Source: an uncultured delta proteobacterium
GTDB taxonomy: Bacteria; Desulfobacterota; DSM-4660; Desulfatiglandales; HGW-15
Direction of reading: 5' to 3'
DNA length: 64,000 nucleotides
Assembly (NCBI GenBank): GCA_963740905.1
Contig: CAVUFY010000008.1
Location: 190,444 to 254,443 of the forward strand
Below, piece by piece: positions 1-64,000 of the stretch. The notes under the pieces were generated by a model. The model did not search any database, was not told the origin of the DNA, and worked only from the letters and a program-made list of their open reading frames with translations. A program made the translations under genes and the position numbers. How positions within the stretch are numbered: position 1 is the stretch's first letter; each line of letters begins with the position of its first letter.

Positions 1-289
1 CAACTTCGTGAGCGCAGGTGAAGATCAATCTTCCTTCATCCCTGTCCCCCAACAACCTCTCATTGATGACGATTCTCTTGGAATCGACGTACGTGGCGCC
101 GAGCACATCGTCTATGCCCAGTTTTGCTTCCAGATCTTCGTAGCTCAGGCTCAGGACCAGGAAACGTTCGATCACGTCTTCGACAGGGATGGGAGGACTC
201 ACTCGACGGCCGACCATGGACTCGTATCCGGCGAGCAACTCTCGGGCCTCATAAGCGATCTCTTCCTTTGTCATCCAGGGAACTCTCAT
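1..289 (-). CDS. ImmA/IrrE-family metallopeptidase, N-terminal part (runs off left edge; absent from ORF track)
   Basis: Manual translation from ATG at 289, which overlaps the XRE stop (ATGA): MRVPWMTKEEIAYEARELLAGYESMVGRRVSPPIPVEDVIERFL...VLGATYVDSKRIVINERLLGDRDEGRLIFTCAHEV(G). This is the typical 'R..FT.AHE.GH' lead-in to HExxH; the second His lies beyond the window. Confidence 0.85.
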   Translation of the reverse strand, partial: MRVPWMTKEEIAYEARELLAGYESMVGRRVSPPIPVEDVIERFLVLSLSYEDLEAKLGIDDVLGATYVDSKRIVINERLLGDRDEGRLIFTCAHEV

Positions 290-645
290 TGGTTATTCTC
301 CTTCCCCTTGCCCAGGTCCATGATCCTGACGAGTTGGGTGAGTTTCTCCCAATCGCCGTTTCTGTACCCATGCTCCTTGGCCATGCGCAGGAAGTCGGCC
401 GCCTTGGGTTCCCGGGCGACATACTCGGACAGTTCCGGATCAACCTTGCTCGCCGCCTTTAGGAGTTCTCCCTTGTCAACATTGAGAACTGCCTCCATCT
501 CGAGAATGACCCTTTCCGAGGGCGGCGGGACTTTTTCGTTTTCCAGGTCGCTCAGATACCCTGGCGATATGCCGACGCGACCGGCCACTTCCCGCAGCCC
601 CATCCTCGCTTTGAGCCTGCTTTCTTTCAGAATTCTCCCGAACAT
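286..645 (-). CDS. XRE-family helix-turn-helix transcriptional regulator
   Basis: FGRILKESRLKARMGLREVAGRVGISPGYLSDLENEK is a classic HTH_3 pattern; 119 aa. Confidence 0.92.
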   Translation of the reverse strand: MFGRILKESRLKARMGLREVAGRVGISPGYLSDLENEKVPPPSERVILEMEAVLNVDKGELLKAASKVDPELSEYVAREPKAADFLRMAKEHGYRNGDWEKLTQLVRIMDLGKGKENNQ

Positions 646-670
646 GTGTTCTATTTAATAGAACACATGT
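642..670. promoter_or_regulatory. Perfect 14-bp inverted repeat (1-bp spacer) over the XRE start codon and putative promoter; likely operator
   Basis: ACATGTGTTCTATT-T-AATAGAACACATGT. On the minus strand TTGACC (680-675) lies just upstream, and there is no SD before the ATG. Confidence 0.65.
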
Positions 671-792
671 GCTCGGTCAAGAAAAAAATGCACGTTCTTG
701 ACTCAGCCCTGGATGGAATTCACGGATTGACGAATTTTGGGGCAGGAGGTACGACCTCTCCTCGGTTTGAGAAGAAGCAACGGATTCAGAGT

Positions 793-1755
793 CTACGTTT
801 CTATCAGGTTGATCAGGTCCCGCCTTTCCCCCTGTAAAAAACGGCGAAGGTTCTCTCCGAAGATGGAGAAAACCAGGTCCACGTAATTTTCGCTCGCCCC
901 TGCCACATGGGGAGTTATGATGACGTTTCTGAGGTTCCACAGGGGATGATCTCTCGGTAATGGCTCCGTCCAAAAAGTGTCCAGGGCCGCCCCTGCGAGT
1001 TTCTCCTCTTCGAGTACCTCGATCAAGGCTTGTTCATCCACCACCTTTCCCCTGCCCAGATTGATCAGATAGGAAGTCGGCTTCATGGCGGAAAGCACCT
1101 CCCTGTTTACCATATGTTCGGTCTTCGAAGTGTAGGGAACCACGATGATGAAATAGTCAACCTTCGGGATCACCTGAAGAATCTCTGATGGATCATGAAA
1201 ATAATCCACCGAGCCAACCGGCCTTTTGGTGACGTCCATGCCATAGACGGTCATTTCGAAGGCCTTGCACTTGTTCGCGATTTCCTCTCCTATGACGCCG
1301 ATACCCAGGATGCCCACATTCTTTCTATGAAGGAGTTTCCCCGGCCAACGCTCCCAGACTCTTCTTTCCTGGTTCTTCACATTTTGGGAAAAATTCCGGC
1401 TCAAAGACAGCATGAGGAGAATAGCCATCTCAGAGACCTGCGGTCCATGAATACCCCTGGCGGAAGTCAGCAGAATATCTTTCTTGTAGGAAGGCAGGTC
1501 TACGATATAGTTGACCCCTGAGGTCTTGACCTGAATCCACTGGAGCTTCCTGGCCCTTTGGAGAAGCCCGTCGGAGATTTTTCGGGTGAGAAGGATGTCG
1601 GCCTCTTCAATGAGCGAGCCGATGTCCTCTTCCTTCGAGAAGGCATGTACGGTCACTTCCGGAAACCGGCTTTGTACCGCAGCTTTGTAACCCTCTCTCT
1701 CATCCGTATCATCCAAGATAATCAATTGCATTCCTGAATCCCTCACCGTGCTCAT
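793..1755 (-). CDS. D-2-hydroxyacid dehydrogenase family protein
   Basis: GILGIGVIG NAD-binding motif, LINLGRG, AALDTF, ITPHVAG catalytic His motif. Confidence 0.92.
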   Translation of the reverse strand: MSTVRDSGMQLIILDDTDEREGYKAAVQSRFPEVTVHAFSKEEDIGSLIEEADILLTRKISDGLLQRARKLQWIQVKTSGVNYIVDLPSYKKDILLTSARGIHGPQVSEMAILLMLSLSRNFSQNVKNQERRVWERWPGKLLHRKNVGILGIGVIGEEIANKCKAFEMTVYGMDVTKRPVGSVDYFHDPSEILQVIPKVDYFIIVVPYTSKTEHMVNREVLSAMKPTSYLINLGRGKVVDEQALIEVLEEEKLAGAALDTFWTEPLPRDHPLWNLRNVIITPHVAGASENYVDLVFSIFGENLRRFLQGERRDLINLIET

Positions 1756-2081
1756 TGAATCCTGGCCCGTCCTTTGATTAAGGCCATCTCCTCCGAACTC
1801 TTAATCGCTTTGAACTGGTACGGCTTTTTTTTCGTATAGGCGGTCGCTCTTATTGTCAAGGAAAGTCTGATTTTTCCAAAAGTCTGTAGGAAATTCTTGA
1901 GATTTTTGATGTGACGTTCTTCCGGAACCAATTCCATCTTGGATAGCAATTCTCCCAGGGTAGTTTTTCTCCCTTGCCCGGGTCGCTTAGAATGGATTAG
2001 AGTCTCAATTTGTGCGCCGACTTGGGCTCTTGCGGAGAAGTTCTATGGCCAGGTCTGGTCTTTTTTTTGACTTGTCTTTTC

Positions 2082-3347
2082 ATGGATGCACACCCGAAAA
2101 AGCATCGATTCTTCTATGGTTATGTTGTGGCCGCAGCCGGCTTTATTGCCTGGTTTATCGGCTGGGGAAGCTACTCAACATGTTTCGGTCTCTTTTTCAA
2201 ACCGCTGGTCACGGAGTTTCAATGGACACGCGCAGACACGTCCTTCGCATTCTCTGTGTCTTTACTGGTCCAGGCCACTCTGGGGATAGCGACAGGCTGG
2301 CTCACGGATAGGCTGGGTCCGCGGATTGTGGTGACCGTCTTCGGTTCTTTTCTGGGCTGGTCTCTTTTACTCATATCTCAAGTCCACGCCCTTTGGCAAC
2401 TCGTTATTGCCTATGCGATCGTGGGAGGCATAGGGGCAAGCGTCTTGAACATTCCGATCATGGCAACGGTCTCCCGATGGTTTGTCAAAAGACGTGGACT
2501 CATGACGGGCCTTGTGCAGTCCGGAGCGGGCCTGGGCGGGTTCTTTCTCGCGCCCTTCACCGGACGCTTGATCATAAGGTATGGATGGAGAAACGCCAGC
2601 AATATGCTCGGCATCATGACTTTGACTCTGATAGTGCTCGCAGGCTTGCTTCTCATCCGGGATCCCGGGGATGCGGGGCAAGTTGCAGACGGAATCCAGA
2701 CCGGAAGGAAAAAGACCGCGAAGTCCCAAAGAGAGAAAGACAAGAGCTCCGGATCTCCTTTTCGGGTCTTTATGTCCCCGGCTCCGTTCTGGGTGATTGC
2801 CGGCATCTACGCCAGCTTCGGCTATTTCAGATCCACCTTCACCACCCATACTGCGGCCCATGTTCAGGACATGGGATTCTCTCTTTCTGACGGGGCAAAC
2901 GTTCTGGCCCTGATTTCCGCAAGCAGTATCGTCGGCAGGATCGGCATGGGACGGGCGGCGGACAAGATAGGGAATCGGCCCGCGCTGATGATCAGTTTCA
3001 TGGTGACCACATTGATCATTGGTTGGCTGCTCACCGCGAGAAGTTTATGGGCGCTATATCTTTTTGCGGCCGTCTATGGTTTCGGCTGGGGCGCTCTGGC
3101 TGTTCTCAGATTCGCCATCACTGCTGAAGTGTTTGGATTGGCCTCAGTGGGATTCATCATGGGAACCCTCGGGTTCTCGGAATCCTTGATCGCTGCCTTT
3201 GGGAGCTATTTCGGTGGGTTTGTCTTTGACCTTTCCGGGAACTATGACCAGGCATTTCTGATCTGCATGGCCATTTCTTTCACCGGCGTCTTTCTATCAT
3301 GGCGGCTGAAACCGAATCAGTTTCCGGGCAGGCAGAGACCTCTGTAG
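2082..3347 (+). CDS. MFS transporter (OFA/MCT-like)
   Basis: About 12 hydrophobic segments, GWLTDRLGPR MFS motif A, WFVKRRGL; start chosen at ATG 2082 (track ORF opens at 2010). Confidence 0.88.
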   Translation: MDAHPKKHRFFYGYVVAAAGFIAWFIGWGSYSTCFGLFFKPLVTEFQWTRADTSFAFSVSLLVQATLGIATGWLTDRLGPRIVVTVFGSFLGWSLLLISQVHALWQLVIAYAIVGGIGASVLNIPIMATVSRWFVKRRGLMTGLVQSGAGLGGFFLAPFTGRLIIRYGWRNASNMLGIMTLTLIVLAGLLLIRDPGDAGQVADGIQTGRKKTAKSQREKDKSSGSPFRVFMSPAPFWVIAGIYASFGYFRSTFTTHTAAHVQDMGFSLSDGANVLALISASSIVGRIGMGRAADKIGNRPALMISFMVTTLIIGWLLTARSLWALYLFAAVYGFGWGALAVLRFAITAEVFGLASVGFIMGTLGFSESLIAAFGSYFGGFVFDLSGNYDQAFLICMAISFTGVFLSWRLKPNQFPGRQRPL

Positions 3348-3406
3348 AACAAAGATTTTCTTGATCCGGCATCGAGCCTATGGTACATACCTTCTTGTCT
3401 TCGTTT

Positions 3407-3565
3407 TGACGGCTTCCTAAAAAGTCCATCTGTGTCGTTGCGTTTCATCGTCTCAAGAAAGTGACGAGTCACGAGTTACAAGCATTTGGTCTCGTTACTT
3501 GTTACTCGTCACTCGTAACTGAGATGGCTATGCCGTCCACTTTGAGGACTTTGGCGAAGTTGTCT
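3407..3565 (+). repeat. MITE/REP-like palindromic element, family A (GTGACGA-type heptads), copy 1
   Basis: Ends TGACGGCTTCCTAAAAAGTCC ... GGACTTTGGCGAAGTTGTC are imperfect inverted repeats. The core holds inverted heptad arrays, and the element aligns with the reverse complement of 63470-63630. Confidence 0.75.
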
Positions 3566-3725
3566 TGTTATGCCAGATAAGAGTACCTCTTTATCCGAGG
3601 AAATAAATCTACTGCGGGGCTTTAGCCGCAAGCCAACAGTTCCGACAAACCATGCCAGGATTCCCAGCCTCCCTTTTGTTGAGCCGCAGTGACATCGAGA
3701 ACCGGCTTTCCTTCGGAGAACGACC

Positions 3726-5171
3726 ATGAGAAAGACCATCGAGTCCTACCTGGACCGCTTGCAAGAGAAGCTCCCAGGGGATCTGATCCTCATTAAGAAG
3801 AGTGTGAATCCGGCGCGATTTGATGTGACGGCGATCTTACAGCACCTGGAAAACCGAGGCAAGTATCCCGCCCTTCTCTTTGACAACGCCTTGAATCTGA
3901 AAGGAGTTCGGTCCCCTTTCAGGCTCCTGACCAATGTTTTCGCAAGTAGACGAAGATGTGCGCTGGCCCTTGATTTGGACTCGCTTCAGTGGAAGCTCGA
4001 ACTGAGCCTTGAATATGCCAAAAGAGAGAATCGCCAGATCCCACCGGAGGTCATTTCCAAAGAGACTGCCCCTGTAAAGGAGGTAGTCAAGAAAGGCCCT
4101 GAAGCTGACTTAAGGGATTTCCCGATCCTTCGCCATCACGAAATGGACGGTGGACCGTACATAGACATGGTGGTGGTGATGAGAGATCCCGACGAGGGCT
4201 TCTACAACGCTTCCTTCCACCGCAATGAGTACAGGGGGCCACAGAAGATGGGGATCCACATGTCACCGCGCCATAACTGGACCATCTTCAGAAAGAATGA
4301 GGAGAGAAATCGACCGACACCTGTTGTCGTGATCGTGAGCCATCATCCCGCCTTCTTCCTGGGTGCCCTCAATGTGGCCGGATTCGGGACGAACGATTAT
4401 TCCTTAATCAGCGGCATTATGGGTGAGCCCCTGAGGCTGACGGCTTCGGAGACTTGGGGAGAAGAATTTCTGGTTCCTGCCGACGCCGAGATCGTCATCG
4501 AAGGCACCATACCGCCGAAGACACGGGAGATCGAAGGGCCTTTCGGCGAGTTTCCCGGGACCTATGGGCCCCAACGATGGAGACCGGTTATCGAAGTCAA
4601 GGCTGTCACTCACAAAAGCATGGCCATTTACCAGGATATCTTTGTCGGACATCGGGACACGTGGATTGTTGGCGGCATTCCCAAGGAAGGTAGTCTTTTC
4701 AACGCCATAAAAGGCGTGGTCCCGACAGTCAAGGCAGTCCATTTTGCCGTCTCCGGTGCATGCCGCTTCAACTGTTACATCTCCGTGGATAAGAAGGTGG
4801 AAGGCGAGACTAAACAGGCGGCCCTTATGGCCATGGCCCAGTGCGACTTTGTGAAAAACGTGATCGTCGTCGACGCGGACGTGGACCCCTTCAATGAGCA
4901 GCAGGTCATGTGGGCCGTGGCCACCCGGGTTCAACCGGCCGAAGACGTGGATATCATCAGGAACATCAAGGGGAACACTCTTGATCCATCCTTGACCCAC
5001 GATATCAGGGGTAGCAAGATGATCATCGATGCGACAAAGCCTGTGGACCGTCCTTTTGCGCGAAAGGTTAACGTGCCGGATGAAGCGTTGGACCGGATAA
5101 GGCTTGAGGACTTCATCGATCGGAAAGTCCTCGCCAGACTGACCGTTCCCGATGAAGAGGCTTGTGGGTAG
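3726..5171 (+). CDS. UbiD-family (prFMN-dependent) decarboxylase
   Basis: FHR (catalytic Arg region), EGPFGEFPGTY (E-x4-E), VVDADVDPFN, WAVATRVQP, LDPS, KMIIDATKP; 481 aa. Confidence 0.95.
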   Translation: MRKTIESYLDRLQEKLPGDLILIKKSVNPARFDVTAILQHLENRGKYPALLFDNALNLKGVRSPFRLLTNVFASRRRCALALDLDSLQWKLELSLEYAKRENRQIPPEVISKETAPVKEVVKKGPEADLRDFPILRHHEMDGGPYIDMVVVMRDPDEGFYNASFHRNEYRGPQKMGIHMSPRHNWTIFRKNEERNRPTPVVVIVSHHPAFFLGALNVAGFGTNDYSLISGIMGEPLRLTASETWGEEFLVPADAEIVIEGTIPPKTREIEGPFGEFPGTYGPQRWRPVIEVKAVTHKSMAIYQDIFVGHRDTWIVGGIPKEGSLFNAIKGVVPTVKAVHFAVSGACRFNCYISVDKKVEGETKQAALMAMAQCDFVKNVIVVDADVDPFNEQQVMWAVATRVQPAEDVDIIRNIKGNTLDPSLTHDIRGSKMIIDATKPVDRPFARKVNVPDEALDRIRLEDFIDRKVLARLTVPDEEACG

Positions 5172-5187
5172 AGAGGAGGAAACATCG

Positions 5188-5343
5188 ATGGTCAGAATCT
5201 TCACAATCGCCTGTCCCAAGTGCAAGAAGGAGTTTGAAGTCCATTTTGAGGAACTGCGGCACAGGGACATAAAACTGCACTGCCCCTATTGTGACAACTG
5301 GTTCCACCAATCAGAGAGCGACCAGATCGATGAGCGCTGGTAG
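5188..5343 (+). CDS. Small zinc-ribbon protein (51 aa, CPKC...CPYC)
   Basis: SD GAGGAGGA precedes ATG 5188; MVRIFTIACPKCKKEFEVHFEELRHRDIKLHCPYCDNWFHQSESDQIDERW; lies 16 nt after the ubiD stop. Confidence 0.8.
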   Translation: MVRIFTIACPKCKKEFEVHFEELRHRDIKLHCPYCDNWFHQSESDQIDERW

Positions 5344-5390
5344 AAAGATGACCCTTTCTGCCCCGTTTATGTCACTGAGATGAAAGGAGA

Positions 5391-6377
5391 ATGGATATGA
5401 GGTTTTTACATTCGATTAAGCCAGCCGTTTTGATGACCATGATAGTGGCTCTTGGAGCCCCTGTACCGAGTTATGCTCAGCCGCCAAAGGCGCTCGCCCT
5501 GGGAACTTCTTCCATGGGTAGCGCCTTCTATGCCATTTCCGTGGTCATGGCTAATGCCATTTCCAAGAAAAGCGGCATCAACCTGAATGTCGAACCGGTG
5601 GGCGGATCGGACGCCACCGTTCGAGGGCTTATCGCGAAGAAGGTTGAACTGGCCATGCTCAATGCCAATACAGCGGTTAACGCCTACACAGGGGCGGGCT
5701 CCTATGCCAAGTCCGGCAAAGCCCCTATCTCCCTCATCGCCCAAGGCCAGGACAGCCTTAGGCAGATCGTTGTTCGCAGAGACTCCGGCATCAGGACGAT
5801 AGGTGATCTGGTGGGCAAGAAGTTCATCGCCCGGCGAAGAGCCAACATTGAAATGGAACAGATGGCGGATATCCTCCTGGAGCTTTACGGAGTGGACAAG
5901 AAGAGCGTGAAGATCATTGAGACCGTGGAGTCCAACGAGACCGCGGATGCCCTGAAAGTGGGCAGCGTGGATGCAGCCATTTTGCCGGGTGGACTCCGAG
6001 CGGGCTACATCCTTGATCTGGCCCAGTCCGCGGACCTTGTCTTCCTCCAGATCCCGGATGACAAGATGGATGCCCTTGTCAAGAGAATGGGCCCCGCTTT
6101 TTATGTGACCACCATCCCGGCCAACACCTACCGGGGGCAGACCGAGGAGGTCAAGGCGCTTGCGATGCCGGCTCTTCTGGTGTGCAGACAAGACCTGGAT
6201 CAAGAGACGGTTTACAAGATCACCAAGGCGCTCTTTTCCAGCCACGATGAAATGAAGAACGGACACGTATCGGGAGCGGACTGGAATTTGAAGAACACCC
6301 TCAAGAGTGAGCCCATTCCCTTTCACCCCGGCGCCATCCGATACTTCAAAGAGATCGGAGCATGGAATAAGTCTTAA
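5391..6377 (+). CDS. TAXI-family TRAP transporter solute-binding subunit
   Basis: Signal peptide, GTSSMGSAFY, PANTYRGQ, PIPFHPGAIRYFKE; SD AAAGGAG. Confidence 0.93.
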   Translation: MDMRFLHSIKPAVLMTMIVALGAPVPSYAQPPKALALGTSSMGSAFYAISVVMANAISKKSGINLNVEPVGGSDATVRGLIAKKVELAMLNANTAVNAYTGAGSYAKSGKAPISLIAQGQDSLRQIVVRRDSGIRTIGDLVGKKFIARRRANIEMEQMADILLELYGVDKKSVKIIETVESNETADALKVGSVDAAILPGGLRAGYILDLAQSADLVFLQIPDDKMDALVKRMGPAFYVTTIPANTYRGQTEEVKALAMPALLVCRQDLDQETVYKITKALFSSHDEMKNGHVSGADWNLKNTLKSEPIPFHPGAIRYFKEIGAWNKS

Positions 6378-6398
6378 CCTGCAACTTCTTTGCATGTT

Positions 6399-6452
6399 GC
6401 GGAGGAGTTCTAAGCTCCGGTCTGGGGGGGTAGTCTCTTTAGAGCCGCAACC
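6399..6452 (-). repeat. Repeat family F, partial copy (inverted)
   Basis: Reverse complement GGTTGCGGCTCTAAAGAGACTACCCCCCCAGACCGGAGCTTAGAACTCCTCCGC aligns with 25087-25138. Confidence 0.7.
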
Positions 6453-6543
6453 GGAAATGGACTTGCCCTTTCTAATCGCCCCAGAGTTCTCAAGTCTTCT
6501 TCTGAGAAGGCGCAAGCCACGAGCCAACCGAAGAGGTCAATGA

Positions 6544-6571
6544 ACTACCCCGCAGCAAACTACGGGATATC
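6544..6571. repeat. Short REP-like imperfect palindrome
   Basis: ACTACCCCGCAGCAAACTACGGGATATC; a similar motif occurs at about 36824-36853. Confidence 0.45.
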
Positions 6572-6582
6572 GAACCTATTTC

Positions 6583-6647
6583 GTCATGCCGGACTTGATC
6601 CGGCATCCAGTCCTTCTTTTCTGGATTCCGGCGTTCACCGGAATGAC
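6583..6647. repeat. REP-like double-hairpin element (GTCATGCCGG...GGAATGAC type)
   Basis: GTCATGCCGGACTTGATCCGGCATCCAG-N-CTGGATTCCGGCGTTCACCGGAATGAC, two nested hairpins; a fragment TTGATCCGGCATC also occurs at 3361. Confidence 0.75.
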
Positions 6648-6690
6648 AAAACCGCAGGAAGCCGCGGGAAATGCACTCAAAGGGATTCAA

Positions 6691-6783
6691 TGGGGCTACC
6701 ACCATAACCCATTGAGTTTTCGGCGTCGGTTTCACGCCCCAGTGGAAATGGTTGCGGCTCTGAAGAGACCTCCCATGGGGCGG
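6691..6783 (+). repeat. Repeat family F copy
   Basis: TGGGGCTACCACCATAACCCATTGAGTTTTCGGCG...GGTTGCGGCTCTGAAGAGACC aligns with 25029-25120. Confidence 0.75.
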
Positions 6784-6870
6784 CTCGGGAGAACCGTTTG
6801 GTCGCGACCGTTGTCCTGCATTAGGTAAATAGAGTCGCCGATTCCATTGCCGGCACGAGAGGAGCATCCG

Positions 6871-8772
6871 GTGAACTTCAAAAAGTCTGTTGGAATCGTT
6901 GCGGGCCTGGCCTCGCTTTACCAGCTTTTCATGGCCAGCCGTATCTTGACTTGGCTCGGCTATTTTGTCCCGGAGCAGAAGCATAAGGCAGTATGCCTGA
7001 TGTTTGCCCTGTTTCTCGTCTATGCCCTGATCGCAGGACACGGCAAGATTCGAAAAGCCAATCTGGCCTGGCACGATGTGCTTCTTCTTGTTGCAGGTCT
7101 TATCGGGAGCGGATTTGTCGTCTTCAACTACGGAGCCATTCTCGATTACTCGATGGACGGCTTCCTTGACACAAAGGGTATCATTCTGTGTTTCCTTCTC
7201 GCTGCAAGTCTTTTTGAAGCCGTTCGCAGAATGACGGGGTTAGCACTTCCCATAATTGTGCTTGTCTTCCTGCTGGGCACGGTGTTCCAGAACCACCTCC
7301 CTGGCCTCCTCCATGGAAAGGGTTTCGACTTGGATCGCCTCGGATTTGCCCTTTACGTGGGAAGAGGCGGAATTTTTGGTGTTCCTCTCGGTGTCGCGAC
7401 CACCATCCTCATCACCTACATCATCTTTGGTCGCTTCATGCAGGATGCCGGGGCGGGGAAGTTTTTCATCGATCTGGCATTAGCCGCCACCGGGTGGATG
7501 CGAGGTGGCGTGGCCAAGGCCACTATCTTTGCCAGTTGTCTTTTCGGCATGATCACCGGATCCCCTTCCGCGGAGGTCGCCACGGTAGGAAGTATCTCCA
7601 TTCCCATGATGATCCAGACCGGATACAGGCCGCGGTTTGCGGCAGCGGTCGAAGCCGTTGCCGGAACAGGTGGGCAGTTCATGCCTCCGGTAATGGGCGC
7701 CATTGCCTTCATCATGGCGGAATGGATAGGGGTTCCGTACGGGCAGATAGCAAAGGCCGCCTTCATTCCAGCGGCGCTCTATTTTTTTGTGCTCTTCGTC
7801 TCGATCCACTTCGAGGCCGTCAAGACGGGACTTAAACCCGTTGAACGCAAAGATATCCCTTCGCCTTGGGCGACCCTCAAAAAGGGCTATTTTTATCTTC
7901 TCCCTTTGGCGCTTCTCATCTACCTCCTGATAGGGCGAAACTTTCCGCCCGAAATGGCCGGCATGTACTCTTGTCTCATGCTTGTCGCCGTGAGTTTCAT
8001 GTCTCATGAAAAGAAACATCGTCTCACGCCTGCAAGATTGTGGGGTTCTCTGGTGGAAGGAGCGAAGACATGGCTTGTCGTGGCCGTTGTCACCGCTACG
8101 GTAGGGATGCTGATCGGGGCACTGGAGTTGAGCGGGCTTGGAATCAAGTTTTCAGCCTTCATCCTCGATCTTACAGAAGGTAACTTGCATCTCACCCTTC
8201 TCCTGATCGGCCTATCCAGCTTTGTACTGGGTATGGGTCTGGATTCCATTCCGGCTTACATCACCCTGGTCATCCTCGCAGCCCCGGCGCTGGTAAAACT
8301 TGGGGTGCCCGTCATGGTGGCACACCTCTACGTGGTATACTGGGGACTCGCGTCTTTTATCACCCCGCCCGTCTGCCTCGCCGTTTATGTTGCCTGCGGC
8401 ATCAGTAACACGAAGATCTTGGAGACAGGCTGGGAGGCGGTGAAGCTCGGGATATGCGTCTTCATCATTCCATTCGCCTTTGTTTATAACAGGGCTCTTC
8501 TGGCACAGGGAATGCCTGGAGAAATACTCGCCGCCGTTTTAACCGCCACTTTAGGGGGAATTCTTGTGGCCGTCAGCAACAGAGGCTACTTCCTCTCCCC
8601 GGTCAGACGATGGAAGAGAGTCGCCGTCTTCGTCGGCGGCATCGTCCTCATAGGGCCCACGACAATCTGGAGCACCGCCATCGGCGTGGCCCTCGGAATC
8701 GCGGGACTTATAGGCCAAAGATCGCCCAAGCCTTTAAGCCTCCTCACCGCCGAGGACCAGCCGGAGCGATAG
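6871..8772 (+). CDS. TRAP transporter fused permease (4TM/12TM, TAXI-associated)
   Basis: Highly hydrophobic; SSxxFGMITGS-like, GGQFMPPVMGAIAFIMAE, LGMGL, ITPPVCLA; GTG 6871 follows SD GAGGAG. Confidence 0.93.
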   Translation: MNFKKSVGIVAGLASLYQLFMASRILTWLGYFVPEQKHKAVCLMFALFLVYALIAGHGKIRKANLAWHDVLLLVAGLIGSGFVVFNYGAILDYSMDGFLDTKGIILCFLLAASLFEAVRRMTGLALPIIVLVFLLGTVFQNHLPGLLHGKGFDLDRLGFALYVGRGGIFGVPLGVATTILITYIIFGRFMQDAGAGKFFIDLALAATGWMRGGVAKATIFASCLFGMITGSPSAEVATVGSISIPMMIQTGYRPRFAAAVEAVAGTGGQFMPPVMGAIAFIMAEWIGVPYGQIAKAAFIPAALYFFVLFVSIHFEAVKTGLKPVERKDIPSPWATLKKGYFYLLPLALLIYLLIGRNFPPEMAGMYSCLMLVAVSFMSHEKKHRLTPARLWGSLVEGAKTWLVVAVVTATVGMLIGALELSGLGIKFSAFILDLTEGNLHLTLLLIGLSSFVLGMGLDSIPAYITLVILAAPALVKLGVPVMVAHLYVVYWGLASFITPPVCLAVYVACGISNTKILETGWEAVKLGICVFIIPFAFVYNRALLAQGMPGEILAAVLTATLGGILVAVSNRGYFLSPVRRWKRVAVFVGGIVLIGPTTIWSTAIGVALGIAGLIGQRSPKPLSLLTAEDQPER

Positions 8773-9090
8773 CCCCCACGTCTTTTTCCTCCAGGAATCG
8801 TCCGTGGAGTGCGACTTCATCGTATCTCGTTGAGGCCAAGGACCGATGCTGGAAGGAAATAATCAAGACGGACGACTGTGTAATCCATTCCCGCATCGAT
8901 AACACCCGAGATTTTCCGGGGTTTCTCCTGCCAGGACTCTGGAATCTATGTAGCGAAGGACTGAGGTTCAATAAACTTGTGTATCAAGCGAAAAGGCCCT
9001 AAGATATTCATTTGACCATGATCTGAATGAAGAGACTTTCTCGGATCAAAAGCCCGAGAATGTGAAGAACGCGCCGCAAGGGAAAATGCA

Positions 9091-10302
9091 ATGGAGAGTC
9101 TGGTTGGCGTCTCACCGAACAACAAACCACACAAAAGCGATTCGGCCTACGATACGTGGGGAATTCTGTTTCTCGCATCGATTTTTTTTCTGTCCTATAA
9201 CGGACGTTCCGTCACCGGTCCTTTGCTTCCCAGCCTTGAGCTTGACCTCGGCCTCAACCACACGGAGAGTGCAGGGCTCTTCATCTACCTGTTTCTGGGT
9301 TTCGTGGTATCTCTCCTGGGCTCAAGCTTCGTATCATCCCTGATCGGTCATCGCCGAACGATCGTCCTTTCCGCCGTCGCTGTGGGCCTGACCCTGATGG
9401 CTGTCGCCGGAAGCCGTTCGATGTGGGCTTTATGCATCGGTTTGATAGCGACAGGCTTGGCCTCAGGGCTGTACATCCCTTCCGGCATCCCGGCCTTGAC
9501 CAAGCTTGCAAAACCGGCCCACTGGGGCAGAGCCATAGGGATCCATGATATGGCTCCCAATCTGAGCATTGTGGCGGCGCCTGCTCTGGCTGCAATCCTG
9601 CTCCACTGGATATCGTGGAGAGGCGTTTACTTTGTGTTCGGAATCATCGCGGTTTTCGTGGGATTGACGTTTATCCGGTTCGGACCGCAGGTGCCCGGCC
9701 GAGGTCAGACTCCGGACCCGATCACGCTCAAATCGCTCCTGGGTGAATCTCAGTTATGGATGATCTGTATCCTCTTCAGCGTGGGGTCTGCCGGATTGAT
9801 AGGCATCTACAACATGCTCCCTCTTTATCTTACCACTGTCCATCATTTCGATCCCTCTTCAGCCAACCTGATCGTCGCCCTGTCTCGCGTTCCGGGCATC
9901 GGAATGGTTCTCATAGCTGGATGGAGCGTGGATCGCGTAGGACCGCGCAAGGCGATCGCCGTTTCTCTAGCCTGCTCCGGTGCGCTGGCTGTGATGATCG
10001 GGGTGGAGTCAGGCGCGCCGTTGATGGCGGCGATTTTTGTTCAGGCGGTCGCGGCCGCCTGTTTTTTCCCTGCTGCTTTGGCTGCAATATCCCTTCTGTT
10101 TCCTTTTGAGTTGAGAAGCCCGGTGACAGCAATGGCGGCCGTTTTTTCCAACCTGGTGGGATCAGGGCTCATATCCGCTTTGATGGGGCTTTTAGCCGAC
10201 TATGGAATGTTCAGGACAGGGGTGGTACTCAATGGGGTTATCGTTCTGGCCGGACTTCCGGCCCTCTTCTTCCTGAAGGTCGGAAGAAACGCTGAATTCT
10301 GA
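9091..10302 (+). CDS. MFS transporter
   Basis: About 12 TM segments, GWSVDRVGPR motif, WGRAIGIH; 403 aa. Confidence 0.85.
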   Translation: MESLVGVSPNNKPHKSDSAYDTWGILFLASIFFLSYNGRSVTGPLLPSLELDLGLNHTESAGLFIYLFLGFVVSLLGSSFVSSLIGHRRTIVLSAVAVGLTLMAVAGSRSMWALCIGLIATGLASGLYIPSGIPALTKLAKPAHWGRAIGIHDMAPNLSIVAAPALAAILLHWISWRGVYFVFGIIAVFVGLTFIRFGPQVPGRGQTPDPITLKSLLGESQLWMICILFSVGSAGLIGIYNMLPLYLTTVHHFDPSSANLIVALSRVPGIGMVLIAGWSVDRVGPRKAIAVSLACSGALAVMIGVESGAPLMAAIFVQAVAAACFFPAALAAISLLFPFELRSPVTAMAAVFSNLVGSGLISALMGLLADYGMFRTGVVLNGVIVLAGLPALFFLKVGRNAEF

Positions 10303-10330
10303 GAATTTGCAAAAGACCAGAAATTTCTGA

Positions 10331-13300
10331 ATGCCTTCGAAGCGCCTCAAAAGAATACCGATCATCGCTCTTGCAGGGATCGCAACGCTGATTCTTGCAG
10401 CCTACGTGGTCCTGCTGAACCTCGACTTCGACCGATTTAAGCCCCTGATCGTTGAGGCCGTGAAACAGACAACAGGCTTGGAACTCGTCCTTCATGGGAA
10501 CATCACGATAACACCCGGCTTCAACCTGAAGGTTGCTGTCGACAACGTAAACATCGGGGGTATTCCTTGGGAGTCACGGTCCGAGACGGCCACGGTTAAG
10601 CGCTGTGAAATGAGTCTGGCCCTTTCGCGCCTGATCAGAGGCTTTGTCCAGATCGATCGACTGGTTTTCATCGAGCCGGATGTCTTCATCGAGACCAGGG
10701 CGGCAGGAAAGATCAACATCCCGGAAACGGAGATCAACCGTCGGAAGCTGCCAAGCGGTGTGACCTCAGGCCGCATCCCGATTCTTCCTGTAAGAGAAGT
10801 ACAAGTGAAAAAAGGCCGCTTCTCCTACAAGAACGACTTTTCAGGCAAGATTTATTCTCTGAATGTGGAACGCCTTACCCTGACGGCTACAGACATGGGG
10901 AGTCAGGTCCGAATGGAAATCCTCGGATTGCTGAACGGCAGGCCGGTTGAAGCGGAAGGATCCCTGGGCTCGCCTGGCGCATCAATCGACTCCAACGATC
11001 CCTGGACGGTGAACTTGACAGCAAAGGCGGGAGACGCTGTGGCGAGCGTCCAGGGGACGATCAAAGACATGAGGAAGCTCAAAGGCATTTCATTGAAGAC
11101 CCATGTTCAGGGACCATCCATTTCCAGTGCCCTCTCCCTGGCTGGCATGCGGCTGGCCCAGGATCTCGGTTCCTTTTCTCTCGATGCCGCACTAAGTGAT
11201 CCTGAAGGCAGACTCTCCCTCGGTCCAATCAGTCTTCTCCTTGGCAGCGACAAGCTCGCTCTGATTCGCATCAACGGAACCATACAGGACCTTCCGGCCC
11301 GACAGGGAATCCACCTGGGGTTCGCGGCCCAATGTAAGGATTTATCCAGTCTGTCCCGGCTCTCTCCAAAACCGTTCCCGCTTCGAGGCCCCCTAGCGCT
11401 ATTTGGAACCATCGTTGATCCCGGTCCAGGGATTCTCAGCGTTCCCGACCTTCGAATCAGCCTCGGAGACAAAGACATCATCGGTTCGGTCCGATTGGAT
11501 TTGGCGGGTAAATTCCCGCGATCGAGCATAAAGATCGCTTGCCAGGACCTGGATCTTGGGAATTTCCTGCCGCCCGGCCCGGGAAAGTCGACCTGGGTTC
11601 ATGTCCTGAAAAGGATGGGGTTCATCGATTTAGCGCTCTCCGTGGCTGGCCCATATGGGCGACCGGTCGTTGAGGAACTCGATTTTCGTGCCGGAACCAT
11701 TGAGGGAGCAGCGCTGACAATCAGAGGAGCGATAAAGGACCCCTTGACCATGACCGGGATAGAAGCCGGCTTCAGTTTTCAGGGCAAGGACGCGGCCAAC
11801 CTGGAAAAGCTTTTCGGAAAACCCTTTGCACTCAAGGGCCCCTTTATGGTTTCAGGGCATATCAAGGATTCTTTGCAGAAGGTCCTCGCATGTGACGACC
11901 TCGAAGCAACGCTGGGGAGAAACGAAGTGACAGGTTTGGTGAAGTGGGATATGGCCGGCAAGAAGCCCCGGCTCGATGCAGCGCTTATTACCCAGAAGTT
12001 GGATCTGGAACCGGTCTTGCGGCCCAGGCTGGTAAGCTCGAAATTCTTGAGAGTTCTTCCGTCATTGGGGCCCGTCAGTCTGACGATCTCCATGTCCGAT
12101 CTTGCCGGGAAAGTCGCCGTGCAGAAAATGAAAGCTCATGTGGGGACCGACGATTTGGCCGCCCTGGACCTTAATGGTTCACTGCAGGATCTTTTGAGGC
12201 TACGGGGGATTCGGCTCGACTTGGCGGTCCGGGGTGGAGACGCAAACCGTCTGGAAAAAATTTTTGGAAGGCCGGTTCCTGTTAAGGGGCCTTTTTCCCT
12301 TTCCGGAGAGATTCTCGACACGGGCAGGGGAGAGTTCAGGATGAAAGACTTCCTGGCAACGCTGGGCGGCAACGAGTTGCGGGGTCAAGTGGCTTTCAGG
12401 CTGGGAAATGTTCCTTTTCGGATGATGGCGGAGCTTTCATCACAAAATTTCGATTTGCGCATGGTAGATGGAATGAAGAAAGCCCGTGGAGAGGTGCTTC
12501 ATGCCATCGGACCCTGGACGCTGGGTTTCACCCTTTTGAATGAAGGAGGCAAGCTTGTCGTCCCAAAGGCGAATCTCAGTGTCGAGATCCGAAACACGGC
12601 AGAAACGAAAATCAGCGGGGTTATCCAGGATCTCGTTGCATGGCAGGGCGTTGATGTTAAATTCTCTGTTCGTGGCCGAGACGTTAAGAGCCTGGAAAAG
12701 CTGACAGGCAAACCGGTGCGTTTAGGGGGTGCCTTCGCCCTCTCCGGCCGACTGGTCGATCCCAGAGCCGGAATCTACAGGGTTCGTGAGTTTCGCGGCC
12801 TCCTTGGCGACAATGACTTTAACGGTTCTTTCGAACTGGATCTCACAGGCAAACGGACGCATCTTTTCGCAGACTTCTCCTCCAGGGCCCTTGACCTGCG
12901 GCCCCTCTTCGCCAGGCCCAAGTCCAAGCCGAATCCGAAGAAAGACTCCGAGCATGGCAAGCCCAAAAAAGACACCAGAGTTTTACCCACCGAGCCCTTC
13001 CATTTGGAGTATTTCCATCTTCTGGACGGGGCGATAAAGTGGCGAGCCGAGCAAGTTCTGCTACCCCGTCTCACGCTCGAAAGGGTGACCGCTGACATTT
13101 CGCTTGAGGATGGCCATCTGCAATTGGATCCGTTTCAATGTGCCGTGGGAGGTGGCACCGCAAAGGGCCGGTTTGACCTGCAACCTCGGCTCAGGAAAGT
13201 CACCAGCAAACTGATTCTAAAGGCCTCCCGGGTCGATCTTGGCTCCGTGTCCGCAGAACTGGGAGTCAGAAAATTCCTCGAAGGGACCCTGGGGGCCAAT

Positions 13301-13972
13301 ATTAACGTGGAGGGACAGGGCGGTTCCATGGCGGAACTCGTGGGCGGCCTCAGCGGCACCGTTCTGCTCGCGGAGCGCGACGGCCGGGTCTATACGAGTG
13401 AGATCGATTTTCTCGGTTCTTCCCTGTTCAGTAAGGTTATTAAACTCATCAATCCCTTCAGTCAAAAGGAAAAGTATAGCGAGCTCTACTGTAACGTGCA
13501 GCACTTTGAGATCAAGAAGGGTTTGGCTGACTGCAGGACATGGCTTGCCGACACCAAGTACACTAATGTGAGGGGGGGCGGCAAGATTGACCTTCGCCGT
13601 GAGACGTTGGATCTCTTGTTCGCGCTGTCGCCGACCAACAGTGGCATCGGCATCAAGGGGATAGCCGGATTCGATCTGCCCTCCCTTACCAACTCATTTG
13701 AGGTCAAAGGGACTTTCGCCCGTCCCTCAATCAGCCTGAATCCAAGCGGAGCGGTGGAGGCCATAGGGAAGATGGTTGGGGGCTTCGCCCTCCTTGGTCC
13801 CCTCGGACTTGCCGCCGGATTGATTGACTTGAACGGAGGAAAAGAAAATCTTTGCCCTCAGGTTATGGAAGCCGTAGAGAAAGGTCACGATATTCCTGAA
13901 GAGATAGAGAGGCAATCCCCGTCCCGCGTCCATCCACCTCCTTTTCCTCCCATGAACGACGGAGGGTATTGA
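10331..13972 (+). CDS. AsmA-family protein with internal repeats (1213 aa)
   Basis: N-terminal anchor followed by the DFDRFKPLIVEAVKQTTGLEL AsmA start, repeated beta-rich units ending in LDL/FDL, and a C-terminal AsmA-like region. Confidence 0.85.
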   Translation: MPSKRLKRIPIIALAGIATLILAAYVVLLNLDFDRFKPLIVEAVKQTTGLELVLHGNITITPGFNLKVAVDNVNIGGIPWESRSETATVKRCEMSLALSRLIRGFVQIDRLVFIEPDVFIETRAAGKINIPETEINRRKLPSGVTSGRIPILPVREVQVKKGRFSYKNDFSGKIYSLNVERLTLTATDMGSQVRMEILGLLNGRPVEAEGSLGSPGASIDSNDPWTVNLTAKAGDAVASVQGTIKDMRKLKGISLKTHVQGPSISSALSLAGMRLAQDLGSFSLDAALSDPEGRLSLGPISLLLGSDKLALIRINGTIQDLPARQGIHLGFAAQCKDLSSLSRLSPKPFPLRGPLALFGTIVDPGPGILSVPDLRISLGDKDIIGSVRLDLAGKFPRSSIKIACQDLDLGNFLPPGPGKSTWVHVLKRMGFIDLALSVAGPYGRPVVEELDFRAGTIEGAALTIRGAIKDPLTMTGIEAGFSFQGKDAANLEKLFGKPFALKGPFMVSGHIKDSLQKVLACDDLEATLGRNEVTGLVKWDMAGKKPRLDAALITQKLDLEPVLRPRLVSSKFLRVLPSLGPVSLTISMSDLAGKVAVQKMKAHVGTDDLAALDLNGSLQDLLRLRGIRLDLAVRGGDANRLEKIFGRPVPVKGPFSLSGEILDTGRGEFRMKDFLATLGGNELRGQVAFRLGNVPFRMMAELSSQNFDLRMVDGMKKARGEVLHAIGPWTLGFTLLNEGGKLVVPKANLSVEIRNTAETKISGVIQDLVAWQGVDVKFSVRGRDVKSLEKLTGKPVRLGGAFALSGRLVDPRAGIYRVREFRGLLGDNDFNGSFELDLTGKRTHLFADFSSRALDLRPLFARPKSKPNPKKDSEHGKPKKDTRVLPTEPFHLEYFHLLDGAIKWRAEQVLLPRLTLERVTADISLEDGHLQLDPFQCAVGGGTAKGRFDLQPRLRKVTSKLILKASRVDLGSVSAELGVRKFLEGTLGANINVEGQGGSMAELVGGLSGTVLLAERDGRVYTSEIDFLGSSLFSKVIKLINPFSQKEKYSELYCNVQHFEIKKGLADCRTWLADTKYTNVRGGGKIDLRRETLDLLFALSPTNSGIGIKGIAGFDLPSLTNSFEVKGTFARPSISLNPSGAVEAIGKMVGGFALLGPLGLAAGLIDLNGGKENLCPQVMEAVEKGHDIPEEIERQSPSRVHPPPFPPMNDGGY

Positions 13973-14012
13973 GCGCAAAGGGCCGGGTTCTTCTCTGAAG
14001 TGACTAGCGGGA

Positions 14013-14130
14013 GGGCGCTGTCTTTTCACGGCTTATCTGTGGGGGAAACCCCTGGCCCCGAGAGAAGTCGAGGGGAACAGCGGGAGGGGGCAGAACTCCC
14101 CCATAGATAAGCCGTTGAAAAGACCAGCCC
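14013..14130. repeat. Long inverted repeat (about 33-nt imperfect arms) between convergent asmA and gpmA
   Basis: TCTTTTCACGGCTTATCTGTGGGGG (14021-14045) pairs with CCCCCATAGATAAGCCGTTGAAAAGA (14098-14123). Confidence 0.75.
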
Positions 14131-14184
14131 GGAAGCTTCGGAACGGAAGAAAAGGACCCAGCCCTTTCCGTGTACGGGCTGAAC

Positions 14185-14934
<750 letters not shown>

Positions 14935-14939
14935 GACTG

Positions 14940-15674
14940 TCACTCCTCTCTTGACGGTTCGGAAAATGACTGGCTTCGGGTTTTGTTGAATCCCTTCTTG
15001 ATGATTCCTATCGCCCTTTCAACGGAATCGGTAGGGTGAATGAGCTTAAGGTCGGAAGCCTGTATGGTCCCTTCGGAGACCAGAGTGCTCTGGATGAACT
15101 CGCCCAGTTTTTTCCAAAACTCTCCTCCCATGGCCACGATGGGGAAATACTCCAGCTTGCCCGTTTGCATCAGAGTAATGGTCTCAAAAACTTCATCTAG
15201 CGTGCCGAATCCTCCCGGCATGACAACAAAGGCCTGCGAGTATTTCACGAGCATTACTTTCCTCACAAAGAAATGTTCGAACTCCACGAAACGATCGAGA
15301 TATGGGTTCGTCTTCTGTTCCGTCACGAGCCGGATGTTGCATCCAATGCTCATTCCCCCTGCCTCCTTTGCGCCGCGGTTGGCCGCCTCCATGATGCCGG
15401 GGCCTCCTCCGGTCATGACGGTAAAGCCTTCCTGGGCAAGCCTGAAGCCGAGATGACGGGCCAGTTCGTAGTAGGGATGCTTCTTCTTAAACCGTGCGCT
15501 TCCAAATACCGTGACGCATTTCCCGACTCCTTCAAGCCTCTGAAAGCCTCGAACGAACTCGAGAAAAATCCGTCCCGCACTCGCCAGTTCTTCGGGATTC
15601 TCCCGGCTGCCTCTGAGAAAAGCCTTTTCCTCTTCATCGTGCAGCGAAACGTACCAGTCAACCAGCCTGTCCAT
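14940..15674 (-). CDS. LOG family protein (TIGR00730-like nucleotide phosphoribohydrolase)
   Basis: [30 protein letters not shown] motifs. Confidence 0.92.
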
Positions 15675-15704
15675 CTTTCATTCCTTTACCCTAACGCAGG
15701 CTTG

Positions 15705-15737
15705 CGGCCGCAACCAAATCTCTGACCGAATAACGAA
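15705..15737 (+). repeat. Repeat family C end motif (CGAA heptads)
   Basis: CGGCCGCAACCAAATCTCTGACCGAATAACGAA matches 62681-62713 at 31 of 33 positions. Confidence 0.75.
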
Positions 15738-15802
15738 GTGGGTACCGGGAAGTCTTCCTTTCTGCCGAGTCATGAATTCTTTCATGGCCGTGCACATTCG
15801 AA

Positions 15803-17092
15803 TCAGATCATCTCGCCTGGTTGCCCTGTGGCCGACAGCACCGTACTCCAGAACCTCCCGCTGGGAATTATTCTCCTCCGGCCTGAAGCGGCCAGCCGAA
15901 CCGGGACGTGGGTATAGTCCCTCTTCCAAAATCCTACAATCATGTTTGTTCGACCTGCCATGCCCGCATGAACGGCATGTCGGCCCAGCAGGAGACAAAA
16001 AACAGAATCTCGCGGGCTCGCAGGCAGACTCCTGATCGTATAGCTCGGGTCGATATACTTGAGATTCGCCTCCATCCCGATTTTCTTAAAGTAGCCATTG
16101 ATCTTCTCTTTCAGGAAAAGGCCAATATCGCCGAAACGCGTATTGCCCGAGGCGTCACATTCTCCCGTGTCTCTCATCAAATTCTGGCCTGCCCCTTCTC
16201 CTACCACAGCCACTGCGTGTCCCCGTGTTTCCAACCTTTCTTTCAGCGCTCGCAGGAATCCCTCAAGAGTAAAGGGCGCCTCCGGCACCAAGCAGAAGTT
16301 GACATCAGTGTTGGCAAGGGTTGCGTAGGCAGCGATAAAACCTGATTCCCGGCCCATCAGTTTCACCAGGCCGATGCCGTTCCGTGCGCCTGTGGCTTCC
16401 GTATGAGCGGCTTCGATTGCTATCCTTGATGCGGCGACAGCGGTTTCGAACCCGAATGAGGCGTCCACAAAGGAAATGTCATTGTCTATGGTCTTCGGGA
16501 TGCCGATCACCCCGATCTTTAGGCGCCGACAGTCGATTTCCTGTCCAATGGCCTGGGCGCCGCGAAGTGTCCCGTCTCCGCCGATGGTAAAGAGAAGGCC
16601 CACATTCATTTGCTCCAGTGTATCCACCATTTCGGAAACCTCCTGCGGTCCCCGGGACGAAGCGAGAATCGATCCCCCCATCCGGTGAATGTCCTTCACC
16701 ATTTCCGGGGTTAATTCGAGAGGAGTGTGACCGTACCGGTACGATAGACCTTCGAACCCATAACGAAAGCCGAACACCGTCTTCACCCCATAGTGATAGA
16801 AGAGTCCCAGCACAATGGCGCGGATCACATCATTAAGGCCCGGACACAGACCGCCGCAGGTCACGATGCCGCACTTGAGTTTTGAGGGATCAAAGTAAAT
16901 CTTTTTTCTGGGTCCGGCCAATTCGAATCGCGGTGGCTCCTTGTCCGCACAGAAGTATGACCTGAATTCTTCCGCTCGGTCATGATAAAGCACATGCTCA
17001 TCGTCTCCCACAAACTGATCCGTCTGCATTGGCGAAGGGATGTGGCACTCTCCCAGCCGGGGAATCGTAAGATCCAAATCAATATCTAGCAT
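15803..17092 (-). CDS. pfkA: ATP-dependent 6-phosphofructokinase (GGDG / PKTIDND type)
   Basis: TCGGLCPGLNDVI, GGDGTLRG, PKTIDND, KLMGRESGF; SD GAGGAGG before ATG 17092. Confidence 0.93.
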   Translation of the reverse strand: MLDIDLDLTIPRLGECHIPSPMQTDQFVGDDEHVLYHDRAEEFRSYFCADKEPPRFELAGPRKKIYFDPSKLKCGIVTCGGLCPGLNDVIRAIVLGLFYHYGVKTVFGFRYGFEGLSYRYGHTPLELTPEMVKDIHRMGGSILASSRGPQEVSEMVDTLEQMNVGLLFTIGGDGTLRGAQAIGQEIDCRRLKIGVIGIPKTIDNDISFVDASFGFETAVAASRIAIEAAHTEATGARNGIGLVKLMGRESGFIAAYATLANTDVNFCLVPEAPFTLEGFLRALKERLETRGHAVAVVGEGAGQNLMRDTGECDASGNTRFGDIGLFLKEKINGYFKKIGMEANLKYIDPSYTIRSLPASPRDSVFCLLLGRHAVHAGMAGRTNMIVGFWKRDYTHVPVRLAASGRRRIIPSGRFWSTVLSATGQPGEMI

Positions 17093-17110
17093 ACGAAGCC
17101 TCCTCAAAAA

Positions 17111-18547
17111 TTACGCCACTCTTTTCAGGTCAATGATCTCCATCCTGTTATTCACCTCCGGATGTTTCGAAGACGGCCCCTCCGTGAGAATCACAAGGTC
17201 GCCTTCTATTCCGTGCTCCTGAAGCCACCCCCGCGCAAAAGCCTTCCAGTCCTCCGGATGATCCTGCTCGCACACCGGGAAGACCCCGTAGGTATATTGA
17301 AGTCGCTGGCATGTCGCTTCCTGAGAACTCACTCCCAGAATCCATACAGGAAGCCTGTAACGCGCAACACTCCTGGCCGTAGCTCCGCTGTGAGTGGGTA
17401 CGATGACCAGCGCAGGAGCGACACGACTCAAGATGGTTTCTACGCTCGACGCAATCAAATCCGTCAAGCTTATCCTTTTCCCTCCGTCGGCTTCTCTTAA
17501 CTCCTCCCTGAAACTCACTGCAGGGCGATGAGGTTCAATGGCCGCAGCGATTTTAGCCATCATGGCCACGGATTCAACAGGGTATTGCCCCATGGCGGAC
17601 TCTTCTGAAAGCATCACGCAGTCCGTACCGTCCAGGATCGCGTTGGCCACATCGGTTGCTTCGGCCCGGGTCGGCCGCCGATAGGTTGTCATGGACTCCA
17701 GCATCTGCGTCGCCGTGATGACGGGTTTTCCCAGCAGATTCGCCTGGCGCATCAACCGCTTTTGGACCACCGCCATTTGCTCGATGGGTATTTCGACGCC
17801 CAGGTCCCCACGAGCGATCATGATCCCGTCCGCTTCATCGAGGATGCCATCCATTCGATCAAGTGCCCTTTTCCGCTCGATCTTGGCGAAAATGATGGGA
17901 TGATGCCCTAATTGATCGGCGGCCTTGCGGACGGCGGCAACATCCTCTCCGGATTCTACAAAGGACTGGCTTACCGTATCCACGCCTTGTTCCAGGGCGA
18001 ACTCAAGGCACTCCCGATCCCGATCGGTGAAGGCCGCCATTCCTAGATCGATCCCAGGCAGATTGAGTCCTTTCCTGGATCTGAGTTCACCTCCGACCAC
18101 GACCCGGCACCGGACTTCCTCTCCTCCTGCCTCAGTGACTTCGAGCTGGATAAATCCGTCGTTCAGGTAGAGCGCGTCTCCAGGTCTGACGGCTTTTGGA
18201 AGACGGGAAAAGCTCACCGAGGCACCGGACGCATCGCCAAGGATTTCTTTGGTGGTGAGGGTGAAAGGATCGCCTTCCTTGAGTTGCACAGGTTCTTCTT
18301 TGAGCTTTCCGATTCGCACTTTAGGTCCGCTCAAATCGGCCATGACGGCAATGCGACGGCCCGTGCTCTTGGAAGCCGCCCGGAGTGTTTCCATCGTTTT
18401 TCTGTGCCCCTCAAAATCTCCATGGGAAAAATTGAGGCGAGCTACATTCATCCCTGCCAGCAGCATTTTTTCCATCACTTCTTGTGATCCGGATGCAGGC
18501 CCAATGGTGCAAACGATCTTTGTCTTGTTCTGCGGTAGTCCCTTCAA
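17111..18547 (-). CDS. pyk: Pyruvate kinase
   Basis: KTKIVCTIGPAS, ARLNFSHG, IMIARGDLGVE, ATQMLESM, DVANAILDGTDCVMLSEESA. Confidence 0.97.
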   Translation of the reverse strand: MKGLPQNKTKIVCTIGPASGSQEVMEKMLLAGMNVARLNFSHGDFEGHRKTMETLRAASKSTGRRIAVMADLSGPKVRIGKLKEEPVQLKEGDPFTLTTKEILGDASGASVSFSRLPKAVRPGDALYLNDGFIQLEVTEAGGEEVRCRVVVGGELRSRKGLNLPGIDLGMAAFTDRDRECLEFALEQGVDTVSQSFVESGEDVAAVRKAADQLGHHPIIFAKIERKRALDRMDGILDEADGIMIARGDLGVEIPIEQMAVVQKRLMRQANLLGKPVITATQMLESMTTYRRPTRAEATDVANAILDGTDCVMLSEESAMGQYPVESVAMMAKIAAAIEPHRPAVSFREELREADGGKRISLTDLIASSVETILSRVAPALVIVPTHSGATARSVARYRLPVWILGVSSQEATCQRLQYTYGVFPVCEQDHPEDWKAFARGWLQEHGIEGDLVILTEGPSSKHPEVNNRMEIIDLKRVA

Positions 18548-18947
18548 TCTGCTCCCCCTATGCGTAGATTGCCATAATCCAACATCAAGGCATCATCTGC
18601 GGCGTTGCCTTCGTTCACTCCTCCTTGGCGCCTAACATCTGATGCCTTTCTCGCTGGTGATCAGAAACGCCTCCGAAGAGTGTGATTAGAATAGAGAACC
18701 CGGAATTAGACGGTGGATTTCGGGTTGCCTCCCAGGTTGTTCCCCTAAATACCCCGAGGGCATTCATGCCTGGGTAGTAAAGCATCTCCTTCGATATCGA
18801 AGAGGGCAACAACGATTTTGGACACTCTCGACGCTACCTGCTGCGACAGGCAATCTATCAGAAGATGGACCCGCCCTCAATGTCAATAGCGTCAAATCCC
18901 CATTTGAAACGAAACTGACATCGTATTCTCCGCTCATTCCAAGCCGT

Positions 18948-20006
18948 TCATCTTTGCCTTCCCAGCAGCTTCGAACAGCCCTTGCAGAAAGAAGGCGGAT
19001 CCCTTTTGTCGAATGATCGTCGAAATGAGAAATAGTCCTTTTCCCTCCAGAGGGCGGAAACCGGTGCCTCGTTGATGTTTCCAAAGACCATTCTCCGGTA
19101 CGGCACTCTTTTCCCGCTCTGGATGCACGTTTCCCGGGATATCTGTAGATTCACATAAACACATGGAGTCACGGCTCCGTCAGAAGAAACGCACACCGCC
19201 CGCTGGACGTTTTCGGTGCAGACGCGCCTCTTCACCCCCAGATAGGGAATGTGGTAGCGAAAATGGAGAGCATCGAGACGGGCGCAGAGCCCTTCATACT
19301 CCTCCTTGCTGGAGGGTACAAACGCCTCCTTTTCAAGGTCTTCTGAAGGGACGAAGTCAAGTGTGCTCACTACGACCTGGCCCACACCTAAACCTTCCAG
19401 AAGGGAGGGCAACCTTTCCAAGTCATCCAGGGAAGAACGAAAGAGCATGTACGCGATGTGAATGTCAGGCGTAGAACTCCCTATCTCTTTTTTTTGTCGT
19501 TGGATTCTCCGGATGGATTCCAGGATTCTCTTGAGGTTCGTCCCTTTCCGGATGAGGTCGTTGTTTTCTCCGGTTCCTGCCAAGGAAAAGGCGATAACGT
19601 CCACGCCGCTTTCAATCAACCGGTCCGTTCTTTCTGCATTAAGGATCATGCCGTTCGTCGTGGTCCCCACCCTGCATCCTGACGTCTTTGCCACAGCGAC
19701 CATCTCGAAGAAATCAGGATGCAGGAATGGTTCTCCCCATCCCTGCAGATGAACGTAGCGGGTTCTGGCAAAGGCCGGTTCCAGCTTTTTGAACATCTCC
19801 AAAGGAAGGTGCCGGTCCTGCCAGGAATCCTCGTAGATTGTGCGAGGGCAGTAAATGCAGGCGGCGTTGCAAGCCGTCGTTACCTCCACCTGGATCCAGT
19901 CCCATTTAGGCTGAAACAAAGAGAGAATTCTTTTAAATTTCAACGGAGCTATTCCTTCGGCGCCACCATATGGCTGTAAGACAAGAAACGCTGTTGCGAA
20001 AGGCAC
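18948..20006 (-). CDS. Radical SAM/SPASM-domain protein (start uncertain)
   Basis: CNAACIYC (CxxxCxxC), QGWGEPFLHP, TTNG, C-terminal C...DGAVTPC...FCKGC. Confidence 0.88.
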   Translation of the reverse strand: MPFATAFLVLQPYGGAEGIAPLKFKRILSLFQPKWDWIQVEVTTACNAACIYCPRTIYEDSWQDRHLPLEMFKKLEPAFARTRYVHLQGWGEPFLHPDFFEMVAVAKTSGCRVGTTTNGMILNAERTDRLIESGVDVIAFSLAGTGENNDLIRKGTNLKRILESIRRIQRQKKEIGSSTPDIHIAYMLFRSSLDDLERLPSLLEGLGVGQVVVSTLDFVPSEDLEKEAFVPSSKEEYEGLCARLDALHFRYHIPYLGVKRRVCTENVQRAVCVSSDGAVTPCVYVNLQISRETCIQSGKRVPYRRMVFGNINEAPVSALWREKDYFSFRRSFDKRDPPSFCKGCSKLLGRQR

Positions 20007-20011
20007 TAAAG

Positions 20012-20042
20012 ACGAAGGGCGACATCAGTCGTCGCCCTTCGT
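20012..20042 (-). terminator. Probable intrinsic terminator
   Basis: Perfect 12-bp stem ACGAAGGGCGAC/GTCGCCCTTCGT with a 7-nt loop, followed by CTTT on the minus strand, downstream of the small membrane gene. Confidence 0.55.
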
Positions 20043-20122
20043 GAACAAAATCCTTTCGACCGGTTCTCGGGACCCTTTCGCAGCAAAAGAACCAAGCGTT
20101 TGGTTGCCGCTAAAGGCCAGGA

Positions 20123-20272
20123 TTAAGGGTTCCCAGGGAAGAAAGTGTAACTGACCAGGATTAGTATTCCCAACAGCACAACGCCCAGAATCAAGCTCCA
20201 GGCGATCAACTTCTTTTCCACGGGGAGCAGAGGCTCGTACTCCTCGTTTTCTACCTGTTTTGTTTCGTCCAT
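20123..20272 (-). CDS. Small single-TM membrane protein (49 aa; below ORF-track cutoff)
   Basis: Strong SD AGAAGGAGGTG; MDETKQVENEEYEPLLPVEKKLIAWSLILGVVLLGILILVSYTFFPGNP; directly downstream of the YeiH-type gene. Confidence 0.8.
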   Translation of the reverse strand: MDETKQVENEEYEPLLPVEKKLIAWSLILGVVLLGILILVSYTFFPGNP

Positions 20273-20396
20273 CTGACCTCACCTCCTTCTGAAATGAAAT
20301 CCTCCGGACACCGGAGGTGCCCAGGTTCTTGCGGTTCTTTGCAGATCAAAAAGCTCCATTTTCCTCGGCCGGCAACCTCAAAGCCGGTCGCGTTCA

Positions 20397-21836
20397 TCAC
20401 GGCATCAGCGGTGGAGTCAGGCCGTGGAAGAAGACAAAGGATATGGCCAGCCCGATCCAGAGAATGAACCCGAAAAGACAAACCAGATACACGACTGCCA
20501 GCTTGCCGATGCCTTGCTCCCAAAGCTTACGGAAGTCGGATACCAAGCCAATGGAGAAAAAGGTGAGCACGAAAAACAACACACGGAAGGTATCCGCTTC
20601 CCCGGAAGCCAGCTTGGCCTGGTTCATGATGCCGGGTGCCGCCAGACCAATGATCAGCATGATGATGAAGGTCAGAAAGTAGCCGATGACAAACTTGGGA
20701 AAACGGTTCCAGATCTCGCCGCCCCCGACCCTCTGCGCACCGGGTTTGCGCTCAATGACCGTTGTCCAGACAACGGCCAGGACAAAGGCCCAGATGCCGA
20801 TGAACATGTCGATGAAGATCTTTGTGGTGGTGGATGCCATCAGCATCCAGCCTTCCTGCCACCGGATCCCCGCCGCTGCTGCCTTGCCCCTGATCAAGGC
20901 ATCAGTGATAGCCCCGCTGGCCACTGCAGCGCCGTCGGTCTTCACAGCCAATCCCATCCAGGCGCCTGCCACCATTGGCTGGTTGCTCAAGTATCTGGAG
21001 GCGAAGCCGGGCAGAATGACAAGCTCAACCACAGCGAAAATGACCACGAGAGAAGCCACCATGACCGGCACTACCGCCCTGGCCCGAATGGCGCCACCGG
21101 TGGCAATAGCGGCCGACACGCCGCAAATGGAAATGCCCGAGGCCAGAACGGCCGACCACTCCCGGTTGAACTTGAACAACTTGCGAGAGATGAGATACAC
21201 CAGCGCCCAGTAAATGAGGTATGCTTCCACGATCGCGCAGAGTCCTCTGAACAGGACGGCTGAGGCGAGACCTGTGGCCGAAGCCGCCTTGACTCCCAGT
21301 CCGGCTCCCAGAATCACGATGGCGGTCTTGATATACCACTCGGGCCTGGTCGCCTCTTTAAGATAGCCTGCGAATCCCTTAAAGAAATTGCCGATGATAA
21401 GTCCCACCAGCAGCGCGATGATAAAGCCCGATTCTCCGGTGAGGCGGAGCGAAAAACTTATGCCGAATTTCTTCAATCCCTCCGGGGTGTTCACGGCGAT
21501 CGGCGCCCAAGCTCCGATAAGCCAGCAGATATAGCTGATCCAGAAAATGAGAGTGAAACCACCGGCGAATTTGCCAAGGTTCAGACCCAAGGCTTTAGCA
21601 CCGACGCACGTGATGAGAAGCATAAATATGTAGGTCAGTATGAGGGACACGATGCCGGGTAAGCCGGCGTAGGCCTTGGATACGGCGCTGGTGGCTTGCG
21701 AAAGGCGGATCCATTCGTTTGTCTTCACTCCCCAACCCAGCAGGTCCGCTCCAAACAGGGTAAAGAGCGATATAACAAAAACGAACAGACCAATCCACAC
21801 GGACCACCAGTCTTCGGTCTTGAACAGGTTTTTCAT
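20397..21836 (-). CDS. Putative sulfate exporter / YeiH (UPF0324) family membrane protein
   Basis: TEDWWSVWIG, PEWYIKTAIVILG, SGISICGVSAAIATGGA, FPKFVIGY motifs; SD AAAGGAG. Confidence 0.9.
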   Translation of the reverse strand: MKNLFKTEDWWSVWIGLFVFVISLFTLFGADLLGWGVKTNEWIRLSQATSAVSKAYAGLPGIVSLILTYIFMLLITCVGAKALGLNLGKFAGGFTLIFWISYICWLIGAWAPIAVNTPEGLKKFGISFSLRLTGESGFIIALLVGLIIGNFFKGFAGYLKEATRPEWYIKTAIVILGAGLGVKAASATGLASAVLFRGLCAIVEAYLIYWALVYLISRKLFKFNREWSAVLASGISICGVSAAIATGGAIRARAVVPVMVASLVVIFAVVELVILPGFASRYLSNQPMVAGAWMGLAVKTDGAAVASGAITDALIRGKAAAAGIRWQEGWMLMASTTTKIFIDMFIGIWAFVLAVVWTTVIERKPGAQRVGGGEIWNRFPKFVIGYFLTFIIMLIIGLAAPGIMNQAKLASGEADTFRVLFFVLTFFSIGLVSDFRKLWEQGIGKLAVVYLVCLFGFILWIGLAISFVFFHGLTPPLMP

Positions 21837-22075
21837 GATTTGCTCCTTTCCTGATGGCAGCCAATCAGCGGCCCCACTGCATGACGTGCCAGATGAGGTA
21901 ACTGATCTATGGTGGTTGCGATGATGCCAATTTGCCGAACAAAAATAGCTTTTGACATTGCTGCACGACCATACACCCTACGTGAAGCGCCACAGTTGGC
22001 TTCTTACGTCGTTACCTTGTTCACCTCCTTTCTCACAGGAAGCCCCTAATGCGCGACAGATGAGACTATTCCCTG

Positions 22076-22747
22076 TCACCTCAGCGCAATCGGGAAAAAA
22101 GCCACTGAAACCGACAGGGTAATCACCGCCAATTCCCTACATACTGCTGGTTCTTCAACAAGAGAAATCACTAAAGGCAGCGAGACGGTCTTGGATTCCA
22201 GCGGATGCAGCCACAAAGAGAAGACCGTCTCCTCACTACGTTTGAGGGGGTGCTCCTCGGCCGTTTTGATCGCCTTAAAAGATTCTCTCGGGGGCTTTAG
22301 TTCTACTCTAATGCACGGCTCTGCCTCTTTAGACTCGAACTCGATGTGTCTGCCTATAACTGTCAACTCCGGATCCTGCACGGCCGACCGCGGCCAGCCA
22401 TGATATTCGCTGGCGCGCAAGCTCCGATGAATGTTTGATCTCCTTTGCCCGCTCCTTTCTTCGGCCGCTTTCTGAATAGTCGGTTTTGAGGTATCCGGTT
22501 CTGCAAACACGACTCGGATGTCGAAAGGATAATCAACAAATGCTCTGGGGCTGAATACCACCTGGTAGCCCTTGGATTTCAGATGCTTTTCGGTATCCGC
22601 CGTCAAGCCATCCACCGGGAAACAGGCCGTCTCTGCAGGATTCCGCTGGGCGACTTTGGGCTGCTCAACCTTGATAGCAAGGACATAAACGATTGCACCG
22701 AGCACGAAGATGAAAAAGAATGTTCCCAGGATCCATGTGGTTAACAT
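22076..22747 (-). CDS. Hypothetical protein with N-terminal TM anchor
   Basis: 223-aa ORF with a hydrophobic N-terminus; no family recognised. Confidence 0.6.
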   Translation of the reverse strand: MLTTWILGTFFFIFVLGAIVYVLAIKVEQPKVAQRNPAETACFPVDGLTADTEKHLKSKGYQVVFSPRAFVDYPFDIRVVFAEPDTSKPTIQKAAEERSGQRRSNIHRSLRASEYHGWPRSAVQDPELTVIGRHIEFESKEAEPCIRVELKPPRESFKAIKTAEEHPLKRSEETVFSLWLHPLESKTVSLPLVISLVEEPAVCRELAVITLSVSVAFFPIALR

Positions 22748-22787
22748 AGCAAATCTTTGCCCGGTTTCGTTGACCGGCGTGGGCAGA

Positions 22788-23192
22788 TTACCGCCTTTCT
22801 GTATTGAGGTATCGACGTCGTCGCCGGAAGAACTCTCTTGCCAGTAAAGCCATGCTGGTGCCGAAGAAAGCGGCAGCGAGGATTTTGGCTACTGCCTGCC
22901 GGTGGTCCAGCCCCAGCCAGACGGCAAGACCCAACAGCGTCCAGCCGGCCGCCAGGAACCATTGTTTTCGGATTGCGTTAGAAGCAATGAAGCTGGAGAG
23001 GATGTAGAGACCACCCATCATCACTTGTTTTTCCGGCGTGCCCCACACGACAACGCCGGTGAACGCACTGATGATCAGCAGAAGTCCCACTCCCAGAGGC
23101 ACCATAGCGAGCAGCAAGAGCCATTGGTGCCAGGACCGCCTGGAACCTCCGGATTTCGATGACGGGTTCCGGATAAGACTTTTGGTCCCCAT
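22788..23192 (-). CDS. Hypothetical 4-TM membrane protein
   Basis: 134 aa, four hydrophobic segments, basic C-terminus. Confidence 0.65.
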   Translation of the reverse strand: MGTKSLIRNPSSKSGGSRRSWHQWLLLLAMVPLGVGLLLIISAFTGVVVWGTPEKQVMMGGLYILSSFIASNAIRKQWFLAAGWTLLGLAVWLGLDHRQAVAKILAAAFFGTSMALLAREFFRRRRRYLNTERR

Positions 23193-23428
23193 TCGTGATG
23201 ATCCGTAATAAGGGGAATAAAAGCTTGATTTTTGCTAAATTAAGCATAGGGAATTTGCCATGCAGTGTCAATAAAAAAATCGCTCATGTTTTGCGGCCCT
23301 TCGGGTTTACTCAGCCTATGTGCTTGTTCGAGGATAGATGGGCGTGGTTGCTGAAATAGAATTCTAAACCTAAACTTATTCGAATGTTTTGGGAAAGTTC
23401 GTGGGCCAGGTCGGGGAGTGGTCTCGAA

Positions 23429-23528
23429 ACGGCGCAAGGCTCATGGCGCACGGTACACGGGAAAAGAATGAATGATTTTCGCCTTAGGCCATTTGCCGTA
23501 CGTCGTGTGCCTTGCACCGTGTGCCGTT
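23429..23528. repeat. Heptad-repeat hairpin element (ACGGCGC/GCCGTGT type)
   Basis: acggcgc aaggctc atggcgc acggtac acgg ... gccttag gccattt gccgtac gtcgtgt gccttgc accgtgt gccgt. Confidence 0.65.
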
Positions 23529-23597
23529 CTTAGACCTCCCCACGGTTCGGCTCTGGACAGACGTTTGGTTGCAGGGTGAAGGGCCGGCATCGTAGAA

Positions 23598-24976
23598 TTA
23601 TTCGCTCACAAGCTTGTCCAATATCCTGTGAATCTCCTCTTCGGGCAATACCGCTTCCTCGACGGCTGCTTCCCGGATGGTCCGGTTCGTTTCAAAAGCC
23701 TTCTTCGCCAGAGCCGCGGCCCTATCATATCCAATGTATGGAACCAAGGGCGTTGCCAAAGCGAGACTCTGTTCCAAAGAGGAGGAACATTTTCCCTTGT
23801 TGGCCGTGATGCCCTTGACACACTTCTCCGCCAGAACAGAGGCCGCCTCAGCCAGCCATTCTATGGACTGAAGCAGATCATAGGCCATAACGGGGAGCAT
23901 CACGTTGAGTTCAAAGTTGCCTGCCTGTCCCCCCAACGTGATCGCGCTGTCGTGGCCGATCACCTGAGCGCACACCTGAAGGACGGCTTCAGGAATGACC
24001 GGGTTCACTTTTCCCGGCATAATGGATGAGCCGGGTTGAAGGCTGGGAATGGTGATTTCACCAATACCGCACCGCGGTCCTGAAGAGAGCCAGCGAATGT
24101 CATTGGCGATCTTGATGAGACTCACTGCGATGGTCTTGAGAATCCCGCTTGCCTCGACAACCGAATCCTGCGCAGCCTGCGCTTCAAAATGGTTCACAGC
24201 TTCCCTTAATGAAATGCCCGTCTCATCTGATATCCTCGCGATCACCTTTGAAGCAAACTCAGGATGAGTATTCATCCCGGTTCCGACTGCCGTGCCTCCC
24301 AACGCGACCTCTGAAAGCCGCGGTTCCACCGCCCGAAGACGCTCCATCCCCAGTTGGACCTGCCGGGCGTAGCCGCTGAACTCTTGCCCGAGAGTCACAG
24401 GGACCGCATCCTGAAGATGGGTTCGGCCGATTTTCTTGATCTCGCGGAAAGCGTTGCTCTTTTCTTCCAGCGCTGTCCGGAGTCGATCCAAGGCAGGGAT
24501 AAGATGGGTCTCTATTTGAATTAATGCTGCGATGTGAATCGCTGTGGGGATGACATCGTTGCTTGACTGACCGAGATTCACGTGGTCATTGGGGTGGATG
24601 GGAACCTTCCCCCCCGCCGACCTGTGATCATTTCGTTGGCCCGGCCGGCGACGACCTCATTTGCATTCATGTTGGTAGAGGTCCCTGAACCGGTCTGAAA
24701 CACGTCTACCACAAATTGGGCATCTAGCTTTCCCTGGCAAACCTCCTCGGCTGCCGATGCGATCATCTCAGCCACATCCGGATCGAGGCGACCGAGTTCC
24801 TTGTTCACAAAGGCTGCATGCTTCTTGATCATGCCGAGGGCCCGGATCATGAACTTCGGAAACTTGAGCCCGCTCACGATGAAATTCTCCGCTGCACGTT
24901 GTGTCTGCGCGCCATAGTAAGCGCTTTCCGGTACTTTCACCTCGCCCATGCTGTCTTGCTCGGCACGAAAGTTCAT
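23598..24976 (-). pseudogene. fumC: Class II fumarate hydratase split by a one-base frameshift in a G7 run (24609-24615)
   Basis: N-half ([24 protein letters not shown]) and C-half ([26 protein letters not shown]) are in different frames. One extra G restores ...[15 protein letters not shown] and a 459-aa protein. Confidence 0.88.
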
Positions 24977-25028
24977 GATAAACACTCCTTTCTGTTTCCG
25001 CACGCTCCGCGTCGGAGACGCCTTCCTT

Positions 25029-25138
25029 TGGGGCTTCCACCATGACCCACTGACTTTTCGGCGCCGATTGACGCCACTGCAAAAGTGGTTGCGGCTCTTA
25101 AGAGACCACCCCTGGGCCGGACCTTAGACCTTCTCCGC
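25029..25138 (+). repeat. Repeat family F, longest copy (between citrate synthase and fumC)
   Basis: Aligns with 6691-6783 and with the reverse complement of 6399-6452. Confidence 0.75.
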
Positions 25139-25234
25139 GGCGGGAGAGGGCAAAACTCCGGCGGCCTCGGAACGAGAGAAAGAGAGTCATGATCCTTATC
25201 ATAGTTTCATTAAGCTGAAATGATACGCGCCGGA

Positions 25235-26416
25235 TCATTTCCTTGCATCCATGGGGTCGTATTCACATCCCATTAGCCCGCAATACTGGCCGACGTATTC
25301 AGCCTGTGGCCTGTAAAGGGCAGGCTTTTCCTGCGCCTCGGCAAACTTCTCTTCGATGATGTGGCTGCACCACCCGGATACCCTGGAAACTGCAAAGACC
25401 GGTGTCATGAGGTCACTTGGAATCCCCATGATGTGATAGACCGGCGCGCTGAAGAAATCCACGTTGGGCTGAATGTTGGTTTTTCCTCGCCTGGAAAATT
25501 CGTTGAGTCCGGCCTGCTCGATCTGGGTGGAGAGCACATGCCATCTGCTCTGCCCCGTCTTCTCTCCCAGGCGGAAAGCCATGTCCTTCAGAAACTTGGC
25601 TCTCGGGTCCATGGTTTTGTAAACAGCATGCCCCATCCCCATGATTCGTTCCCCGTTCTCCAACCTCTTCTTGACCCAGACGGGAATGTCCTTCTCCGTT
25701 TCCAGCTGAAGAAGCATCTTCATCACCTGGGCGTTGGCGCCCCCATGGAGGCTTCCGGAAAGCGCCCCGACGCCTGCCGCCACGCCCGCATACATATGGG
25801 CTTTTGTGGAGACCACCTCACGGCACGCAAACGTGGAGGCATTGAATGTATGGTCGGCATGAAGGATGAGGCATACATCAAAATCCCTTGCCAGTTCCGG
25901 ATCAGGCACTTTGCCCTGGAGCTGCCACAGGAAATTGGCCGCGTGAGGAAGAGAATCATCGGGTGCCAACGGTTCGAGCCCCTGACGTATCCTGTGCCAT
26001 CCTGCAACCACGGCAGGCACACGGGCGATGAGCCGCACAGCCATCCTGACGTTTGCCTCCCTGGTCTCTTCATTTACATCAGGATCGCTGACAGCAAGAA
26101 GCGGAACGGATGCCTGCAAGACATCCATGGGTCTTGCCCCGACAGGCCAGTGCTTCATGCTCTCGAACACGTGTCCCGGCACCTGTCTTGCTTCCTTGAT
26201 TTGTTTTTCGAAGCTTTCCAGCTGTTTTTTTCCCGGAAGGAGCCCGTTTAAGAGCAAAAAGGCCACCTCCGGAAAGGTCGAGTGCTCCGCCAGATCCTCG
26301 ATCCGGTAGCCCCGATAGATGAGCACTCCCTTTTCACCGTCTATAAAGCTGATCTTCGTGTCGGCGACGGCGACTCCCCGCAAACCGATGTTCTTCACAT
26401 TGACGACTTCAGGCAT
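25235..26416 (-). CDS. gltA: Citrate synthase (Si-type fold; citrate/2-methylcitrate group)
   Basis: GLRGV, LIYRGY, LHADHTFNAST, GSLHGGAN, MGMGHAVYK, PNVDFFS, SRVSGWCSH. Confidence 0.93.
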   Translation of the reverse strand: MPEVVNVKNIGLRGVAVADTKISFIDGEKGVLIYRGYRIEDLAEHSTFPEVAFLLLNGLLPGKKQLESFEKQIKEARQVPGHVFESMKHWPVGARPMDVLQASVPLLAVSDPDVNEETREANVRMAVRLIARVPAVVAGWHRIRQGLEPLAPDDSLPHAANFLWQLQGKVPDPELARDFDVCLILHADHTFNASTFACREVVSTKAHMYAGVAAGVGALSGSLHGGANAQVMKMLLQLETEKDIPVWVKKRLENGERIMGMGHAVYKTMDPRAKFLKDMAFRLGEKTGQSRWHVLSTQIEQAGLNEFSRRGKTNIQPNVDFFSAPVYHIMGIPSDLMTPVFAVSRVSGWCSHIIEEKFAEAQEKPALYRPQAEYVGQYCGLMGCEYDPMDARK

Positions 26417-26440
26417 GGGAAACCTCCTTGGATAAACGGC

Positions 26441-26516
26441 GCAATGGAGCAGTAGAGCAATGAAACAATGGTATTTTCTGGTTCTCGCCCAACACTCCGG
26501 TACTCCTTCAATCCGA
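26441..26516. repeat. Degenerate octamer-repeat element between acn and gltA
   Basis: gcaatgga gcagtaga gcaatgaa acaatggt ... caacactcc ggtactcc ttcaatcc. Confidence 0.45.
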
Positions 26517-26557
26517 CTATCTCTCTATTTTAGCCACTTTAGCGCACTTTGGGCATT

Positions 26558-28498
26558 TTAGGCACCCTTCAATTCCTCCTTCACATAATTCAATGTTCCC
26601 CCGGCCAAAAGATGCTTCCGCTGACGGTCCGACACATCCAGCACGGTCATCACTTCGTAACCGTCGCTGCGAGCAGGGATTTCTCTTTCCCCTTGCTCAA
26701 GACGCTTACGGATATCCGGGAAGATGATATCGGCGCCTTGTCTAAACCGATCGTAGTCGGCAGGATCCTTGAAAACAAGGGGAAGGATACCGAAGTTGCA
26801 GAGGTTAGCCTTGTGAATTCTCGCGAAGCTCTTCGCGATCTTGGCACGGACGCCCAGATACCGCGGCGCCAAAGCAGCATGCTCCCGGCTTGACCCCTGT
26901 CCGTAGTTCTCCCCGCCAATGACGACGCCGTTCCCTGAGTCCTTGCACCTCTTTGGGAAATCCGAATCAATCTGATAGAACACAAATTCGCTGATGGCTT
27001 CAACATTGGAACGAAGAGGCAGGATCCTGTTCCCGGCTGGCATGATTGCATCCGTGGAGATATTATCCCCTACCTTTATGACTACCCTTGCTTTGAGCGT
27101 TTCAGGAAGGGGTTCCATTCGAGGAAGAGGACGGATACCCGGGCCTCTGACGACTTTCGCCCGGCGCCGTTCAGAACCGGGGTGAACAATGGACACCTCG
27201 TCAACCAGATACTTCTCCGGATCCTGAACTCTGGGGTACGCCATCTCCTTGCCCAAGTCTCGGGGGTCCGTTATCACCCCTCTTAGTGCCGCCGCCGCAC
27301 CCGTTTCAGGTGAGCAAAGGTAGACCTGGTCGTCTTTTGTTCCGGACCGGCCCGGAAAGTTCCGCGGGAACGTTCGAAGGCTGATCTGCCCTGACCCCGG
27401 CGCCTGCCCCATGCCGATGCAACCCAAACAACCCGATTCATGAACCCTTGCACCTGCCATGAGCAGTGAAACAAGCCCTTCATGGCGCGCCACATTCTCA
27501 AGAACCTGCTTGCTCCCGGGATTAATGTGGAGATCCGTGTCAGGATGTCGTTGCCTGCCTTCCAGTATTTTCGCCACCACCATCAGGTCCCGGAACGAAG
27601 AATTCACGCTGCTCCCAATGATCACCTGATGAACCTTGCGGCCCGCCACTTCCCGCAGAGGAACTACATTTCCGGGCGAAGAAGGACAAGCTATGAGAGG
27701 TTCCAGGGTAGAAAGGTCCATCGCGTCATCCTCGTCATAAGTTGCTCCCTCATCCGCAGAAAGGGAACGCCAATCCCGTTCGCGTCCCTGGGCTTTCAGA
27801 TAAGCCAGGGTGTTTTCATCGGAAGGGAAGACCGAACTCGTAGCCCCCAGTTCGGTGCCCATATTGCCGATGGTCTCTCGATCCGTTGCTGAAAGGGCTT
27901 TGACGCCCGGGCCGTAGTACTCTACGATCTTGCCCACGCACGCCTTTACGTCATACCGACGAAGCATCTCCAGGATCACGTCCTTGGCACTAACCCAGTC
28001 GGGCAGACTCCCTGTCAGCCTTACTCCGAGGACCTTCGGGCAGGGCAGGAAATAAGGTTTGCCCGCCATGGCGAGCGCTACGTCCAGACCCCCGGCCCCT
28101 ATTCCCAGCATGGAAACGCCTGCTGCGCCCGGCGTATGGCTGTCCGACCCAAGGACGATTTTCCCCGGGACGCCGAACCTTTCCATGTGCACCTGATGCG
28201 AAACGCCGTTTCCGGGCGGGCTGAAATGAATCCCATACCTCGCGGAGGCCGTATGGAGGTAGGCGTGGTCATCGGCATTCTTGTTGTCCGTTTGAAGGAT
28301 GTTGTGGTCTATGTACTGGACCGAAAGTTCCGCCTTCACCTTGTCGATGCCCAGGGATTCGAACTCCAGCATCGCCATGGTGCCGGTGGCATCCTGCAAA
28401 AGGGTATGGTCGATGGTGATGCCGATCTCCTCTCCGGGGATCAGCTTTCCCTCAACCAGGTGAGCGTCCAAGATCTTGTGTACTAAGTTTTTTGGCAT
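26558..28498 (-). CDS. acnA: Aconitate hydratase (single-chain, about 650-aa type)
   Basis: QDATGTMA, SHQVHMERF, GSDSHT, GCLGCIGMG, RNFPGRSG, NYGQGSSREHAA. Confidence 0.93.
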   Translation of the reverse strand: MPKNLVHKILDAHLVEGKLIPGEEIGITIDHTLLQDATGTMAMLEFESLGIDKVKAELSVQYIDHNILQTDNKNADDHAYLHTASARYGIHFSPPGNGVSHQVHMERFGVPGKIVLGSDSHTPGAAGVSMLGIGAGGLDVALAMAGKPYFLPCPKVLGVRLTGSLPDWVSAKDVILEMLRRYDVKACVGKIVEYYGPGVKALSATDRETIGNMGTELGATSSVFPSDENTLAYLKAQGRERDWRSLSADEGATYDEDDAMDLSTLEPLIACPSSPGNVVPLREVAGRKVHQVIIGSSVNSSFRDLMVVAKILEGRQRHPDTDLHINPGSKQVLENVARHEGLVSLLMAGARVHESGCLGCIGMGQAPGSGQISLRTFPRNFPGRSGTKDDQVYLCSPETGAAAALRGVITDPRDLGKEMAYPRVQDPEKYLVDEVSIVHPGSERRRAKVVRGPGIRPLPRMEPLPETLKARVVIKVGDNISTDAIMPAGNRILPLRSNVEAISEFVFYQIDSDFPKRCKDSGNGVVIGGENYGQGSSREHAALAPRYLGVRAKIAKSFARIHKANLCNFGILPLVFKDPADYDRFRQGADIIFPDIRKRLEQGEREIPARSDGYEVMTVLDVSDRQRKHLLAGGTLNYVKEELKGA

Positions 28499-28612
28499 AA
28501 TTTTTCTCACTCCGTGATCGCATTGGTATTCTCCTCATTAATTGGAATGATGCGCCGCAGGTTCAAGCCTCGAGTTCACATTCCTCTTCATCCCCATTGT
28601 TCCACTATTCCA

Positions 28613-29413
28613 TCATTCCATTCTCTTATAGAGTATGCCCACCCCGAACGGATCGTCCATAGCTTCACCGATCGCCTTCTTTAGACTAGAAGGGTCATGG
28701 CTTTCCTTGAGGGGATGGACCCACTCCTTGAGGTGATCCCAGGTCTTAAACTGTTTGTCAAAGGTAACACAGGACGTATACACATGAAAGATGGCAAACC
28801 CGTGATGCTGAATCCCCTCCATGAGGGTCTTGGTGATGCCTTCCGGGTCGCCGGCAAACAGGCGCGCCACGAAAGAGGCCCCGTAGGAAAGAGCCAGCAG
28901 GCTGGCGTTTAACGGATTATCCGCGGTGCCCTGGGGCGAAGCCTTTGTTTTGAACCCCACCGGAGAACTGGGAGACGGCTGTCCCTTGGTCAGCCCGTAA
29001 ATGGAGTTATCGAAAAGAAGGTAGTTCACATCTATGTTACGCCGGCAGATGTGGGGAAGATGACCTCCCCCGATGCCCAGGCCGTCACCGTCCCCCCCTA
29101 CGGCAAACACCGTCAGTTCGGGGTTGGCCAGCTTTACGCCTGTCGCCACGGGGAGTGTCCTTCCGTGAACCGTGTGCAAGCCGTAGGTGTGAGTGAAAAA
29201 AGGATAACGGCCGGCACACCCGATGCCTGACACGGTAACGACCTTGTGATGAGGCAAGCCCAATCGCTGAATCGCGTTATTCAAGCCCTGATGAATTCCG
29301 AAATAGCCGCACCCGGGGCACCAGGTGGGAAGGCTCTCGGAGCGGATATCCAAGTCCCGGGACGCCTGAATCTTCGCCACCTGCGCGCTAAGTACTTTAC
29401 CCGACGTTTTCAT
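28613..29413 (-). CDS. korB: 2-oxoacid:ferredoxin oxidoreductase beta subunit (probably 2-oxoglutarate, by context)
   Basis: TWCPGCG, SGIGCAGR, HGRTLP, GGDGDG, DNSIYGLTKGQPSP TPP-binding motifs. Confidence 0.9.
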   Translation of the reverse strand: MKTSGKVLSAQVAKIQASRDLDIRSESLPTWCPGCGYFGIHQGLNNAIQRLGLPHHKVVTVSGIGCAGRYPFFTHTYGLHTVHGRTLPVATGVKLANPELTVFAVGGDGDGLGIGGGHLPHICRRNIDVNYLLFDNSIYGLTKGQPSPSSPVGFKTKASPQGTADNPLNASLLALSYGASFVARLFAGDPEGITKTLMEGIQHHGFAIFHVYTSCVTFDKQFKTWDHLKEWVHPLKESHDPSSLKKAIGEAMDDPFGVGILYKRME

Positions 29414-29424
29414 CTTTCTTTCCG

Positions 29425-31191
29425 TTATCTTGACCTGATGATGCTCCTCAGTTTATCAAGGATCAAAGTTGAAGACATAGGCATTCCGGGTGTCCGGTTG
29501 AGTCTCACCACGTCCTTTCTGTGAAGATGTCCTATGAGGTTGGCCAGCTGTCCTGAATGATTCAGTTCCGGAATCAGGATTTCTTTGCACCGGCCCATGA
29601 ACTCGCGGATGATCTCGCCGTGATAGGGAAAGATCGAGGTAACCTTCATGGCTCCCACGTTTAGCCCTTCTTTGTGTGCCCTTGTTACCGCCTCCAAGCC
29701 TGAACCAAACGTGGATCCCCACGCGATGATTCCCACGTCCAATGCCCCGCCGGGTGAGAACTCCCGCGGTGAGGGGAGATCAGGCAGGGCGCCCTGTATT
29801 TTCCTATGCCTCTTTTCGGTCATCTTCATGTGGTTATCAGGAGAATAATCCGGGATGCCGCTCTCGGCGTGTTCCAGGCCCGTGGCATTGAAAAGAAATC
29901 CTTCCTGTCCCGGCACCGCACGAGGCGAAACGCCCGAATCCGTCACCCCGTATCTCCGGTACTTTCCTTTACTCTCATTTCCAGGATAGACATTCCAGTT
30001 CTCCCGGTCTTTTTCCGACAGCACGGGGAGCTTCACGTTTTCGACCCGGTTGTTCAGGAAAAAATCACTCAGAACAACCACGGGAGTCTGATATTTCTCC
30101 GCCAGCTGGAAGCTCCTCATGGTATAAGTGTAGCATTCCATGACGTTGGTGGGGGCGATCACGATGCGCGCGGAATCGCCGGGACCTCCGAAAACCGCTG
30201 CATGAAGGTCGGACTGCTCCGTCTTGGTGGGAAGCCCCGTAGCCGGCCCGCCGCGCTGCGCATCGATGATGACAGCCGGGGTCTCGGACATGATCCCGTG
30301 AGTGATAAGTTCCGTCATGAGCGCGAAACCGGGACCCGAGGTAGCCGTCATGGCCCTTTGTCCTGCAAAGAAGCTTCCCAGAACCGCACCTATGGATGCT
30401 ATCTCATCCTCCATTTGCACTACTCTTCCCCCTCGCTGGGGCAGCGCTTTCGCAAGATATTCCATGATGGGTGTTGCAGGGGTAATGGGATAACCGAAGT
30501 AGAGCTTCAGCCCCGCATCCAACGCACCACGCGCAATCGCCTCGTTGCCTGACAAGAGGATCTTCTCCTTCTCCTCCTTTGTTGAAACCGCGAGCTCCTG
30601 GACAAGGTCCTTCCTGTACTCCTCCTCCGCGTACCGATGCCCTGCATCGAAGCTCTTGAGATTGGCTTCCAGCACCTTCTCCCCTTTTGGCCCGAATTTC
30701 TTCCGGATAACCCCATGAAAGGAATCTTTCGGCAGTCTGAAAAGTGCTGCAAATGCCCCCAAAGCCGCCAGGTTCTTTCCTCTGGTGCTTCCGGAGGCCG
30801 CAGCGGCAAGGTCCGAAAAAGGTATGCCATAAAGGCGGACATCCGGCTCCACGTGGGCCGCGATGGAAACGGTGGAATCCACGTAGGAAGGAGGCCTATT
30901 GTCGAAGAAAACGAAGGCGCCCTTTGCGAGAAAGGGAATCCTCGACTGGGACTGCTTGTCATCCAGAGAAATCAGAACATGGGTTCGGTCGTCGAGCGCA
31001 GGCATTTCCTCATTGCCGAACCTGGACAGGGTTACGCACCGGCCGAAACCCCTGATCTCCGCAGGGTAGGAATCAAATGCCAGAACGGAAAAGCCGGCCA
31101 CGGACATGGCCTCATTCAGAATACCGCCGGCGGCGATCGTCCCATCGCCCGACATTCCACAAATTTCAACCGTAAGATCTACAAGTGCCAT
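29425..31191 (-). CDS. korA: 2-oxoacid:ferredoxin oxidoreductase alpha subunit (gamma-alpha fusion)
   Basis: SYPAEIRG, GYPITPAT, QMEDEIAS, ATSGPGFAL, QRGGPATGLPTKTEQSD; ATG 31191 is 1 nt after the upstream stop. Confidence 0.9.
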   Translation of the reverse strand: MALVDLTVEICGMSGDGTIAAGGILNEAMSVAGFSVLAFDSYPAEIRGFGRCVTLSRFGNEEMPALDDRTHVLISLDDKQSQSRIPFLAKGAFVFFDNRPPSYVDSTVSIAAHVEPDVRLYGIPFSDLAAAASGSTRGKNLAALGAFAALFRLPKDSFHGVIRKKFGPKGEKVLEANLKSFDAGHRYAEEEYRKDLVQELAVSTKEEKEKILLSGNEAIARGALDAGLKLYFGYPITPATPIMEYLAKALPQRGGRVVQMEDEIASIGAVLGSFFAGQRAMTATSGPGFALMTELITHGIMSETPAVIIDAQRGGPATGLPTKTEQSDLHAAVFGGPGDSARIVIAPTNVMECYTYTMRSFQLAEKYQTPVVVLSDFFLNNRVENVKLPVLSEKDRENWNVYPGNESKGKYRRYGVTDSGVSPRAVPGQEGFLFNATGLEHAESGIPDYSPDNHMKMTEKRHRKIQGALPDLPSPREFSPGGALDVGIIAWGSTFGSGLEAVTRAHKEGLNVGAMKVTSIFPYHGEIIREFMGRCKEILIPELNHSGQLANLIGHLHRKDVVRLNRTPGMPMSSTLILDKLRSIIRSR

Positions 31192-31192
31192 A

Positions 31193-32209
31193 TCAAAACT
31201 GTGTCCACCAGGATGTGTTAACCTTGATCCCCTGAACTTCAAAAATGCTTTCCGCCGCCGCCTCCGCCTCTATCCTGCCTCCCAGAAGGTTTATCGCCGC
31301 AGTGCGACCAAGACGGACGGCGTTGTCGTGACCGATAGAAATCCAGTAGTCGTGAATCTGAGGGTGATAGATCTGGGCACAGTCCCCTGCGGCGTATACT
31401 TCCTCGACGCCGGTATTCAGGAATTCATCGACCAGAATGCCCCTGTCAATACGAAGCCCGGAGCCGGCCACAGAGCGGACATCAGGGACAAGACCGAAAA
31501 AAGCGCCGATGATGCCGACTTTGATCTTGTCTTCGTTCAGCTCGACTTCGCAGGCATGGCTGGAGACGCGGGCTATGCTTTTCGGGCGACGGTCCAGGAG
31601 GACTTCCACACCCTGCTGAGAAAGATGGTGCGCCGCTTCTTCCACCACGACCCTGTCATATTTCATAGGCCAGAAGGCTTCCTCATCAAACACAAAATAG
31701 ACTTTCCTGTTCATCTTGAGAAGGGCCTTTGTCAAGGCAAAAGAGGTAAGATCCCCTCCCATCACGAGGACCGAATCCGCACGGGAGAGCCTCCGGACCC
31801 ATGTCTTGGCATCTTCAGGTGTCTTGAGCGTCAGCAAGAGGTCTTGAAAAATCAGAAGAGGCTCTGGTATCCGAGGCTTTCCACCTACGGCGAGAATCAG
31901 CCCCGTATAGCGCACGATCTCTTTATGATCCAGGATGACACCCTTATCCGCGAGGCTGAGCCTAACCATTTTCTGGCCGGTTCGAAGCTTGACCCCTTTG
32001 TCCTTGTATTCTTCTGTGGGACAAACGTACAGGGAGGCTTCGGGAATTTCTCCGGCGATGAAGCCCGGCAGCAAATGAGGCCTGTAGCAGCTTTCCCTGT
32101 CCCTGCTGATAAGCGTGACATGAGCACCGGGGACTTTTTCCTTCAGGGTCAGGGCCGCCTGATTTCCCGCCGGTCCGTTACCCACAACGACAAAATGCTC
32201 TTCAGCCAT
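31193..32209 (-). CDS. FAD-dependent pyridine nucleotide-disulfide oxidoreductase-like flavoprotein (degenerate NAD(P) motif)
   Basis: VVVGNGPAG and VYAAGDC FAD motifs; the second Rossmann motif reads VMGGDLTS. Confidence 0.85.
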   Translation of the reverse strand: MAEEHFVVVGNGPAGNQAALTLKEKVPGAHVTLISRDRESCYRPHLLPGFIAGEIPEASLYVCPTEEYKDKGVKLRTGQKMVRLSLADKGVILDHKEIVRYTGLILAVGGKPRIPEPLLIFQDLLLTLKTPEDAKTWVRRLSRADSVLVMGGDLTSFALTKALLKMNRKVYFVFDEEAFWPMKYDRVVVEEAAHHLSQQGVEVLLDRRPKSIARVSSHACEVELNEDKIKVGIIGAFFGLVPDVRSVAGSGLRIDRGILVDEFLNTGVEEVYAAGDCAQIYHPQIHDYWISIGHDNAVRLGRTAAINLLGGRIEAEAAAESIFEVQGIKVNTSWWTQF

Positions 32210-32281
32210 TGATCTGCCCTTCCCCTACCCTTCTCTCCATATCACTTTAGCTTTCTTGAAAAGTTGTGAGAATCATGATCC

Positions 32282-33982
32282 TCACGATAGTCTCATAGAC
32301 CTAGAATGACACTTTTCCTCAAGGTCCACCTTGGTCACGGATATGCAGTCCACAGGGCAAACCCGCACGCACTCCCCGCACCGGATACACCGGGTATTGT
32401 CGATGACGATGGCGTTCACGTCCCGCCAGCGGGACGTCTCCACGAAACCTGTGATCGCGCCTACGTCGTTGGTCTCTATCTCTTTGACCAGTTTAATGCA
32501 GTCGCGGGGCGCCACATCAACGCAGTAACGGCAGTAAATGCAGCGGCTCACATCGATCTCATAGTGGAGGTAGCATAGATAACATCGCTTGGATTCTTCC
32601 GCTGCCTGCTCCCTGGTTAATCCTGTTTCTACTTCGGTCTTCGCGCCCTTCAAGCGCTCCTTTTCAGGCTGGACCGTAGGCATCTCCTGTCGCGGCAGAT
32701 AGTCCCAGGTTCGTTTCCTGTCCGTGATCTCGGCGTCTTCCATCCTGACAACCCTCTCACGGAAAGAGTTTGTCGTGAGATCCCGGGCAATGTTTTCCGC
32801 CGCCCTTCGGCCCATGCCCACCGCTTCGATCACGGTGGATGGGCCCGTAACATAGTCACCGGCCACGTAGAGCGCTCTCCCATCTTTTTCAGCCGTGGCT
32901 TCGATCGGCTCGGGTCGCTGGCCCGTGGCGACAATGACCGTGTCCGCGGGAATAGGGAATTCACTTCCCTTGATGGGGATGATGGTTCGCTTTCCGTCGG
33001 ATTCTGCAAGACCCGGGTCGGTCCTGACAAATTCCACGCCCTCCACCCTCCGCTCTCCCAGAACTCGGCGGGAAAGCACGAGGGACCGAATCTTGATGCC
33101 TTCCTTTCTTGCTTCCATCACCTCATCTTTGGTAACCGCGATATCTTCCTCTGTTCTCCGCAGGCAGATCGTTACATCCTCCGCCCCAAGCCTCCGGGCC
33201 GAGCGGGCGCAATCAAAAGCCGTGAACCCTGCTCCGATCACAAGAACCCGGCGTCCGATGACAGGCGGTCGCCCGAGGCAAACATCCATCATGAACTCGA
33301 GACCGGCATAAACCCCGCTTAGACTTTCCCCGGGCACTTTCAGGGGTATGGACTTGTAGCACCCTGCTGCGAGCAGGACCGCGTCGAAATCTCTGAGAAG
33401 TTCCTCCACCGCCACATCCCTGCCGACTCGAACTCCTGTCCGGAGTGCCACTCCCGTTTCCAGAACGCGACCGACCTCCTCATCCAAGACGTGGCGGGGG
33501 AGCCTGAACTCCGGAATTCCATACCTGAGCATACCTCCCGCCTTGTGGAGAGTTTCAAGAATGGTCACGGAAAAGCCGAGCGTGGAAAGATCGTGGGCCG
33601 CCGCGAGACCGGCGGGCCCTGATCCGACGATGGCTACTTTTTTGCCCAGGGAAGCAAGAGGGCCTTCCGTGAAGTGGGGAGGACGTTGTTTCAGGTCCGC
33701 CGCAGCCCTCTTGATGTGACAAATATTGACCGGACGGCCCAGTTCCGGCTCACCGTGCCGGCACTTGTCTTCACAGGGCCGGGAACAAATCCTGCCGAGC
33801 ACGCCGGGAAAGATGTTGGCCATTCGATTGATTTCGTAGGACTCGTCGTATTTTCCCTCGTAGAGCGCACGAATGTAAGCCGGGATGTTGGTTGCAGCGG
33901 GGCAAGCCGCCTGGCAGGGCACATTGACACTGACGTAGTAAAAATCTTCCGGGTCGGTGGAGTAAACGACTTGTCTGTCCAT
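32282..33982 (-). CDS. GltD/NfnB-like FeS flavoprotein with C-terminal ferredoxin domain
   Basis: PCQAACP...LGRICSRPCEDKC...IC, GSGPAG, GGMLRYGIPEFRLP, GAGFTAFD..R, CLRR, KRCYLC, CIYCRYCVDVAP, CIRCGECVRVCP; SD GAGGTG before ATG 33982. Confidence 0.9.
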   Translation of the reverse strand: MDRQVVYSTDPEDFYYVSVNVPCQAACPAATNIPAYIRALYEGKYDESYEINRMANIFPGVLGRICSRPCEDKCRHGEPELGRPVNICHIKRAAADLKQRPPHFTEGPLASLGKKVAIVGSGPAGLAAAHDLSTLGFSVTILETLHKAGGMLRYGIPEFRLPRHVLDEEVGRVLETGVALRTGVRVGRDVAVEELLRDFDAVLLAAGCYKSIPLKVPGESLSGVYAGLEFMMDVCLGRPPVIGRRVLVIGAGFTAFDCARSARRLGAEDVTICLRRTEEDIAVTKDEVMEARKEGIKIRSLVLSRRVLGERRVEGVEFVRTDPGLAESDGKRTIIPIKGSEFPIPADTVIVATGQRPEPIEATAEKDGRALYVAGDYVTGPSTVIEAVGMGRRAAENIARDLTTNSFRERVVRMEDAEITDRKRTWDYLPRQEMPTVQPEKERLKGAKTEVETGLTREQAAEESKRCYLCYLHYEIDVSRCIYCRYCVDVAPRDCIKLVKEIETNDVGAITGFVETSRWRDVNAIVIDNTRCIRCGECVRVCPVDCISVTKVDLEEKCHSRSMRLS

Positions 33983-34077
33983 GCTCACCTCGTCATGTTT
34001 GGTGCACAACCTATCCCATCAAATTTTCATCACGAAAAGGAACATCTTCATCCCTTCTTCCGATTTCGTGCTTTCTC

Positions 34078-34791
34078 CTATTTCGTGTCTTCGTGTTTGA
34101 GTCGCTTTTCGATCTCTCTCTTGATGGTATTGATCGACTTTGTCACCGGGATCTCCTTGGGGCAGACCCGGGTGCACTCAAAGTGATTGACGCAGGGCCA
34201 AGCGCCGTTCGGATCGTCGGCCTGTCTCAGCCGCTCTTCACGAGCCTCATCCCGAGAGTCGAAAATGTAGCGGTACATCCAGACAAGAGCAGCTGGACCC
34301 ACGTAATTCCTGCTGTAACCCATGACGGGGCAACTGGCTGTGCAGCAGCCACAAAGGATACAGCGAACCACATCATCGACTTTCTTCCGGTTTTCCGGAC
34401 TCTGGAGAATTTCTTTGTCCCCCTTTTCCTCGGCCATGAGATACGGTTTTACCGCATTGACGCCCTCCAGAAAAGAGTCCATGTCCACCACCAGATCCTT
34501 GAGGACCCGGAATACGGGCAGGGGCTCGAGAACAATCTCAGGGCACATGTAATCTTTAATGAGTTTTTGACAGGCGAGGCCGCATGTTCCGTTGATTCTC
34601 ATCCCGTCTGAGCCGCATACGCCGTGGCCGCAGGACATGCGATAACTGAGGGTCCCGTCCTGTTCCCACTTGATGCGGTTCAAACAGTCCAGTATCCTAT
34701 CCTGCGCATCCGCCTCTACCTTGTAGTGACGGAAATAGGGGCCGGGATCAGCGGCGGGATCATAGCGAAAAATCTTGAATCGGACTTCCAT
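34078..34791 (-). CDS. sdhB: Succinate dehydrogenase/fumarate reductase iron-sulfur subunit
   Basis: SCGHGVCGSD...LAC, CILCGCCTASCP, CVNHFECTRVCP. Confidence 0.95.
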   Translation of the reverse strand: MEVRFKIFRYDPAADPGPYFRHYKVEADAQDRILDCLNRIKWEQDGTLSYRMSCGHGVCGSDGMRINGTCGLACQKLIKDYMCPEIVLEPLPVFRVLKDLVVDMDSFLEGVNAVKPYLMAEEKGDKEILQSPENRKKVDDVVRCILCGCCTASCPVMGYSRNYVGPAALVWMYRYIFDSRDEAREERLRQADDPNGAWPCVNHFECTRVCPKEIPVTKSINTIKREIEKRLKHEDTK

Positions 34792-34792
34792 A

Positions 34793-36514
<1,722 letters not shown>

Positions 36515-37019
36515 GTTGTCTATGCCTTTCTCTCCGTGATCAAACCCGCCGACGCGGCTTTCCTGCTGCGAACATGGACTTTTTCAGCACCCTGCTAGAT
36601 TAGAAGACACCGCCACAGGGAGAAATAGGGTAAATCCTGTATTTTTTGGTCAACAGACAATGCACTTTTGCACGTGTGAGACGAGATTGTCAAAATGAAA
36701 CCTGCCGCGGTCGTGATGATTCAGTTTCGAGTGGGTCCACCTGTATCAATGAACTAGCCGCGCTCCCGGGGAGGAGTTGAAGAGATCCCTCTCCGGGGGA
36801 CGAGGCGGGTTTTTGTTCCTATATAAACGCCCCCGCAGCGAAGCGCCGGGGTACAAGTGCTCAAGACTTAATCGTTACCCGCAGCGGGCCTCACATGGAT
36901 GACACCCGGATGGTGGGATTCTCCCCCGTTGACTTTGCCTCTGCGAATGGTTATCTAACGAACGATTCTGAATTTTTCGCCAACAAGAACTTAACCACCT
37001 CATGCCTAGGAGGGGAATC

Positions 37020-38075
37020 ATGAGCCAGGAATCGCCTCTCGAGTGCCGGATACTGGAAAGGGTCAAGGAAAGAGATAAAATCGGTGTGTGGGGTTTCGGC
37101 AATGTTTCAAGGGACGTCGTGTTGTCGCTGGTGGATCAGGGACTCGGGAAGGAGATCGTTTTCTACGGAAGACCCAAGGAAAAATATCCCAACAGGGCCG
37201 GGACCTGGATCGAAGACCTGAAAGCCAACTCCATTCATCGTCCTCGCATTTACGGCACCAACCAGACTGATGACATGGCCGGTCTCGACGTGATCTTCAT
37301 CGGCGTGGGCGTTCCGCGCAAAGAGGGCCAAAGCCGGAGGGACCTTCTCGCAGTCAATACGGAGGTGATCGCCGAAGCCTCCTTCGAAATCCGCAGGCTT
37401 TATCAGGGCTGCGGGACCAAGGACTTACCCATCCTCGTTTACATGGGGAATCCTGTGACCACGATGACCTGGGTGGGTTACAAGGCTACAGGATTTCCAC
37501 GGGCAAACATTGTGGGCCAGGCCGGAAACCTGGATGCGAGAAGGATCTGCCATGCCCTATCCAAACTGATCGGTCTCTCAGGCAACGACCTGAGAGGGAT
37601 TGTCTTCGGAGAACACGGCGACTCCATGGTCGCCAGCACCCGGTTTTTCTCTGTAGGAGGGGTGCCTCTTGACGATGTTGTTCGCGCCCAGGGGATCGAC
37701 CCGGCCGTGATCAACCGCGCCATCGAAGACGCGAAAAAAGGCGGAACCCATTTCGTGAACGAAACCGGTCAGAGCGCGTCGGCGGGCCCCGCGAGGGCCG
37801 CATGTGATATGCTGCGCTGTATGATTCTCGGGGAGGCCGAGGTTCAGCCTGTGATCGCTATCTTTGAAAAGGAATACGGTCTCCTGAAAAAAGAGGACGG
37901 TCTCGATTCCATGAGTTTCGGGGTGCCTGCCAAGATTGGGCCCTACGGTGTGGAAAAGATCTACGAACTTCCGGTGGAGGATATCAGGGGCCAGTTGGAG
38001 AGATCCGCCTCCATTATCAAGGAGGACATCAAGGCCGCCGCAGGGATCCTGAAGGAAAAGTACGGCATTACCTAG
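37020..38075 (+). CDS. mdh: Malate dehydrogenase (LDH-like), atypical cofactor site
   Basis: GVPRKEGQSRRDLL (Arg specificity residue), GNPV, LDARR, GEHGDSMV; SD GGAGGGG before ATG 37020. Confidence 0.88.
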   Translation: MSQESPLECRILERVKERDKIGVWGFGNVSRDVVLSLVDQGLGKEIVFYGRPKEKYPNRAGTWIEDLKANSIHRPRIYGTNQTDDMAGLDVIFIGVGVPRKEGQSRRDLLAVNTEVIAEASFEIRRLYQGCGTKDLPILVYMGNPVTTMTWVGYKATGFPRANIVGQAGNLDARRICHALSKLIGLSGNDLRGIVFGEHGDSMVASTRFFSVGGVPLDDVVRAQGIDPAVINRAIEDAKKGGTHFVNETGQSASAGPARAACDMLRCMILGEAEVQPVIAIFEKEYGLLKKEDGLDSMSFGVPAKIGPYGVEKIYELPVEDIRGQLERSASIIKEDIKAAAGILKEKYGIT

Positions 38076-38133
38076 CTGCCTCGTGGAGGCGTCTTGCGCC
38101 TCTTATGCTTTCGAGGTCAAAAGGATCTTCCGC

Positions 38134-39564
38134 TTACTTCTGGCTCTTCTTCGGCAGCAGATGAGTGACGCTGCCGAGGAAAATTTCCGCCACCTCTCCT
38201 ACCGTCTCGGAGAGGGTGGGGTGTGGATGGATGCTAAGTCCTACGTCCGCAGGCAGAGCGCCCATTTCCACGGCCAGCACTCCCTCTGAGATCAACCCTT
38301 CGGCATGGCGTCCTGCGATACCGAACCCCAGAACCCTTTCCGTCTCCCCATCGACGACCATCTTTGTCACTCCCGCAGCGGCGTCTATCGTGGTGGCCCG
38401 GGGTGAAAATTTCCAAGGGTAGCGTTCAATCCTCACAGTTCGCTTTTGCTTGCGCGCCTGTTCTTCGGTCAGCCCACACCACGCAACCTGAGGATCGGTG
38501 AAAACCACGGCAGGGATGGCCCTCGCATCAAAAGCCGACGGCTCTCCCGCTATGACTTCCGCCGCAACCTTTCCCTCCCGAAAGGCCTTGTGCGCAAGCT
38601 GAGGTCCTCCGGCCACATCGCCAATGGCAAAGATCTTCTCATCCTTTGTCCGCTGCTGCTCGTCAACGACCACGAAGCCCTTATCATTCACTTTCACGTT
38701 GGTCTTGTCCAGACCGATACCCTCGGACTTGGGGTCTCTTCCCACGGCGACCAGCACCCGATCAAAGGACTGCTCGGATTTGTCTATGTCCCCCTCAAAC
38801 ATGACCTCCACCCTGTCCGATTGCTCCTTCATGGATTTGACCCGGGTGTTGAAATGAATGGCGTCGAAAAGTTCTTCCAGTCTTTTCGCGAGAGGGGCCA
38901 CAAGATCGGTATCGGCCCCCCGCAACATCCTTTCGCTCCGAACCGCGAGAGAAACGCGGGTTCCCAGGGAGGCGTAAACCGTTCCCATTTCGAGGGCGAT
39001 ATACCCTCCGCCGATGATGAGGAGTGAGTCGGGTATCTCGGGAAGTTCCAGTGCCCCTGCCGAATCCATGATGCGACTTCCCTTCTCAAACTTTGTGCCC
39101 GGGAAAGGAGCGGGGCACGACCCGGTCGCAAGAATGGCATGACGGTACTTGATGTGGCTCACCTCCGAATCATGGAGGCGGACCGTGCCGGAATCTTCGA
39201 ACTCAACCCGGCCTTGTATCAGCTCCACTCCCCTCTTCTTGCTCAGAGTGACCAGCCCATCCGCCAGCTTGTCCACCACCTCATCTTTCCATCTGCGAAT
39301 CTTTTCCGCATCAATTTGCGGTTTGCCAAAAGCCACGCCCATTCTTTCCGAGCGCTGCGCGTCATGGATGAGTTCCGCCAGGGAGAGCAAGGTCTTGGAC
39401 GGAATGCAGCCTCGGAACAGGCATTCACCCCCGGGCCTCGGTGCCATGTCAACCATCGTGACTTCCAGGCCGAGATCCGCCGCTCGGAACGCCGCAGCGT
39501 AGCCTCCCGGCCCGCTTCCGATGACGAGAACCTGTGTCTCTTCGGTAAATTCTCCCATAACCAT
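38134..39564 (-). CDS. lpdA: Dihydrolipoyl dehydrogenase (E3)
   Basis: GSGPGGY, GGECLFRGCIPSK redox disulfide, IHPHPTLSE; start set at ATG 39564 because the track's 5' extension is repeat DNA. Confidence 0.95.
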   Translation of the reverse strand: MVMGEFTEETQVLVIGSGPGGYAAAFRAADLGLEVTMVDMAPRPGGECLFRGCIPSKTLLSLAELIHDAQRSERMGVAFGKPQIDAEKIRRWKDEVVDKLADGLVTLSKKRGVELIQGRVEFEDSGTVRLHDSEVSHIKYRHAILATGSCPAPFPGTKFEKGSRIMDSAGALELPEIPDSLLIIGGGYIALEMGTVYASLGTRVSLAVRSERMLRGADTDLVAPLAKRLEELFDAIHFNTRVKSMKEQSDRVEVMFEGDIDKSEQSFDRVLVAVGRDPKSEGIGLDKTNVKVNDKGFVVVDEQQRTKDEKIFAIGDVAGGPQLAHKAFREGKVAAEVIAGEPSAFDARAIPAVVFTDPQVAWCGLTEEQARKQKRTVRIERYPWKFSPRATTIDAAAGVTKMVVDGETERVLGFGIAGRHAEGLISEGVLAVEMGALPADVGLSIHPHPTLSETVGEVAEIFLGSVTHLLPKKSQK

Positions 39565-39585
39565 TGCCCAAATCCCCCTTTTGAA

Positions 39586-39697
39586 AATCCGAAGCACGAA
39601 TATCGAAATTCGAAGTATCTCCATCACAGTTACGAGTGACGAGTAACAAGTAGATTATAAATGAACTTGTCACTCGTGACTCGTCACTTGTCACTTT
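39586..39697. repeat. Adjacent heptad arrays: CGAAAT-type (about 39586-39616) and family A core (39628-39697)
   Basis: AGTTACGAGTGACGAGTAACAAGTA equals the reverse complement of 3496-3520; TCGTGACTCGTCACTTGTCACTTTC is also present at about 63556-63580. Confidence 0.75.
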
Positions 39698-39769
39698 CCC
39701 TTTGAAAGGAAAACAGCGCCGTCGAATCTGTCCACGTGCACCCAACGATGGTCGTATTCGAGCAACCTG

Positions 39770-41125
39770 TTAGGTCATCATCATGAACAGTTCTTCAGGG
39801 TCCTCGAGGGCTTCCACGATCATCCTCAGGAAGGGAACGGCATCTGCGCCGTCCAGCACCCGGTGATCGATGCACAGCACAAGGGGCATCTTGAGCCTTG
39901 GTTCGATCCGATAGCCCTGCTTCTCGTTTCCTATGACTGCCGGCTGCATGGTGGCCGCTCCCATACCCAGGATGGCCGCCTCCGGATAGTTGATGATGGG
40001 GACGAACTGGCCTCCGCCCATGGGGCCCACGTTCGTGATGGTAAAAGTTCCTCCTTGCAACTCCCCGAGGTTCACTTTTCTCTGTCTTGTCCTCTCGGCC
40101 AGTTCCTTGAGTTCGATGCTCAGATCCAGAATGCTCTTCCGGTCCACGTCTTTGATCACGGGCACAATGAGGCCGTCGTCGGTTGCGACCGCCACCCCTA
40201 CGTGATAGTAATGTTTTTCGATGATTTCCCCGGCTTGTGGATCGATGCTCGAGTTGAATCGAGGAAAGGCCTTGAGTGCCGTTGCCGCTGCTTTCAAAGC
40301 AAATACGGTATGGGTCAGCTTGCCGCCCTTGGCCTCGATCTCTTCTTTGTGCTTGCGGCGGAAAGCTTCCAGCTTGCTCATGTCCGCCACATCCTGGTTG
40401 TTCACGTGGGGAATTTGCGACCACGCCACAGCCATTTGCCTTGCCGTGGATTTCCGGATGGAACGCAGGGGCACCCGCTCTATCGGGCCCCATCTGGAAA
40501 AGTCGGGAAGCTTGGGTGCCGGCGCCGCCAGCGGTCTTTCTTCTTTTGGCTTTTCTTCAGGTTTCTTTTCCGCTTTTTCTTCCCGCCTTTCTTCGGGCTT
40601 TTCTTTTCCCTCTGCAAAAGCTCTCACATCCTCTGCGGTGACCAAACCCTTCGGCCCCGAGGGTCTGACTCGTCTCAATTCCACACCCAGTTCCCGGGCC
40701 AGACGACGGGTAGCGGGCGATGCAGGAACCGGCCCTTCCCGGGGTTTCTCCGTCGGAAGCTCTTCCTCGCGGCCCTTTTCCTCCTCTTTCTCTTTCGGAG
40801 GTTTTTTCTCCGGCTTTCCTTCGGGAGGCTTTTCCTCTTTCTCCTCTACCCTTTCTTCAGAAGGCTTTCCAGTCTCGGCTGCCTCCTCTCCCACGCTGAA
40901 GGTCATCATCACGTCACCTACATTCACCGTGTCACCCGGTTTGATGCGGATCTCTTTCACCACCCCTGTATAGGGCGAGGGGACTTCCACCGCCGCTTTG
41001 TCCGTTTCCACCTCCAGGATGATGTCTCCTTCATTGACCTTGTCTCCTTCAGATACCCGGACAGACAGGATCTCTCCCTCATGAATGCCCTCTCCCAGGT
41101 CCGGCAGCTTGAATTCTTTAGGCAT
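39770..41125 (-). CDS. pdhC: 2-oxoacid dehydrogenase E2 (dihydrolipoamide acyltransferase), one lipoyl domain
   Basis: ETDKAAVEVPSP lipoyl Lys, PASPATRRLARELGV E3-binding domain, DHRVLDGAD. Confidence 0.93.
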   Translation of the reverse strand: MPKEFKLPDLGEGIHEGEILSVRVSEGDKVNEGDIILEVETDKAAVEVPSPYTGVVKEIRIKPGDTVNVGDVMMTFSVGEEAAETGKPSEERVEEKEEKPPEGKPEKKPPKEKEEEKGREEELPTEKPREGPVPASPATRRLARELGVELRRVRPSGPKGLVTAEDVRAFAEGKEKPEERREEKAEKKPEEKPKEERPLAAPAPKLPDFSRWGPIERVPLRSIRKSTARQMAVAWSQIPHVNNQDVADMSKLEAFRRKHKEEIEAKGGKLTHTVFALKAAATALKAFPRFNSSIDPQAGEIIEKHYYHVGVAVATDDGLIVPVIKDVDRKSILDLSIELKELAERTRQRKVNLGELQGGTFTITNVGPMGGGQFVPIINYPEAAILGMGAATMQPAVIGNEKQGYRIEPRLKMPLVLCIDHRVLDGADAVPFLRMIVEALEDPEELFMMMT

Positions 41126-41140
41126 GACTCGTTCCTCCCC

Positions 41141-42121
41141 TCATATGCTCAATGCTTTTCTGGATGCTTTGAGTATGCGCTCGGCGCCCGGCAGGTACGC
41201 CTTTTCCTTGCTGAACAACGGGATGACGACGTCAAACCCCGTCACCCGGGCAATGGGAGCTTCCAGGTAGAAAAAGGCCTTTTCCACGAGACGGGAAATG
41301 ATCTCCCCGGCAGGACCAAAGCTCCGGGGCGCTTCGTGGACAATCACCGCCCTCCCCGTCTTCTTCACAGACTCCACGAGCAAGGCGTCATCCAGCGGTG
41401 AGATGGTCATCAGGTCGATCACCTCAGCCTGAACTCCATCCTTCTCGTTGAGTGCTACGGCCGCCTCCAGGGTGGGACGCATCATGGCCCCGTAAGAAAT
41501 CATGGTCAAATCTTTTCCTTCTTGCACTATCCGAGGTTTGCCCAGCGGCAACGTTTCCTCTTCTTCCGGCACTTCTTCGCGAAAAGCGCGGTAGAGAGCC
41601 TTCGCTTCATAGAAGATGACCGGGTCCGGATCGCGGATGGCGCTGACAAGCAGGGCCCTGGCATTCCGAGGGCTTGAGGGAATGACCATCTTGAGGCCTG
41701 GAATATGAGCCCAGAAAGCTTCCCTGCTCTCGGAGTGATGTTCGAGGGCTCGCACCCCTCCCCCGTAAGGAGCCCGCAGCACCATGGGCACCGTCAGCCG
41801 CCCCTGGGTCCGCCAGCGTATCCTTGACGCATGGCATTCGATCTGATGAAAAGCGAGATAACTGAAACCGGAAAACTGCATTTCGCACACCGGCTTGAGC
41901 CCGTATATCGCCATGCCGATGGACATGCCGGCGATGCCCGATTCCGCCAGAGGCGTGTCGAGCGCCCTGTCCTCGCCGAACTCGTCGATGAGGCCGTCCG
42001 TGACACGGAAAACCCCTCCGTCCCTGCCCACGTCCTCTCCCAAGACGATCACGCTGTCGTCCTTTTTCATTTCCTGGCGGAGGGCCAGGTTCAATGCCTG
42101 CACCATCGTCATCTTAGCCAT
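41141..42121 (-). CDS. pdhB: Pyruvate/2-oxoacid dehydrogenase E1 beta
   Basis: GEDVGRDGGVFRVT, DTPLAESGI, EHHSES, VIVHEAP. Confidence 0.93.
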   Translation of the reverse strand: MAKMTMVQALNLALRQEMKKDDSVIVLGEDVGRDGGVFRVTDGLIDEFGEDRALDTPLAESGIAGMSIGMAIYGLKPVCEMQFSGFSYLAFHQIECHASRIRWRTQGRLTVPMVLRAPYGGGVRALEHHSESREAFWAHIPGLKMVIPSSPRNARALLVSAIRDPDPVIFYEAKALYRAFREEVPEEEETLPLGKPRIVQEGKDLTMISYGAMMRPTLEAAVALNEKDGVQAEVIDLMTISPLDDALLVESVKKTGRAVIVHEAPRSFGPAGEIISRLVEKAFFYLEAPIARVTGFDVVIPLFSKEKAYLPGAERILKASRKALSI

Positions 42122-43220
42122 GGTTCTTCTCCTTCCCGGTCCCGGACATTTCTGCTTTTGCCTCCTCCCTCTGTTCCGCCAAATATGGGGGCATGTCCGC
42201 ATAAACGTGCTCGAACATCTGGAGCGGGTCGTTGTATTTCTTCATCAGTTCCTCCGCCCGGTCTACTGCGCCTTGAATTTCATCCTTGACCTCCGATTCC
42301 ACCTCCTCGACCTTTTCGTCCGAGAGAAGTCCTTTGTCCTTCAGATATTTCTGAAACCTGGTGATGGGATCTTTTTTCCTCCACCCTTCCACTTCCTCGT
42401 CCTTGCGATAGCGCTTCGGGTCATCAGCGGTGGTGTGCATCATCATCCGGTAGGTTTCGCATTCAATCATCGTGGGCCCCTCCCCTGCCCGTGCTCTATC
42501 TACCGCCTCTTCTGCCGCAGCGTAAACTGCCAGCACATCATTCCCGTCCACCTGTATGCCCGGCATCCCGTAAGCGAGAGCTTTCTGGGCGAGAGTCTTC
42601 GAACGAGTCTGTTTGGACCTGGGAACCGAGATGGCCCACTGGTTGTTCTGGCATACAAAAATAACGGGGACCTGAAAAACTCCTGCGAAGTTCATACCTT
42701 CGTGAAAGTCCCCCTCCGAGGTGCCCCCATCCCCGAAAAAGGTCATGGCCACGTCCTTCTTCTTCCGATACTTGATTCCCCAGGCGATGCCGACGGCATG
42801 AAGGACTTGGGAGCCAACAGGGACAGAATTAGGAAGATCATTCCCCTCTTCCAGCAAAAGAGCCGCCTCGTTGTACCCTCCGAAACTGAGAATAACGGAT
42901 TCCATGGGCGCGCCCCGGTAGATCTGGGCCGCTGTCTCGCGGAATGAAGGGACCATGAAGTCGGATGGCTTCAGAACCGCAGCCGCGCCCAGTTGAGAAG
43001 CCTCCTGGCCTGAGGTGGGGGCAAAAGTCCCGATTCGACCCTGCCTCTGAAGGCTGAGAACCCTTTCGTCAAACCTTCGTCCCAAGATCATGGCCTTGTG
43101 AAGTTTCAGCAGAAGCTCATCGGGAATCCGGGGTTCAAGTTCTTCATCGAGTTGACCTTTGTCATCAAGGATGGAAAGGTAATCTACCTGGTAGGGAAGA
43201 TCCACTTTGCTTCTTGGCAT
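42114..43220 (-). CDS. pdhA: Pyruvate/2-oxoacid dehydrogenase E1 alpha
   Basis: LQRQGRIGTF, GDGGTSEGDFHEGMNFA...QNNQWAIS TPP motif, HTTADDP..YR. Confidence 0.93.
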   Translation of the reverse strand: MPRSKVDLPYQVDYLSILDDKGQLDEELEPRIPDELLLKLHKAMILGRRFDERVLSLQRQGRIGTFAPTSGQEASQLGAAAVLKPSDFMVPSFRETAAQIYRGAPMESVILSFGGYNEAALLLEEGNDLPNSVPVGSQVLHAVGIAWGIKYRKKKDVAMTFFGDGGTSEGDFHEGMNFAGVFQVPVIFVCQNNQWAISVPRSKQTRSKTLAQKALAYGMPGIQVDGNDVLAVYAAAEEAVDRARAGEGPTMIECETYRMMMHTTADDPKRYRKDEEVEGWRKKDPITRFQKYLKDKGLLSDEKVEEVESEVKDEIQGAVDRAEELMKKYNDPLQMFEHVYADMPPYLAEQREEAKAEMSGTGKEKNHG

Positions 43221-43476
43221 GACAGACTCCTTTTGTTGTCGTTCCAAAATTGATAGGCTTCGAGAATTCATACTCCATAACGATGGGCAAACTGTATGGG
43301 GTGTTTCCTGTATTTTTTGAAAAATGGACACTTACTACTCGGAGCATCAAATTGTTTGCATGGAACGTCAAGAATAGGGAGCATGAGGCTTTTCTGCCGT
43401 ACAGCTTGCTTTTTGTGATGATCAACCCCATTTTATGGATGGCTGATAAGCGGAAGAGTAGAAAGGAGGACAGTTG

Positions 43477-44622
43477 ATGGACTTTTCGATACCTCAAGAG
43501 ACCTTGGAAGAAGTGGATCGTTTCAAAACTTTCCTGGACAAGAACCTTTCGCCTCATCTTTCCCTCTGGTACGAGCAAGGCGCTGTTCCACGCTCCTTCT
43601 TTTCTCTCATGGCTGATGAAGGCTGGTTCAATTTCTCTATTCAGGGGAACCGCGTGGTGAAGCATTCTGCGCTCAGGGAATCTCTCCTTGCGGAACAGAT
43701 GGCGAAGGTGTCGCCGGGCGTGACGGTGGCTGTTCTTGCGCATCAGGATTTGGGGCTCACAGGGGTGTGGCTTTTCGGGTCTGATGCCCTGCAGAAAGAG
43801 TATGGCCCTTCGGCTGTTGCGGGAAAAACACTCCTTTGCATCGGCAACACGGAAAGCACAGCCGGAAGCGATTCGGCAAACATCGCCATGCAAGCCAAGA
43901 AAGTGGAAGGGGGCTGGGTTCTGAATGGGTCCAAAGCTTACGTGACCAACGGCTACATCAGTGACCTTGCCATTGTGACCGCCGTTTCTCATCCTCAGGC
44001 GGATCGGAATCACCGAATCTCCATGTTCCTCGTCAACCTTGAATCGGAAGGCGTGAGCAGATCCAAACTTAACAAAAAGGTCTGGGTTCCTTCCGATCTC
44101 ACGCGGATTCAGTGCTCCAACGTGTTCGTCCCCGAAGATCACCTTCTGGGAGAGCCCGGAAGAGGACTGCAGCAAGTCCTTTCCGTGTTCACTCACAGCA
44201 GGGTGATTATCAGTGCCCTCACCCTGGGGACTGCTCAGGGGGCTTTTGATCTGGCCGTGAGTCACGGCAAAAGAAGGAAGATTTTTGGCCGCCCTGTGCT
44301 CGATCAGGAGGCCAAGGCGTTCGAGGTGGCCGATCACTTTGCCGGACTGGAGAGCGCTCGCCTTGTGATGCTCAAGGCTTGCTGGGCCATGGACCAGGGC
44401 AAGGATTTCCGTCTTGAATCTTCCCTTGCGAAATATCTGGCTGTCAACATTGCCCGGGAGGTGGGGACGTGGGCCGCCGATCTTTTCGGAGCAGCTTCGG
44501 TGATCTTCGATCACCCCATTCACAAGTTCCCCATGGATGCCTGGGCATCATCCCTCGGCGAAGGGACTCAGGATGTGCAGAAGCTCGTCATATTCAGGGA
44601 GGTAATGAAGACTTTTCAGTGA
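43477..44622 (+). CDS. Acyl-CoA dehydrogenase
   Basis: TESTAGSD, LNGSKAYVTNG, RKIFGRP, GEGTQDVQKLVI. Confidence 0.92.
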   Translation: MDFSIPQETLEEVDRFKTFLDKNLSPHLSLWYEQGAVPRSFFSLMADEGWFNFSIQGNRVVKHSALRESLLAEQMAKVSPGVTVAVLAHQDLGLTGVWLFGSDALQKEYGPSAVAGKTLLCIGNTESTAGSDSANIAMQAKKVEGGWVLNGSKAYVTNGYISDLAIVTAVSHPQADRNHRISMFLVNLESEGVSRSKLNKKVWVPSDLTRIQCSNVFVPEDHLLGEPGRGLQQVLSVFTHSRVIISALTLGTAQGAFDLAVSHGKRRKIFGRPVLDQEAKAFEVADHFAGLESARLVMLKACWAMDQGKDFRLESSLAKYLAVNIAREVGTWAADLFGAASVIFDHPIHKFPMDAWASSLGEGTQDVQKLVIFREVMKTFQ

Positions 44623-44643
44623 ACCAAGGTAAGTGCCCTTCTT

Positions 44644-45672
44644 CTACGGCACCAAAACGATCTTTCCGAACTGCTCGCCCTTTTCCATGATCCTGTAGGC
44701 TTCAACCCCTTCCCTGAGGGGCATGACCCGATCGATGACAGGCTTGAGCTTTCCTTCCCATAAAAGCTTTACTACATCCTGGAAATCCTGGTGCGAGCCC
44801 ATCGTGCTGCCGATGAGGCTGATTTGCTTGCCGAAGATGTAACGAATATCTATTTCCACCTGAGGCCCGCTTGTATTCCCGAGGATGACAATTCTGCCCC
44901 CTCTTGCCACGGCCTGCATGCTCTTCATCATCGTTGCTCTGCCCACATTGTCCACCACCACATCAACACCGCGCTTGCCCGTCATCCTGTGAATTTCTTT
45001 AGCCCAATCCACCCGGCTCCGGTCCAGCACTTCGTCGGCGCCCAATGCCAGCGCCCCTTTTCCCTTTTCTTCGTTCCCGCATACGACGTAGATCTTCGCC
45101 CCGGTGAGCTTGGCGATCTGGATGGCCATGCTGTTCACACCGCCTCCGGCTCCGACCACCAGCACGGTCTCACCGACGCGGAGCCCTGCACGATGGACAA
45201 GCATGCGCCATGCGGCAAGGCTTACGAGTAAAGGCGCCGCGGCTTGAACAAAATCCCATCCTTCAGGGATGCGTTCGAGATTTAGGGCCGGCACGGCAAC
45301 GAGTTCCGCAGCCCCCCCTCGGCGGTGCTCTCCGAGGATCTGGTAGCCCGGGCTCACAGAGACTTCCCCTGTGCGGGTGAACTCATCTTCCGTGGTAGAG
45401 ATCCCGGGATCGATCACCACCCGATCCCCGATTCGCCAGTCCAAGACATCCCCTCCCAGCGCCGCCACCTCTCCTGAAACGTCTGCGCCGCACCAGTGGG
45501 GCATCTCCAGCCTGAGACCGGGCCAACCCCGTCTCACCCAAATGTCCAGGTGATTGATAGCGCATGCTCGCACTTTCACGAGTACCTCGCGCGGTCCGGG
45601 TGTGGGATCAGGGACGTCCCCATACCTCATTACCTCAAGACGACCATGTTCCACGAAATGGAGCGCTTTCAT
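44644..45672 (-). CDS. MDR-superfamily (zinc-binding alcohol dehydrogenase/quinone reductase-like) oxidoreductase
   Basis: CAINHLDIW, GADVSGEV, GAGGGV, QFGKIVL. Confidence 0.9.
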   Translation of the reverse strand: MKALHFVEHGRLEVMRYGDVPDPTPGPREVLVKVRACAINHLDIWVRRGWPGLRLEMPHWCGADVSGEVAALGGDVLDWRIGDRVVIDPGISTTEDEFTRTGEVSVSPGYQILGEHRRGGAAELVAVPALNLERIPEGWDFVQAAAPLLVSLAAWRMLVHRAGLRVGETVLVVGAGGGVNSMAIQIAKLTGAKIYVVCGNEEKGKGALALGADEVLDRSRVDWAKEIHRMTGKRGVDVVVDNVGRATMMKSMQAVARGGRIVILGNTSGPQVEIDIRYIFGKQISLIGSTMGSHQDFQDVVKLLWEGKLKPVIDRVMPLREGVEAYRIMEKGEQFGKIVLVP

Positions 45673-45805
45673 TCGGTTCCCTTTCCCGTGGGTCCTCCCT
45701 GAACATCAGAAGGACCCGACTAATGCAGGCGATAGGCAACCAAAACATCTACTCGGCCGCATCGCAGAGGATGGTCTCGATGACGAATGACCTCATACGT
45801 TTGCA

Positions 45806-46147
45806 TTAGATCGCCACATAGATCCCCTTGCGGGCGCTCTTGATCTTCTTCTGGGTTTTCAGCCGGTTGATGGCGTTCCATATCTTCTTATTGTCAAACC
45901 CCGTCTTCTCCCTGATCTGTGTTGTCGTCGCGCCGCGCCTGCTTTTCTCAATGATGGTGTAAACCGTATCAGTCACCGGCTGTTCCGGCCGTTGGCGCGC
46001 TCCTCTTGTCGCTCTCGCCTTGGCCGGAGGTCTGCCTCTTCTCGCGCTGGGAAGTTTATCAAGCTCTCTCTCAATTCGTTCCGTTTTCTTGAGCAGCCTT
46101 TTGAGTCCTTTGGTAATCGACTGCAAATCTTTCTTCATGGCTTTCAT
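45806..46147 (-). CDS. Basic hypothetical DNA-binding protein (coiled coil + AT-hook-like + winged HTH)
   Basis: Lys/Arg-rich; RRGRPP; C-terminal TTTQIREKTGFDNKKIWNAINRLKTQKKIKSARKGIY; SD GAGGAGGGG. Confidence 0.75.
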   Translation of the reverse strand: MKAMKKDLQSITKGLKRLLKKTERIERELDKLPSARRGRPPAKARATRGARQRPEQPVTDTVYTIIEKSRRGATTTQIREKTGFDNKKIWNAINRLKTQKKIKSARKGIYVAI

Positions 46148-46246
46148 GATTCTCAACCCCTCCTCGATTATCATCACATCGTGCGAATGGTCTCACAATT
46201 TTCAGATAGTAATCTTTTCAGACTGTGCTGTCAAATCGCGAGGAGA

Positions 46247-47881
46247 TCATGGGGCAAGGTTGACAGGCTCCTGGCCGGGCGCGGCAATGCCGCGACGTTC
46301 CAACAAGGATCCTTCCAGCCGGTACAGCGCAACCAGCGCCTTCAGGTAGTTGGCCACTGCTTGGACCTCGGCAATTTGGCTTGAGAGCATGTCCCGTTGA
46401 GCCTGGGAGACAAGAAACGCGGTTGACCTTCCCACCTTGAGTCTTTCCGTTTCGATGCGAAGCTTTTCTTCTTGCAGCTTGCGACTGGCCGTGCTCGCCG
46501 AAATCTGCTCCCTCGCCTTCGCCACATCAATGTATGCAGATCGTACTTCCAACTCGATCAGCTGTTCAAGGTTGCCGATGGCCTCCAAGGCCTGATCTTT
46601 GACCAGGACGGAGCGTTGATAGCGCGCCTTTGCATCTCGGTTCCTGAGGGGGTACTGGAATGTCACGCCCGCAAGGACGTCATAGTAATCCCCGGGCATG
46701 TTGCTTACCGAACTTCCGAAGGAGTCTGCGTAGCCCGTTTTTCCCAAGGTAACGAAAAAATCCATCTTAGGAAGTAGTCCGTTTCTCGTCTTCACGAGCT
46801 CAAGGTCATTGCGCTTTACACCCAGCTTCGCCTGATTGAGATCAGGCCGCCATCTCAGCGCAATGTCCACATGGGTCTCCACATGATCCATCATCGCACC
46901 GGGCAGAATGGGCTTCTGCGTGAGGACTACTTTCCGGTTCCACAAGTCGGGGCCTGGAGGGTTAAGCAACTTGAGCAGACGAAGCCGCGCCGTATCCAGA
47001 GTGCCTTGCGCCTGGATGAGTCCCTGGCGTTGCACCGCAATCTCGGCTTGTGCGGCAACCACTTCGGTTTCGGCCAATCGGCCGACGGAGATCATCTCCT
47101 CAATATCGCTCAGCTGTTGTTGAGCTACCTTGAGAGATTCTTCAAAAATCTTGATTTGTCTTTGGGCAAGGGCGTAGTCCCAGTAGGTGTCTTCCACCTG
47201 CGCTACAAGGTCCTGAGCAAACCCACGAAACTCGTATTCGGAAATACGGGTGGCTATTTGTGCCTGCTGAAGACTTGCCAGATTGACCGATGGGCCTGCT
47301 CCGCGAAGCAGGGCCTGCGTGACGGAAAATCCCAAGCGAGAGGCGTACTTGTCGCTGTAGAGATCAGACCATGTTCTCTCTCCGGACGCGCTGAAGCTAA
47401 CCTGTGTTCCGGTAGAAAAAAATTTTGAAATTCCCACCGTCGCAAGAACATCGCTTTCGGTCTCATCGAAGAGTCCGCTAGCCAACGCCGGTTGAGTCAC
47501 ACCCTTTTCTCGCGCGTACTCTCCCGAGGCGTCGAGAACAGGGTCGAAAACAGCTCGCTCCTGGTCCTCGAAGGTGGTTGTGACAGGGGTAGTGAACTGC
47601 TCCACTCTGAGAGCCTGATTGTTCTTCAGGGTAAGCAGGATGGCATCCTCGATCGTCACTTCTACGGGTCCGGCCTTGTTTCCCTTCGCTTTCGTGCGAA
47701 CCTCCTCTTTGATCGGATCGGCTTTGAGCTCAAAAAGCGTCTCGGACTTCCGTATGCCGTCGCCTGCCCATGCCTCCGAGTTCGAGAGAAACCCGTGACA
47801 GAGCGCCAGGGAAACGACCGCAGAGGAGAGAATCAATCGACCTCTCCTTGCGCCTCTTGATACACCTCTTTTCCTCTTCAC
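46247..47881 (-). CDS. TolC-family outer membrane efflux protein
   Basis: Two OEP repeats; RPDL, LLPKMD, EKLRIETERLKVGRST. Confidence 0.9.
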   Translation of the reverse strand: MKRKRGVSRGARRGRLILSSAVVSLALCHGFLSNSEAWAGDGIRKSETLFELKADPIKEEVRTKAKGNKAGPVEVTIEDAILLTLKNNQALRVEQFTTPVTTTFEDQERAVFDPVLDASGEYAREKGVTQPALASGLFDETESDVLATVGISKFFSTGTQVSFSASGERTWSDLYSDKYASRLGFSVTQALLRGAGPSVNLASLQQAQIATRISEYEFRGFAQDLVAQVEDTYWDYALAQRQIKIFEESLKVAQQQLSDIEEMISVGRLAETEVVAAQAEIAVQRQGLIQAQGTLDTARLRLLKLLNPPGPDLWNRKVVLTQKPILPGAMMDHVETHVDIALRWRPDLNQAKLGVKRNDLELVKTRNGLLPKMDFFVTLGKTGYADSFGSSVSNMPGDYYDVLAGVTFQYPLRNRDAKARYQRSVLVKDQALEAIGNLEQLIELEVRSAYIDVAKAREQISASTASRKLQEEKLRIETERLKVGRSTAFLVSQAQRDMLSSQIAEVQAVANYLKALVALYRLEGSLLERRGIAAPGQEPVNLAP

Positions 47882-50800
47882 GGCTTGACCTCGGAGACAT
47901 TCGTCTGGCTTTCCTGCTTCAGTTTCTTCTCCGCCGATGCAGATTTCAGATAGGAGTAGACTGTCGGCACCACGACCAGGGTGATGAGAGTCGAACTCAT
48001 TAATCCGCCGATCACAACCCTCGCCATCGGTGCTTGGGCCTCTGCTCCTTCTCCGATACCCAACGCAAGAGGCACCAGAGCCAGCATGGTTGTGAGGGCC
48101 GTCATGAGAATGGGTCTCAACCTCCTCCTTCCTGCCTCTTCGATCGCTTCCGGCAGGGACATGCCCCGGCGACGGAGAAGATTGGTGTGATCCACGAGAA
48201 GGATGGCATTATTCACCACAATGCCACCCAGCATGATGCAGCCGATATAAGACTGTATATTGAAGGTCGTGTGGGTGAGAAAAAGCATGAGAATCACTCC
48301 GATCGCTGCAAGGGGAACGGAGAACATCACGATGAGGGGGTCCACAAATGACTCGTACAGGCACGCCATCACCATGTAGACCAGGATCAATGCCAGGGTG
48401 ATACTGGTGAGTAACTCCCGGAACGCTTTTTGCTGTTCCTCGTAGTCCGAACCGAACCCGATGGCAAAATCTTTAGGGATTGGGATGGAGCGCAACCCTT
48501 CCCGAATGTCGCTGATCACGGACCCCATATCCCGTCCCGCGAAGTTGGCTGAGACGGTGATAATCCTTTCCTGGTCCTTCCTTTCGATAAAGACTGGTCC
48601 GGTGCGAGGCCGAACATCCAGGACATTCCGCAGGACGACCGGGTTACCTTCGCCGTTGGTCACCGTGAGGTCGAGAAGATCTCTGATCTGCATCCGTTCT
48701 CCTTCTTTGAGCTTCACCAGGATCGCGTATTCCTTTCCTGCCTCGCGAAAATTCCCCGCTTCCGTTCCGGAAAGAATGGTTTGCAACATATCCGCAATCT
48801 GAGAAACGGTTAACTTCATGTCCGCCGCTTTCTGTCGATCCACCATGATCAGTTCTTCCGGGCTTCCTGACTCACGGCTCAACTGCGCATCCGTCACTCC
48901 GTCGACGCGTTCTATTACGCCTTTGACCTGTTGGGCCAGGGCATCGGCGGTCTGGAGATCATATCCTCGGATTTCGACCGCGACTTTTTCAGCGGTCCCG
49001 CTTCCCATTCGCAAAATGAAGAGCCCCTGGCCGGCCCTGGTCCGCACCGTAGTGCCCGGAATCTGGGAAAGTTTGCGCCGTAGCGCTCCCGCGATTTCTT
49101 CACTGGAGCGCGTCCGCTCCGACTCGGGCTTAAGAGCGATTCTCAATTCGCCTGTGTGAGACCCTTTCGGATGCCATGTCGAACTCCCCATGAAACTGGC
49201 CGTATTTCTTGCCTCGGGAACCTCCTTGGCCACTATGGCCTCTATCGTGTCGAAACTCTTCTCCAACACGTCCACCCGGGTCCCCACTTCCATTTCCGCA
49301 GAGACCCTCACTTCTCCTTCGTCTGTTTCAGGCATGAATTCCGAACCGACCAGCGGGAACAGAGAGAGGCTTCCTACAAGAAACACCACGGCTGCGAGAA
49401 GAATGCGCTTACGATGATGAAGAGCATAGTGAAGGATTTCCTTGTAAGCCCTCTCAAGTTCCATCAGGAGCCGTCCGCTCATCAGAAAGAGCCTTTGAAG
49501 CAGACCGGGCCTGCGACCGGTTGGCACATTTTGGGATGTCAGCACGATGGAGGAGAGCATAGGGACCAGGGTGAGGGCCGAGGCCAGAGAGCAGGCCAGG
49601 GCGAAACTCACCACATAGGCGAACTGTTTAAACATGACTCCCGACATGCCTCGGACGAAGATCATCGGAAGGAATACGACAAGGGTGGTCAGCGTGCTTG
49701 CTACGATCGCACCCGTCACCTCCTCGCCACCCTCTACAGCAGCCGCCTGTGGAGGCGTCCCCGACTCGCTGTACCGGAAAATATTCTCCAGCACCACAAT
49801 GGCATTATCCACCAGCATTCCCACGCCAAGGGCCAAGCCGCCCAGGGTCATCAGATTGACGGTGAAGCCGCCGAAATACATGAGGGTGAAGGTGGCGATC
49901 ACCGAGATCGGTATGGCTGTGGCTACTACCATGGTGCTGCGTATGTTCCTGAGAAAGAAGAGCAGAACCATGACGGCCAGCACTCCTCCGTAGAGGATAG
50001 ATGTCCCCACGTTGTTGATAGATCGCTTGATGTAATCGGAAGTATCAATGATGGGTGTAATGTGTATTTGAGGAAGGTCCTGATTAATCTTTTCGATTTC
50101 CTTCAGGACACCTCGTGCCACCTCCACCGTGTTCGTTCCCGACTGTTTCAAAACAGCCATGCGAACGCCGGGCTGACCGTTTATTTTTACGATCCGCGTC
50201 GGTTTCTGCCACGAGTCTTCCACCCCAGCGATTTCTTTGACCTGGATGGGAACCCCATCCCGCACGGCAATGACCGTGTTTCGCAGTTCATCCAAGTTGG
50301 TATATTCGCCGGGGGTACGCAGCATGACCTCCAGATTTCCCCGTTCGACCGTGCCTGCCGGGATGTTCACATTCTCCGCTTTGATCTTTTGCAGGATCTG
50401 ATCGAGAGGCAATCCCAGGGCTTTGATTTTGTCTGGGGACAGATTAACGTGGATTTCCCGATCCAGCCCGCCGTTCACGTCCAGCGCCGCCACACCGGGC
50501 AAACGCTCAATTCGGTACTTGATCTGATCATCGATGACCTGGCGCATTTGCACGGGATCGAGCCTGCTCGCAGCCCCCAGGATCAGGATCGGAAAACTTG
50601 CCAGATCGAACCGCCGGAGAATAGGCCTCTCCGCCTCGTCGGGAAGCCTTGGAACGACCCGGTCCAACCGGTCCCGCACATCATTAGCCGCCGCGTCCAG
50701 ATCCGTGCCCCAGGTGAAACTCACCCCAACTTGACTTACGCTTTCCGCAGACGAAGACGTAACTTCCTCCACCCCCGGCACGGCGCTCATGGCTTCTTCA

Positions 50801-51000
50801 ATCGGACGGGTGATGAGTTCCTCCATTTCTTGAGGACTCGCATTTTCATAAGTGGTGGAGATGCTGAGGGTGGGATAGGTGATGTCCGGCATGAGGTCAA
50901 TAGGAAGCCGGGACAGGGAGATCCCTCCCAAAATCATGACAATCAGAACCGACATGGTGGTGAAAATGGGATGATGGACGGAGAAGCGGCACATTTTCAT
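47878..51000 (-). CDS. RND efflux permease (AcrB/AcrD/AcrF family)
   Basis: LPIDLMPDI.YP, GMLVDNAIVVLENI, GIVVNNAILLVD, RRLRPILMT; 1040 aa. Confidence 0.95.
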   Translation of the reverse strand: MKMCRFSVHHPIFTTMSVLIVMILGGISLSRLPIDLMPDITYPTLSISTTYENASPQEMEELITRPIEEAMSAVPGVEEVTSSSAESVSQVGVSFTWGTDLDAAANDVRDRLDRVVPRLPDEAERPILRRFDLASFPILILGAASRLDPVQMRQVIDDQIKYRIERLPGVAALDVNGGLDREIHVNLSPDKIKALGLPLDQILQKIKAENVNIPAGTVERGNLEVMLRTPGEYTNLDELRNTVIAVRDGVPIQVKEIAGVEDSWQKPTRIVKINGQPGVRMAVLKQSGTNTVEVARGVLKEIEKINQDLPQIHITPIIDTSDYIKRSINNVGTSILYGGVLAVMVLLFFLRNIRSTMVVATAIPISVIATFTLMYFGGFTVNLMTLGGLALGVGMLVDNAIVVLENIFRYSESGTPPQAAAVEGGEEVTGAIVASTLTTLVVFLPMIFVRGMSGVMFKQFAYVVSFALACSLASALTLVPMLSSIVLTSQNVPTGRRPGLLQRLFLMSGRLLMELERAYKEILHYALHHRKRILLAAVVFLVGSLSLFPLVGSEFMPETDEGEVRVSAEMEVGTRVDVLEKSFDTIEAIVAKEVPEARNTASFMGSSTWHPKGSHTGELRIALKPESERTRSSEEIAGALRRKLSQIPGTTVRTRAGQGLFILRMGSGTAEKVAVEIRGYDLQTADALAQQVKGVIERVDGVTDAQLSRESGSPEELIMVDRQKAADMKLTVSQIADMLQTILSGTEAGNFREAGKEYAILVKLKEGERMQIRDLLDLTVTNGEGNPVVLRNVLDVRPRTGPVFIERKDQERIITVSANFAGRDMGSVISDIREGLRSIPIPKDFAIGFGSDYEEQQKAFRELLTSITLALILVYMVMACLYESFVDPLIVMFSVPLAAIGVILMLFLTHTTFNIQSYIGCIMLGGIVVNNAILLVDHTNLLRRRGMSLPEAIEEAGRRRLRPILMTALTTMLALVPLALGIGEGAEAQAPMARVVIGGLMSSTLITLVVVPTVYSYLKSASAEKKLKQESQTNVSEVKP

Positions 51001-52208
51001 CGCTTCATCCCCCCATTCCGGCCCTTTTCTGCCGGCCTTCCTCGATCGTCGCCTCTGCCGGGAAGGATAATGGAAGAGCTCTCCTCAAGCAGGTGGTGGC
51101 CCAGGATGACCACCTCTCCGCTGAGAGGCGGGGTGAGAATCTGGGCCTGCTCGTTGTCGACGATGCCCAAATCCACCGGCACGAAGTGGGCCGTCATTTC
51201 CTTTAAGTCAACCTGGAAGACGCCCTGCTGCCCATTCCTCTTCGCCACTGCACTGACGGGGACAACCGTTGCTTCATTAACCTCGGAAAACTCAATCTCA
51301 ACACGAATGAACATACCGGGCTTGAGCATGCAGTCCGGATTGGGAACCTCGATCTCCACTCTTGCCTCCCGTGAAGTCTCCTTGAGGATGGGAGCGACTC
51401 TCACCACCCTGCCAAGAAAGGTTTTTCCAGGAAAGGCATCGGTGGACACGCTCGCCGGCTGACCTATTCTGACCTTGGAATAGTCTCTTTCAATGACATA
51501 GATGACCCCTGTCAGAGAACGTATATCAAGCACCGACACAATAGATGAGTTAGGGGCCAGCATCGCTCCACCGTCCACGAAACGCTCTCCCACTACCCTG
51601 GTGTCATCTCCGTCCTCCCAGGACGCACGAATCTGGGTGTAAGCAAGACGGACTTGGGCCGCCTTGAGAGCCGCCTCCTTTTGGGCGACCTGGGCGGCGG
51701 CAACCTTGTATTTTGCATCCTGTGCGGCGAATTGGGCTTGCGCAGAATCCAGTTCCGATTCCGAAGCGATTTTCTTTTGTCGAAGAGTCTTCGCTCTTTC
51801 CAATTCCCGCTCGGCAATTTGGAGAGAGCTGCGGCTCTCTTGAAAGTTCGCTCTCGCTACCTCCAATTCGGCTTTCGCCTGGTCCATCTGCTGAAAATAC
51901 TCCTCGTTTTCCAGGACCGCGATGAGTTGATCTTTCTTAACCGGGTCGCCTATTTTGACCAGAAGCTTTTCCAAACGCCCGGCGATTTTGGGGGCGACAA
52001 TGAACTGGGACTTGGGATAGAGCGAACCCGTGAAAAATCCGATGTCCTTAAGCGTCATCTTCCGGACCGGAGCCGTTTTAACTGCCACGGGAACCGCGCC
52101 TTTCGGCCTCATCGAGGATTTATCCGGAGAGGTTACCCTCACATAGATCTGCCATCCGAAAAGGCCGAGAACAAGGAGGATGAAAAAAAGAGCCGCTTTC
52201 TTCTTCAT
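50997..52208 (-). CDS. RND efflux periplasmic adaptor subunit
   Basis: N-terminal anchor, VKIGDPVKKDQLIA, coiled coil, LKPGMF. Confidence 0.93.
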   Translation of the reverse strand: MKKKAALFFILLVLGLFGWQIYVRVTSPDKSSMRPKGAVPVAVKTAPVRKMTLKDIGFFTGSLYPKSQFIVAPKIAGRLEKLLVKIGDPVKKDQLIAVLENEEYFQQMDQAKAELEVARANFQESRSSLQIAERELERAKTLRQKKIASESELDSAQAQFAAQDAKYKVAAAQVAQKEAALKAAQVRLAYTQIRASWEDGDDTRVVGERFVDGGAMLAPNSSIVSVLDIRSLTGVIYVIERDYSKVRIGQPASVSTDAFPGKTFLGRVVRVAPILKETSREARVEIEVPNPDCMLKPGMFIRVEIEFSEVNEATVVPVSAVAKRNGQQGVFQVDLKEMTAHFVPVDLGIVDNEQAQILTPPLSGEVVILGHHLLEESSSIILPGRGDDRGRPAEKGRNGGMKR

Positions 52209-52226
52209 GGATTCTTCCTTTACGCC

Positions 52227-53912
52227 CTATAGGTTCAAGGCCTTTCTACACTCCGCCGCCCAATCTCCGGCCACCCTCGAATCGGGGAATCCAGAGAAAA
52301 GGGAGAGCGCTTTGTCAAATTCCCGCAAGTTCATGTAGTTGACGCCCAGGCATATACTCATCTCTTCATTTCGCGGCCAGTGTTTAAGCCCTTCGAGAAG
52401 CACTTCAATAGACTGCTCGATCTTTCCACTTTTTTGCTTGATCAATCCGAGACCCAGGTAGGCGCGTCGGTCCGGGAAGTACTCCAGGGATTTCCTGAAC
52501 AGTTCCTCGGCTGTTCCCTCCTTATTCTTCACCTGTTCAATCCTCGCATAATCGCCGTGACTGAAGGTCATTCCGAGCCTGGAACAAAAATCAGAGTGCG
52601 ATTCAAACAGGTCTTTTCTGTCCGCAAGAGAGACGCGCTGCGCAAAAGAGTGAACATTTTCATAAAAGGCTGTCCGGAGCCTTTGTCCAAAGGACAGGAT
52701 GAGGTCGTCGGACATGGTGGGGTCCGTTTCAAAATACATGACGCCTTCCCCTCTGTTCAGCCAGATATCATCCGTGAGCCCCTGTTTTTGTTTCAGGTCC
52801 GAATAAAGCTCCGTGCCCGGGAAAATGTCCAGGATGTAGAAAATGACACCCAAAGGCTTGATCTCCATCATGAGATTAATCGTTTCCTGGATGGTCTCCC
52901 ACGTTTCTCCCGGAGCGCCGTAGATGAAATAGGCTCTGGGGAGAATCCCGTGCTTTGCGGTGAGAGCAAAGGCTCGTTTGATCTGTGCGGTCTTGATCCG
53001 CTTGTTGAGCCTTTCTCTTATTTTTTCGGAGCCGCTTTCAACGCCGTAGCTCACCTGGATGCATCCAGCTTTTCTCATCCACGCAAGCATTTCTCCATCC
53101 ACGTAGTTGACCCGGGATATGGCATACCAGTTGATGCGAAGTCTTTTGTCGATGATTCTCCTGCAAATTTCGATGACTCGTTCCCTGTCGATGGTAAACG
53201 TGTCATCAGAGACGTAAAAGAAATCGACGCCTCGGTGGTAAAGCATCTCCAGCTCTTCAACGAAGTGTCCCGGAGATCTGAAACGGACCCCTTTTCCCCA
53301 GAATCGGGGCGAGCCGCAGAAGGTGCAGTTCCACACGCATCCTCGTGAGGAAGACACGTGCTGATAGCTGAAGTACTTGGCGGGGATGGGGAGCTCATCC
53401 AGATTTTGAATCGGGATCCTGTCGCCGGTTCTCGCGGGTTCTCCTCCCTTTCTGAAGGCGATTCCTAGGATACCGTCGAAATCCTGTCCTTCGGGTTTTT
53501 CGAGTTGGTCCAGCAGGTCCAGGAAAGAGTATTCACCCTCACCAAGGATCACGAAATCGACTTGCGCAAAATGCTTCAGCAAGTGTTCCCAGAGAAACGT
53601 GGCCCCGATCCCGCCGAAGACTGTTTTTACTTTCGGGTCCAGTTCTTTTGCCTCACGGGCGATCTCAAGCCCCCCCCGGCGGTTACCGTGAAGAATAGAA
53701 AACCCGATTACATCGGGTTTTCGTTCTGCAAGCGTTTCCTTGATTCTCTCCGGCGCCCCGTGAATTTCGTGCCAGTCCAGGATGTCCACATCATGGCCCC
53801 TGACCTTGAGAACCGCGGCAACAGAATACAGCCCCAGCGGCATAGCTCTGATTTCGTCCGGCTGGACGACTCGATTTTCGATGAAATAAGGATAGATGAA
53901 AAGGACCTTCAC
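52227..53912 (-). CDS. B12-binding radical SAM protein with C-terminal TPR-like region
   Basis: PLGLYSVAA...GEGE B12-binding domain, SSRGCVWNCTFC, GVESGS, C-terminal helical repeats. Confidence 0.92.
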   Translation of the reverse strand: MKVLFIYPYFIENRVVQPDEIRAMPLGLYSVAAVLKVRGHDVDILDWHEIHGAPERIKETLAERKPDVIGFSILHGNRRGGLEIAREAKELDPKVKTVFGGIGATFLWEHLLKHFAQVDFVILGEGEYSFLDLLDQLEKPEGQDFDGILGIAFRKGGEPARTGDRIPIQNLDELPIPAKYFSYQHVSSSRGCVWNCTFCGSPRFWGKGVRFRSPGHFVEELEMLYHRGVDFFYVSDDTFTIDRERVIEICRRIIDKRLRINWYAISRVNYVDGEMLAWMRKAGCIQVSYGVESGSEKIRERLNKRIKTAQIKRAFALTAKHGILPRAYFIYGAPGETWETIQETINLMMEIKPLGVIFYILDIFPGTELYSDLKQKQGLTDDIWLNRGEGVMYFETDPTMSDDLILSFGQRLRTAFYENVHSFAQRVSLADRKDLFESHSDFCSRLGMTFSHGDYARIEQVKNKEGTAEELFRKSLEYFPDRRAYLGLGLIKQKSGKIEQSIEVLLEGLKHWPRNEEMSICLGVNYMNLREFDKALSLFSGFPDSRVAGDWAAECRKALNL

Positions 53913-55060
53913 GCGCTTTGCTCCACCACGTTTTTCTTCAGAAGCTCCTTGATTTCCCTTTCCGTGTAACCCGCTTCAGCCAGTATGGCTCTTGTCTCCG
54001 CGCCTCTCGGCCTCCCGGGTTTTTCGGCTCGCCCGGGGGTCCTCGAAAGCCTTGGGGCCGGCGCCGGTTGCTTCAACCCATCCAACTCCACAAGCAGATT
54101 TCTTTCTTTGTTGTGAAGTGACCGGTGGACCTCGTCGAGTTCCAGAACCGGTGCCACGCACGCATCTTTGCCTTCAAAGATGACGGTCCACTCGTCCCGG
54201 GTTTTCGTCCGGAAAACTTCTGCAAAGCGTTCTTTTATCTCAGGCCATTCTTGCTTATCGTTCTGTGCCGGAAGGGACACAGGATCGAAGCCCAATCCTT
54301 CCAGCAGCACACTGTAAAATCGGCCTTCGACGGCACCTACTGCCATGAACTTCCCATCGCTGGTCTCATAGGTCTGATAATAGGGGGCTCCTCCGTCCAA
54401 CATATTCGTGCCGATGTCCGGTGACATCATACGGTTGCCAAGGAGACCATAGAAATACGTAGAAAGTACCGCTGCTCCGTCCACCATGGCGGCGTCTATG
54501 ACTTGACCCTTTCCCGAACGGGTTCTTTCGATGAGGGCAAGGAGTATTCCCATGGCACAGAGCATCCCTCCACCGCCAAAGTCTCCTAGAAGATTGCACG
54601 GGGGGAGAGGACGTTCCCCTTGTCTTCTGAACAGGGACAACACTCCAGAAAGGGCAATGTAGTTAATGTCATGGCCCGCCATGCCTGCATAAGCCCCTTC
54701 CTGCCCCCATCCCGTCAGCCGTGCATAGACCAATCCGGGATTCAAGCCCAGGACCCGGTCGGGGCCGAGGCCCAGATTCTCCATCACCCCCGGGCGGTAG
54801 GACTCTATCAACACGTCCGACTTATTCAACATCCTCCGGAAAATGGCTATGCCTTGTTCTGTCTTGAGATTGACTCTTACTGAGCGCTTGCCTCGATCAA
54901 AAGGGCTCTTTTCCATCACGTTGGGAATCTCGGGTCCCCCCGTTGAAAGGCGATCGACAACGATAACGTCTGCACCAAAGTCGGAAAGGACCATCCCGCA
55001 GAACGGGGACGGTGCCAGGCCCGCCATTTCCAGCACTTTAACTCCATCCAGAGGTTTCAT
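53909..55060 (-). CDS. CaiB/BaiF family III CoA-transferase (AMACR-like)
   Basis: PLDGVKVLE, LSDFGADVI, ESYRPGVME.LGLG, GHDINY, PAPAPRLS. Confidence 0.93.
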   Translation of the reverse strand: MKPLDGVKVLEMAGLAPSPFCGMVLSDFGADVIVVDRLSTGGPEIPNVMEKSPFDRGKRSVRVNLKTEQGIAIFRRMLNKSDVLIESYRPGVMENLGLGPDRVLGLNPGLVYARLTGWGQEGAYAGMAGHDINYIALSGVLSLFRRQGERPLPPCNLLGDFGGGGMLCAMGILLALIERTRSGKGQVIDAAMVDGAAVLSTYFYGLLGNRMMSPDIGTNMLDGGAPYYQTYETSDGKFMAVGAVEGRFYSVLLEGLGFDPVSLPAQNDKQEWPEIKERFAEVFRTKTRDEWTVIFEGKDACVAPVLELDEVHRSLHNKERNLLVELDGLKQPAPAPRLSRTPGRAEKPGRPRGAETRAILAEAGYTEREIKELLKKNVVEQSA

Positions 55061-55149
55061 GCCTTGTCTCTCCCCCGGTAAATTCATATTTCCCTTATAG
55101 CTCAATCACGGCAAACCCTCAATCCGGATCGTCCCGATAGGGTTTTCTC

Positions 55150-56475
55150 TTGACAGCCGCGAATGGCGCTTCATATAATATTTCATTGGAATTCTTGATA
55201 CTTAGAGGAACTTACATCGGAAACGATTCTCACAGCTTCTCTTCGCAGTCAGCCGGATACCTTCTCCGCAAGCCCGGTCTGATTTCACTCGGCGCTATTC
55301 TCGTCTTCGCCGCCTGGAGCAATCAAACCCCTATCGTCACTCTCATGGGTCTTTTTCTTTCGGTTGCTCTCGTTTCTAAGGCCTGGAGCCGCCTATGCCT
55401 TGCAGGCGTAACCTGTCGGCGATTCTTCAGTGAGACTCGAGTCTTTCCGGGCGAGAAAGTGAAACTGACGCTTCACCTTGCCAATCGCAAACCCTTGCCG
55501 CTGCCCTGGGTCAGGGTTGACGAGCAAATCCCCGTTTCACTGGCCGGCGAGCTCGCATCTGAGCCGCGCCCGGCCCCCGAGTCGGGGCTGATGCGTCGTT
55601 CCGCGGCCTTGCTGTGGTACACCTCAGTGCGGTGGACTTATACGCTCGAATGCGACAAGCGCGGTTACTACCCCTTTGGGCCTGTTGAAGTGACCTCCGG
55701 AGATATCTTCGGCCTCTATTCCCGTTCTCTGCAATGGCCTACGAAGGATCATATCGTCGTCTATCCGGTCATTTTTCCGGAGATCGATATTTCGATCCCC
55801 TCTATCTATCCTATGGGCAATGCGAGGATGCAAAGGCCCATCATTCAGGACCCGACCCGAGCCGTGGGCGTTCGAGATTACCGCCTCGGGGACAGCATGC
55901 GGCACATTCATTGGAAGGCCAGCGCACGGGGCCGGGGCTTGAAGGTTAAGGTGTTCGAGGCGACCACAACATTCAAGGTCGCTCTTTTTCTCAGCGTGGA
56001 TTCCTTTTGCACGGAAGGTTCATTCGAAGAGGAAGACTTTGAGCTGGGAATCAGCGCGGTGGCTTCCATTGCCTACCACGTCGTGGATCACGGAGGTCCT
56101 GCGGGGCTTTTCGTGAATACTCGTCTTGCTGATTCGGGACAGGCGGTGAGCATCGTTCCGAGCGCCAACCGGGGGCAACTCGCCGACATTCTTGAAGCCC
56201 TTGCCAAAACCACGGCTTCGTGGAACGAATCCTTCGTCGGTTTTCTGGACAAAGAGCGCGGATCACTGCAAGCAGGAACCACCCTTGTTCTTGTTTTCCG
56301 CAGACCTCCTCAGGATCTCTCTCTTTTGCTCACCTCTCTGAAGGAATCGGGATACAAATTGTTCGTCCTGTTCGTGGGCCCCCAGGAAGAGTCCCCACCC
56401 ATGGCAGGAGTTCCGTGGTTGAATGTAAGAAGTCCCGTAGACCTTGCAGGGAATGGAGGGAGAGCCGTCAGATGA
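55150..56475 (+). CDS. DUF58 domain protein (start uncertain)
   Basis: GVRDYRLGDSMRHIHWKASAR, RGYYPFGP, GDIFG. Confidence 0.9.
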   Translation: MTAANGASYNISLEFLILRGTYIGNDSHSFSSQSAGYLLRKPGLISLGAILVFAAWSNQTPIVTLMGLFLSVALVSKAWSRLCLAGVTCRRFFSETRVFPGEKVKLTLHLANRKPLPLPWVRVDEQIPVSLAGELASEPRPAPESGLMRRSAALLWYTSVRWTYTLECDKRGYYPFGPVEVTSGDIFGLYSRSLQWPTKDHIVVYPVIFPEIDISIPSIYPMGNARMQRPIIQDPTRAVGVRDYRLGDSMRHIHWKASARGRGLKVKVFEATTTFKVALFLSVDSFCTEGSFEEEDFELGISAVASIAYHVVDHGGPAGLFVNTRLADSGQAVSIVPSANRGQLADILEALAKTTASWNESFVGFLDKERGSLQAGTTLVLVFRRPPQDLSLLLTSLKESGYKLFVLFVGPQEESPPMAGVPWLNVRSPVDLAGNGGRAVR

Positions 56476-57869
56476 AAGTGCAACGATACCATCGTCTCCT
56501 GTCCTTCATCCTTGCAGGCATGGAGGTCTGCTGGCTCTACACAGCTCTCGTCCTTATGAGGGAAAAGTCCGGGGACGCAAGTCTTTCCCCGGTCGCGCTT
56601 CTGATGTTTTACGGCGCTTCGTGGGGCTTCCACCGCGTCGAAAAAGGTCGAACACGGTCCTGGATTCAAAAATCCGGCGCGATTCTCGGGGGCTGGTTTG
56701 TCTGTGCTTTTCTGCTCGGGAAAGTCCTTTTTTCGACCAATCCGTACTCCTTTGATTTTTCCTGGATTCTTGAGGCAGGCTCCGGCTTGGCCAACCTGGA
56801 TTCTTTCCCGAATCGGAATCACCTTTTCTTCATCTCCGGTATCCTCCTGTGGTGGGCAGGCAGGCGGCTGACCCGCCGGCCTCCCGGCTTTTCCGGCCTG
56901 GTCAGCGAATTTCAGTTCGGTCTTACGGCCCTCCTTATTCTCTTTTTCATGGATTCCCAGTGGGGGATGAATCTGCCGGGGTTGGTGCCCGTCTGCCTTG
57001 CCTTTTTCGCTTTCTCCTTTGTGGGAATCGCTCTGGCTCATGGTAGCGAAGGCACGGGCTGGCTGTATGGTGCCCACCGGGCCCAGTGGTTAAGCATCCT
57101 CATGATCGCCATTTCCGCCGCCTTCGCGCTGGGTCTCCTCTTGAGCGTAGTCATAAAGCCCGAGCTCTTGAAGCTCTTCCTCTCCATCCTCAAATTCATC
57201 TGGGAGGTGGTCTCTGAATGGATAAGCAGGATCATCGCTTTCCTGGTCAGCCTTCTTCCCAGACCGGAGCCTGTCGCCATTCCACCCTTTCAGGTGCCTC
57301 AACCTATTCCCCATCAGCCCCCTTCATGGGTGAAGATTTTCAGGATCCCTCCCTGGGTCAGGACGGTGGCGCAGTTCGTGGTGTCAGGGATATGGGTCGG
57401 ACTCATCCTAGCGGCGCTTTGGAGCCTTTCTTCCCAGATCCTTCACTGGCTTCGCCAGAAGCTGGACCACGGAGAAGGGGTTTCTTACGAGCCCATGTCA
57501 GGGGCCTTCCGGGAAGATATCCTCCGTCTCCTGCAACTGATCCTGAGAAGGATTGCCCGCGTTTTCACCTTTTTCCGAGGAAAGAAGAAAGAGGAAGGCC
57601 CTGCGTCTCCTGAGGTAAAATCGGTAAGAGAGATCTATCGGCAGTTCCTCGATTGGGCTGCCTCTGCTGGGTGCCCCCGCCATGTCGCCCAAACCCCCAG
57701 GGAATACCTTCGTACCTTGGTCGAATGGTTTCCTGCGGCGCGCTGGGAGTTTTCCTTTATAACGCATCAGTACGTTTATGTGAGATACAGTTCCTCCCTC
57801 CCCACCGAGGATGGTTTGGACCGGCTCGCGGAAGCGTGGAAGCGGCTCAGAAGAATGACGAAGAAGTGA
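56472..57869 (+). CDS. Membrane protein with C-terminal DUF4129-like domain
   Basis: Multiple TM segments, then VREIYRQFL...QTPREY...YVYVRYS; ATGA overlap with DUF58. Confidence 0.8.
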   Translation: MKVQRYHRLLSFILAGMEVCWLYTALVLMREKSGDASLSPVALLMFYGASWGFHRVEKGRTRSWIQKSGAILGGWFVCAFLLGKVLFSTNPYSFDFSWILEAGSGLANLDSFPNRNHLFFISGILLWWAGRRLTRRPPGFSGLVSEFQFGLTALLILFFMDSQWGMNLPGLVPVCLAFFAFSFVGIALAHGSEGTGWLYGAHRAQWLSILMIAISAAFALGLLLSVVIKPELLKLFLSILKFIWEVVSEWISRIIAFLVSLLPRPEPVAIPPFQVPQPIPHQPPSWVKIFRIPPWVRTVAQFVVSGIWVGLILAALWSLSSQILHWLRQKLDHGEGVSYEPMSGAFREDILRLLQLILRRIARVFTFFRGKKKEEGPASPEVKSVREIYRQFLDWAASAGCPRHVAQTPREYLRTLVEWFPAARWEFSFITHQYVYVRYSSSLPTEDGLDRLAEAWKRLRRMTKK

Positions 57870-57934
57870 GCGGCCGAGCATTAGTGGTGAAAGACGAGAC
57901 AGGATATAATGCGACGAGTGAAGGAGGTCTTCCT

Positions 57935-58906
57935 ATGAAGCAGGCGGCAGCGGCAGCAGCGGTTGATATCACGCGAGTGAAAGAAACGGCCGAGAGATTT
58001 CGATCGAATGTTGGAAAGGTCATCGTTGGGAAGAAGGAAGTCATTGACCTGGTCTTCATGGCTCTTCTTTGTGAAGGCCATATCCTGATTGAAGACGTGC
58101 CCGGACTAGGTAAGACCTTGCTTGCCAAGGCGTCTGCAAGATCCCTGAACTGTTCCTTTAAGCGAATTCAATGCACCCCCGACCTCCTGCCTTCCGACGT
58201 GGTGGGCATTCAGTTTTTCAACCAGAAGACCTCGGAGTTTGAATTCCGCCCGGGTCCCATTCTCGCCAACATCGTGCTGGTGGACGAGATCAACCGGGCC
58301 ATGCCCAGGACCCAGTCCTCTTTGCTCGAGTGTATGCAGGAGCAGCAGGTGACCGTGGACCTCATGAGCATATCTCTGCCTCGGCCTTTCATGCTCATTG
58401 CAACTCAGAATCCTATTGAATTGGAGGGAACTTTTCCGTTGCCCGAAGCACAGCTTGATCGGTTCCTGCTCAAGGCGAAGCTGGGCTACCCTTCAGCTAG
58501 AGAGGAAAGCGACGTGTTGACCCGTTTTCAACACTCCAATCCGTTGGAGTCTCTCCAGAGCATCGTCGATTCTCCCGAGCTGATGGACCTCCAGACCATT
58601 TGCCGCCGGGTGTTCGTAGAGGACTCCGTGCGGGATTACATCATCCGGGTTAATGCAGCCACCAGGGAAAACCCAGACATCAAGCTGGGGACGAGCACAA
58701 GGGCGGCCCTGAGCCTCCAAGCGGCCGCGCAAGCCATGGCCTGCATTCAGGGCAGAGGTTACGTGATCCCCGACGACGTGAAGACTCTGGCCCCAGCCGT
58801 TCTGTCTCATCGCATCATTGTGAAGACCGAGGCCCGTTTGAGGGGCCGCTCCGAGGAAAGCATCATGCAGGAAATTCTGTCCACCGTGCCCGTTCCTGCG
58901 GAATGA
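57935..58906 (+). CDS. MoxR-family AAA+ ATPase
   Basis: EDVPGLGKT, RIQCTPDLLPSD, DEINRA, ATQNPIE.EGTFPLPEAQLDRF; SD AAGGAGG. Confidence 0.96.
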   Translation: MKQAAAAAAVDITRVKETAERFRSNVGKVIVGKKEVIDLVFMALLCEGHILIEDVPGLGKTLLAKASARSLNCSFKRIQCTPDLLPSDVVGIQFFNQKTSEFEFRPGPILANIVLVDEINRAMPRTQSSLLECMQEQQVTVDLMSISLPRPFMLIATQNPIELEGTFPLPEAQLDRFLLKAKLGYPSAREESDVLTRFQHSNPLESLQSIVDSPELMDLQTICRRVFVEDSVRDYIIRVNAATRENPDIKLGTSTRAALSLQAAAQAMACIQGRGYVIPDDVKTLAPAVLSHRIIVKTEARLRGRSEESIMQEILSTVPVPAE

Positions 58907-58922
58907 GACCGGGAATGATACC

Positions 58923-59411
58923 ATGGAGAGCAGAGTCATGTTCCGGTGCCTGGATAAATTCGGCCGTCCTTTCGAGATAGCGGAATGCCGCTTCGGTGAT
59001 CTGTCCTGTCTGACAGACATGTATGAAGTGTTCCTGCCCAAGCCCGCCTCTCAGGGTCTTCCTCCCCCCGAATCAGAAACCTGTCGCCGATGGGTGAGTT
59101 CACTCCTGGAAATAGCCGTTAATGTCCTGGCATGGAAGGATGATCGGGTCGTAGGGCACGCTGCCTTGGTTAAAGATCACAGTGTACCCTCGGGTGAGTT
59201 TGTGATTTTCGTTCATCAGGATTATCGGAACCTTGCCATAGGAACGGAGCTGGCAAGGCGGAGCGTGGAAAGAGCGAAAAACATGGGATGGAACTCGGTA
59301 TGGCTGACGGTTGCCGTAACTAACTTCGTTGCCGTCAGGCTTTACAGAAAACTGGGGTTTGAATACTCAGACATGGACGATTGCGAACGAACCATGATCC
59401 TCAAGCTATAG
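58923..59411 (+). CDS. GNAT-family N-acetyltransferase
   Basis: FVHQDYRNLAIGTEL motif A (slightly degenerate), N..AVRLYRKLGF. Confidence 0.85.
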   Translation: MESRVMFRCLDKFGRPFEIAECRFGDLSCLTDMYEVFLPKPASQGLPPPESETCRRWVSSLLEIAVNVLAWKDDRVVGHAALVKDHSVPSGEFVIFVHQDYRNLAIGTELARRSVERAKNMGWNSVWLTVAVTNFVAVRLYRKLGFEYSDMDDCERTMILKL

Positions 59412-59412
59412 G

Positions 59413-60315
59413 CTACGGCTTTCGTCGTCCCCGCCGTTGCCGAAACACCCCTGCCACGCCGGCCAGAATCAGGGCCATGCCGAGGAGGGTGGTAACGGTG
59501 ATCGGCTCCTGCAAAACAAACCAGCCGAGCAGCACGGCAATCACGGGGTTCACGTAGGCATAGGTCATGACCACCCTGATGGGCAAGTTCCGCACAGCCA
59601 CGAGGTAGGACGTGAAGCTGATGATTGAGCCGGCGATGACGAGATAAGCCCAGCCGGCCCAGGCCGAACCACTGGGCTGAGGTGGCGGCTCGGCCGTAAG
59701 GAACATGGCCGCTGTGAGACCCAGACCTCCGAACAACTGCTGGTAGGCCGAAAGCACCACAGCGGAGCATTCCAGTCGCGATCGTTGTACGAGCAGCGAT
59801 CCGGCGGGCCAGAGAACGGCGGCAGTGAGCAATGCCAGGGTTGACGCAGCATCGGATCTGACTCCTTGCTGGAGTACCGGCCAAATCAGCACACCCAGAC
59901 CGGTGAAACCGACAAGCAGTGAGAACACCAGCAGAGGAGAGGGTAAGTCTCTATCCAAAATGCTCTCCAGGATCACCGCGAAGATCGGGGTGGTCCCTAT
60001 GATGAGGGCCGCGTAGCCGGAATGTACGTGGCGTTCGGCCCAAGTGACCATACCATTGCCTCCCAGCCACAGCATGACCCCGGAGAGAGCCAGCAAGCCC
60101 AATTCCCTCCGCGAAACGCGGACACGGTTCCTTAACATGCCGGCAATGAGGAACAGGATGAGGGATGCGCACAGGGTGCGGCTTGCTACCATGGCAAAAG
60201 GAGGAAAGCCGCTCCCTTCCCGAACGGCCACCCGGATAAAAAGATAGGTGCTCCCCCAAACCAGGTATACGACGAAGAGATTCAGGAGGCCTTTAATGGA
60301 AAGGGAGGTGTCCAT
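59413..60315 (-). CDS. EamA/DMT family transporter
   Basis: VYLVWGSTYLFI, YAYVNPVIAVLLG; 10 TM segments. Confidence 0.92.
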   Translation of the reverse strand: MDTSLSIKGLLNLFVVYLVWGSTYLFIRVAVREGSGFPPFAMVASRTLCASLILFLIAGMLRNRVRVSRRELGLLALSGVMLWLGGNGMVTWAERHVHSGYAALIIGTTPIFAVILESILDRDLPSPLLVFSLLVGFTGLGVLIWPVLQQGVRSDAASTLALLTAAVLWPAGSLLVQRSRLECSAVVLSAYQQLFGGLGLTAAMFLTAEPPPQPSGSAWAGWAYLVIAGSIISFTSYLVAVRNLPIRVVMTYAYVNPVIAVLLGWFVLQEPITVTTLLGMALILAGVAGVFRQRRGRRKP

Positions 60316-60335
60316 GAAGATAAATGCCGAGAGGT

Positions 60336-61874
60336 TTAACCCTGAGCGAAATAATCGACGATAGCTTGGGTGAGCGAAGGGATGGTGTACTCGGGAGCGA
60401 TCAGGGTGACTTTCAGTCCCTTTTCCTCTGCACGCTCGGCCGTCACAGGACCGATGCAGGCTATCGACACATCCCTCATCCATTCAACCACCGGCTCTCC
60501 TTGGAACATATCCACAAAGTTGCTCACCGTGGAAGAGCTGGTAAAGGTAACCATATGGATTTTTCCGGACTGAAGCATGGCCCTGACGCTTTCTTTGTCG
60601 CCTTCAGGCTTTATGGTGCGATAAGCCTCCACCACATCCACCTCGGCGCCCAGTTTCCGTAGTTCCAGCGGCAAGACTTCTCTTGCCTCAAGCGCTCTGG
60701 GCAGGAGGATCCTCTTCCCCCGAAGTTCTTCTTTCCTCAAAGCCTCCGCCACCGCTTCGGCTCGGTATTCCTTCGGAACCAGGTTTGTTCTTATTCCCTT
60801 CGCGCCGATTGCCTCCGCTGTCTGGGGTCCGATGGCGGCGATCCCGATCCCTTTCAGATCCCGCACGTCTTTTCCCAGGAACTCCAGCCGATCGAAAAAA
60901 TATTTCACGCCGTTCACACTGGTGAAGACCAGCCAATGGTAATTTTCCATTTGCCGAATGCTCCGGTCCAGTCCTTCCCAGCTCCTCGGCCCAATGACCT
61001 CGATGGTCGGGAACTCGATGCCCTGCGCGCCAAGGTCGCGCAAAGCGGACAGGAACTCACTCGCTTGCTCTCTTGCCCGGGTCACGACGATCCGTCTTCC
61101 GAAAAGCGGTTTTTCCTCAAACCAATTGAGCTCCTTTCGAAGACCCACCACCCCCCCCACAACAATAATCGCCGGGGGCCGGATCTTCTCTTGCGTCGCG
61201 ATCTCCGCAATATCATGGAGAAATCCCGTCACGGTCCGCTGCTCAGAGACGGTGCCCATATGGATGACAGCCACAGGGGTTGCCGGAGACCTGCCGTGTT
61301 CCATGAGACTCGACGCGATCCGGGCAAGATTTCCAATACCCATCACAAAGACAAGGGTGCCCGCTCCCGTGGCGAGCTTGTCCCACGCAATGTCGGAGGT
61401 TTCCTTGGAGGGATCTTCGTGGCCGGTAATGAAAGCTACGGTTGAAGTGTGGTCGCGGTGCGTCAATGGGATGCCGGCATAGGCAGGCACGGCAATGGCA
61501 GAAGTGACGCCGGGAACGATTTCGAAAGAGATGCCCGCTTTGACCAGTTCCTGCGCTTCTTCACCCCCCCTTCCGAAGATGAAAGGATCGCCTCCTTTGA
61601 GCCTCACCACCTCCAGCCCCTGCTGCGCTTTGCCAATGATGAGGCTGTTGATGTTGTCCTGAGTCATGGTGTGCCGGCCGCCTTCTTTACCTACATAAAT
61701 GAGCTCCGCTTCCTTTCGCGCGTAGTCCAGAAAAACACGGTTCGCCAGATGATCGTAGACAACGACATCGGCTCTTTCAATGCGCTCTTTCGCCTTGAGA
61801 GTCAGAAGCCCCGGGTCCCCCGGGCCGGCGCCGACCAAAGACACTTTGCCTTTCCTGCCGGATTTATCAGTCAT
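60336..61874 (-). CDS. cobA: Uroporphyrinogen-III C-methyltransferase / synthase fusion (CobA-HemD)
   Basis: VGAGPGDPGLLT, RLKGGDPFIFGRGGEE, VTRAREQ, FTSVNGV, FTSSSTV, CIGPVTA. Confidence 0.96.
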   Translation of the reverse strand: MTDKSGRKGKVSLVGAGPGDPGLLTLKAKERIERADVVVYDHLANRVFLDYARKEAELIYVGKEGGRHTMTQDNINSLIIGKAQQGLEVVRLKGGDPFIFGRGGEEAQELVKAGISFEIVPGVTSAIAVPAYAGIPLTHRDHTSTVAFITGHEDPSKETSDIAWDKLATGAGTLVFVMGIGNLARIASSLMEHGRSPATPVAVIHMGTVSEQRTVTGFLHDIAEIATQEKIRPPAIIVVGGVVGLRKELNWFEEKPLFGRRIVVTRAREQASEFLSALRDLGAQGIEFPTIEVIGPRSWEGLDRSIRQMENYHWLVFTSVNGVKYFFDRLEFLGKDVRDLKGIGIAAIGPQTAEAIGAKGIRTNLVPKEYRAEAVAEALRKEELRGKRILLPRALEAREVLPLELRKLGAEVDVVEAYRTIKPEGDKESVRAMLQSGKIHMVTFTSSSTVSNFVDMFQGEPVVEWMRDVSIACIGPVTAERAEEKGLKVTLIAPEYTIPSLTQAIVDYFAQG

Positions 61875-61959
61875 AGATCTTCTCGAGAATGCGGTCTGCT
61901 CCCGCGGCCAAAAGGTGTTCAGCAAGAGTCCTACCCCGTTCTTTCGGCCTTTCCCTCTG

Positions 61960-62652
61960 TCATCTCTTGCTCATGATGAATCTCGCCAATTCAAGGTCAT
62001 AGGGTGTCGTGATCTTGATGTTTTCTTCCCGACCTTCCACTACGGTGACAGGGATGCCCATCTTTTCCATGAGCAGAGCATCATCCGTTAACCCATCCCA
62101 GTTCTCTTCTAAGGCCCGGTAGTGCGCGCCGGAGATGTCGTCGTAGCGGAAAGCTTGAGGGGTTTGCACAAGCCAGAGGCGTTCTCTGTCAGGCGTTCCC
62201 ACCACCCGGCCGTCATTCTCAACCTCCTTTACTGTCTCCTTCACCGGAAGAGCCGGGATGACGGCGCGGTGCAGTGAAGCAGCATCAATGACCCGGTTAA
62301 TCAATTCAGTTCCAACCAGAGGTCGAGCGCCGTCATGAATGAGGACAAGCTCATACCGGCCTTGCGTGGCTTCCAAACCCAGTCTTACCGAGTCCTGACG
62401 CCTCCTCCCTCCTTCCACGACATGAGCCACTTTTCTTAATCCGTACCTTGGGACCATCTCTTCCCTGCAGTAGACCACTCGATCAGGGGGGACCACCAGC
62501 ACAATGCTTTCCACGGCGGCGCATCGCTCGAAATGGCCAACAGTCACGGCCAACAGCGGTCTCCCCTCCAAATCCATGAACTGCTTAGCGCGGCCGCCGA
62601 CGCCCATCCGCACACCCGCCCCGGCAGCAGGGATGATTGCCACAGTTTTCAC
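61960..62652 (-). CDS. ispD: 2-C-methyl-D-erythritol 4-phosphate cytidylyltransferase
   Basis: PAAGAGVRM, KQF, RQDSV, IHDGARP, QTPQAF, TDDA, NIKITTPYDL. Confidence 0.95.
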   Translation of the reverse strand: MKTVAIIPAAGAGVRMGVGGRAKQFMDLEGRPLLAVTVGHFERCAAVESIVLVVPPDRVVYCREEMVPRYGLRKVAHVVEGGRRRQDSVRLGLEATQGRYELVLIHDGARPLVGTELINRVIDAASLHRAVIPALPVKETVKEVENDGRVVGTPDRERLWLVQTPQAFRYDDISGAHYRALEENWDGLTDDALLMEKMGIPVTVVEGREENIKITTPYDLELARFIMSKR

Positions 62653-62680
62653 TTCATCGCCCTCACCCTAATGGTCGCTC

Positions 62681-62785
62681 CGGCCTTAACCAAATCTCTG
62701 ACCGAATAACGAATGTCGAACAAGGAATATCGAACCACGAAATGGCTTCCGGGAACTCTATTCGTTCGATATTCTGCGGTTTTAC
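62681..62785 (+). repeat. Repeat family C element (CGAA heptads with inverted counterpart)
   Basis: accgaat aacgaat gtcgaac aaggaat atcgaac cacgaa ... ttcgttcgatattctgcggtt. Confidence 0.7.
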
Positions 62786-62999
62786 TCGCCTTCCGAAGGA
62801 ATCCGGAATCTTGCGGAGCGGCGGTGCCAAAGGAGACCAGGGTTCGCTCTTGAACTTATCCGAAACTTCCCCCAATAAGTTACAGCCTAAAACTCTAGCT
62901 CAGACGCGAAACAAAAAGCAGGCCCCATGCTCAAGCCTGCAAACTGTCGTTGTTCTCCAACTCGAGGACGAAGCCTTTTCTTGCGTTCGAAGATTCCGC

Positions 63000-63392
63000 T
63001 CAGCCCTTTACAGCTCTCTTGCTCAGCTTCTTGAGGCGATTGATTCGGCGGCGCAGAATCGACGCTTTCTTTTTGTCCTGGGAAGAGATCGCATCCTTCT
63101 TCTGCTGCTTAAGCTGAATAATTTTCTGCTTGAGCTCCTTCACATCTGCCGGCTTTCTTTCCCCCCCGGCCTTTTCTTTCTTTGCCCCCTCTTCCACCTC
63201 GATGCCCAGGGCCTCTTTGATAGCCACCAGAAGCTCTTCTTTCTTCATGGCGTGAACACCCGTCAGGCCCTCGATTTTCTTGTTCAGGACAAACTCTCTG
63301 AGCTCCGTGGCCGTCATCTTGTCGAGCGGCTTTTCCGGCGCAGACTCTTCTTGCGTCCGGTCTGTTTCCTCTTTTTTGACTTCTTCTTCCAT
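63000..63392 (-). CDS. Small protein with Rho-termination-factor N-terminal-like domain
   Basis: LDKMTATELRE...GVHAMKKEELLVAIKEALG plus a basic C-terminal coiled coil; SD AAGGAG. Confidence 0.8.
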   Translation of the reverse strand: MEEEVKKEETDRTQEESAPEKPLDKMTATELREFVLNKKIEGLTGVHAMKKEELLVAIKEALGIEVEEGAKKEKAGGERKPADVKELKQKIIQLKQQKKDAISSQDKKKASILRRRINRLKKLSKRAVKG

Positions 63393-63469
63393 CAGCTCCA
63401 CTCCTTATTCTTTTACCAAAAAATTCCTGTCTTCGGGCCATTCCTGACTACGGTAAGAGTCGTCAACGT

Positions 63470-63630
63470 GGACGGCATTTAAAAAAGTTCCAGATGCAAG
63501 GCCCTAATCTTAATTTAGAGTGACGAGTAACGAGACCAAAACATTAGCTTGTCATTCGTGACTCGTCACTTGTCACTTTCTTGAAATGACGAAGCGCAAC
63601 GGCGCAGATGGACTTTTTACGAAGCCGTCA
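63470..63630 (-). repeat. MITE/REP-like element, family A, copy 2
   Basis: Ends GACGGCATTTAAAAAAGTTCC / GGACTTTTTACGAAGCCGTCA; aligns in reverse with 3407-3520. Confidence 0.75.
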
Positions 63631-64000
63631 TTCCTCTTTCTTGAAAAAAGGCCTGAACAGGTCCAGGGGAATCGGAAAAAGCGTCGTCGAATTCCCCTCC
63701 GAAGATATCTCCTTCAGGGTCTGGAGATAGCGCAACTGAAGCGCCTGGGGGTATTTCTGGATGATTTCGGCCGCCTCCGCCAGGCGAGTGGCTGCCTGAT
63801 ACTCTCCCTCTGCATTGATCACCTTGGCGCGCCTTTCTCTCTCCGCCTCAGCCTGCCTGGCCATGGCACGCTGCATTTCCTGCGGCAAGTCGATATGCTT
63901 GACTTCGACCGTCGTCACCTTGATCCCCCAGGGATCGGTGTGAAGATCAAGAATCGTTTGCAGCTGGGTATTGATCTTTTCTCTTTCCGCCAGAAGCTCA
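63628..64000 (-). CDS. SPFH/band 7 (slipin/stomatin) family protein, C-terminal part (start beyond right edge)
   Basis: [10 protein letters not shown]...[44 protein letters not shown]...[10 protein letters not shown]. Confidence 0.95.

Follow-up and report, generated by a model that had tools for sequence, protein, structure and literature searches.

To our knowledge, VdcD is the only zinc-ribbon accessory subunit of a UbiD enzyme that has been studied. In the VdcCD/BsdCD/ShdCD system of Sedimentibacter hydroxybenzoicus (PDB 7ae4) a UbiD-type gene is followed by a small Cys4 ribbon gene, and the prenylated FMN (prFMN) cofactor comes from a UbiX-type enzyme. VdcC depends for its activity on ShVdcD, a Cys4 zinc ribbon that touches its ERE loops and its R133 (PMC8379154). 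HmfF of Pelotomaculum thermopropionicum (PDB 6h6v) represents the hexameric (hetero)aromatic-acid branch of the family, and its H297 sets furan specificity (PMC7976604). Two further systems, the phthalate clusters of Aromatoleum and Azoarcus (Pcd with a TAXI-TRAP importer) and the isophthalate system of Syntrophorhabdus aromaticivorans (IPCL/IPCD), have enzymes that decarboxylate CoA thioesters, with no zinc-ribbon partner. We know of no small subunit described for HmfF; in Cupriavidus hmfG adjoins the HmfF gene, and hmfABCD, next to hmfFG, has the layout of a CoA ligase plus a three-subunit XDH-family enzyme.

The locus compared here with these systems lies in a 64-kb window (the whole stretch of DNA analysed, 64,000 nucleotides) from an uncultured delta proteobacterium, and comprises the following features.

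793-1755, minus strand: D-2-hydroxyacid dehydrogenase (PF02826, 186 bits); a neighbour outside the conserved cassette
2010/2082-3347, plus strand: MFS transporter of the oxalate/formate-lactate type (part listed as 2082..3347); neighbour only
3348..3725, no strand: 378-bp spacer upstream of ubiD, with a dispersed repeat and the ubiD ribosome-binding site (GGAGAA)
3726-5171, plus strand: UbiD-family prFMN-dependent (de)carboxylase, large subunit, 481 aa (PF01977, PF20695, PF20696, TIGR00148)
5188-5343, plus strand: Cys4 zinc ribbon, 51 aa (CPKC, 19 residues, CPYC; mechanical ORF from 5152); probable small activating subunit
5391-6377, plus strand: TAXI-family TRAP solute-binding protein, 328 aa (TIGR02122)
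6378..6846, no strand: 469-bp spacer between TAXI and permease, with dispersed genome repeats
6871-8772, plus strand: fused TRAP permease of the DctQ-DctM type (TIGR02123; mechanical ORF from 6847)
9091-10302, plus strand: MFS transporter; neighbour only

The conserved unit is the set of four genes at 3726-8772, encoding UbiD, the zinc ribbon, the TAXI protein and the permease, all on the plus strand and with visible Shine-Dalgarno sites; ubiD and the zinc-ribbon gene are separated by 16 nt, and the zinc-ribbon and TAXI genes by 47 nt. This unit is smaller than the segment 793-10302, which a sequence-only reading of the window had taken as one locus for uptake and (de)carboxylation of an aromatic or heteroaromatic acid. 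ORF and family searches agree with the gene positions and families given there, and the catabolic nature of the UbiD and the conservation of its importer uphold that part of the functional proposal; the 9.5-kb unit itself falls away, the linkage of the MFS and dehydrogenase genes being conserved neither in orthologous loci nor in 40 relatives. Physical adjacency, and collinearity of a 94%-identical contig (L100) back to the end of the first MFS gene (2082..3347), would suit a single catabolic locus in which the MFS proteins move related compounds in or out and the dehydrogenase serves the pathway, but none of the three flanking genes recurs beside orthologues beyond this near-identical contig. 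In the locus of an 85%-identical UbiD orthologue (L015) a subtilase gene follows the permease, where the window has the MFS gene 9091..10302; the best MFS relatives, which are 54% and 41% identical and come from a set of 40 related genomes, lack an adjoining UbiD, TAXI or dehydrogenase gene; and the 2-hydroxyacid dehydrogenase gene is divergently transcribed. We consider such an extended locus very improbable and regard the flanking MFS and dehydrogenase genes as only neighbours.

The 378-bp spacer (3348..3725) contains a repeat with an inverted-repeat core, found in about 20 genome copies, and is kept only in L100, not in L015. The 469-bp spacer is built of repeats with up to ~70 genome copies, and could interrupt co-transcription of TAXI and permease in the window; L015 has no such spacer at this position and the two genes are 40 nt apart. 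An Rfam scan of positions 1-14000 gave no match at E <= 0.1, a promoter/terminator scan gave no useful signal, promoter-like sites being more frequent in shuffled sequence, and alignment of upstream DNA revealed no conserved promoter or operator except with the near-identical contig. The ORF at 2-658 on the plus strand was rejected as spurious, having no family match and real genes on the opposite strand.

The large subunit has the three-domain architecture of UbiD proteins, with PF20695, PF01977 and PF20696 each above the gathering threshold and TIGR00148 at 299.8 bits against a cut-off of 244.85. The catalytic triad R166/E270/E275 (EGPFGE motif) is invariant in 26 orthologues, and in the alignment in 28 of 28 orthologue rows. 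Judged by family scores, the enzyme is catabolic and not a housekeeping quinone enzyme: it falls far under the cut-offs of the menaquinone model TIGR03701 (183.3 against 495.9) and the ubiquinone model PRK10922 (106.6 against 788), and E. coli UbiD structures match it at 93 bits only. Of the two outcomes named beforehand as speaking against a catabolic locus, clustering with housekeeping UbiDs and an unconserved transporter linkage, neither was found. Placement relative to Fdc1, AroY, Pcd and other characterised references was taken from PDB and NCBIfam scores, outside the tree. In the PDB comparison HmfF (6h6v/6h6x) is the best solved match at 301 bits, followed by ShVdcC (7ae4) at 207 bits and then AroY; Pcd (8oz5) reaches only 55 bits. 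A FastTree phylogeny of 129 UbiDs places the window protein in a clade of 37 rows (support 96; SH-aLRT 98 in IQ-TREE on 79 rows), distinct from an acyl-CoA-type UbiD2 clade. This clade is widespread yet unstudied: its members are soil, groundwater and sediment bacteria, and the lineages named include Burkholderiales, Rhodoferax, Rokubacteria and Binatia. A search of 40 related genomes found no orthologue of the window UbiD, the best matches being paralogues with 41-43% identity.

As the closest solved sequence, in the same hexameric branch, HmfF suggests an alternative, that the window UbiD is a true 2,5-furandicarboxylate decarboxylase orthologous to HmfF and that the importer takes up FDCA. 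JGI automatic names of several orthologues say so, more distant clade members have a three-subunit XDH-family enzyme and a CoA ligase as neighbours, as in the hmf layout, and K320 and R347 are basic residues aligned with HmfF R304 and R331, whose presumed roles partly underlie our dicarboxylate idea. However, the match amounts to 301 bits, and the window protein lies in a separate clade from the HmfF-like proteins of Cupriavidus and Paraburkholderia (32-33% identical), whose loci in the tree have no zinc-ribbon gene beside UbiD. The furan-specifying H297 aligns with T312 in the window (N, T or D in orthologues), whereas nine of nine Burkholderiales HmfF-like rows keep the His, and it is models of 4-hydroxybenzoyl-CoA reductase that give the XDH-family neighbours their best scores. 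The window also differs in that ubiX is not adjacent. Furandicarboxylate decarboxylation is, on this evidence, unlikely.

The zinc ribbon is the most strongly conserved partner of the window UbiD. Every orthologue of the small protein begins at the methionine of MVRIF, preceded by an AGGAGG site. Zinc-ribbon neighbours in the 129-UbiD tree all fall within the single clade of 37 rows, where the gene is adjacent in 30 and a remnant in one, across gaps usually below 100 nt and in lineages assigned to at least six phyla; the 92 rows outside the clade have no zinc ribbon of their own, four merely flanking the ribbon of a clade member. Five of 28 orthologous loci are without an intact adjacent zinc-ribbon gene, so the ribbon may be non-obligatory, or encoded elsewhere. 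Gene callers often miss this small gene, and all 145 of 145 database clusters of the protein are named hypothetical or misnamed. The sequence-only reading had counted it as a mere member of the gene row.

With VdcCD the window shares the order of a UbiD-type gene followed by a small Cys4 ribbon gene, two CxxC knuckles ~20 residues apart in the ribbon and a prFMN cofactor from a UbiX-type enzyme; a ribbon contact at the catalytic E-R-E loops is predicted. A complex model of UbiD with the zinc ribbon scored an ipSAE of 0.86 (best of three controls, 0.00). Of 80 solved complexes 58 attain this mark, as do 2 of 110 mismatched pairs, counts that are only approximate because our own alignments were used. 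Runs agreed in at least 98% of contacts, with a zinc-ribbon pLDDT of at least 92. The modelled interface comprises UbiD residues 139-143, 269-272, 279-285 and 418-425, the loops around E270/E275; in it, M140 and Y280-G281-P282-Q283-R284 show no variation among orthologues and vary outside the clade. In the alignment, R133 of VdcC corresponds to R136 of the window UbiD. The model shows likeness and not binding, since it may draw on the solved structure of VdcCD.

Unlike VdcD, the window ribbon lacks a proline-rich tail and detectable VdcD sequence similarity, sharing with it only the Cys4 architecture and gene position. A zinc-ribbon profile run against PDB sequences matched eukaryotic C2H2 fingers and generic ribbons, with no VdcD among the listed matches; 29 members of the ribbon family searched against NCBIfam at E <= 1 hit no family named VdcD; and Foldseek with a stand-alone AlphaFold model of the ribbon (pLDDT 68) gave no PDB match at E <= 0.001, returning generic zinc ribbons only. 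The large subunit scores 304.1 bits on the VdcC model NF041204 (cut-off 650), VdcC has no counterpart of K320 and R347, no ubiX/vdcB is adjacent, and a TAXI-TRAP importer is attached. The want of similarity to VdcD, the generic fold matches and the five orthologous loci without a ribbon could be read to mean that the ribbon is an independent small protein, a regulator or cofactor-loading chaperone that shares the operon and is not a subunit. This we hold to be most unlikely, given an adjacency confined to one clade across at least six phyla with such short gaps, the clade-specific invariant residues at the predicted interface and a complex model that is strong against its controls. By model and by analogy with VdcD, the zinc ribbon is probably the small activating subunit of the UbiD, which it would physically bind and activate.

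The importer is identified by family scores well above threshold. The TAXI protein, in which an N-terminal signal peptide was recognised by eye, reaches 240.8 on TIGR02122 (cut-off 84.35), and the fused permease 564.2 on TIGR02123 (cut-off 320.65); the genes are adjacent apart from the repeat-filled 469-bp spacer. GTG 6871 is a likelier permease start than TTG 6847 because homology with L015 begins at 6872. Only distant TAXI proteins in the PDB match (<=114 bits), and therefore no ligand can be inferred from them. The linkage of UbiD to a binding-protein-dependent carboxylate importer, seen earlier in the window sequence, proved to be conserved in L015, L100 and L103/L104. L015 has the same UbiD-zinc ribbon-TAXI-permease order at 85%, 88%, 80% and 88% identity, respectively; L100 is collinear, with a 90%-identical TAXI protein; L103 and L104 have the order UbiD-zinc ribbon-TAXI-TAXI-permease (57% TAXI and 68% permease identity between L103 and the window); and TAXI/TRAP orthologues also follow a 72%-identical UbiD orthologue. 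Among more distant orthologues the importer recurs in other forms (TAXI, TctC, ABC binding proteins): L010 and L101 have TctC instead, and L016 has no TAXI-TRAP linkage.

A UbiD gene beside a TAXI-TRAP importer is also the likeness to the phthalate clusters; a difference from a phthaloyl-CoA-type cluster is that the 64-kb window has no CoA transferase or ligase. A tblastn search of the whole window found no UbiX, PaaK-like or AMP-ligase, or XDH-family gene. The description of the UbiD as an orphan, with no ubiX nearby and CoA activation missing, is accurate for the window and gives way at the scale of the genome, which has 11 UbiD genes and one UbiX. Locating ubiX, as had been proposed, placed it at G000:C4:25830-26372 (245.7 bits, cut-off 108.9), unlinked to the cassette and within a pps/ppc phenol (phenylphosphate carboxylase) cluster. 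Moreover, ~20 kb upstream on the same contig (C8:171-181 kb) lies an isophthalate-type module of a second UbiD, a small hypothetical protein, an IPCL-like ligase of the PaaK type and a TAXI-TRAP system.

The ligase, small-protein and second UbiD genes adjoin the cassette in L103/L104, where window-type cassette and upstream-type module are fused into a single locus; a PaaK-like ligase gene is adjacent in L101 as well as L103. Relative to the C8:171-181 kb cluster, the UbiD2, 99-aa protein and PaaK-like ligase of L103 are 78%, 55% and 50% identical, and its first TAXI protein is 61% identical, the second being the one that resembles the window's (57%). Pelotomaculum bins from terephthalate reactors encode ligases 53% identical to the PaaK-like ligase. 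The layout is similar to that of the isophthalate cluster in the literature (PMC9516798). A link between the cassette and the upstream CoA-ligase module is suggested by a single lineage (L101, L103/L104) and by the 20-kb proximity.

The reading we favour, with somewhat better than even confidence, is that the cassette imports an anionic (hetero)aromatic carboxylate, which the two-subunit UbiD/zinc-ribbon enzyme decarboxylates without CoA, the product passing to the upstream module. The TAXI protein would bind the acid in the periplasm and deliver it to the fused TRAP permease. One carboxyl group would be removed in the cytoplasm with no CoA activation, the large subunit using prFMN supplied in trans by the genome's single UbiX, and the 51-residue ribbon would sit on the catalytic-Glu loops and keep them in the active arrangement, as VdcD does for VdcC. 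The product, probably still a carboxylate, would then reach the PaaK-like CoA ligase and the second, acyl-CoA-type UbiD and be carried toward benzoyl-CoA; both the decarboxylation direction and this hand-over are inferred.

The direction could be reversed. Reversible 4-hydroxybenzoate decarboxylases carboxylate phenol, and by that model the enzyme would act as a carboxylase and activate an aromatic, unsubstituted or phenolic, under anoxic conditions, the transporter being unrelated or an acid exporter. With its pps/ppc genes and 11 UbiDs the host is an anaerobic degrader of aromatics, clade members have genes for CoA ligases and 4-hydroxybenzoyl-CoA-reductase-like proteins at their flanks, and UbiD reactions are reversible (PMC8988006). 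Yet a binding-protein-type uptake system adjoins the gene in many lineages, TRAP systems are importers (PMC5812351), the genome already has an ATP-dependent phenol route, and the clade extends to the lineages named above, Burkholderiales, Rhodoferax, Rokubacteria and Binatia. Carboxylation is thus decidedly unlikely, and decarboxylation of an imported acid is preferred.

For that acid, aromatic di- or polycarboxylates are the favoured class, partly from the roles that we take HmfF R304 and R331 to have. A more specific proposal, which we rate as a long shot, is that the UbiD/zinc-ribbon enzyme is a CoA-independent decarboxylase of benzene di- or polycarboxylates acting upstream of, or parallel to, the isophthalate-type ligase/acyl-CoA decarboxylase module; its substrates may include terephthalate, trimellitate and hydroxy-isophthalates. 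A 2026 review states that no anaerobic terephthalate pathway has been elucidated (PMC13040137).

UbiD enzymes are of interest for CO2 fixation and for the reversible (de)carboxylation of aromatics. The second ribbon family described here, whose sequences show no detectable likeness to VdcD, distinguishes an entire clade of uncharacterised UbiDs. Without the small gene, heterologous tests of the clade would probably fail. The importer offers a direct route to the substrate via ligands of the TAXI protein, and the link to the isophthalate-type module points to aromatic polycarboxylates, for which anaerobic pathways are incomplete. If the polycarboxylate proposal is true, the cassette would provide the first genetic access to the anaerobic degradation of terephthalate or polycarboxylates, and its ribbon would represent a second, independently evolved family of UbiD zinc-ribbon activators.

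All seven genes named in the sequence-only reading proved to have the coordinates and families it gave:

793-1755, minus strand: D-2-hydroxyacid dehydrogenase
2082-3347, plus strand: MFS transporter
3726-5171, plus strand: UbiD decarboxylase
5188-5343, plus strand: Znr, a 51-residue Cys4 zinc ribbon
5391-6377, plus strand: TAXI binding protein
about 6871-8772, plus strand: fused TRAP permease
9091-10302, plus strand: MFS transporter

The view of 793-10302 as one locus was not supported: beyond a near-identical contig, neither MFS gene nor the dehydrogenase turns up again beside a UbiD orthologue. In 40 related genomes the best MFS relatives are 54% and 41% identical, and no locus gene lies beside the best relatives of the flanking genes; these three genes are treated as neighbours, not cassette members. 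A 1213-residue AsmA-family/DUF748 protein gene (10331-13972) starts 29 nt past the second MFS gene. Near the window start, a 218-residue ORF (2-658, plus strand) matches no family and is probably spurious. An XRE-type HTH gene lies at 286-645 on the minus strand, and an ImmA/IrrE M78 peptidase gene, also on the minus strand, spans the window start in a region reaching upstream to G000:C8:190037 (the window's contig in the host genome), with an AAA ATPase and a DUF1257 gene farther upstream. Mobile or defence islands typically show such XRE/ImmA-IrrE pairing, and this stretch stands between an upstream aromatic cluster and the window locus.

The mechanical start of the zinc-ribbon ORF (5152) overlaps ubiD. 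In all orthologues the start is the MVRIF methionine, which in the window is the ATG at 5188, 16 nt past the ubiD stop and preceded by an AGGAGG site. The permease ORF was listed from TTG 6847; homology with the locus of the 85% orthologue begins at 6872, so that GTG 6871 is the more likely start. Dispersed repeats occupy the spacers at 6378-6846 and 3400-3530, parts of the TAXI-permease spacer having up to about 70 genome copies and the spacer upstream of ubiD about 20; one element is present elsewhere on the contig of L015, the locus with the 85% orthologue.

The window UbiD has the full set of three UbiD domains and the E-R-E triad (R166, E270, E275). That it is not a housekeeping enzyme is upheld by its scores on the ubiquinone and menaquinone decarboxylase models, which lie below the equivalog cut-offs; it also falls below those of VdcC and the phenylphosphate carboxylase subunits. 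The closest solved structure is HmfF, the 2,5-furandicarboxylate (FDCA) decarboxylase, from Pelotomaculum thermopropionicum (301 bits), followed by ShVdcC (207), AroY (154) and InD (118), with E. coli UbiD (93), Fdc1 (81) and Pcd (55) more distant. Orthologues are numerous (56-94% identity), some carrying the JGI name '2,5-furandicarboxylate decarboxylase 1'; among those listed, the sources are all uncultured (Desulfobacterales, 'Deltaproteobacteria', Binatia, Rokubacteria, Acidobacteria, Chloroflexota, Tectomicrobia and Burkholderiales). Of 40 genomes from the host's genus, family and order, none yielded an orthologue (best matches 41-43% identical); the cassette is therefore patchily distributed and was probably acquired by the host.

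The zinc ribbon is the constant partner of this UbiD. By tblastn and motif scan, a CPxC/CPxC protein of 49-83 residues directly adjoins the UbiD gene in most orthologous loci, and the same small protein adjoins the UbiDs of a subclade about 40% identical. In a FastTree phylogeny of 129 UbiDs from the compared loci and the host genome, one clade of 37 rows (support 96) holds every UbiD with the ribbon as partner; IQ-TREE on 79 rows gave this clade an SH-aLRT of 98, a check of method and not an independent test, the clade having been defined from FastTree. The ribbon gene is adjacent in 30 of the 37 rows, with a remnant in one more; within 1.5 kb none was found for four orthologue rows and two wider-clade rows. 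UbiDs outside the clade lack it, except for four whose neighbouring ribbon gene is that of a clade member. Against NCBIfam, no family named VdcD matched the ribbon even at E <= 1, and generic zinc-ribbon models alone did so, below their cut-offs; the VdcD chain is not among the PDB matches listed. In a fold search the model of the ribbon alone (four short strands, pLDDT 68) hit generic ribbons only, and a profile search retrieved 145 protein clusters, each 'hypothetical' or misnamed (e.g. RNA polymerase subunit RpoP).

A complex of UbiD and ribbon was predicted with an ipSAE of 0.86 (best of 3 controls, 0.00), a level that 58 of 80 solved complexes attained, as did 2 of 110 mismatched pairs; these counts are rough, as own alignments were used. 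Contact agreement across three runs was at least 98% and partner pLDDT at least 92. Because a like complex, VdcCD, is already solved, the passing score may reflect likeness to it rather than binding of this pair. The predicted interface on UbiD (139-143, 269, 271-272, 279-285 and 418-425) would flank E270 and E275 and take in the loop that follows R136. Activity of ShVdcCD depends on its zinc ribbon (C3, C6, C28, C31), which touches the ERE loops and is joined by a salt bridge to R133 (PMC8379154); R133 aligns with R136 of the window UbiD. The alignment, which does not depend on the model, shows M140 and the stretch Y280-G281-P282-Q283-R284 unchanged in all 28 orthologues; the wider clade mostly retains them, and they vary among the 92 rows outside it. 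Thus the interface residues track the presence of the small gene.

Linkage to uptake genes is also recurrent. L015 keeps the order UbiD, Znr, TAXI, permease with little space between the genes, and an unrelated subtilase comes next; L100 (UbiD 94%) is collinear with window 3329-6135; and L103/L104 (72%) carry a sigma-54 activator, UbiD, Znr (uncalled, located in a gap), two TAXI genes and a permease. The TAXI of L017 is a divergent one, TctC replaces TAXI-TRAP in L010 and L101, ABC-type binding proteins lie near UbiD in L011 and L025, and L016 has no binding-protein uptake gene beside UbiD. From these layouts, clade UbiDs are recurrently linked to binding-protein-type uptake, the specific TAXI-TRAP pair being kept in the close subclade only. 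In L103/L104 (10001-15510) a single fused permease gene is preceded by two different TAXI genes, which suggests that one permease serves two binding proteins with different ligands.

Three further kinds of gene recur beside clade UbiDs: those for a three-subunit xanthine-dehydrogenase-family enzyme (at 11 loci), for PaaK-like ligases (at 7) and for a second UbiD (at 12). Among the 63-65% orthologues, the molybdenum subunit has its highest score on the 4-hydroxybenzoyl-CoA reductase alpha model, where its 829 bits fall short of the 995 cut-off (next family, 538), and the flavoprotein's top-scoring model is the beta subunit. In the 40% subclade (L013, L014, L038 and L039), to which a species of the host's genus belongs, UbiD-Znr interrupts a xanthine-dehydrogenase-family gene set, with the Fe-S/FAD subunit genes on one side and the molybdenum subunit gene on the other; downstream, L038 and L039 carry a fused TRAP permease, and L039 also has a TAXI gene. 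None of these recurrent neighbours is in the window. Searches of all 64 kb found no xanthine-dehydrogenase-family gene, no UbiX and no PaaK-like or AMP-dependent ligase; the earlier reading had likewise noted no ubiX or CoA ligase nearby.

Its description of the UbiD as an orphan fails genome-wide, where there are 11 UbiD genes and one UbiX. The sole UbiX belongs to a phenylphosphate synthase/carboxylase cluster that runs from ppsAB-like genes through ppcB, two ppcD-like genes, ppcA and a further UbiD to UbiX, and four separate UbiD loci have TAXI and a fused permease near. The aromatic-acid toolkit is unusually large, counting, in addition to the UbiDs, 5 PaaK-like ligases, roughly 30 AMP-dependent ligases and about 19 xanthine-dehydrogenase-family large-subunit matches; on contig C19 the end of a molybdenum subunit gene is 128 nt from the UbiD gene that follows it.

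About 20 kb upstream of the window ubiD, the same contig carries a UbiD/ligase/TAXI/permease row: GntR regulator, UbiD (C8:171986), a protein of about 97 residues, PaaK-like ligase, TAXI (C8:175201-176298, a paralogue of the window's TAXI), fused permease, another UbiD and one more that is divergent. Two homologous proteins of about 85-97 residues without a Pfam family each follow a UbiD gene there (L098 being the contig segment upstream of the window):

L098:2963-3253, plus strand (G000:C8:173462-173752): small protein after the UbiD at C8:171986
L098:9204-9458, minus strand (G000:C8:179703-179957): small protein after the UbiD at C8:179960

In L101 and L103 their orthologues likewise come after a UbiD of this type; such proteins may form a further family of small partners of UbiD, and are reminiscent of the uncharacterised SynarDRAFT_0374, neighbour of isophthalate-CoA ligase. 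In gene order (UbiD, small hypothetical protein, PaaK-like ligase) the row is similar to the isophthalate cluster known from Syntrophorhabdus aromaticivorans (PMC9516798), and the upstream ligase is 53% identical to those of Pelotomaculum bins from terephthalate reactors. In L101 and L103/L104, orthologues of the upstream UbiD (77-78%), small protein (55-63%) and ligase (47-50%) divergently adjoin a window-type UbiD-Znr; the two TAXI genes of L103, with one common permease, correspond as orthologues to the TAXI of the upstream cluster (61%) and that of the window (57%). One relative thus holds the two host clusters as a single locus, an argument for a common pathway or a set of related substrates.

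A histidine in HmfF sets furan specificity (PMC7976604). Speaking against FDCA as substrate, this histidine aligns with T312 (N, T or D in orthologues); it is retained in a Burkholderiales HmfF-like clade. K320 and R347, invariant in orthologues and with no counterpart in ShVdcC in the alignment, align with HmfF R304 and R331, arginines with a role in binding the distal carboxylate, and would point to a second carboxylate on the substrate. H178, H206, Y225 and K431 are likewise invariant and clade-specific, suggesting one common substrate across orthologues.

A two-subunit UbiD with a zinc-ribbon activator is already known (VdcCD), and a literature search found no published description of this UbiD/zinc-ribbon clade. 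What appears new, judged from sequence comparison, is a separate UbiD clade whose putative small subunit has no detectable sequence similarity to VdcD, and the coupling of that pair to a TAXI-TRAP importer in the window. Taken with the importer and the CoA-ligase module, the residue evidence favours as substrate an aromatic di- or polycarboxylate, the decarboxylation product of which would still be an acid.

Follow-up and report, generated by a model that had tools for sequence, protein, structure and literature searches.

NADP-type fingerprints in a pyruvate dehydrogenase operon and adjoining TCA genes of a Desulfatiglandales bacterium suggest central-carbon enzymes that may be linked through NADP(H)

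The NADPH site of glutathione reductase includes R218, H219 and R224 in the human enzyme and R198 and R204 in E. coli. In the related dihydrolipoyl dehydrogenase (E3, Lpd) of E. coli, Glu205 is the switch residue for the cofactor: E205A and E205G arose during the evolution of an NADPH auxotroph, and E205V with four further changes gave a 100-fold preference for NADP+ (PMC8406311). The engineered enzyme is listed as E203V/M204R/F205K/D206H/P210R with G185A/G189A (PMC8406311). Malate dehydrogenases follow a D/E52 rule for NAD selection (PMC13147460). Peptoclostridium acidaminophilum, an anaerobe, has an NADP-dependent glycine cleavage system in which a lipoyl protein is re-oxidised with NADP+ (PMC12674515), and Hydrogenobacter thermophilus has a soluble five-subunit NADH-dependent fumarate reductase (PMC13147460). 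KGOR-alpha, of 2-oxoglutarate:NADP+ oxidoreductase, belongs to the GltD/NfnB family (PMC10134865).

We analysed a 64,000-nucleotide stretch of DNA (the window) from a wetland relative of sulfate-reducers (Desulfatiglandales; HGW-15). The original prediction had placed NADP fingerprints in an FeS flavoprotein, a malate dehydrogenase (Mdh) and an Lpd of the window, and all three were confirmed at the positions it gave (Table 1). The PDH operon is complete (E1a-E1b-E2-E3, all on one strand). Some gene starts differ from the reading frames: KorA probably starts a few codons downstream, E1 beta probably at an internal ATG near residue 28 and E1 alpha likely at the ATG at 43220. The GTG at 39627 is an upstream artefact and not the start of Lpd, as the homologs are 474-476 aa long.

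Table 1 Features of the region, with positions in the window
Feature	Position	Strand	Basis
KorB, 2-oxoacid:acceptor oxidoreductase beta	28613..29413	-	NCBIfam PorB_KorB 260 bits, PRK11866 275 bits
KorA, 2-oxoacid:acceptor oxidoreductase alpha (fused alpha/gamma)	29425..31242	-	TIGR03710 OAFO_sf 554.6 bits, cut-off 482.75
Flavo338, 338-aa flavoprotein resembling PadH, NorW and ferredoxin-reductase proteins	31193..32209	-	position conserved in 11 loci
GltD/NfnB-family FeS flavoprotein (GltD-like)	32282..34009	-	Pfam Fer4_20, Pyr_redox_2, Fer4_7; PRK12771 400 bits
SdhB, iron-sulfur subunit	34078..34791	-	PRK05950 283.7 bits, cut-off 228
SdhA, flavoprotein subunit	34793..36514	-	TIGR01816 809 bits, cut-off 727
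Divergent LDH-like malate dehydrogenase, NADP-type site (variant Mdh)	37020..38075	+	Pfam Ldh_1_N/C
Dihydrolipoyl dehydrogenase (E3, Lpd), glutathione-reductase-like NADP fingerprint	38134..39564	-	TIGR01350 460.7 bits, cut-off 408.8
E2 dihydrolipoyl acyltransferase (lipoyl, E3-binding, catalytic domains)	39770..41125	-	Pfam 2-oxoacid_dh, Biotin_lipoyl, E3_binding
E1 beta	41141..42202	-	PRK09212 301 bits; Transket_pyr and Transketolase_C domains
Pyruvate dehydrogenase E1 alpha	42114..43331	-	TIGR03181 PDH_E1_alph_x 466.6 bits, cut-off 411

The Lpd motif at 38920-39012 (GGGYIALEMGTVYASLGTRVSLAVRSERMLR; GGGYIA...LAVRSERMLR) resembles the glutathione reductase site. The third Gly of GxGxxG is replaced by Ala (GxGxxA), the end of beta-2 carries no acid, and two Arg have the same spacing, falling on R218 and R224 of human glutathione reductase in an ungapped match (query 4-77 = chain 190-263). 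In the alignment with E. coli Lpd (4JDR), Val stands for Glu205, Arg for Met206 and Arg for Pro212, and the NAD+ site combination (GxGxxG with an acid at the beta-2 end, E. coli Glu205) is absent. As aligned, the native Val, Arg, Arg and GxGxxA of this predicted NADP-type E3 match the changes by which E. coli Lpd, of the same family and operon role (E3 of PDH), is turned to NADP+ use. Positions 207 and 208 are Ser/Gly-Glu/Asp here and Lys-His in the engineered enzyme, and the protein here is natural and conserved through a whole Thermodesulfobacteriota clade. Unlike glutathione reductase, which has His there, Lpd retains an acidic Glu/Asp two residues past the Arg (VRSE/VRSD). Outside this site the domain, like the protein as a whole, is also Lpd-like, with Lpds as the nearest solved structures, and the gene belongs to a PDH operon. 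Further marks of an E3 are a score above the TIGR01350 cut-off, the intact redox CLFRGC (CxxxxC, residues 48-53) and HPHPTLSE dyad (HxxxxE, 446-453), and the co-encoded E1 and E2. The P. acidaminophilum system, in contrast, lies outside any 2-oxoacid dehydrogenase complex; no classical Lpd gene is found by its glycine-cleavage cluster, and the annotated candidates elsewhere in that genome are 27-35% identical to Lpd.

The Mdh motif at 37092-37175 (GFGNVS...VFYGRP) contains a Gly-Arg pair that aligns with the Gly-Arg of VLIGR in PDB 1HYE, and LISR occupies the position of FYGR in PDB 9sd3, an entry deposited under the name 'malate dehydrogenase (NADP+)'. FY[GS]R is present in 120/120 homologs, and the NAD-selecting acid (Asp/Glu 52/53) is missing. 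The archaeal NADP(H) LDH-like enzymes (MJ0490, 1HYE; 9sd3) and chloroplast NADP-MDH likewise have Gly/Ser-Arg for the NAD-selecting Asp and share the malate-type Arg102. Equivalents of R102 (malate-selecting), R109, D168, R171 and H195 are all kept, and GVPRKEGQSRRDL, NLDARR and GEHGDS are conserved across the variant family. This family differs from the archaeal enzymes in being bacterial, in a conserved ~20-aa N-terminal extension and two insertions, in GFGNVS instead of GASGxVG or GAGNVG, and in an identity of only 32% to 1HYE (M. jannaschii MJ0490). It is also discrete, with identities of 66-83% that then fall to 27%, and the protein scores under both NCBIfam MDH cut-offs (PRK06223, 197 vs 283 bits; TIGR01763, 172 vs 352). 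These comparisons show a distinct LDH-like subfamily of predicted malate dehydrogenases that shares Gly/Ser-Arg with the archaeal NADP(H) enzymes. TCA clusters house the variant Mdh in 25 of 37 loci, a context that supports malate/oxaloacetate as its predicted substrate.

Both signatures had been called atypical in the original prediction, and the comparison bears this out: they are conserved and belong to specialised paralogs that stand alongside NAD-type copies in the same genome. The canonical NAD-Mdh passes TIGR01763 (468 vs 352) and lies on contig C9 beside an SdhC(b558)-SdhA-SdhB set; NAD-type Lpds are encoded on contigs C4 and C16. The Lpd signature is present in 119/120 homologs (at least 69% identity). 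Within a phylum sample of 301 genomes, NADP-type E3 was found in only 3 and variant Mdh in 8. Given this conservation (119/120 Lpd, 120/120 Mdh) and this rarity, the fingerprints are not due to chance.

The E3 and Mdh could have relaxed rather than switched specificity, using both NAD and NADP or mainly NAD, so that the signatures would reflect tolerance or regulation and no NADPH economy. We consider this unlikely, although a single E205A/G makes E. coli Lpd dual-specific, with about equal efficiency with both cofactors (PMC8406311), and depositions of MJ0490-type enzymes describe them as using NAD(P)+. Cofactor fingerprints are also imperfect predictors of preference. Some members of the Lpd clade have His for the first Arg (AVHR), and two loci (L088 and L089) have an intermediate VHR with GxGxxG. 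The native E3, however, combines the Ala of GxGxxA, the loss of the acid and both 2'-phosphate Arg, which is the engineered 100-fold NADP+ combination. The residues of Lpd, and likewise those of Mdh, are under strong purifying conservation, and retaining NAD-type paralogs alongside would be redundant were the variants generalists. We lean modestly towards an accessory soluble NADP(H)-linked central-carbon enzyme set, encoded here in parallel to the ordinary NAD/quinone-linked set of the genome.

The variants would be distributed independently across genomes if they were unrelated, a pattern that the original prediction had named as its refutation. They are not: among 201 genomes of the order, many of them incomplete MAGs, variant Mdh and NADP-type Lpd gave counts of 20/7/9/165 (both, Mdh only, Lpd only, neither), an odds ratio of 52 uncorrected for phylogeny. 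At genus level the counts were 15/2/6/65. The association is strong without being obligatory. Odds ratios for the parts ranged from 30 to 78 in the 201 genomes, and from 50 to 78 for Mdh, E3 and flavoprotein, again uncorrected for phylogeny. NADP-type E3 occurred in 24/24 PDH-E3 orthologs from genomes with the variant Mdh, and all 27 scorable PDH-E3 hits of the order sample were NADP-type. Adjacency of the PDH-E3 gene to E2 is preserved in 14/14 orthologous loci.

These TCA and PDH genes might descend or move as one genomic island without redox coupling, each NADP signature having evolved separately. Several observations fit this: the distribution is patchy even inside genera, suggesting gain and loss of the block; Mdh and Lpd are adjacent in 6/37 loci; the statistics are uncorrected for phylogeny; and the parts are separable, as in Desulfarculaceae-like genomes (variant Mdh, yet no orthologous PDH-E3) and genus g244 (NADP-Lpd and GltD-like without variant Mdh). 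The co-occurrence nevertheless holds where the genes are unlinked (e.g. L003, L011, L019, L020, L027, L029), lying 220 kb apart in one genome (G327) and on separate contigs in others. The NADP-type E3 forms a single clade nested within NAD-type PDH-E3, whose orthologs also adjoin E2. It arose inside a lineage that already had the GltD-like-Kor block as well as the variant Mdh, and the sister NAD-type genomes have neither; in the phylum sample, variant Mdh was present in 3/3 genomes with NADP-type PDH-E3 vs 0/11 with NAD/His-type. Moreover, E3, Mdh, Icd and GltD-like are four separate enzymes that indicate the same cofactor. We regard the island explanation as improbable. Conserved NADP-type sites in E3 and Mdh, the adjoining NADPH-type flavoprotein and the joint travel across genomes suggest that an NADP(H)-linked form of central carbon metabolism may exist in nature.

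The flavoprotein has a 2x[4Fe-4S] domain at its N-terminus and a 2x[4Fe-4S] ferredoxin domain at its C-terminus, as well as sites for FAD and NADPH. Its NADPH motif GAGFTA...ICLRR at 33155-33241 (VIGAGFTAFDCARSARRLGAEDVTICLRR) aligns with V(V/L)YRR of solved NfnB/GltD chains and is kept in 13/15 orthologous loci under a strict pattern. The protein thus has the features of a GltD/NfnB-type NADPH FeS flavoprotein (2x[4Fe-4S], FAD, GxGxxA...(Y/L)RR), and its GxGxxA...LRR is normal for the family, as originally read. At 575 aa it has a mass of about 63 kDa, and the largest subunit of Azoarcus evansii KGOR is reportedly also about 63 kDa. GltD-like-Flavo338-KorA-KorB formed an invariant block in the loci compared, with Flavo338 always between GltD-like and KorA and KorB syntenic with the other three in related loci. 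The best NCBIfam match of Flavo338 was PadH, the phenylglyoxylate dehydrogenase epsilon subunit, at 110 bits, far under the cut-off. Adjacency of KorA, KorB and GltD-like is conserved in 11-15 loci. The two-subunit Kor with a GltD/NfnB-family, putatively NADP+-coupling subunit resembles A. evansii KGOR, a likeness drawn from synteny and the published family assignment (PMC10134865). It differs by the extra Flavo338 between GltD-like and korA and, in some genomes, by inserted SdhAB.

The original prediction changes in one respect, as the flavoprotein is not primarily a partner of SdhAB. SdhB lies just 68 nt from the downstream GltD-like gene, but SdhAB is missing from 9/15 GltD-like loci, and the GltD-like-Flavo338-KorAB block is also found in genomes without any soluble SdhA. 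As the constant neighbour of the flavoprotein is KorAB with the small flavoprotein, not SdhAB, the gene order points to a putative module resembling 2-oxoglutarate:NADP+ oxidoreductase, which soluble SdhAB may optionally join. The expected co-occurrence of Mdh and Lpd with anchor-less sdhAB was found in part: across the 201 genomes both associate with soluble-type SdhA, more loosely than with GltD-like. The SdhAB operon contains no membrane anchor gene; it leaves no room for sdhC/D, and none lies upstream of SdhA, which a 488-nt spacer separates from the divergent mdh. Like those of the H. thermophilus enzyme (PMC13147460), the SdhA/B-type catalytic subunits lack an anchor, belong to a TCA cluster and would work together with soluble redox subunits. 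The H. thermophilus type has dedicated soluble subunits C, D and E for electron input. The set here differs in that no HdrB/C-like genes (D and E subunits) were seen with SdhAB, in that the cofactor would be NADPH, and in having a candidate electron-input subunit that it shares with KorAB and that is linked more tightly to KorAB.

We infer the cofactor preference, flux direction and physical partnerships of these enzymes as follows. Oxidative decarboxylations would pass electrons to NADP+: PDH via the NADP-type E3, the NADP-Icd, and Kor via the GltD-like subunit, in the manner of the A. evansii enzyme. The variant Mdh would spend NADPH on converting oxaloacetate to malate, and soluble SdhAB, where present, would form succinate from fumarate with NADPH electrons carried by the GltD-like FeS chain. 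The net result would be a branched TCA with a redox loop closing on NADPH. For the reductive direction of Mdh and soluble SdhAB the argument is purely thermodynamic: fumarate reduction by NAD(P)H (~ -58 kJ/mol) is irreversible, with NADPH poised at about -380 mV (PMC13147460). A reversed oxidative or reductive TCA for CO2 fixation, with NADPH driving Mdh, soluble fumarate reductase and Icd, Kor as synthase and the PDH operon unrelated, is very unlikely. In its favour, genes for citrate synthase, aconitase, KorAB, SdhAB, fumC and Mdh form a cluster; it has also been argued that reductive steps are favoured by NADPH, and fumarate reductases of the AB-only kind are found near rTCA genes (PMC13147460). 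Against it, the irreversible oxidative NADP-type PDH co-occurs with the module far above chance, the GltD-like-Flavo338-Kor block resembles the oxidative, NADP+-reducing KGOR, and fumC is frameshifted in this assembly.

The other cofactor enzymes of the genome agree with the proposed NADPH loop. Icd is NADP-type, the PntAB transhydrogenase (PntB) is absent from this genome, and an NfnAB candidate is present, which would probably connect the loop to ferredoxin and NADH. With lpd itself covered only little and DNA carry-over possible, a sediment metatranscriptome contains near-identical transcripts for the variant mdh, sdhA, E2, E1b and E1a.

The dihydrolipoyl dehydrogenase (E3) of the PDH operon scored 460.7 bits against the lipoamide dehydrogenase equivalog model (cut-off 408.8), and its redox disulfide and His-Glu dyad are intact. 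Alignment of the NAD(P) site to E. coli Lpd (4JDR) paired GGGYIA...LAVRSERMLR in E3 with GGGIIG...VVEMFDQVIP in E. coli, so that Glu205 is replaced by Val, Met206 and Pro212 by Arg, and the third Gly by Ala. The two Arg fall on R218 and R224 of human glutathione reductase in an ungapped match. Glu205 of E. coli Lpd is an experimentally established switch residue: E205A/G arose during the evolution of NADPH-auxotrophic E. coli, and combining E205V with four other substitutions made the enzyme prefer NADP+ 100-fold (PMC8406311). A domain swap from glutathione reductase or MerA was ruled out because the isolated NAD(P) domain still best matches Lpd structures, which points to point substitutions as the source of the altered motif.

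The Arg/His...Arg pattern, with no acidic residue, is found in 119 of the 120 top-ranking Lpd homologs, which are 69-100% identical, and the 50%-identity cluster representative nearest to the query E3 is NAD-type. In a maximum-likelihood tree, a single clade unites the NADP-type E3s (SH-aLRT 80) and lies inside a group of NAD-type orthologs that likewise adjoin E2 (enclosing node 98). These results mark the putative NADP-type E3 as a derived lineage of recent origin. A sister PDH-E3 lineage adjoining E2 (loci L088 and L089, genomes G238 and G178) has GxGxxG...LVHRG, having lost the acid and gained His-Arg with no second Arg; it may represent an intermediate state. NADP-like sites (MVQRS, ISYRGERLLR, and IIHRS) were also detected in unrelated Lpd-like lineages (proteins P0269, P0293, and P0300), indicating that the cofactor switch occurred more than once.

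The LDH-like malate dehydrogenase beside the PDH operon (variant Mdh) carries the cofactor motif GFGNVS...VFYGRP and keeps its substrate and catalytic residues. In a multiple alignment, its Gly-Arg coincides with the Gly-Arg of M. jannaschii MJ0490 (PDB ID: 1HYE), and Ser-Arg occupies the same position in PDB 9sd3, a deposition titled 'malate dehydrogenase (NADP+)'. FY[GS]R is present in 120/120 homologs. The family is discrete, with 66-83% identity at 37 loci and the next best match at 27% (one-genome-per-species contigs). It scores under both NCBIfam MDH cut-offs, and the frequent NCBI name of its homologs is 'hypothetical protein'. The analysis flags a malate dehydrogenase subfamily that current annotation pipelines often leave under that name. 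TCA genes adjoin variant Mdh at 25 of the 37 loci, which supports a genuine TCA role. We consider an NADP preference likely for E3 and likely, in equal measure, for variant Mdh. The family also has a conserved N-terminal extension of ~20 residues (xECRF/IxERVKERDK, in which a Cys is conserved), as well as two insertions (RRLYxGCxxxDLP and GLLKxxDGLDSM), all absent from other LDH-like MDHs. In chloroplast NADP-MDH, extensions that contain Cys mediate redox regulation.

Genes of the PDH-Mdh-Sdh-Kor region, in order along the minus strand
Feature	Position	Strand	Remark
Acyl-CoA dehydrogenase	43474-44622	plus	
PDH operon E1a-E1b-E2-E3	43331 down to 38134	minus	
E3 (dihydrolipoyl dehydrogenase, lpd)	38134-39564	minus	
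LDH-like malate dehydrogenase (variant mdh)	37020-38075	plus	divergently transcribed, between PDH operon and SdhA
SdhA, anchor-less	34793-36514	minus	past mdh
SdhB	34078-34791	minus	
GltD/NfnB-like FeS flavoprotein	32282-34009	minus	
338-aa flavoprotein	31193-32209	minus	
KorA (longest ORF)	29425-31242	minus	
KorB	28613-29413	minus	
Aconitase, citrate synthase		minus	downstream of KorB
fumC, split	23598-25123	minus	downstream of KorB

The original prediction read NADP fingerprints in E3, Mdh, and the GltD-like flavoprotein. All three are present in the sequence, and the GltD-like signature, GAGFTA...ICLRR, is normal for its family, being the counterpart of YRR in solved NfnB and GltD chains. 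A pairing of the flavoprotein with the soluble Sdh held only in part: SdhAB adjoins the GltD-like gene in only 6 of the 15 loci with GltD-like, 338-aa flavoprotein, and KorAB genes, whereas the 338-aa flavoprotein followed by KorAB is always downstream of it. At least two genomes (G364 and G427) have this block together with variant Mdh and NADP-type PDH and lack any soluble-type SdhA. From the invariant gene order, Kor is the predicted primary partner of the GltD-like flavoprotein. A known Kor that includes a GltD/NfnB-family subunit is the Azoarcus evansii 2-oxoglutarate:NADP+ oxidoreductase (family assignment from PMC10134865). The ORF of the 338-aa flavoprotein shares 50 nt with the longest KorA ORF, which makes translational coupling of the two probable. 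The best family match of the 338-aa flavoprotein is PadH. PadH is the FAD subunit of phenylglyoxylate dehydrogenase and links a 2-oxoacid:ferredoxin-type enzyme to NAD+.

A coordinated re-wiring of these enzymes had been proposed, and their distribution agrees with it. Among 201 genomes of the order, many of them incomplete MAGs, variant Mdh was carried by 27, NADP-type E3 by 29, the GltD-like ortholog by 35, and soluble-type SdhA (at least 60% identity) by 22. Pairwise odds ratios were 30-78 (Fisher p 1e-10 to 1e-17), statistics that ignore kinship. Mdh, E3, and GltD-like occurred together in 17 genomes, and all four including SdhA in 11. Collapse to genera, used in place of a phylogenetically corrected co-evolution test, gave a Mdh x E3 table of 15/2/6/65. 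The association persists without linkage, between genes separated by 220 kb or located on different contigs, and is not obligate, with 7 Mdh-only and 9 Lpd-only genomes. In the phylum sample, 14 of 301 genomes had an orthologous PDH-E3, and variant Mdh was found in 3/3 with NADP-type E3 versus 0/11 with NAD- or His-type. Conversely, 23 of the 37 variant-Mdh species have an orthologous E3, NADP-type in 24/24 proteins; three Desulfarculaceae-titled loci and other outlying lineages have variant Mdh without it.

The window spans positions 190444-254443 of contig C8 in a genome of 5.29 Mb that is 99% complete. This genome also encodes a canonical Mdh with LLD on contig C9, which passes TIGR01763 and adjoins SdhC(b558)-SdhA-SdhB, and NAD-type Lpds (VVE, ILE) on contigs C4 and C16, with another E1/E2 set next to the C16 copy. 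Because these ordinary copies are kept, the E3 and Mdh variants are specialised paralogs and not sole enzymes. The canonical set (C9:31555-37527: an oxaloacetate decarboxylase or pyruvate carboxylase-type carboxyltransferase subunit, SdhC of the b558 family, SdhA, SdhB, and NAD-type Mdh) mirrors the soluble NADP-type set of the window. No icd was found in the 64-kb window. In line with the NADP(H)-wired carbon hub originally predicted, Icd (contigs C1 and C11) is an NADP-type equivalog with K-Y and Y...R specificity residues, a genome search for PntAB found none (PntB is absent), and a candidate NfnA/NfnB pair is located at C6:69736-72064. The NADP-icd gene is present twice in nearly identical form (C1:2840-4084 and C11:271913-273235), at or near contig ends, probably reflecting an assembly repeat or duplication boundary.

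We propose that NADP+ would be reduced by oxidative decarboxylations, namely by PDH via the NADP-type E3, by Icd, and by Kor via the GltD-like subunit. NADPH would then drive a reductive branch in which variant Mdh would turn oxaloacetate into malate and, where soluble SdhAB is present, electrons would pass from NADPH through the GltD-like FeS chain to reduce fumarate to succinate. Nfn would join NADPH to ferredoxin and NADH. This scheme resembles the pyruvate dismutation first suggested, enlarged by Kor and Icd. The argument for a reductive direction of the Mdh and SdhAB steps is thermodynamic: fumarate reduction with NAD(P)H comes to ~ -58 kJ/mol and is irreversible, oxaloacetate reduction comes to ~ -26 kJ/mol, and NADPH in cells is poised near -380 mV (PMC13147460), so that NADP+ is an implausible oxidant for malate or succinate. 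Functional coupling of E3, Mdh, and the associated enzymes seems rather probable, and we lean slightly towards the mechanism as a whole, with both cofactor preferences and the coupling. The anchor-less SdhAB is reminiscent of the NADH-fumarate reductase of Hydrogenobacter thermophilus, which is soluble and multi-subunit (PMC13147460), but the HdrB/C-like subunits of that enzyme were not seen at the window locus.

A bolder and doubtful reading is a natural NADP+-dependent PDH complex in an anaerobic Thermodesulfobacteriota clade, whose NADPH would be oxidised again by an NADP-malate dehydrogenase dedicated to this task and by a soluble complex with multiple flavins and FeS centres; in this complex, one NfnB-like subunit would join NADP(H) to both the 2-oxoglutarate:acceptor oxidoreductase and anchor-less SdhAB. 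Such a complex may bifurcate electrons at a flavin, using the exergonic transfer from NADPH to fumarate to drive the reduction of ferredoxin. Contigs of a sediment metatranscriptome were 98-100% identical to variant mdh, sdhA, E2, E1b, and E1a, with minimal lpd coverage, which hints weakly at expression of these five genes in a near-identical strain, DNA carry-over being possible.

To our knowledge, PDH complexes are treated as NAD+-specific, with NADP+-using versions so far coming from protein engineering or laboratory evolution. Our literature search did not turn up any natural NADP-type (NADP-dependent) Lpd-family E3; NADP-linked glycine cleavage in clostridia involves atypical proteins (PMC12674515). 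The enzyme families at the locus are all known. What appears to be new, as predicted from sequence, is a natural Lpd-family PDH E3 with an NADP fingerprint and a distinct bacterial NADP-type MDH subfamily, and the correlated distribution of both with the NADPH-linked Kor/Sdh module also appears new. If correct, a natural, conserved E3 with engineered-type substitutions, co-inherited with NADP-type MDH and this module, would mean that evolution had already made the switch, and would offer ready-made parts for engineering NADPH-regenerating pathways. Electron-flow models would also change for Desulfatiglandales and related wetland anaerobes, organisms in which NADPH and Nfn could supply low-potential reactions. 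The closest homologs of the window proteins come from MAGs labelled Desulfatiglandales or Thermodesulfobacteriota, and wetland and marsh metagenomes contain DNA near-identical to the window.

Upstream starts were dismissed from homolog lengths for lpd (GTG at 39627; homologs 476 aa) and mdh (ATG at 37002; homologs 351 aa). A 452-aa minus-strand ORF (43165-44523) without family match is regarded as spurious, and the plus-strand acyl-CoA dehydrogenase that it overlaps is the real gene. Within the TCA cluster, a frameshift splits fumC, which encodes a class II fumarase, with the N-terminal 130-odd residues in frame 24578-25123, the remainder in 23598-24656, and the overlap near 24578-24656; the break either stems from a sequencing error or marks a pseudogene. 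The 205-nt E2-lpd spacer (39565-39769) contains inverted GTGACGAGT-type repeats, a MITE-like element. In a close relative's contig from a wetland DNA run, 39586 is joined to 39771 via 111 different letters versus 184 here, so the spacer is polymorphic between strains.

Follow-up and report, generated by a model that had tools for sequence, protein, structure and literature searches.

The window, a 64,000-nucleotide stretch of DNA from a sulfate-reducing sediment bacterium, carries a 351-residue open reading frame, P0001, that a first-pass annotation had placed among the lactate dehydrogenase (LDH)-like malate dehydrogenases (MDHs). The frame proved to be as described, with its ATG at 37020 and its stop codon ending at 38075, and homologues begin at the equivalent methionine. 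The gene is monocistronic and is flanked by a divergent frdA and a convergent lpd. The features of the gene are as follows.

37008..37015, plus strand: ribosome-binding site AGGAGGGG, read from the sequence, 4 nt upstream of the ATG
37020..38075, plus strand: coding sequence of P0001, a putative divergent LDH-like malate dehydrogenase paralogue of 351 amino acids (Pfam Ldh_1_N plus Ldh_1_C)
37020..37076, plus strand: clade-specific N-terminal extension, residues 1 to 19, predicted to be disordered (pLDDT 49-61) and without counterpart in canonical MDHs
38085..38103, plus strand: terminator-like GC hairpin with a weak T tail, 10 nt past the stop codon, a consensus match only

Family and conservation of P0001

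We assigned P0001 to the LDH-like MDH family, as first proposed, based on agreement between Pfam, phmmer, an AlphaFold2 model, and Foldseek. Both Pfam domains scored above their gathering thresholds: PF00056 (Ldh_1_N) at 65.4 bits against a cut-off of 27, and PF02866 (Ldh_1_C) at 60.6 bits against 22.6. The best PDB matches by phmmer were bacterial tetrameric MDHs (1e-40). The model (mean pLDDT 87.9) has a Rossmann N-domain and an alpha/beta C-domain, and Foldseek matched it to many MDH structures, including 4CL3 and 4PLH, with TM scores of 0.89-0.92 (target-length normalised). Among known enzymes, the best matches in sequence and structure, at about 30% identity, are the MDHs of Chlorobium (1GV1/1GUZ) and Chloroflexus (4CL3/1GUY) and Bacillus-type MDHs (EC 1.1.1.37). 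Bacterial tetrameric MDHs share with P0001 the two domains and the residues corresponding to LDH Arg102, Arg109, Asp168, Arg171, and His195, but they are NAD-specific and have a GAGNVG fingerprint and a beta-B Asp where P0001 has GFGNVS and Gly-Arg. P0001 also has the extra 19-residue N-terminal extension and several insertions.

P0001 falls into a tight and isolated clade. The clade comprises at least 153 sequences with identities of 66% or higher, and its next relatives are only ~37% identical. It occurs in MAGs of Desulfatiglandales-like bacteria and of a few other Desulfobacterota and Nitrospirota. P0001 scored below the cut-offs of NCBIfam NF004863 (197.5 against 283), TIGR01763 (172.4 against 351.85), and TIGR01759, which represents the dimeric cytosolic-type MDH branch (61.5 bits against 345). 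This leaves an annotation gap: the clade escapes the curated models, and several of its members are listed at NCBI as "hypothetical protein." The same scores and labels could be taken to mean that P0001 is a decaying or non-catalytic duplicate, a pseudo-enzyme. However, the frame is intact, the model is confident, synteny is conserved, and dN/dS against orthologues is only ~0.05-0.06; the gene is under strong purifying selection. Together with the (near-)invariance of the catalytic residues in 153 sequences, the dN/dS ratio led us to reject a pseudogene, which we consider next to negligible in probability. Judging from sequence and model, P0001 is probably a paralogue of the tetrameric LDH-like MDHs that is strongly conserved and has kept its catalytic apparatus intact.

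The cofactor pocket

An acidic residue at the end of the second beta strand typically goes with NAD, and a small residue plus a basic one with NADP; likewise, a GxGxxG fingerprint goes with NAD and GxGxxA with NADP. P0001 departs from the NAD pattern in three features.

37092..37109, plus strand: glycine motif G25-F-G-N-V-S30, GxGxxS rather than GxGxxG (sequence, alignments)
37167..37172, plus strand: Gly50-Arg51 at the C-terminal end of beta-B, the proposed 2'-phosphate site (alignments, AlphaFold2 model)
37173..37196, plus strand: basic beta-B/alpha-C loop P52-K53-E-K-Y-P-N-R59, with Arg59 invariant in the clade (alignment)

HMMER alignment to Chlorobium MDH 1GV1 placed Gly50 in the column of the beta-B Asp of NAD-type enzymes, followed by Arg51, and a MAFFT alignment with verified PDB sequences gave the same placement. 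The NAD-selecting Asp and its hydrophobic neighbour (Asp-Val/Ile) are replaced by Gly50-Arg51. Beta-B comprises residues 45-49 in the AlphaFold2 model, which puts the dipeptide at its C-terminal end; both alignments and the model thus bear out the exchange of Asp for Gly-Arg that the first-pass annotation had singled out. The segment VFYGRP is present as residues 47-52 at 37158-37175, although the interval first given for it, 37161-37175, had slipped by 3 nt and covers FYGRP only. The altered glycine motif GFGNVS was also confirmed, at residues 25-30 (37092-37109). An invariant Trp24 precedes its first Gly, and the beta-B/alpha-C loop is one residue longer than in canonical MDHs.

These changes are clade-wide. 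Position 50 is Gly in 142 of the 153 sequences, Ser in 10, and Ala in 1, while Arg51 is found in all 153 and Ser30 in 150 (Ala in the other three), so that G/S/A-R is fixed throughout the clade of at least 153 sequences. Of the ~100 closest family representatives that do not belong to the clade, nearly all carry Asp or Glu at position 50. The Gly-Arg motif is not due to chance.

The adenosine pocket would be remodelled for NADP(H) by these residues. A Gly, Ser, or Ala at position 50 would remove the carboxylate that hydrogen-bonds the 2'/3'-hydroxyls of NAD and repels a 2'-phosphate. The invariant Arg51 would be positioned for the 2'-phosphate, with Lys53 and Arg59 of the lengthened loop in support. 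Ser stands in for the third glycine of the fingerprint. We infer from this pattern that P0001 prefers NADP(H).

Known NADP-using enzymes have similar pockets. As the first-pass annotation had noted, the motif resembles that of archaeal enzymes: LVLIGRE of MJ0490 (1HYE/1HYG, Methanocaldococcus jannaschii), LVLISRE of Methanococcales 9SD3, and LLLIART of the Aeropyrum pernix MDH 2D4A align column for column with FYGRP. MJ0490 reportedly crystallised with NADP bound and is said to prefer NADP(H), with Gly33 and Arg34 named as the determinants; 9SD3 is deposited as "Malate dehydrogenase (NADP(+))." Both enzymes, with Gly or Ser before the Arg, also keep Arg102 and GEHGDSM like P0001. However, 1HYE is a distant match (E = 7e-30, 107 bits, behind ~20 bacterial MDH entries), and the fingerprint of the archaeal pair, GASGxVG, contains an additional Ser. 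Given their distance, fingerprint, and archaeal origin, we consider the motif of the P0001 clade convergent rather than inherited from them. The A. pernix enzyme, reported to use NADP(H) well, has Ala-Arg (LLLIARTPG) at the Asp position, the same variant as clade member L027 (FYARPK). Unlike P0001, it is archaeal, has a canonical GAGKVG and no N-terminal extension, and lies outside a TCA gene cluster.

We rejected inheritance from archaeal NADP-type MDHs for three reasons: bacterial tetrameric MDHs are nearer in sequence and fold; the N-terminal domain alone best matches Asp-bearing enzymes (its first 100 residues reach only E = 0.01 against 1HYE); and the clade sits on a long branch amid Asp-bearing representatives in the tree. 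Nor did we accept P0196 (GFGRPG), which clusters with the clade in the tree, as a functional sister: it is only ~29% identical, and its neighbours are genes for an FMN_dh-rubredoxin and a CDGSH protein rather than TCA genes. Its place in the tree probably reflects long-branch attraction or a switch that arose independently.

Chloroplast NADP-MDH (EC 1.1.1.82), a member of the dimeric cytosolic-type branch, is a naturally NADP-specific enzyme that has Gly where the acidic residue would be and holds the 2'-phosphate with Ser/Arg; the Sorghum pocket consists of G84, S85, R87, and S88 (PMC5817062). It has terminal extensions with regulatory cysteines and is regulated by two disulfides; in the P0001 clade, one conserved cysteine, Cys9, lies in the N-terminal extension. 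Membership of P0001 in the chloroplast type was rejected based on the TIGR01759 score and on best structural matches to tetrameric LDH-like MDHs. Engineered switches (Thermus flavus and Streptomyces coelicolor MDH; Bacillus stearothermophilus LDH D53S and I51K/D52S) likewise take the acidic residue out and place Arg or Ser beside it (PMC5817062), but these are laboratory constructs, mostly of the dimeric MDH branch, whereas P0001 is natural and its motif clade-fixed.

Engineered MDHs and LDHs obey the rule of acidic versus small and basic residues (PMC5817062; PMC12609799), but removing the Asp is not enough to ensure a preference for NADP: in Microcystis MDH, D44G alone gave only a 1.5-fold change (PMC12609799). 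P0001 might then use mainly NAD(H), or both cofactors equally, with Gly-Arg a peculiarity of the lineage and the paralogues differing in regulation or kinetics. Dual-specificity MDHs are known even with the Asp kept (PMC12609799), and the related Methanococcales enzymes with G/S-R are routinely assayed, and active, with NADH (PMC11631191), which makes dual specificity plausible for P0001 also. We nevertheless think this rather unlikely, as the (near-)invariance of Arg51, Arg59, and Ser30 in 153 sequences points to selection on the cofactor pocket, and G/S/A-Arg marks the NADP-named or NADP-bound members of the family.

The active site and N-terminal extension

The first-pass annotation had also stated that the Arg specificity residue and the catalytic His and Asp are retained, and this was the case throughout the clade.

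37317..37337, plus strand: mobile active-site loop PRKEGQSR with Arg100 and Arg106 (aligned to 1GV1 GLPRKPGMTR)
37533..37544, plus strand: Asp172 and Arg175, equivalent to LDH Asp168 and Arg171 (alignments, clade counts)
37614..37616, plus strand: catalytic His199, equivalent to LDH His195, within GEHGDS (alignments)

Arg100 corresponds to LDH Arg102, the oxaloacetate-selecting residue that gives MDH specificity, and Arg106 to LDH Arg109. Both are present in 153 of 153 clade members, as are His199 and its partner Asp172, while Arg175, the substrate-carboxylate anchor, is present in 152. Oxaloacetate or malate would be bound via Arg100, Arg106, and Arg175, and hydride transfer would be performed by the His199-Asp172 pair, with malate the expected substrate.

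The substrate range could differ, given the sub-cut-off scores, the clade-specific insertions, the invariant Trp24, and changes in the active-site loops. P0001 might be an NAD(P)H dehydrogenase for another 2-oxo/2-hydroxy acid, recruited from an MDH scaffold, like the broad-specificity MJ0490; candidate substrates are 2-oxoglutarate/2-hydroxyglutarate, sulfopyruvate/sulfolactate, or another dicarboxylate. Consistent with this, all curated MDH models fall short, the next relatives are distant, the clade has its insertions, and two loops differ (PRKEGQSRR versus PRKPGMSRD, and SASAGPA versus SAYYAPA); relatives of MJ0490 are named "L-2-hydroxycarboxylate dehydrogenase (NAD(P)+)" in the PDB, and 2-oxoglutarate oxidoreductase genes often adjoin the clade gene. 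However, the three oxaloacetate-binding arginines are (nearly) invariant, and the genomic context described below also points to malate and oxaloacetate. We regard another substrate as improbable.

Cys9 of the N-terminal extension (37044-37046) is conserved in 150 of 153 clade members, and Cys131 and Cys177 are conserved as well. On the more far-reaching reading given below, the extension could provide thiol control, by analogy to chloroplast NADP-MDH; a C-terminal extension is absent from P0001.

Gene neighbourhood and proposed role

P0001 is the second MDH of its genome. A canonical NAD-type MDH (GAGNVG...LLD) is encoded on another contig, at that contig's positions 36586-37518, in an sdh-mdh-PFOR operon, and would be the housekeeping enzyme. 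Most relatives also have the canonical copy; the P0001-type paralogue is present in just 9 of 41. Relatives G012 and G017, both incomplete MAGs, show the P0001-type copy and no canonical MDH, which argues against a substrate other than malate.

The clade gene is embedded in TCA genes at 37 loci, despite rearrangement. Its constant neighbours are citrate synthase, fumarase, Frd/Sdh, and aconitase, enzymes that make or use malate and oxaloacetate, again arguing against another substrate. Among the 41 relatives, the paralogue co-occurs with a KorAB-associated flavoprotein (both in 8, paralogue only in 1, flavoprotein only in 2, neither in 30; Fisher p = 4e-6). P0001 would be part of a conserved, accessory, patchily distributed TCA module comprising citrate synthase, aconitase, KorAB with two flavoproteins, an anchor-less Frd/SdhAB, and fumarase. 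Next to it lies a PDH operon whose E3 differs from E. coli Lpd (4JDR) by G185A, E203V, M204R, and P210R, substitutions that are among those used to switch E. coli Lpd to NADP. By this comparison, the neighbouring E3 carries an NADP-type pocket. Its independent remodelling, and the presence of a canonical NAD-type MDH in the same genome, both weigh against P0001 being a mainly NAD-linked or dual-cofactor enzyme.

We favour, at a probability of roughly 0.6, the reading that P0001 is an oxaloacetate/malate dehydrogenase that prefers NADP(H) and serves an accessory TCA module wired to NADP. Pocket residues typical of NADPH-using enzymes suggest an NADPH-driven version of this TCA step. In the cell, P0001 most likely uses NADPH to reduce oxaloacetate to malate, in the reductive or anabolic direction of the module. 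That direction rests on the customary assumption of an NADPH pool kept more reduced than that of NADH. Both a KGOR-like Kor and an NADP-type PDH E3 would generate NADPH, so the module could just as well operate oxidatively.

The genome encodes both ACS and DsrAB. For related PAH-degrading sulfate reducers, acetyl-CoA oxidation by the Wood-Ljungdahl pathway and CO2 fixation by a reversed TCA cycle have been proposed (PMC12137691). A more far-reaching reading, which we consider doubtful, makes P0001 the NADPH-specific oxaloacetate reductase of an NADP(H)-wired TCA module that is shared horizontally and also contains a KGOR-like 2-oxoglutarate oxidoreductase with two flavoproteins, the anchor-less Frd/Sdh, and citrate synthase, with the NADP-type E3 PDH adjoining. 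Such a module would permit Wood-Ljungdahl-containing sulfate reducers to draw on the NADPH pool for an anabolic TCA cycle run in reverse, while catabolism would be served by the Wood-Ljungdahl pathway and the operon of NAD-type MDH and Sdh; the two would then be separated by cofactor, not by compartment or time. On this reading, the NAD-type and NADP-type MDHs together might also work as a malate/oxaloacetate transhydrogenase, in a genome that lacks PntAB.

Bacterial malate dehydrogenase is generally regarded as NAD-linked. Searching the literature for NADP-dependent LDH-like MDHs that occur naturally in bacteria, or for an NADP-MDH of Desulfatiglans-type bacteria, we retrieved only engineered, chloroplast, and archaeal enzymes, plus a dual-specificity cyanobacterial one that keeps the Asp. 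With no natural bacterial case described there, the view that such an enzyme would be unusual in a bacterium holds, and reviews do not list MDH among bacterial NADPH sources (PMC4518329). If P0001 does prefer NADP(H), redox bookkeeping would be altered in metabolic models of Desulfatiglandales-type hydrocarbon degraders, and there would be a hint as to how a catabolic Wood-Ljungdahl pathway could exist alongside a TCA cycle run in reverse, a question posed in PMC12137691. It would also offer a natural template for NADPH-dependent malate production. In N47, MDH activity is 0.9 nmol per min per mg, compared to 65-70 for isocitrate and succinate dehydrogenases; if N47 carries the gene, an NADP(H) preference may explain such very low MDH activity in NAD-based assays.

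Cofactor pocket of the divergent MDH

The window encodes a divergent LDH-like malate dehydrogenase (MDH) paralogue. The gene is monocistronic, with a divergent frdA on one side and a convergent lpd on the other.

Features of the MDH paralogue and its neighbors (the ribosome-binding site and ORF read from the sequence)
37008-37015, + strand: ribosome-binding site AGGAGGGG
37020-38075, + strand: MDH paralogue, intact ORF of 351 codons
37158-37175: VFYGRP, residues 47-52
Residues 25-30: GFGNVS
38085-38103: terminator-like hairpin 3' of the gene
34793-36514, - strand: frdA
38134-39627, - strand: lpd, the E3 dihydrolipoyl dehydrogenase of the adjoining PDH-type operon

Pfam matched both Ldh_1_N and Ldh_1_C, and the closest solved structures are the tetrameric LDH-like MDHs of Chlorobium, Chloroflexus, and Salinibacter (E ~1e-40, ~30% identity). 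An AlphaFold2 model, built from an input alignment of 39 sequences, was confident (mean pLDDT 87.9, pTM 0.88) and superposed on bacterial tetrameric MDHs with a TM of ~0.9. Because beta-B spans residues 45-49 in this model, Gly50-Arg51 lies exactly at its C-terminal end, and Gly50 aligns with the Asp of the canonical LLD in both HMMER and MAFFT alignments. All the substrate-binding and catalytic residues of an MDH are present: Arg100, Arg106, Asp172, Arg175, and His199 (Arg102, Arg109, Asp168, Arg171, and His195 in LDH numbering). We thus confirmed the proposals of the first-pass annotation that Gly-Arg replaces the NAD-selecting Asp, that the glycine motif is altered to GFGNVS, and that the Arg specificity residue and catalytic His and Asp are kept; the VFYGRP it described is also present, but the range it gave (37161-37175) starts one codon late.

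The sequences of archaeal family members were taken from the PDB. The relevant segment reads LVLIGREHS in MJ0490 (1HYE), LVLISREKS in 9SD3, whose deposited name is "Malate dehydrogenase (NADP(+))," and LLLIARTPG in Aeropyrum pernix MDH (2D4A). In a joint alignment, their [G/S/A]-R shares one column with that of the query, in agreement with the likeness to archaeal NADP-type MDHs suggested at first pass; the same column holds the Asp-Val/Ile of Chlorobium MDH, Metallosphaera MDH, and the canonical MDH of the source genome. The Gly/Ser/Ala variation among the archaeal enzymes matches that at position 50 within the clade of close relatives of the paralogue. Lee et al. 2001 reportedly crystallized MJ0490 with NADP bound and assigned Gly33, Arg34, His36, and Ser37 as its determinants; the query has Gly50, Arg51, and Lys53 at equivalent positions. 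Sequence searches did not place the archaeal NADP-type enzymes as the closest relatives of the clade, so the motif is convergent.

Both the superfamily and this type of cofactor switch are already known. As a general rule, an acidic residue where beta-2 ends is associated with NAD and a small residue plus Arg with NADP, and MDHs and LDHs switched on this basis are documented (PMC5817062; PMC12609799). Our literature search found no natural NADP-preferring LDH-like MDH described in bacteria and no description of this clade. Since G/S-R enzymes also accept NADH (PMC11631191) and loss of the Asp alone has small effects (PMC12609799), the paralogue could be a dual-cofactor or NAD-preferring MDH, which we consider unlikely.

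The protein is well outside the range of curated MDH models, scoring 197 bits for NF004863 (cut-off, 283) and 172 bits for TIGR01763 (cut-off, 352), and several clade members are labeled "hypothetical protein" by NCBI. This divergence, together with an altered active-site loop, would suit an enzyme for another 2-oxoacid; however, the Arg102 equivalent is invariant and the neighbors are TCA genes, and we regard a different substrate as rather improbable. Relative to Chlorobium MDH, clade members carry extra residues at ~128-135 (YQGCGTKD), 226-232, and 289-297 (LKKEDGLDS).

A distant LDH/MDH-family protein of 329 aa (P0196, locus L084 2195-3184) also lacks the Asp (IYGFGRPGG). Its gene follows an FMN_dh-rubredoxin fusion gene, the end of which it overlaps, and precedes one for a CDGSH/Fer4_19 protein. 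P0196 may have switched cofactor independently, as part of a different pathway.

Extent and conservation of the clade

In a word-indexed search covering 5.8 billion proteins, the paralogue had more than 300 relatives. The 120 matches listed are 74-90% identical to the query, and the named ones derive from MAGs of Desulfatiglandales, Thermodesulfobacteriota, or "Deltaproteobacteria." Among species-representative genomes, the clade was found in ~37 MAGs, all at least 66% identical to the query and labeled Desulfatiglandales, Desulfobacteraceae, Desulfarculaceae, Desulfohalobiaceae (one), or Nitrospirota (two bins). When 1.84 billion representatives at 50% identity were scanned exhaustively with HMMER, a single full-length clade representative was recovered (62% identity, 501 bits); the next matches fall to ~140 bits and 37% identity, which marks the clade as tight and isolated. 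In an unrooted FastTree phylogeny of ~115 sequences, it forms a long branch amid Asp-bearing sequences.

Across 153 clade sequences, residue 50 is mostly Gly (142), with Ser in 10 and Ala in 1. Arg51, Arg59, Trp24, and Phe26 are invariant, as are Arg100, Arg106, Asp172, and His199; Arg175 (152/153), Ser30 (150/153, with Ala in the remaining 3), and Pro52 (145/153) are nearly so. Against orthologues, dN/dS is ~0.05-0.06, with synonymous sites saturated. On this conservation and low dN/dS, the unusual pocket has been fixed by selection in an enzyme that works; that the protein is a pseudo-enzyme seems extremely improbable.

Trp24 immediately precedes the first fingerprint glycine. Several cysteines are also conserved: Cys9 (37044-37046; 150/153), in an N-terminal extension predicted to be disordered, Cys131 (37410-37412; 151/153), within a clade-specific insertion, and Cys177 (37548-37550; 153/153), with Cys262 and Cys267 also frequent. 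Thiol/disulfide regulation like that of chloroplast NADP-MDH is possible.

TCA gene neighborhood and proposed role

The cluster around the paralogue encodes fumarase, citrate synthase, aconitase, KorB, KorA, two flavoproteins, Frd/SdhB and Frd/SdhA without a membrane anchor, Lpd, E2, E1-beta, and E1-alpha.

Further features of the cluster
23598-25123, - strand: class II fumarase, split in two reading frames
24578-25123, - strand: fumarase N-terminal part
23598-24656, - strand: fumarase C-terminal part
28613-34009, - strand: KorAB, then a 338-aa flavoprotein, then a 575-aa GltD-like FeS flavoprotein

The fumarase frames overlap near 24578-24656. The split is due to an assembly error or to a frameshift that would make the gene a pseudogene; the TCA cluster is otherwise intact. 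KorAB and the two flavoproteins move together as four genes in most related loci (L004-L037). Subsets of the TCA-cluster genes adjoin the paralogue in 37 related loci in varying orders and orientations, a pattern that points to a functional link and not to frozen synteny. Among 41 related genomes, 8 have both the paralogue and the Kor-associated 575-aa flavoprotein, 1 has the paralogue alone, 2 have the flavoprotein alone, and the remaining 30 lack both (Fisher p = 4e-6); the anchor-less FrdA has a similar co-occurrence pattern.

The adjacent E3 reads GGGYIA and SLAVRSERMLR where E. coli Lpd (4JDR) reads GGGIIG and DVVEMFDQVIP. The differences correspond to G185A, E203V, M204R, and P210R, which are among the mutations reported to switch E. 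coli Lpd to NADP, and the E3 pocket is thus of NADP type. At least two neighboring, normally NAD-linked enzymes have therefore gained NADP-type pockets independently. What the analysis shows for the paralogue is an MDH scaffold, catalytically complete and under selection, whose adenosine pocket is of NADP type and whose gene is TCA-linked.

Malate/oxaloacetate hydride transfer by the paralogue would most likely use NADP(H). Whichever pyridine nucleotide is used, oxidizing malate is strongly endergonic, and the NADPH pool of a cell is usually more reduced than its NADH pool, so on textbook thermodynamics an NADP-linked MDH should favor oxaloacetate reduction. The source genome encodes acetyl-CoA synthase (CdhC domain; Wood-Ljungdahl pathway) and DsrAB, so the organism is a sulfate or sulfite reducer that combines the Wood-Ljungdahl pathway with TCA genes of the citrate-synthase type; a whole-genome search did not find the PntB transhydrogenase. 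For related sulfate reducers that degrade hydrocarbons and have both pathways, a 2025 study proposed that Wood-Ljungdahl oxidizes acetyl-CoA while a reversed TCA cycle fixes CO2, and asked how the two stay apart (PMC12137691). MDH was assayed there with NAD(H) only, and its activity was ~70-fold below that of isocitrate or succinate dehydrogenase (PMC12137691). An NADP(H)-wired TCA module is a testable answer, and would raise the interest of the paralogue if true. It is speculative, because KGOR-like Kor and an NADP-type E3 would make NADPH, and the module could also run oxidatively.

A canonical MDH in the same genome

The source genome (5.29 Mb, 99% complete) encodes another family member, a canonical NAD-type MDH on contig C9, with GAGNVG and VLLD and 31% identity to the window protein. 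It lies in an operon-like row:

G000:C9:31500-41100 (locus L083 4556-14071): PYC_OADA carboxylase subunit, 235-aa protein, SdhA, SdhB, MDH, PFOR

The genome thus carries Sdh/Frd plus MDH in two parallel sets. A canonical MDH occurs in nearly all of the 41 related genomes and the divergent paralogue in only 9, 7 of which have both copies; the window gene thus adds an accessory MDH to the canonical one and does not replace it. The 235-aa protein had no Pfam match and is possibly a membrane anchor. The PFOR is read as two ORFs (583 and 574 aa) with 70 nt between them.

Follow-up and report, generated by a model that had tools for sequence, protein, structure and literature searches.

2-Oxoacid dehydrogenase complexes are NAD+-linked in textbooks, and the second β-strand (β2) of NAD enzymes ends with an Asp or a Glu. 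To our knowledge, the NADP-linked 2-oxoacid dehydrogenase complexes described so far are all E. coli variants, obtained by engineering or by evolution in the laboratory. The searchable literature yielded engineering and adaptive-evolution work only, and no natural NADP-dependent lipoamide dehydrogenase or pyruvate dehydrogenase (PDH) complex was found in it. Reportedly, the Andreesen laboratory obtained natural NADP(H)-using lipoamide dehydrogenases from anaerobic glycine-utilising bacteria in 1989-1990; these are said to serve the glycine decarboxylase system, one of them being atypically small and thioredoxin-reductase-like. As natural lipoamide dehydrogenase activities with NADP(H) in strict anaerobes, they resemble the case treated here, but we know of no sequence link between them and the fingerprint of glutathione reductase (GR), nor of an NADP-linked 2-oxoacid dehydrogenase complex described for them. 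The window, i.e. the whole stretch of 64,000 nucleotides that was analysed, carries an operon for a PDH-type complex whose E3 subunit had been credited by a first-pass annotation with a GR-like NADP fingerprint. Does this operon encode a complex that reduces NADP+? As judged from sequence and from analogy with characterised pockets, we think it rather likely that the E3 of this PDH-type complex has undergone a natural, lineage-wide switch from NAD to NADP.

A dihydrolipoyl dehydrogenase encoded with E1 and E2

The lpd gene is the fourth of an intact E1α-E1β-E2-E3 operon (Table 1), and the catalytic motifs are intact in all four genes. E2, with its lipoyl and E3-binding domains, is encoded directly upstream of lpd, an arrangement that is conserved in the orthologous loci. 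On the coding strand of the spacer between these two genes, a promoter and terminator scan found no terminator-like site, and the length of this spacer ranges from 11 to 242 nt across orthologous operons.

Table 1. Positions, in the window, of the operon genes, the cofactor fingerprint and the neighbouring malate dehydrogenase gene
Feature	Position	Strand	Remarks
E1α (TPP-dependent 2-oxoacid decarboxylase subunit)	42114..43220	minus	368 aa counted from MPRSKV
E1β	41141..42121	minus	326 aa; start overlaps the E1α stop by 8 nt
E2	39770..41125	minus	Pfam Biotin_lipoyl, E3_binding, 2-oxoacid_dh
E2-E3 spacer	39565..39769	minus	205 nt; long inverted repeat (GTGAC-heptad element)
E3 dihydrolipoyl dehydrogenase (lpd, P0005)	38134..39564	minus	476 aa, start MVMGEF at 39564
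NAD(P)-binding β-α-β fingerprint	38917..39012	minus	residues 185-216: GGGYIA(190)...SLAV(208)R(209)SERMLR(215)G
LDH-like malate dehydrogenase gene	37002..38075	plus	tail-to-tail (convergent) with lpd; VFYGRP instead of LLD

Judged by its sequence and by its predicted fold, E3 is a bona fide dihydrolipoyl dehydrogenase (Lpd), a class I flavoprotein disulfide reductase. It scores 460.7 bits against TIGR01350 (cut-off 408.8) and stays below the cut-off of every other FDR family. The FAD motif GSGPGG, the redox disulfide CLFRGC (C48/C53) and the His-Glu dyad HPHPTLSE are all present, and they are invariant in the alignment (A1). The 50 best Foldseek matches of its AF2 model (mean pLDDT 73) in the PDB are all Lpds, with TM scores of 0.78-0.83. 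E. coli LpdA (4JDR) shares about 42% of its residues with the protein from end to end (E = 3e-120, TM 0.82). With this and other NAD-dependent E3s (EC 1.8.1.4), the protein has in common the FAD motif, CxxxxC, the His-Glu dyad, the dimerisation domain and a gene that lies next to that of an E2 with a peripheral-subunit-binding domain. We also considered a misannotated GR, MerA or mycothione reductase and rejected it, since the Lpd equivalog is the only one whose cut-off is passed and the gene is operonic with those of E1 and E2. The scores against the GR models were 284 bits for NF004776 (cut-off 480), 244 for TIGR01421 (556) and 246 for TIGR01424 (606), and those against the mycothione reductase models 206-236 bits (cut-offs 501-636).

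The cofactor pocket of E3

The translation of the E3 reading frame (window 38134-39627, minus strand) contains LLIIGGGYIALEMGTVYASLGTRVSLAVRSERMLRGADTD, and its β-α-β unit reads GGGYIA...SLAVRSERMLRG. The first-pass annotation had placed this motif at 38915-39013, and it was indeed found there (Table 1). In the gap-free HMMER alignment of E3 with E. coli Lpd 4JDR, GGGYIA stands opposite GGGIIG, and SLAVRSERMLRGAD opposite DVVEMFDQVIPAAD. Going from E. coli Lpd to this E3, the changes are G187A (GxGxxG to GxGxxA), E205V, M206R, F207S, D208E and P212R (Pro to Arg at +7), while G191 is unchanged. Translation and alignment both confirmed the Ala that had been claimed for the glycine motif, A190 (codon at 38995-38997). 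The Val announced in place of the strand-end Glu is V208 (gtt, 38941-38943, minus strand), equivalent to E205 of E. coli Lpd and to V197 of E. coli GR. The two Arg expected where GR has R198 and R204 are R209 (cgg, 38938-38940, minus strand) and R215 (cgg, 38920-38922, minus strand), which replace M206 and P212 of E. coli Lpd, respectively. The spacing from the Ala to the Val (18 residues) and from the Val to the second Arg (7 residues) is that of A179, V197 and R204 in E. coli GR. In the AF2 model, which is ligand-free and was read for secondary structure only, a strand (180-185), a helix (188-199) and a second strand (203-208) succeed each other, V208 being the last residue of β2.

Ordinary LpdA had been described as having GxGxxG and V(V/I)E, and this agrees with GGGIIG in E. 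coli Lpd and with V-V-E in all the solved Lpds that were aligned (E. coli, Neisseria P64k and P. putida LpdVal). E3 has neither the strand-end Glu nor the GxGxxG of a canonical NAD+-dependent E3 (V208, GGGYIA). It has the features of a GR-type NADPH site, namely GxGxxA, a non-acidic strand end and an Arg at both +1 and +7 (A190, V208, R209, R215). When the 28-aa loop was compared with all PDB sequences, the sole match was mycothione reductase 8QCJ, an NADPH enzyme whose GRSQRLLR is most similar to the AVRSERMLR of E3, and none of about 40 Lpd structures matched. The NADPH sites of GR and mycothione reductase have GxGxxA, a hydrophobic strand end and the R-x5-R spacing in common with E3, but E3 falls outside both families, and its substrate-side features and operon context are E3-like. 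The resemblance to GR stops at A183 and at the basic K199/H200, which are not reproduced; G194, S210 and E211 stand there. E211 is an acidic residue near the predicted phosphate site, and human GR presumably has an Asp at the equivalent position.

As the first-pass annotation stated, these positions are those of the engineered specificity swaps (Scrutton 1990; Bocanegra, Scrutton & Perham 1993). The best engineered NADP-specific Lpd combines E205V/M206R/F207K/D208H/P212R, to which G187A and G191A may be added; the reverse swap in GR is A179G/A183G/V197E/R198M/K199F/H200D/R204P. Three of the five Lpd substitutions (E205V, M206R and P212R) occur naturally in E3, together with G187A. In contrast to the engineered enzyme, E3 is natural and its pattern clade-wide, F207 is replaced by Ser and not by Lys, D208 by Glu and not by His, and G191 is kept.

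We infer the mechanism from the homologous pockets of GR and of the engineered Lpd. E3 would dock on the E2 of a complex with a heterotetrameric, PDH-type E1. Loss of the strand-end Glu (V208) would remove the hydrogen bonds to the 2'- and 3'-OH of the adenosine ribose together with the charge that repels a 2'-phosphate. The two guanidinium groups of R209 and R215 could then clamp the 2'-phosphate of NADP(H), and A190 would represent the glycine-motif variant of the NADPH-dependent GR.

A relaxed pocket would predict another outcome, namely a dual specificity in which loss of the Glu weakens discrimination so that NAD+ and NADP+ are reduced at comparable rates. In its wild-type form, E. coli Lpd is inactive with NADP+, and either E205G or E205A alone brings such activity while lowering the NAD+ kcat/Km from 830 to 5-13 s-1 mM-1 (PMC8406311). 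The ratio of NADP to NAD efficiency in these single mutants is only 0.6-1.9 (PMC8406311), as a relaxed pocket would have it, and the absence of GR K199/H200 and the acidic E211 still present in the loop point the same way. However, E3 also has the Arg at +1 and +7, and the five-fold variant that combines these with E205V prefers NADP+ 100-fold and is functional in the complex (1993 work, cited in PMC8406311). That both Arg are essentially invariant clade-wide points to selection for binding of the phosphate and not to a mere relaxation. We therefore regard dual specificity as unlikely and retain the switch to NADP as the preferred reading.

Conservation and distribution of the fingerprint

The retained pattern reads [A/S]...[V/L][R/H-R]...R. 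Of more than 150 orthologues examined (59-100% identity), almost every one has the fingerprint, one having an Asp at the strand end. Among the 120 nearest database clusters the pattern is kept by all except P0099 (strand-end Asp), a few having H-R or L-R. It is also kept at 7 GTDB loci and, within the same class, in each of the 30 species-representative genomes with an orthologue. Every sequence of the clade (100%) has the Arg at the R215 position, and all sister and canonical sequences in the comparison lack it. With identical residues in more than 150 independent sequences, an assembly or sequencing artefact was rejected. The in-frame stops listed for some orthologues are terminal stop codons, with the exception of one apparently frameshifted sequence (L076).

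The NADP-type clade is monophyletic (SH-aLRT 99), and the canonical fingerprint is found in P0125, its sister, as well as in the groups that follow. The sister group has the same four-gene operon with the canonical G...VE...P fingerprint, and loci at or below 61% identity with the same E1α-E1β-E2-E3 order read VEM...P. Five of the 16 clade-specific positions fall within the 31-residue fingerprint (hypergeometric P = 0.002). The same genome has two further bona fide lpd paralogues, both of the NAD type (VVE and ILE).

The question whether the motif is common among NAD-specific E3s, on which the first-pass annotation had made its claim depend, was answered in the negative: besides the V-V-E of the solved enzymes, an Asp or a Glu occupies the strand end in 132 of the 147 representatives that were aligned for the wider Lpd family (about 90%), and a Pro stands at +7 in 95 of the 147. 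Nevertheless, cofactor preference is sometimes mispredicted from sequence fingerprints. E3 could still be NAD-specific, its loop being a neutral or structural variation of the lineage, and the roughly 10% of Lpd cluster representatives without an acidic residue agree with this. This appears most improbable to us, as removal of E205 alone cuts the NAD+ efficiency of E. coli Lpd 65-150-fold (PMC8406311), and the four coordinated changes reproduce exactly the pattern of the NADPH enzymes and are fixed in the clade, while the orthologous sister operons are canonical. Loops of an NADP-like kind also turned up in a few other Lpd lineages, with P0174, P0237, P0150 and P0181 as candidates, and this clade is therefore not alone in showing the phenomenon. 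For one of them (P0174), metagenome contigs scanned for gene context gave only relatives of at most 43% identity.

The clade turned up in 32 of the 209 genomes that were sampled from the class, and also in MAGs of wetland and sediment origin. The search for homologues and their gene context, which had been proposed along with the annotation, showed that the motif is clade-wide and that the readable contexts are mostly an intact E1α-E1β-E2-E3 operon or an E3 directly downstream of E2. RNA evidence was sought as well, and the sequence occurred only in DNA metagenome runs (wetland, marsh, soil and freshwater sediment).

The 2-oxoacid and the possible role of the complex

The operon had been assigned to PDH by the first-pass annotation, and E1α bears this out: it passes the PDH equivalog TIGR03181 (PDH_E1_alph_x) with 466.6 bits (cut-off 411.35), has a Pfam E1_dh match, and its best solved relative is the PDH E1α of Geobacillus stearothermophilus (1W85, 311 bits), ahead of branched-chain enzymes with 231 and 215 bits. 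E1β has the Pfam Transket_pyr and Transketolase_C matches and reaches 301 bits against NF006667 (PDH E1 beta), just below the cut-off of 321. The top NCBIfam match of E2 is TIGR01348 (PDH acetyltransferase), with 418 bits for a cut-off of 552. Since E1β and E2 stay below the PDH equivalog cut-offs, the assignment to pyruvate is tentative. These scores suggest a PDH-type complex with a heterotetrameric (Gram-positive) E1, for which pyruvate is most likely the 2-oxoacid. Apart from the cofactor question, the complex might be a branched-chain 2-oxoacid or an acetoin dehydrogenase instead of a PDH: both kinds of enzyme belong to the heterotetrameric E1 families, two subunits miss the PDH cut-offs, and for the oxidation of pyruvate the genome has a PFOR-like gene as well. 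We give this alternative a minor but appreciable probability, because E1α passes its PDH equivalog and is clearly nearer to the Geobacillus enzyme than to the branched-chain ones, and the neighbours of the operon in the window are TCA-cycle genes (mdh, sdhAB, korAB) and not genes of branched-chain or acetoin catabolism. The presence of lipA in the genome indicates that the complex can be lipoylated.

With pyruvate as the most likely substrate, the complex would convert a 2-oxoacid to acyl-CoA and CO2 with reduction of NADP+ to NADPH, so that, from its sequence, it probably yields NADPH in place of NADH. Which cofactor the complex prefers, what substrate it uses and what role it plays in the cell are matters of inference. 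Plausible roles are a supply of NADPH or a coupling to the neighbouring genes for an NADP-type malate dehydrogenase and a fumarate reductase. The malate dehydrogenase encoded next to lpd lacks the NAD-selecting Asp, and both its adjacency to lpd and its motif are conserved (L012); fumarate reductase genes also neighbour the operon. An argument for E3 as the sole NADPH source of the genome finds no support: PntB was not found there, but two zwf genes are intact, which leaves no obvious need for an additional NADPH source.

A point against the switch is the high NADPH/NADP ratio that is usual in cells, by which an E3 working with NADP would tend to be inhibited. As another alternative, E3 might mainly run in reverse, NADPH reducing the lipoyl groups of E2 for a thiol-dependent antioxidant or reductive system, with NADPH production being secondary; the mycobacterial Lpd-DlaT-AhpD-AhpC system is the model for such an E3. 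NADPH is the usual reductant in this disulfide reductase superfamily, and at one locus (L009) the NADP-type E3 persists although a remnant of E2 is its only companion and no E1 gene lies in the vicinity, showing that E3 can be retained without a decarboxylase. Against this, the readable contexts mostly have E3 in the intact operon or immediately after E2, neither an AhpD nor a peroxiredoxin partner is encoded next to it in the window, and the catalytic motifs of E1 and E2 are intact. Reverse operation as the main function is thus very unlikely in our view, and we favour the forward, NADPH-yielding direction. In its widest form, this reading would have a whole clade of anaerobic Desulfobacterota running a natural NADP+-reducing PDH, the first natural NADPH-producing lipoate-dependent 2-oxoacid dehydrogenase complex. 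Its origin would lie in the very three pocket substitutions that had been selected for the engineered enzyme in 1993. The complex would perhaps be wired to the NADP-type malate dehydrogenase and a soluble fumarate reductase, with one NADP(H) pool serving both pyruvate oxidation and the reductive C4 branch. We put this forward tentatively, as a possibility falling somewhat short of an even chance.

Should E3 turn out to be NAD-specific, the clade would be a useful counter-example for the prediction of cofactors from fingerprints. If it is NADP-linked, nature would also have reached the solution of rational design, and metabolic engineers could use the operon as a ready part to regenerate NADPH from pyruvate, its E3 being tuned by selection and fitted from the outset to the E1 and E2 encoded with it. 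The NAD-type orthologous sister operons would then provide a clean pair for the evolution of cofactor specificity. Finally, models of carbon and redox flux in these widespread sediment and wetland anaerobes would change, as pyruvate oxidation would lead to NADPH and not to NADH or reduced ferredoxin.

Operon organization and assignment of E3

The minus strand of the window carries four co-oriented genes, E1alpha-E1beta-E2-E3, the start of E1beta overlapping the stop of E1alpha. All four proteins retain intact catalytic signatures: E1alpha has the GDG...NN thiamine-diphosphate motif, E2 has ETDKA and DHRVLDG, and E3 has GSGPGG, CLFRGC and HPHPTLSE. In a family scan, E3 fell below the cut-off of every flavoprotein disulfide reductase family except TIGR01350. 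It shares 42% identity with E. coli dihydrolipoyl dehydrogenase (Lpd; E = 3e-120), and the top 50 Foldseek matches of its AlphaFold2 model (mean pLDDT 73) are all Lpd structures (TM about 0.82). All the structural and catalytic criteria tested place E3 in the dihydrolipoyl dehydrogenase family.

E1alpha is nearest to the pyruvate dehydrogenase (PDH) E1alpha of Geobacillus stearothermophilus (311 bits, against 231 and 215 for branched-chain enzymes). The family scan left E1beta and E2 under the PDH equivalog cut-offs, which would be compatible with a branched-chain 2-oxoacid or acetoin instead of pyruvate as the substrate; we consider this somewhat unlikely, and it is a matter separate from the cofactor. 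The E2-E3 spacer contains a long inverted repeat of GTGAC(A/G)AG units (AAGTGACAAGTGACGAGTCACGAGTGACAAG...CTTGTTACTCGTCACTCGTAAC); no terminator-like site was found on its coding strand. Orthologous operons have E2-E3 spacers of 11 to 242 nt.

Features of the E3 operon and the adjoining gene (window positions)
Feature	Position	Strand	Remarks
E1alpha	42114-43220	minus	TIGR03181 PDH equivalog, 466.6 bits (cut-off 411)
E1beta	41141-42121	minus	Transket_pyr and Transketolase_C domains
E2	39770-41125	minus	one lipoyl domain, E3-binding domain, catalytic domain
E2-E3 spacer	39565-39769		205 nt
E3 (lpd)	38134-39564	minus	TIGR01350 dihydrolipoyl dehydrogenase equivalog, 460.7 bits (cut-off 408.8)
LDH-like malate dehydrogenase	37002-38075	plus	convergent (tail-to-tail) with lpd

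Cofactor-binding fingerprint of E3

NAD-dependent Rossmann domains have an acidic residue at the end of beta-2. In Lpd it is a Glu, which binds the NAD+ ribose hydroxyls; in glutathione reductase (GR) structures, two Arg bind the 2'-phosphate of NADPH. The first-pass annotation had proposed a GR-like NADP fingerprint in E3, and a check of the codons confirmed its location at 38917-39012, where residues 185-216 read GGGYIALEMGTVYASLGTRVSLAVRSERMLRG. In a gap-free alignment, G187, E205, M206, F207, D208 and P212 of E. coli Lpd are replaced by A, V, R, S, E and R, G191 being unchanged, and V208 of E3 ends beta-2 (strand 203-208) in the structure model. The hallmark of canonical NAD+-dependent E3s, the acidic residue together with GxGxxG, is absent. 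Alignment to E. coli Lpd and to the GR positions thus bore out the annotated GxGxxA, the Val in place of the strand-end Glu and the Arg at the equivalents of GR R198 and R204; A179, V197, R198 and R204 of E. coli GR are all matched with identical spacing. E3 resembles glutathione and mycothione reductases in its cofactor site but belongs to neither family. When a 28-residue loop was compared with all PDB sequences, the sole match was the NADPH enzyme mycothione reductase 8QCJ (SALGSRVSIIGRSQRLLRHLD), with an E-value of 0.84 that is uninformative at such length, and no Lpd structure was among the matches. The weight of this independent comparison lies in the kind of protein retrieved, which again suggests NADP.

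NADP(H)-using lipoamide dehydrogenases were reportedly purified around 1989-1990 from anaerobic glycine-fermenting bacteria, in work on glycine decarboxylase. In full-text searches, whose coverage was incomplete, we found no natural 2-oxoacid dehydrogenase complex described as NADP-linked, which does not prove that none has been reported. As the annotation had stated, the positions are those used for NAD/NADP swaps, and they match the substitution lists of Bocanegra et al. (1993) and Scrutton et al. (1990). The best engineered NADP-specific Lpd, as listed in a review of this work, is E205V/M206R/F207K/D208H/P212R, and E3 has three of these five changes exactly (E205V, M206R, P212R) in addition to GxGxxA; the reverse swap in E. 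coli GR, per the review, was A179G/A183G/V197E/R198M/K199F/H200D/R204P. Wild-type E. coli Lpd has no detectable NADP+ activity and gains it when E205 alone is changed to Gly or Ala, NAD+ efficiency going from 830 to 5-13 s-1 mM-1, and a five-fold variant with E205V and two Arg prefers NADP+ about 100-fold (PMC8406311).

Sequence, phylogeny and published mutagenesis, as far as these reach, support the NADP reading of the annotation. E3 probably prefers NADP(H), and with such a pocket the PDH-type complex would therefore produce NADPH; the engineered NADP-dependent PDH complex of E. coli would be its nearest counterpart in function. S210 and E211 stand in place of the basic K199 and H200 of GR, which would be consistent with an E3 using both NAD+ and NADP+, a dual specificity that we find unlikely beside the matches to GR and to the engineered Lpd.

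Genomic setting

The genes around the operon belong to central carbon metabolism (LDH-like malate dehydrogenase, sdhAB, a GltD-like FeS flavoprotein and a 2-oxoacid:acceptor oxidoreductase). The malate dehydrogenase lacks the NAD-selecting Asp, with VFYGRP for the LLD of Chlorobium MDH 1GV1, a one-residue insertion and the glycine motif GFGNVS; both this motif and the adjacency to the operon are kept at an orthologous locus (L012, 80% identical). From these residues, it is possibly an NADP-type enzyme.

The window's genome contains lipoyl synthase and two intact zwf genes, and PntB transhydrogenase was not found in it. Given the intact zwf genes, an NADP-type complex would not be the sole possible source of NADPH. 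A third zwf (C11:135585-136914) is split, as is a PFOR-like gene (C9:37566-41061; two pieces, in-frame TGA). A second E1alpha-E1beta-E2-E3 cluster (C16:107210-111961), with lipA divergently upstream, has an NAD-type E3 (VIILELLP), an E1beta in three pieces and an E2 frameshifted after the E3-binding domain. These broken genes are either pseudogenes or assembly indel errors. The best-scoring lpd paralogue (C4:379848-381236; 550 bits) is NAD-type, lies outside any 2-oxoacid dehydrogenase or glycine-cleavage operon and adjoins a fused TRAP transporter and a glutaredoxin-like protein.

On a complete MAG chromosome (L009; CP070840.1, 7081-9431), the only genes ahead of an intact NADP-type E3 are thiolase genes and a 199-aa E2 remnant, from the catalytic domain, and no E1 gene lies within 8 kb. 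This E3 seems to have been kept after operon decay, which hints at an additional role. An E3 left beside only an E2 remnant would suit a mainly reductive, NADPH-driven lipoamide reductase; in the window, where E3 stands in a four-gene operon, we judge such a role very unlikely.

Conservation and origin of the fingerprint

The pattern AVR[S/G][D/E]RLLRGAD is kept by the 120 nearest 90%-identity clusters (69-100% identical; MAGs labelled Desulfatiglandales, Desulfobacteraceae, Thermodesulfobacteriota or Deltaproteobacteria) with a single exception, P0099, whose strand end is Asp; H-R or L-R is found in a few others. Of 209 species-representative genomes sampled from the same class, 32 have an orthologue, spread over 21 of 89 genera and two families, and all 30 loci returned from this sample have [A/S]...[V/L][R or H-R]...R. 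When 147 cluster representatives (50% identity) of the wider Lpd family are aligned, the strand end is Asp or Glu in 132 and Pro occurs at +7 in 95; only three combine a non-acidic strand end with Arg at +1 and +7, one being a fragment of the same clade. The solved Lpds compared (E. coli, Neisseria P64k, P. putida LpdVal) all have V-V-E, and the other two Lpd-equivalog proteins of the window's genome are NAD-type (VTVVEMMP, VIILELLP), two further relatives being other disulfide reductases. The motif is thus not common among NAD-specific E3s, a point on which the annotation had made its reading depend, and that E3 is still NAD-specific appears highly improbable.

In a maximum-likelihood tree of 87 sequences, the NADP-type E3s form one clade (SH-aLRT 99), and the sister P0125 (62% identical) and next outgroups are canonical. 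In GTDB species representatives, loci divide cleanly by identity: at ≥62% they have the new fingerprint, and at ≤61% (Desulfobacterales, Desulfococcaceae and Desulfobacteraceae MAGs) they have LVEMTDRLMP. The two sets have the E1alpha-E1beta-E2-E3 operon in common, and their E1 and E2 are orthologous. Judged from these sequences, the E3 pocket of a single orthologous complex seems to have switched once, the new state then being retained. Sixteen positions are invariant within the clade and differ from its nearest canonical relatives; since five of them (A190, A207, V208, R209, R215) lie inside the 31-residue fingerprint (hypergeometric P = 0.002), the cofactor site was the main target of change. 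Other clade-fixed substitutions occur at residues 47, 385-386 and 422-423 (window about 39421-39426, 38407-38412 and 38296-38301): Glu ahead of the first redox Cys (GGECL versus the usual GGVCL or GGTCL), PWKF where others have PWAA, and, in the conserved helix that precedes the C-terminal His-Glu dyad, E-G for G-E.

In the NAD domain of four close Lpd relatives (cluster representatives P0132, P0144, P0173, P0211), the dinucleotide-binding motif is degenerate (VGDDYIA, VSDDCRG, GGSHTA, GGDGPG) and T-P stands where the strand-end Glu is usual; these proteins may not be able to bind nicotinamide cofactors. P0132 falls slightly short of the TIGR01350 cut-off (407 against 408.8 bits). NADP-like, non-acidic, Arg-containing loops are present in at least four other Lpd-equivalog lineages of about 500 bits (P0174, SYRGERLLR; P0237, GRPPAGLR; P0150, QRSEKILS; P0181, HRSPTILN). 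Because of these lineages, independent switches from NAD to NADP may be recurrent and under-appreciated among E3s.
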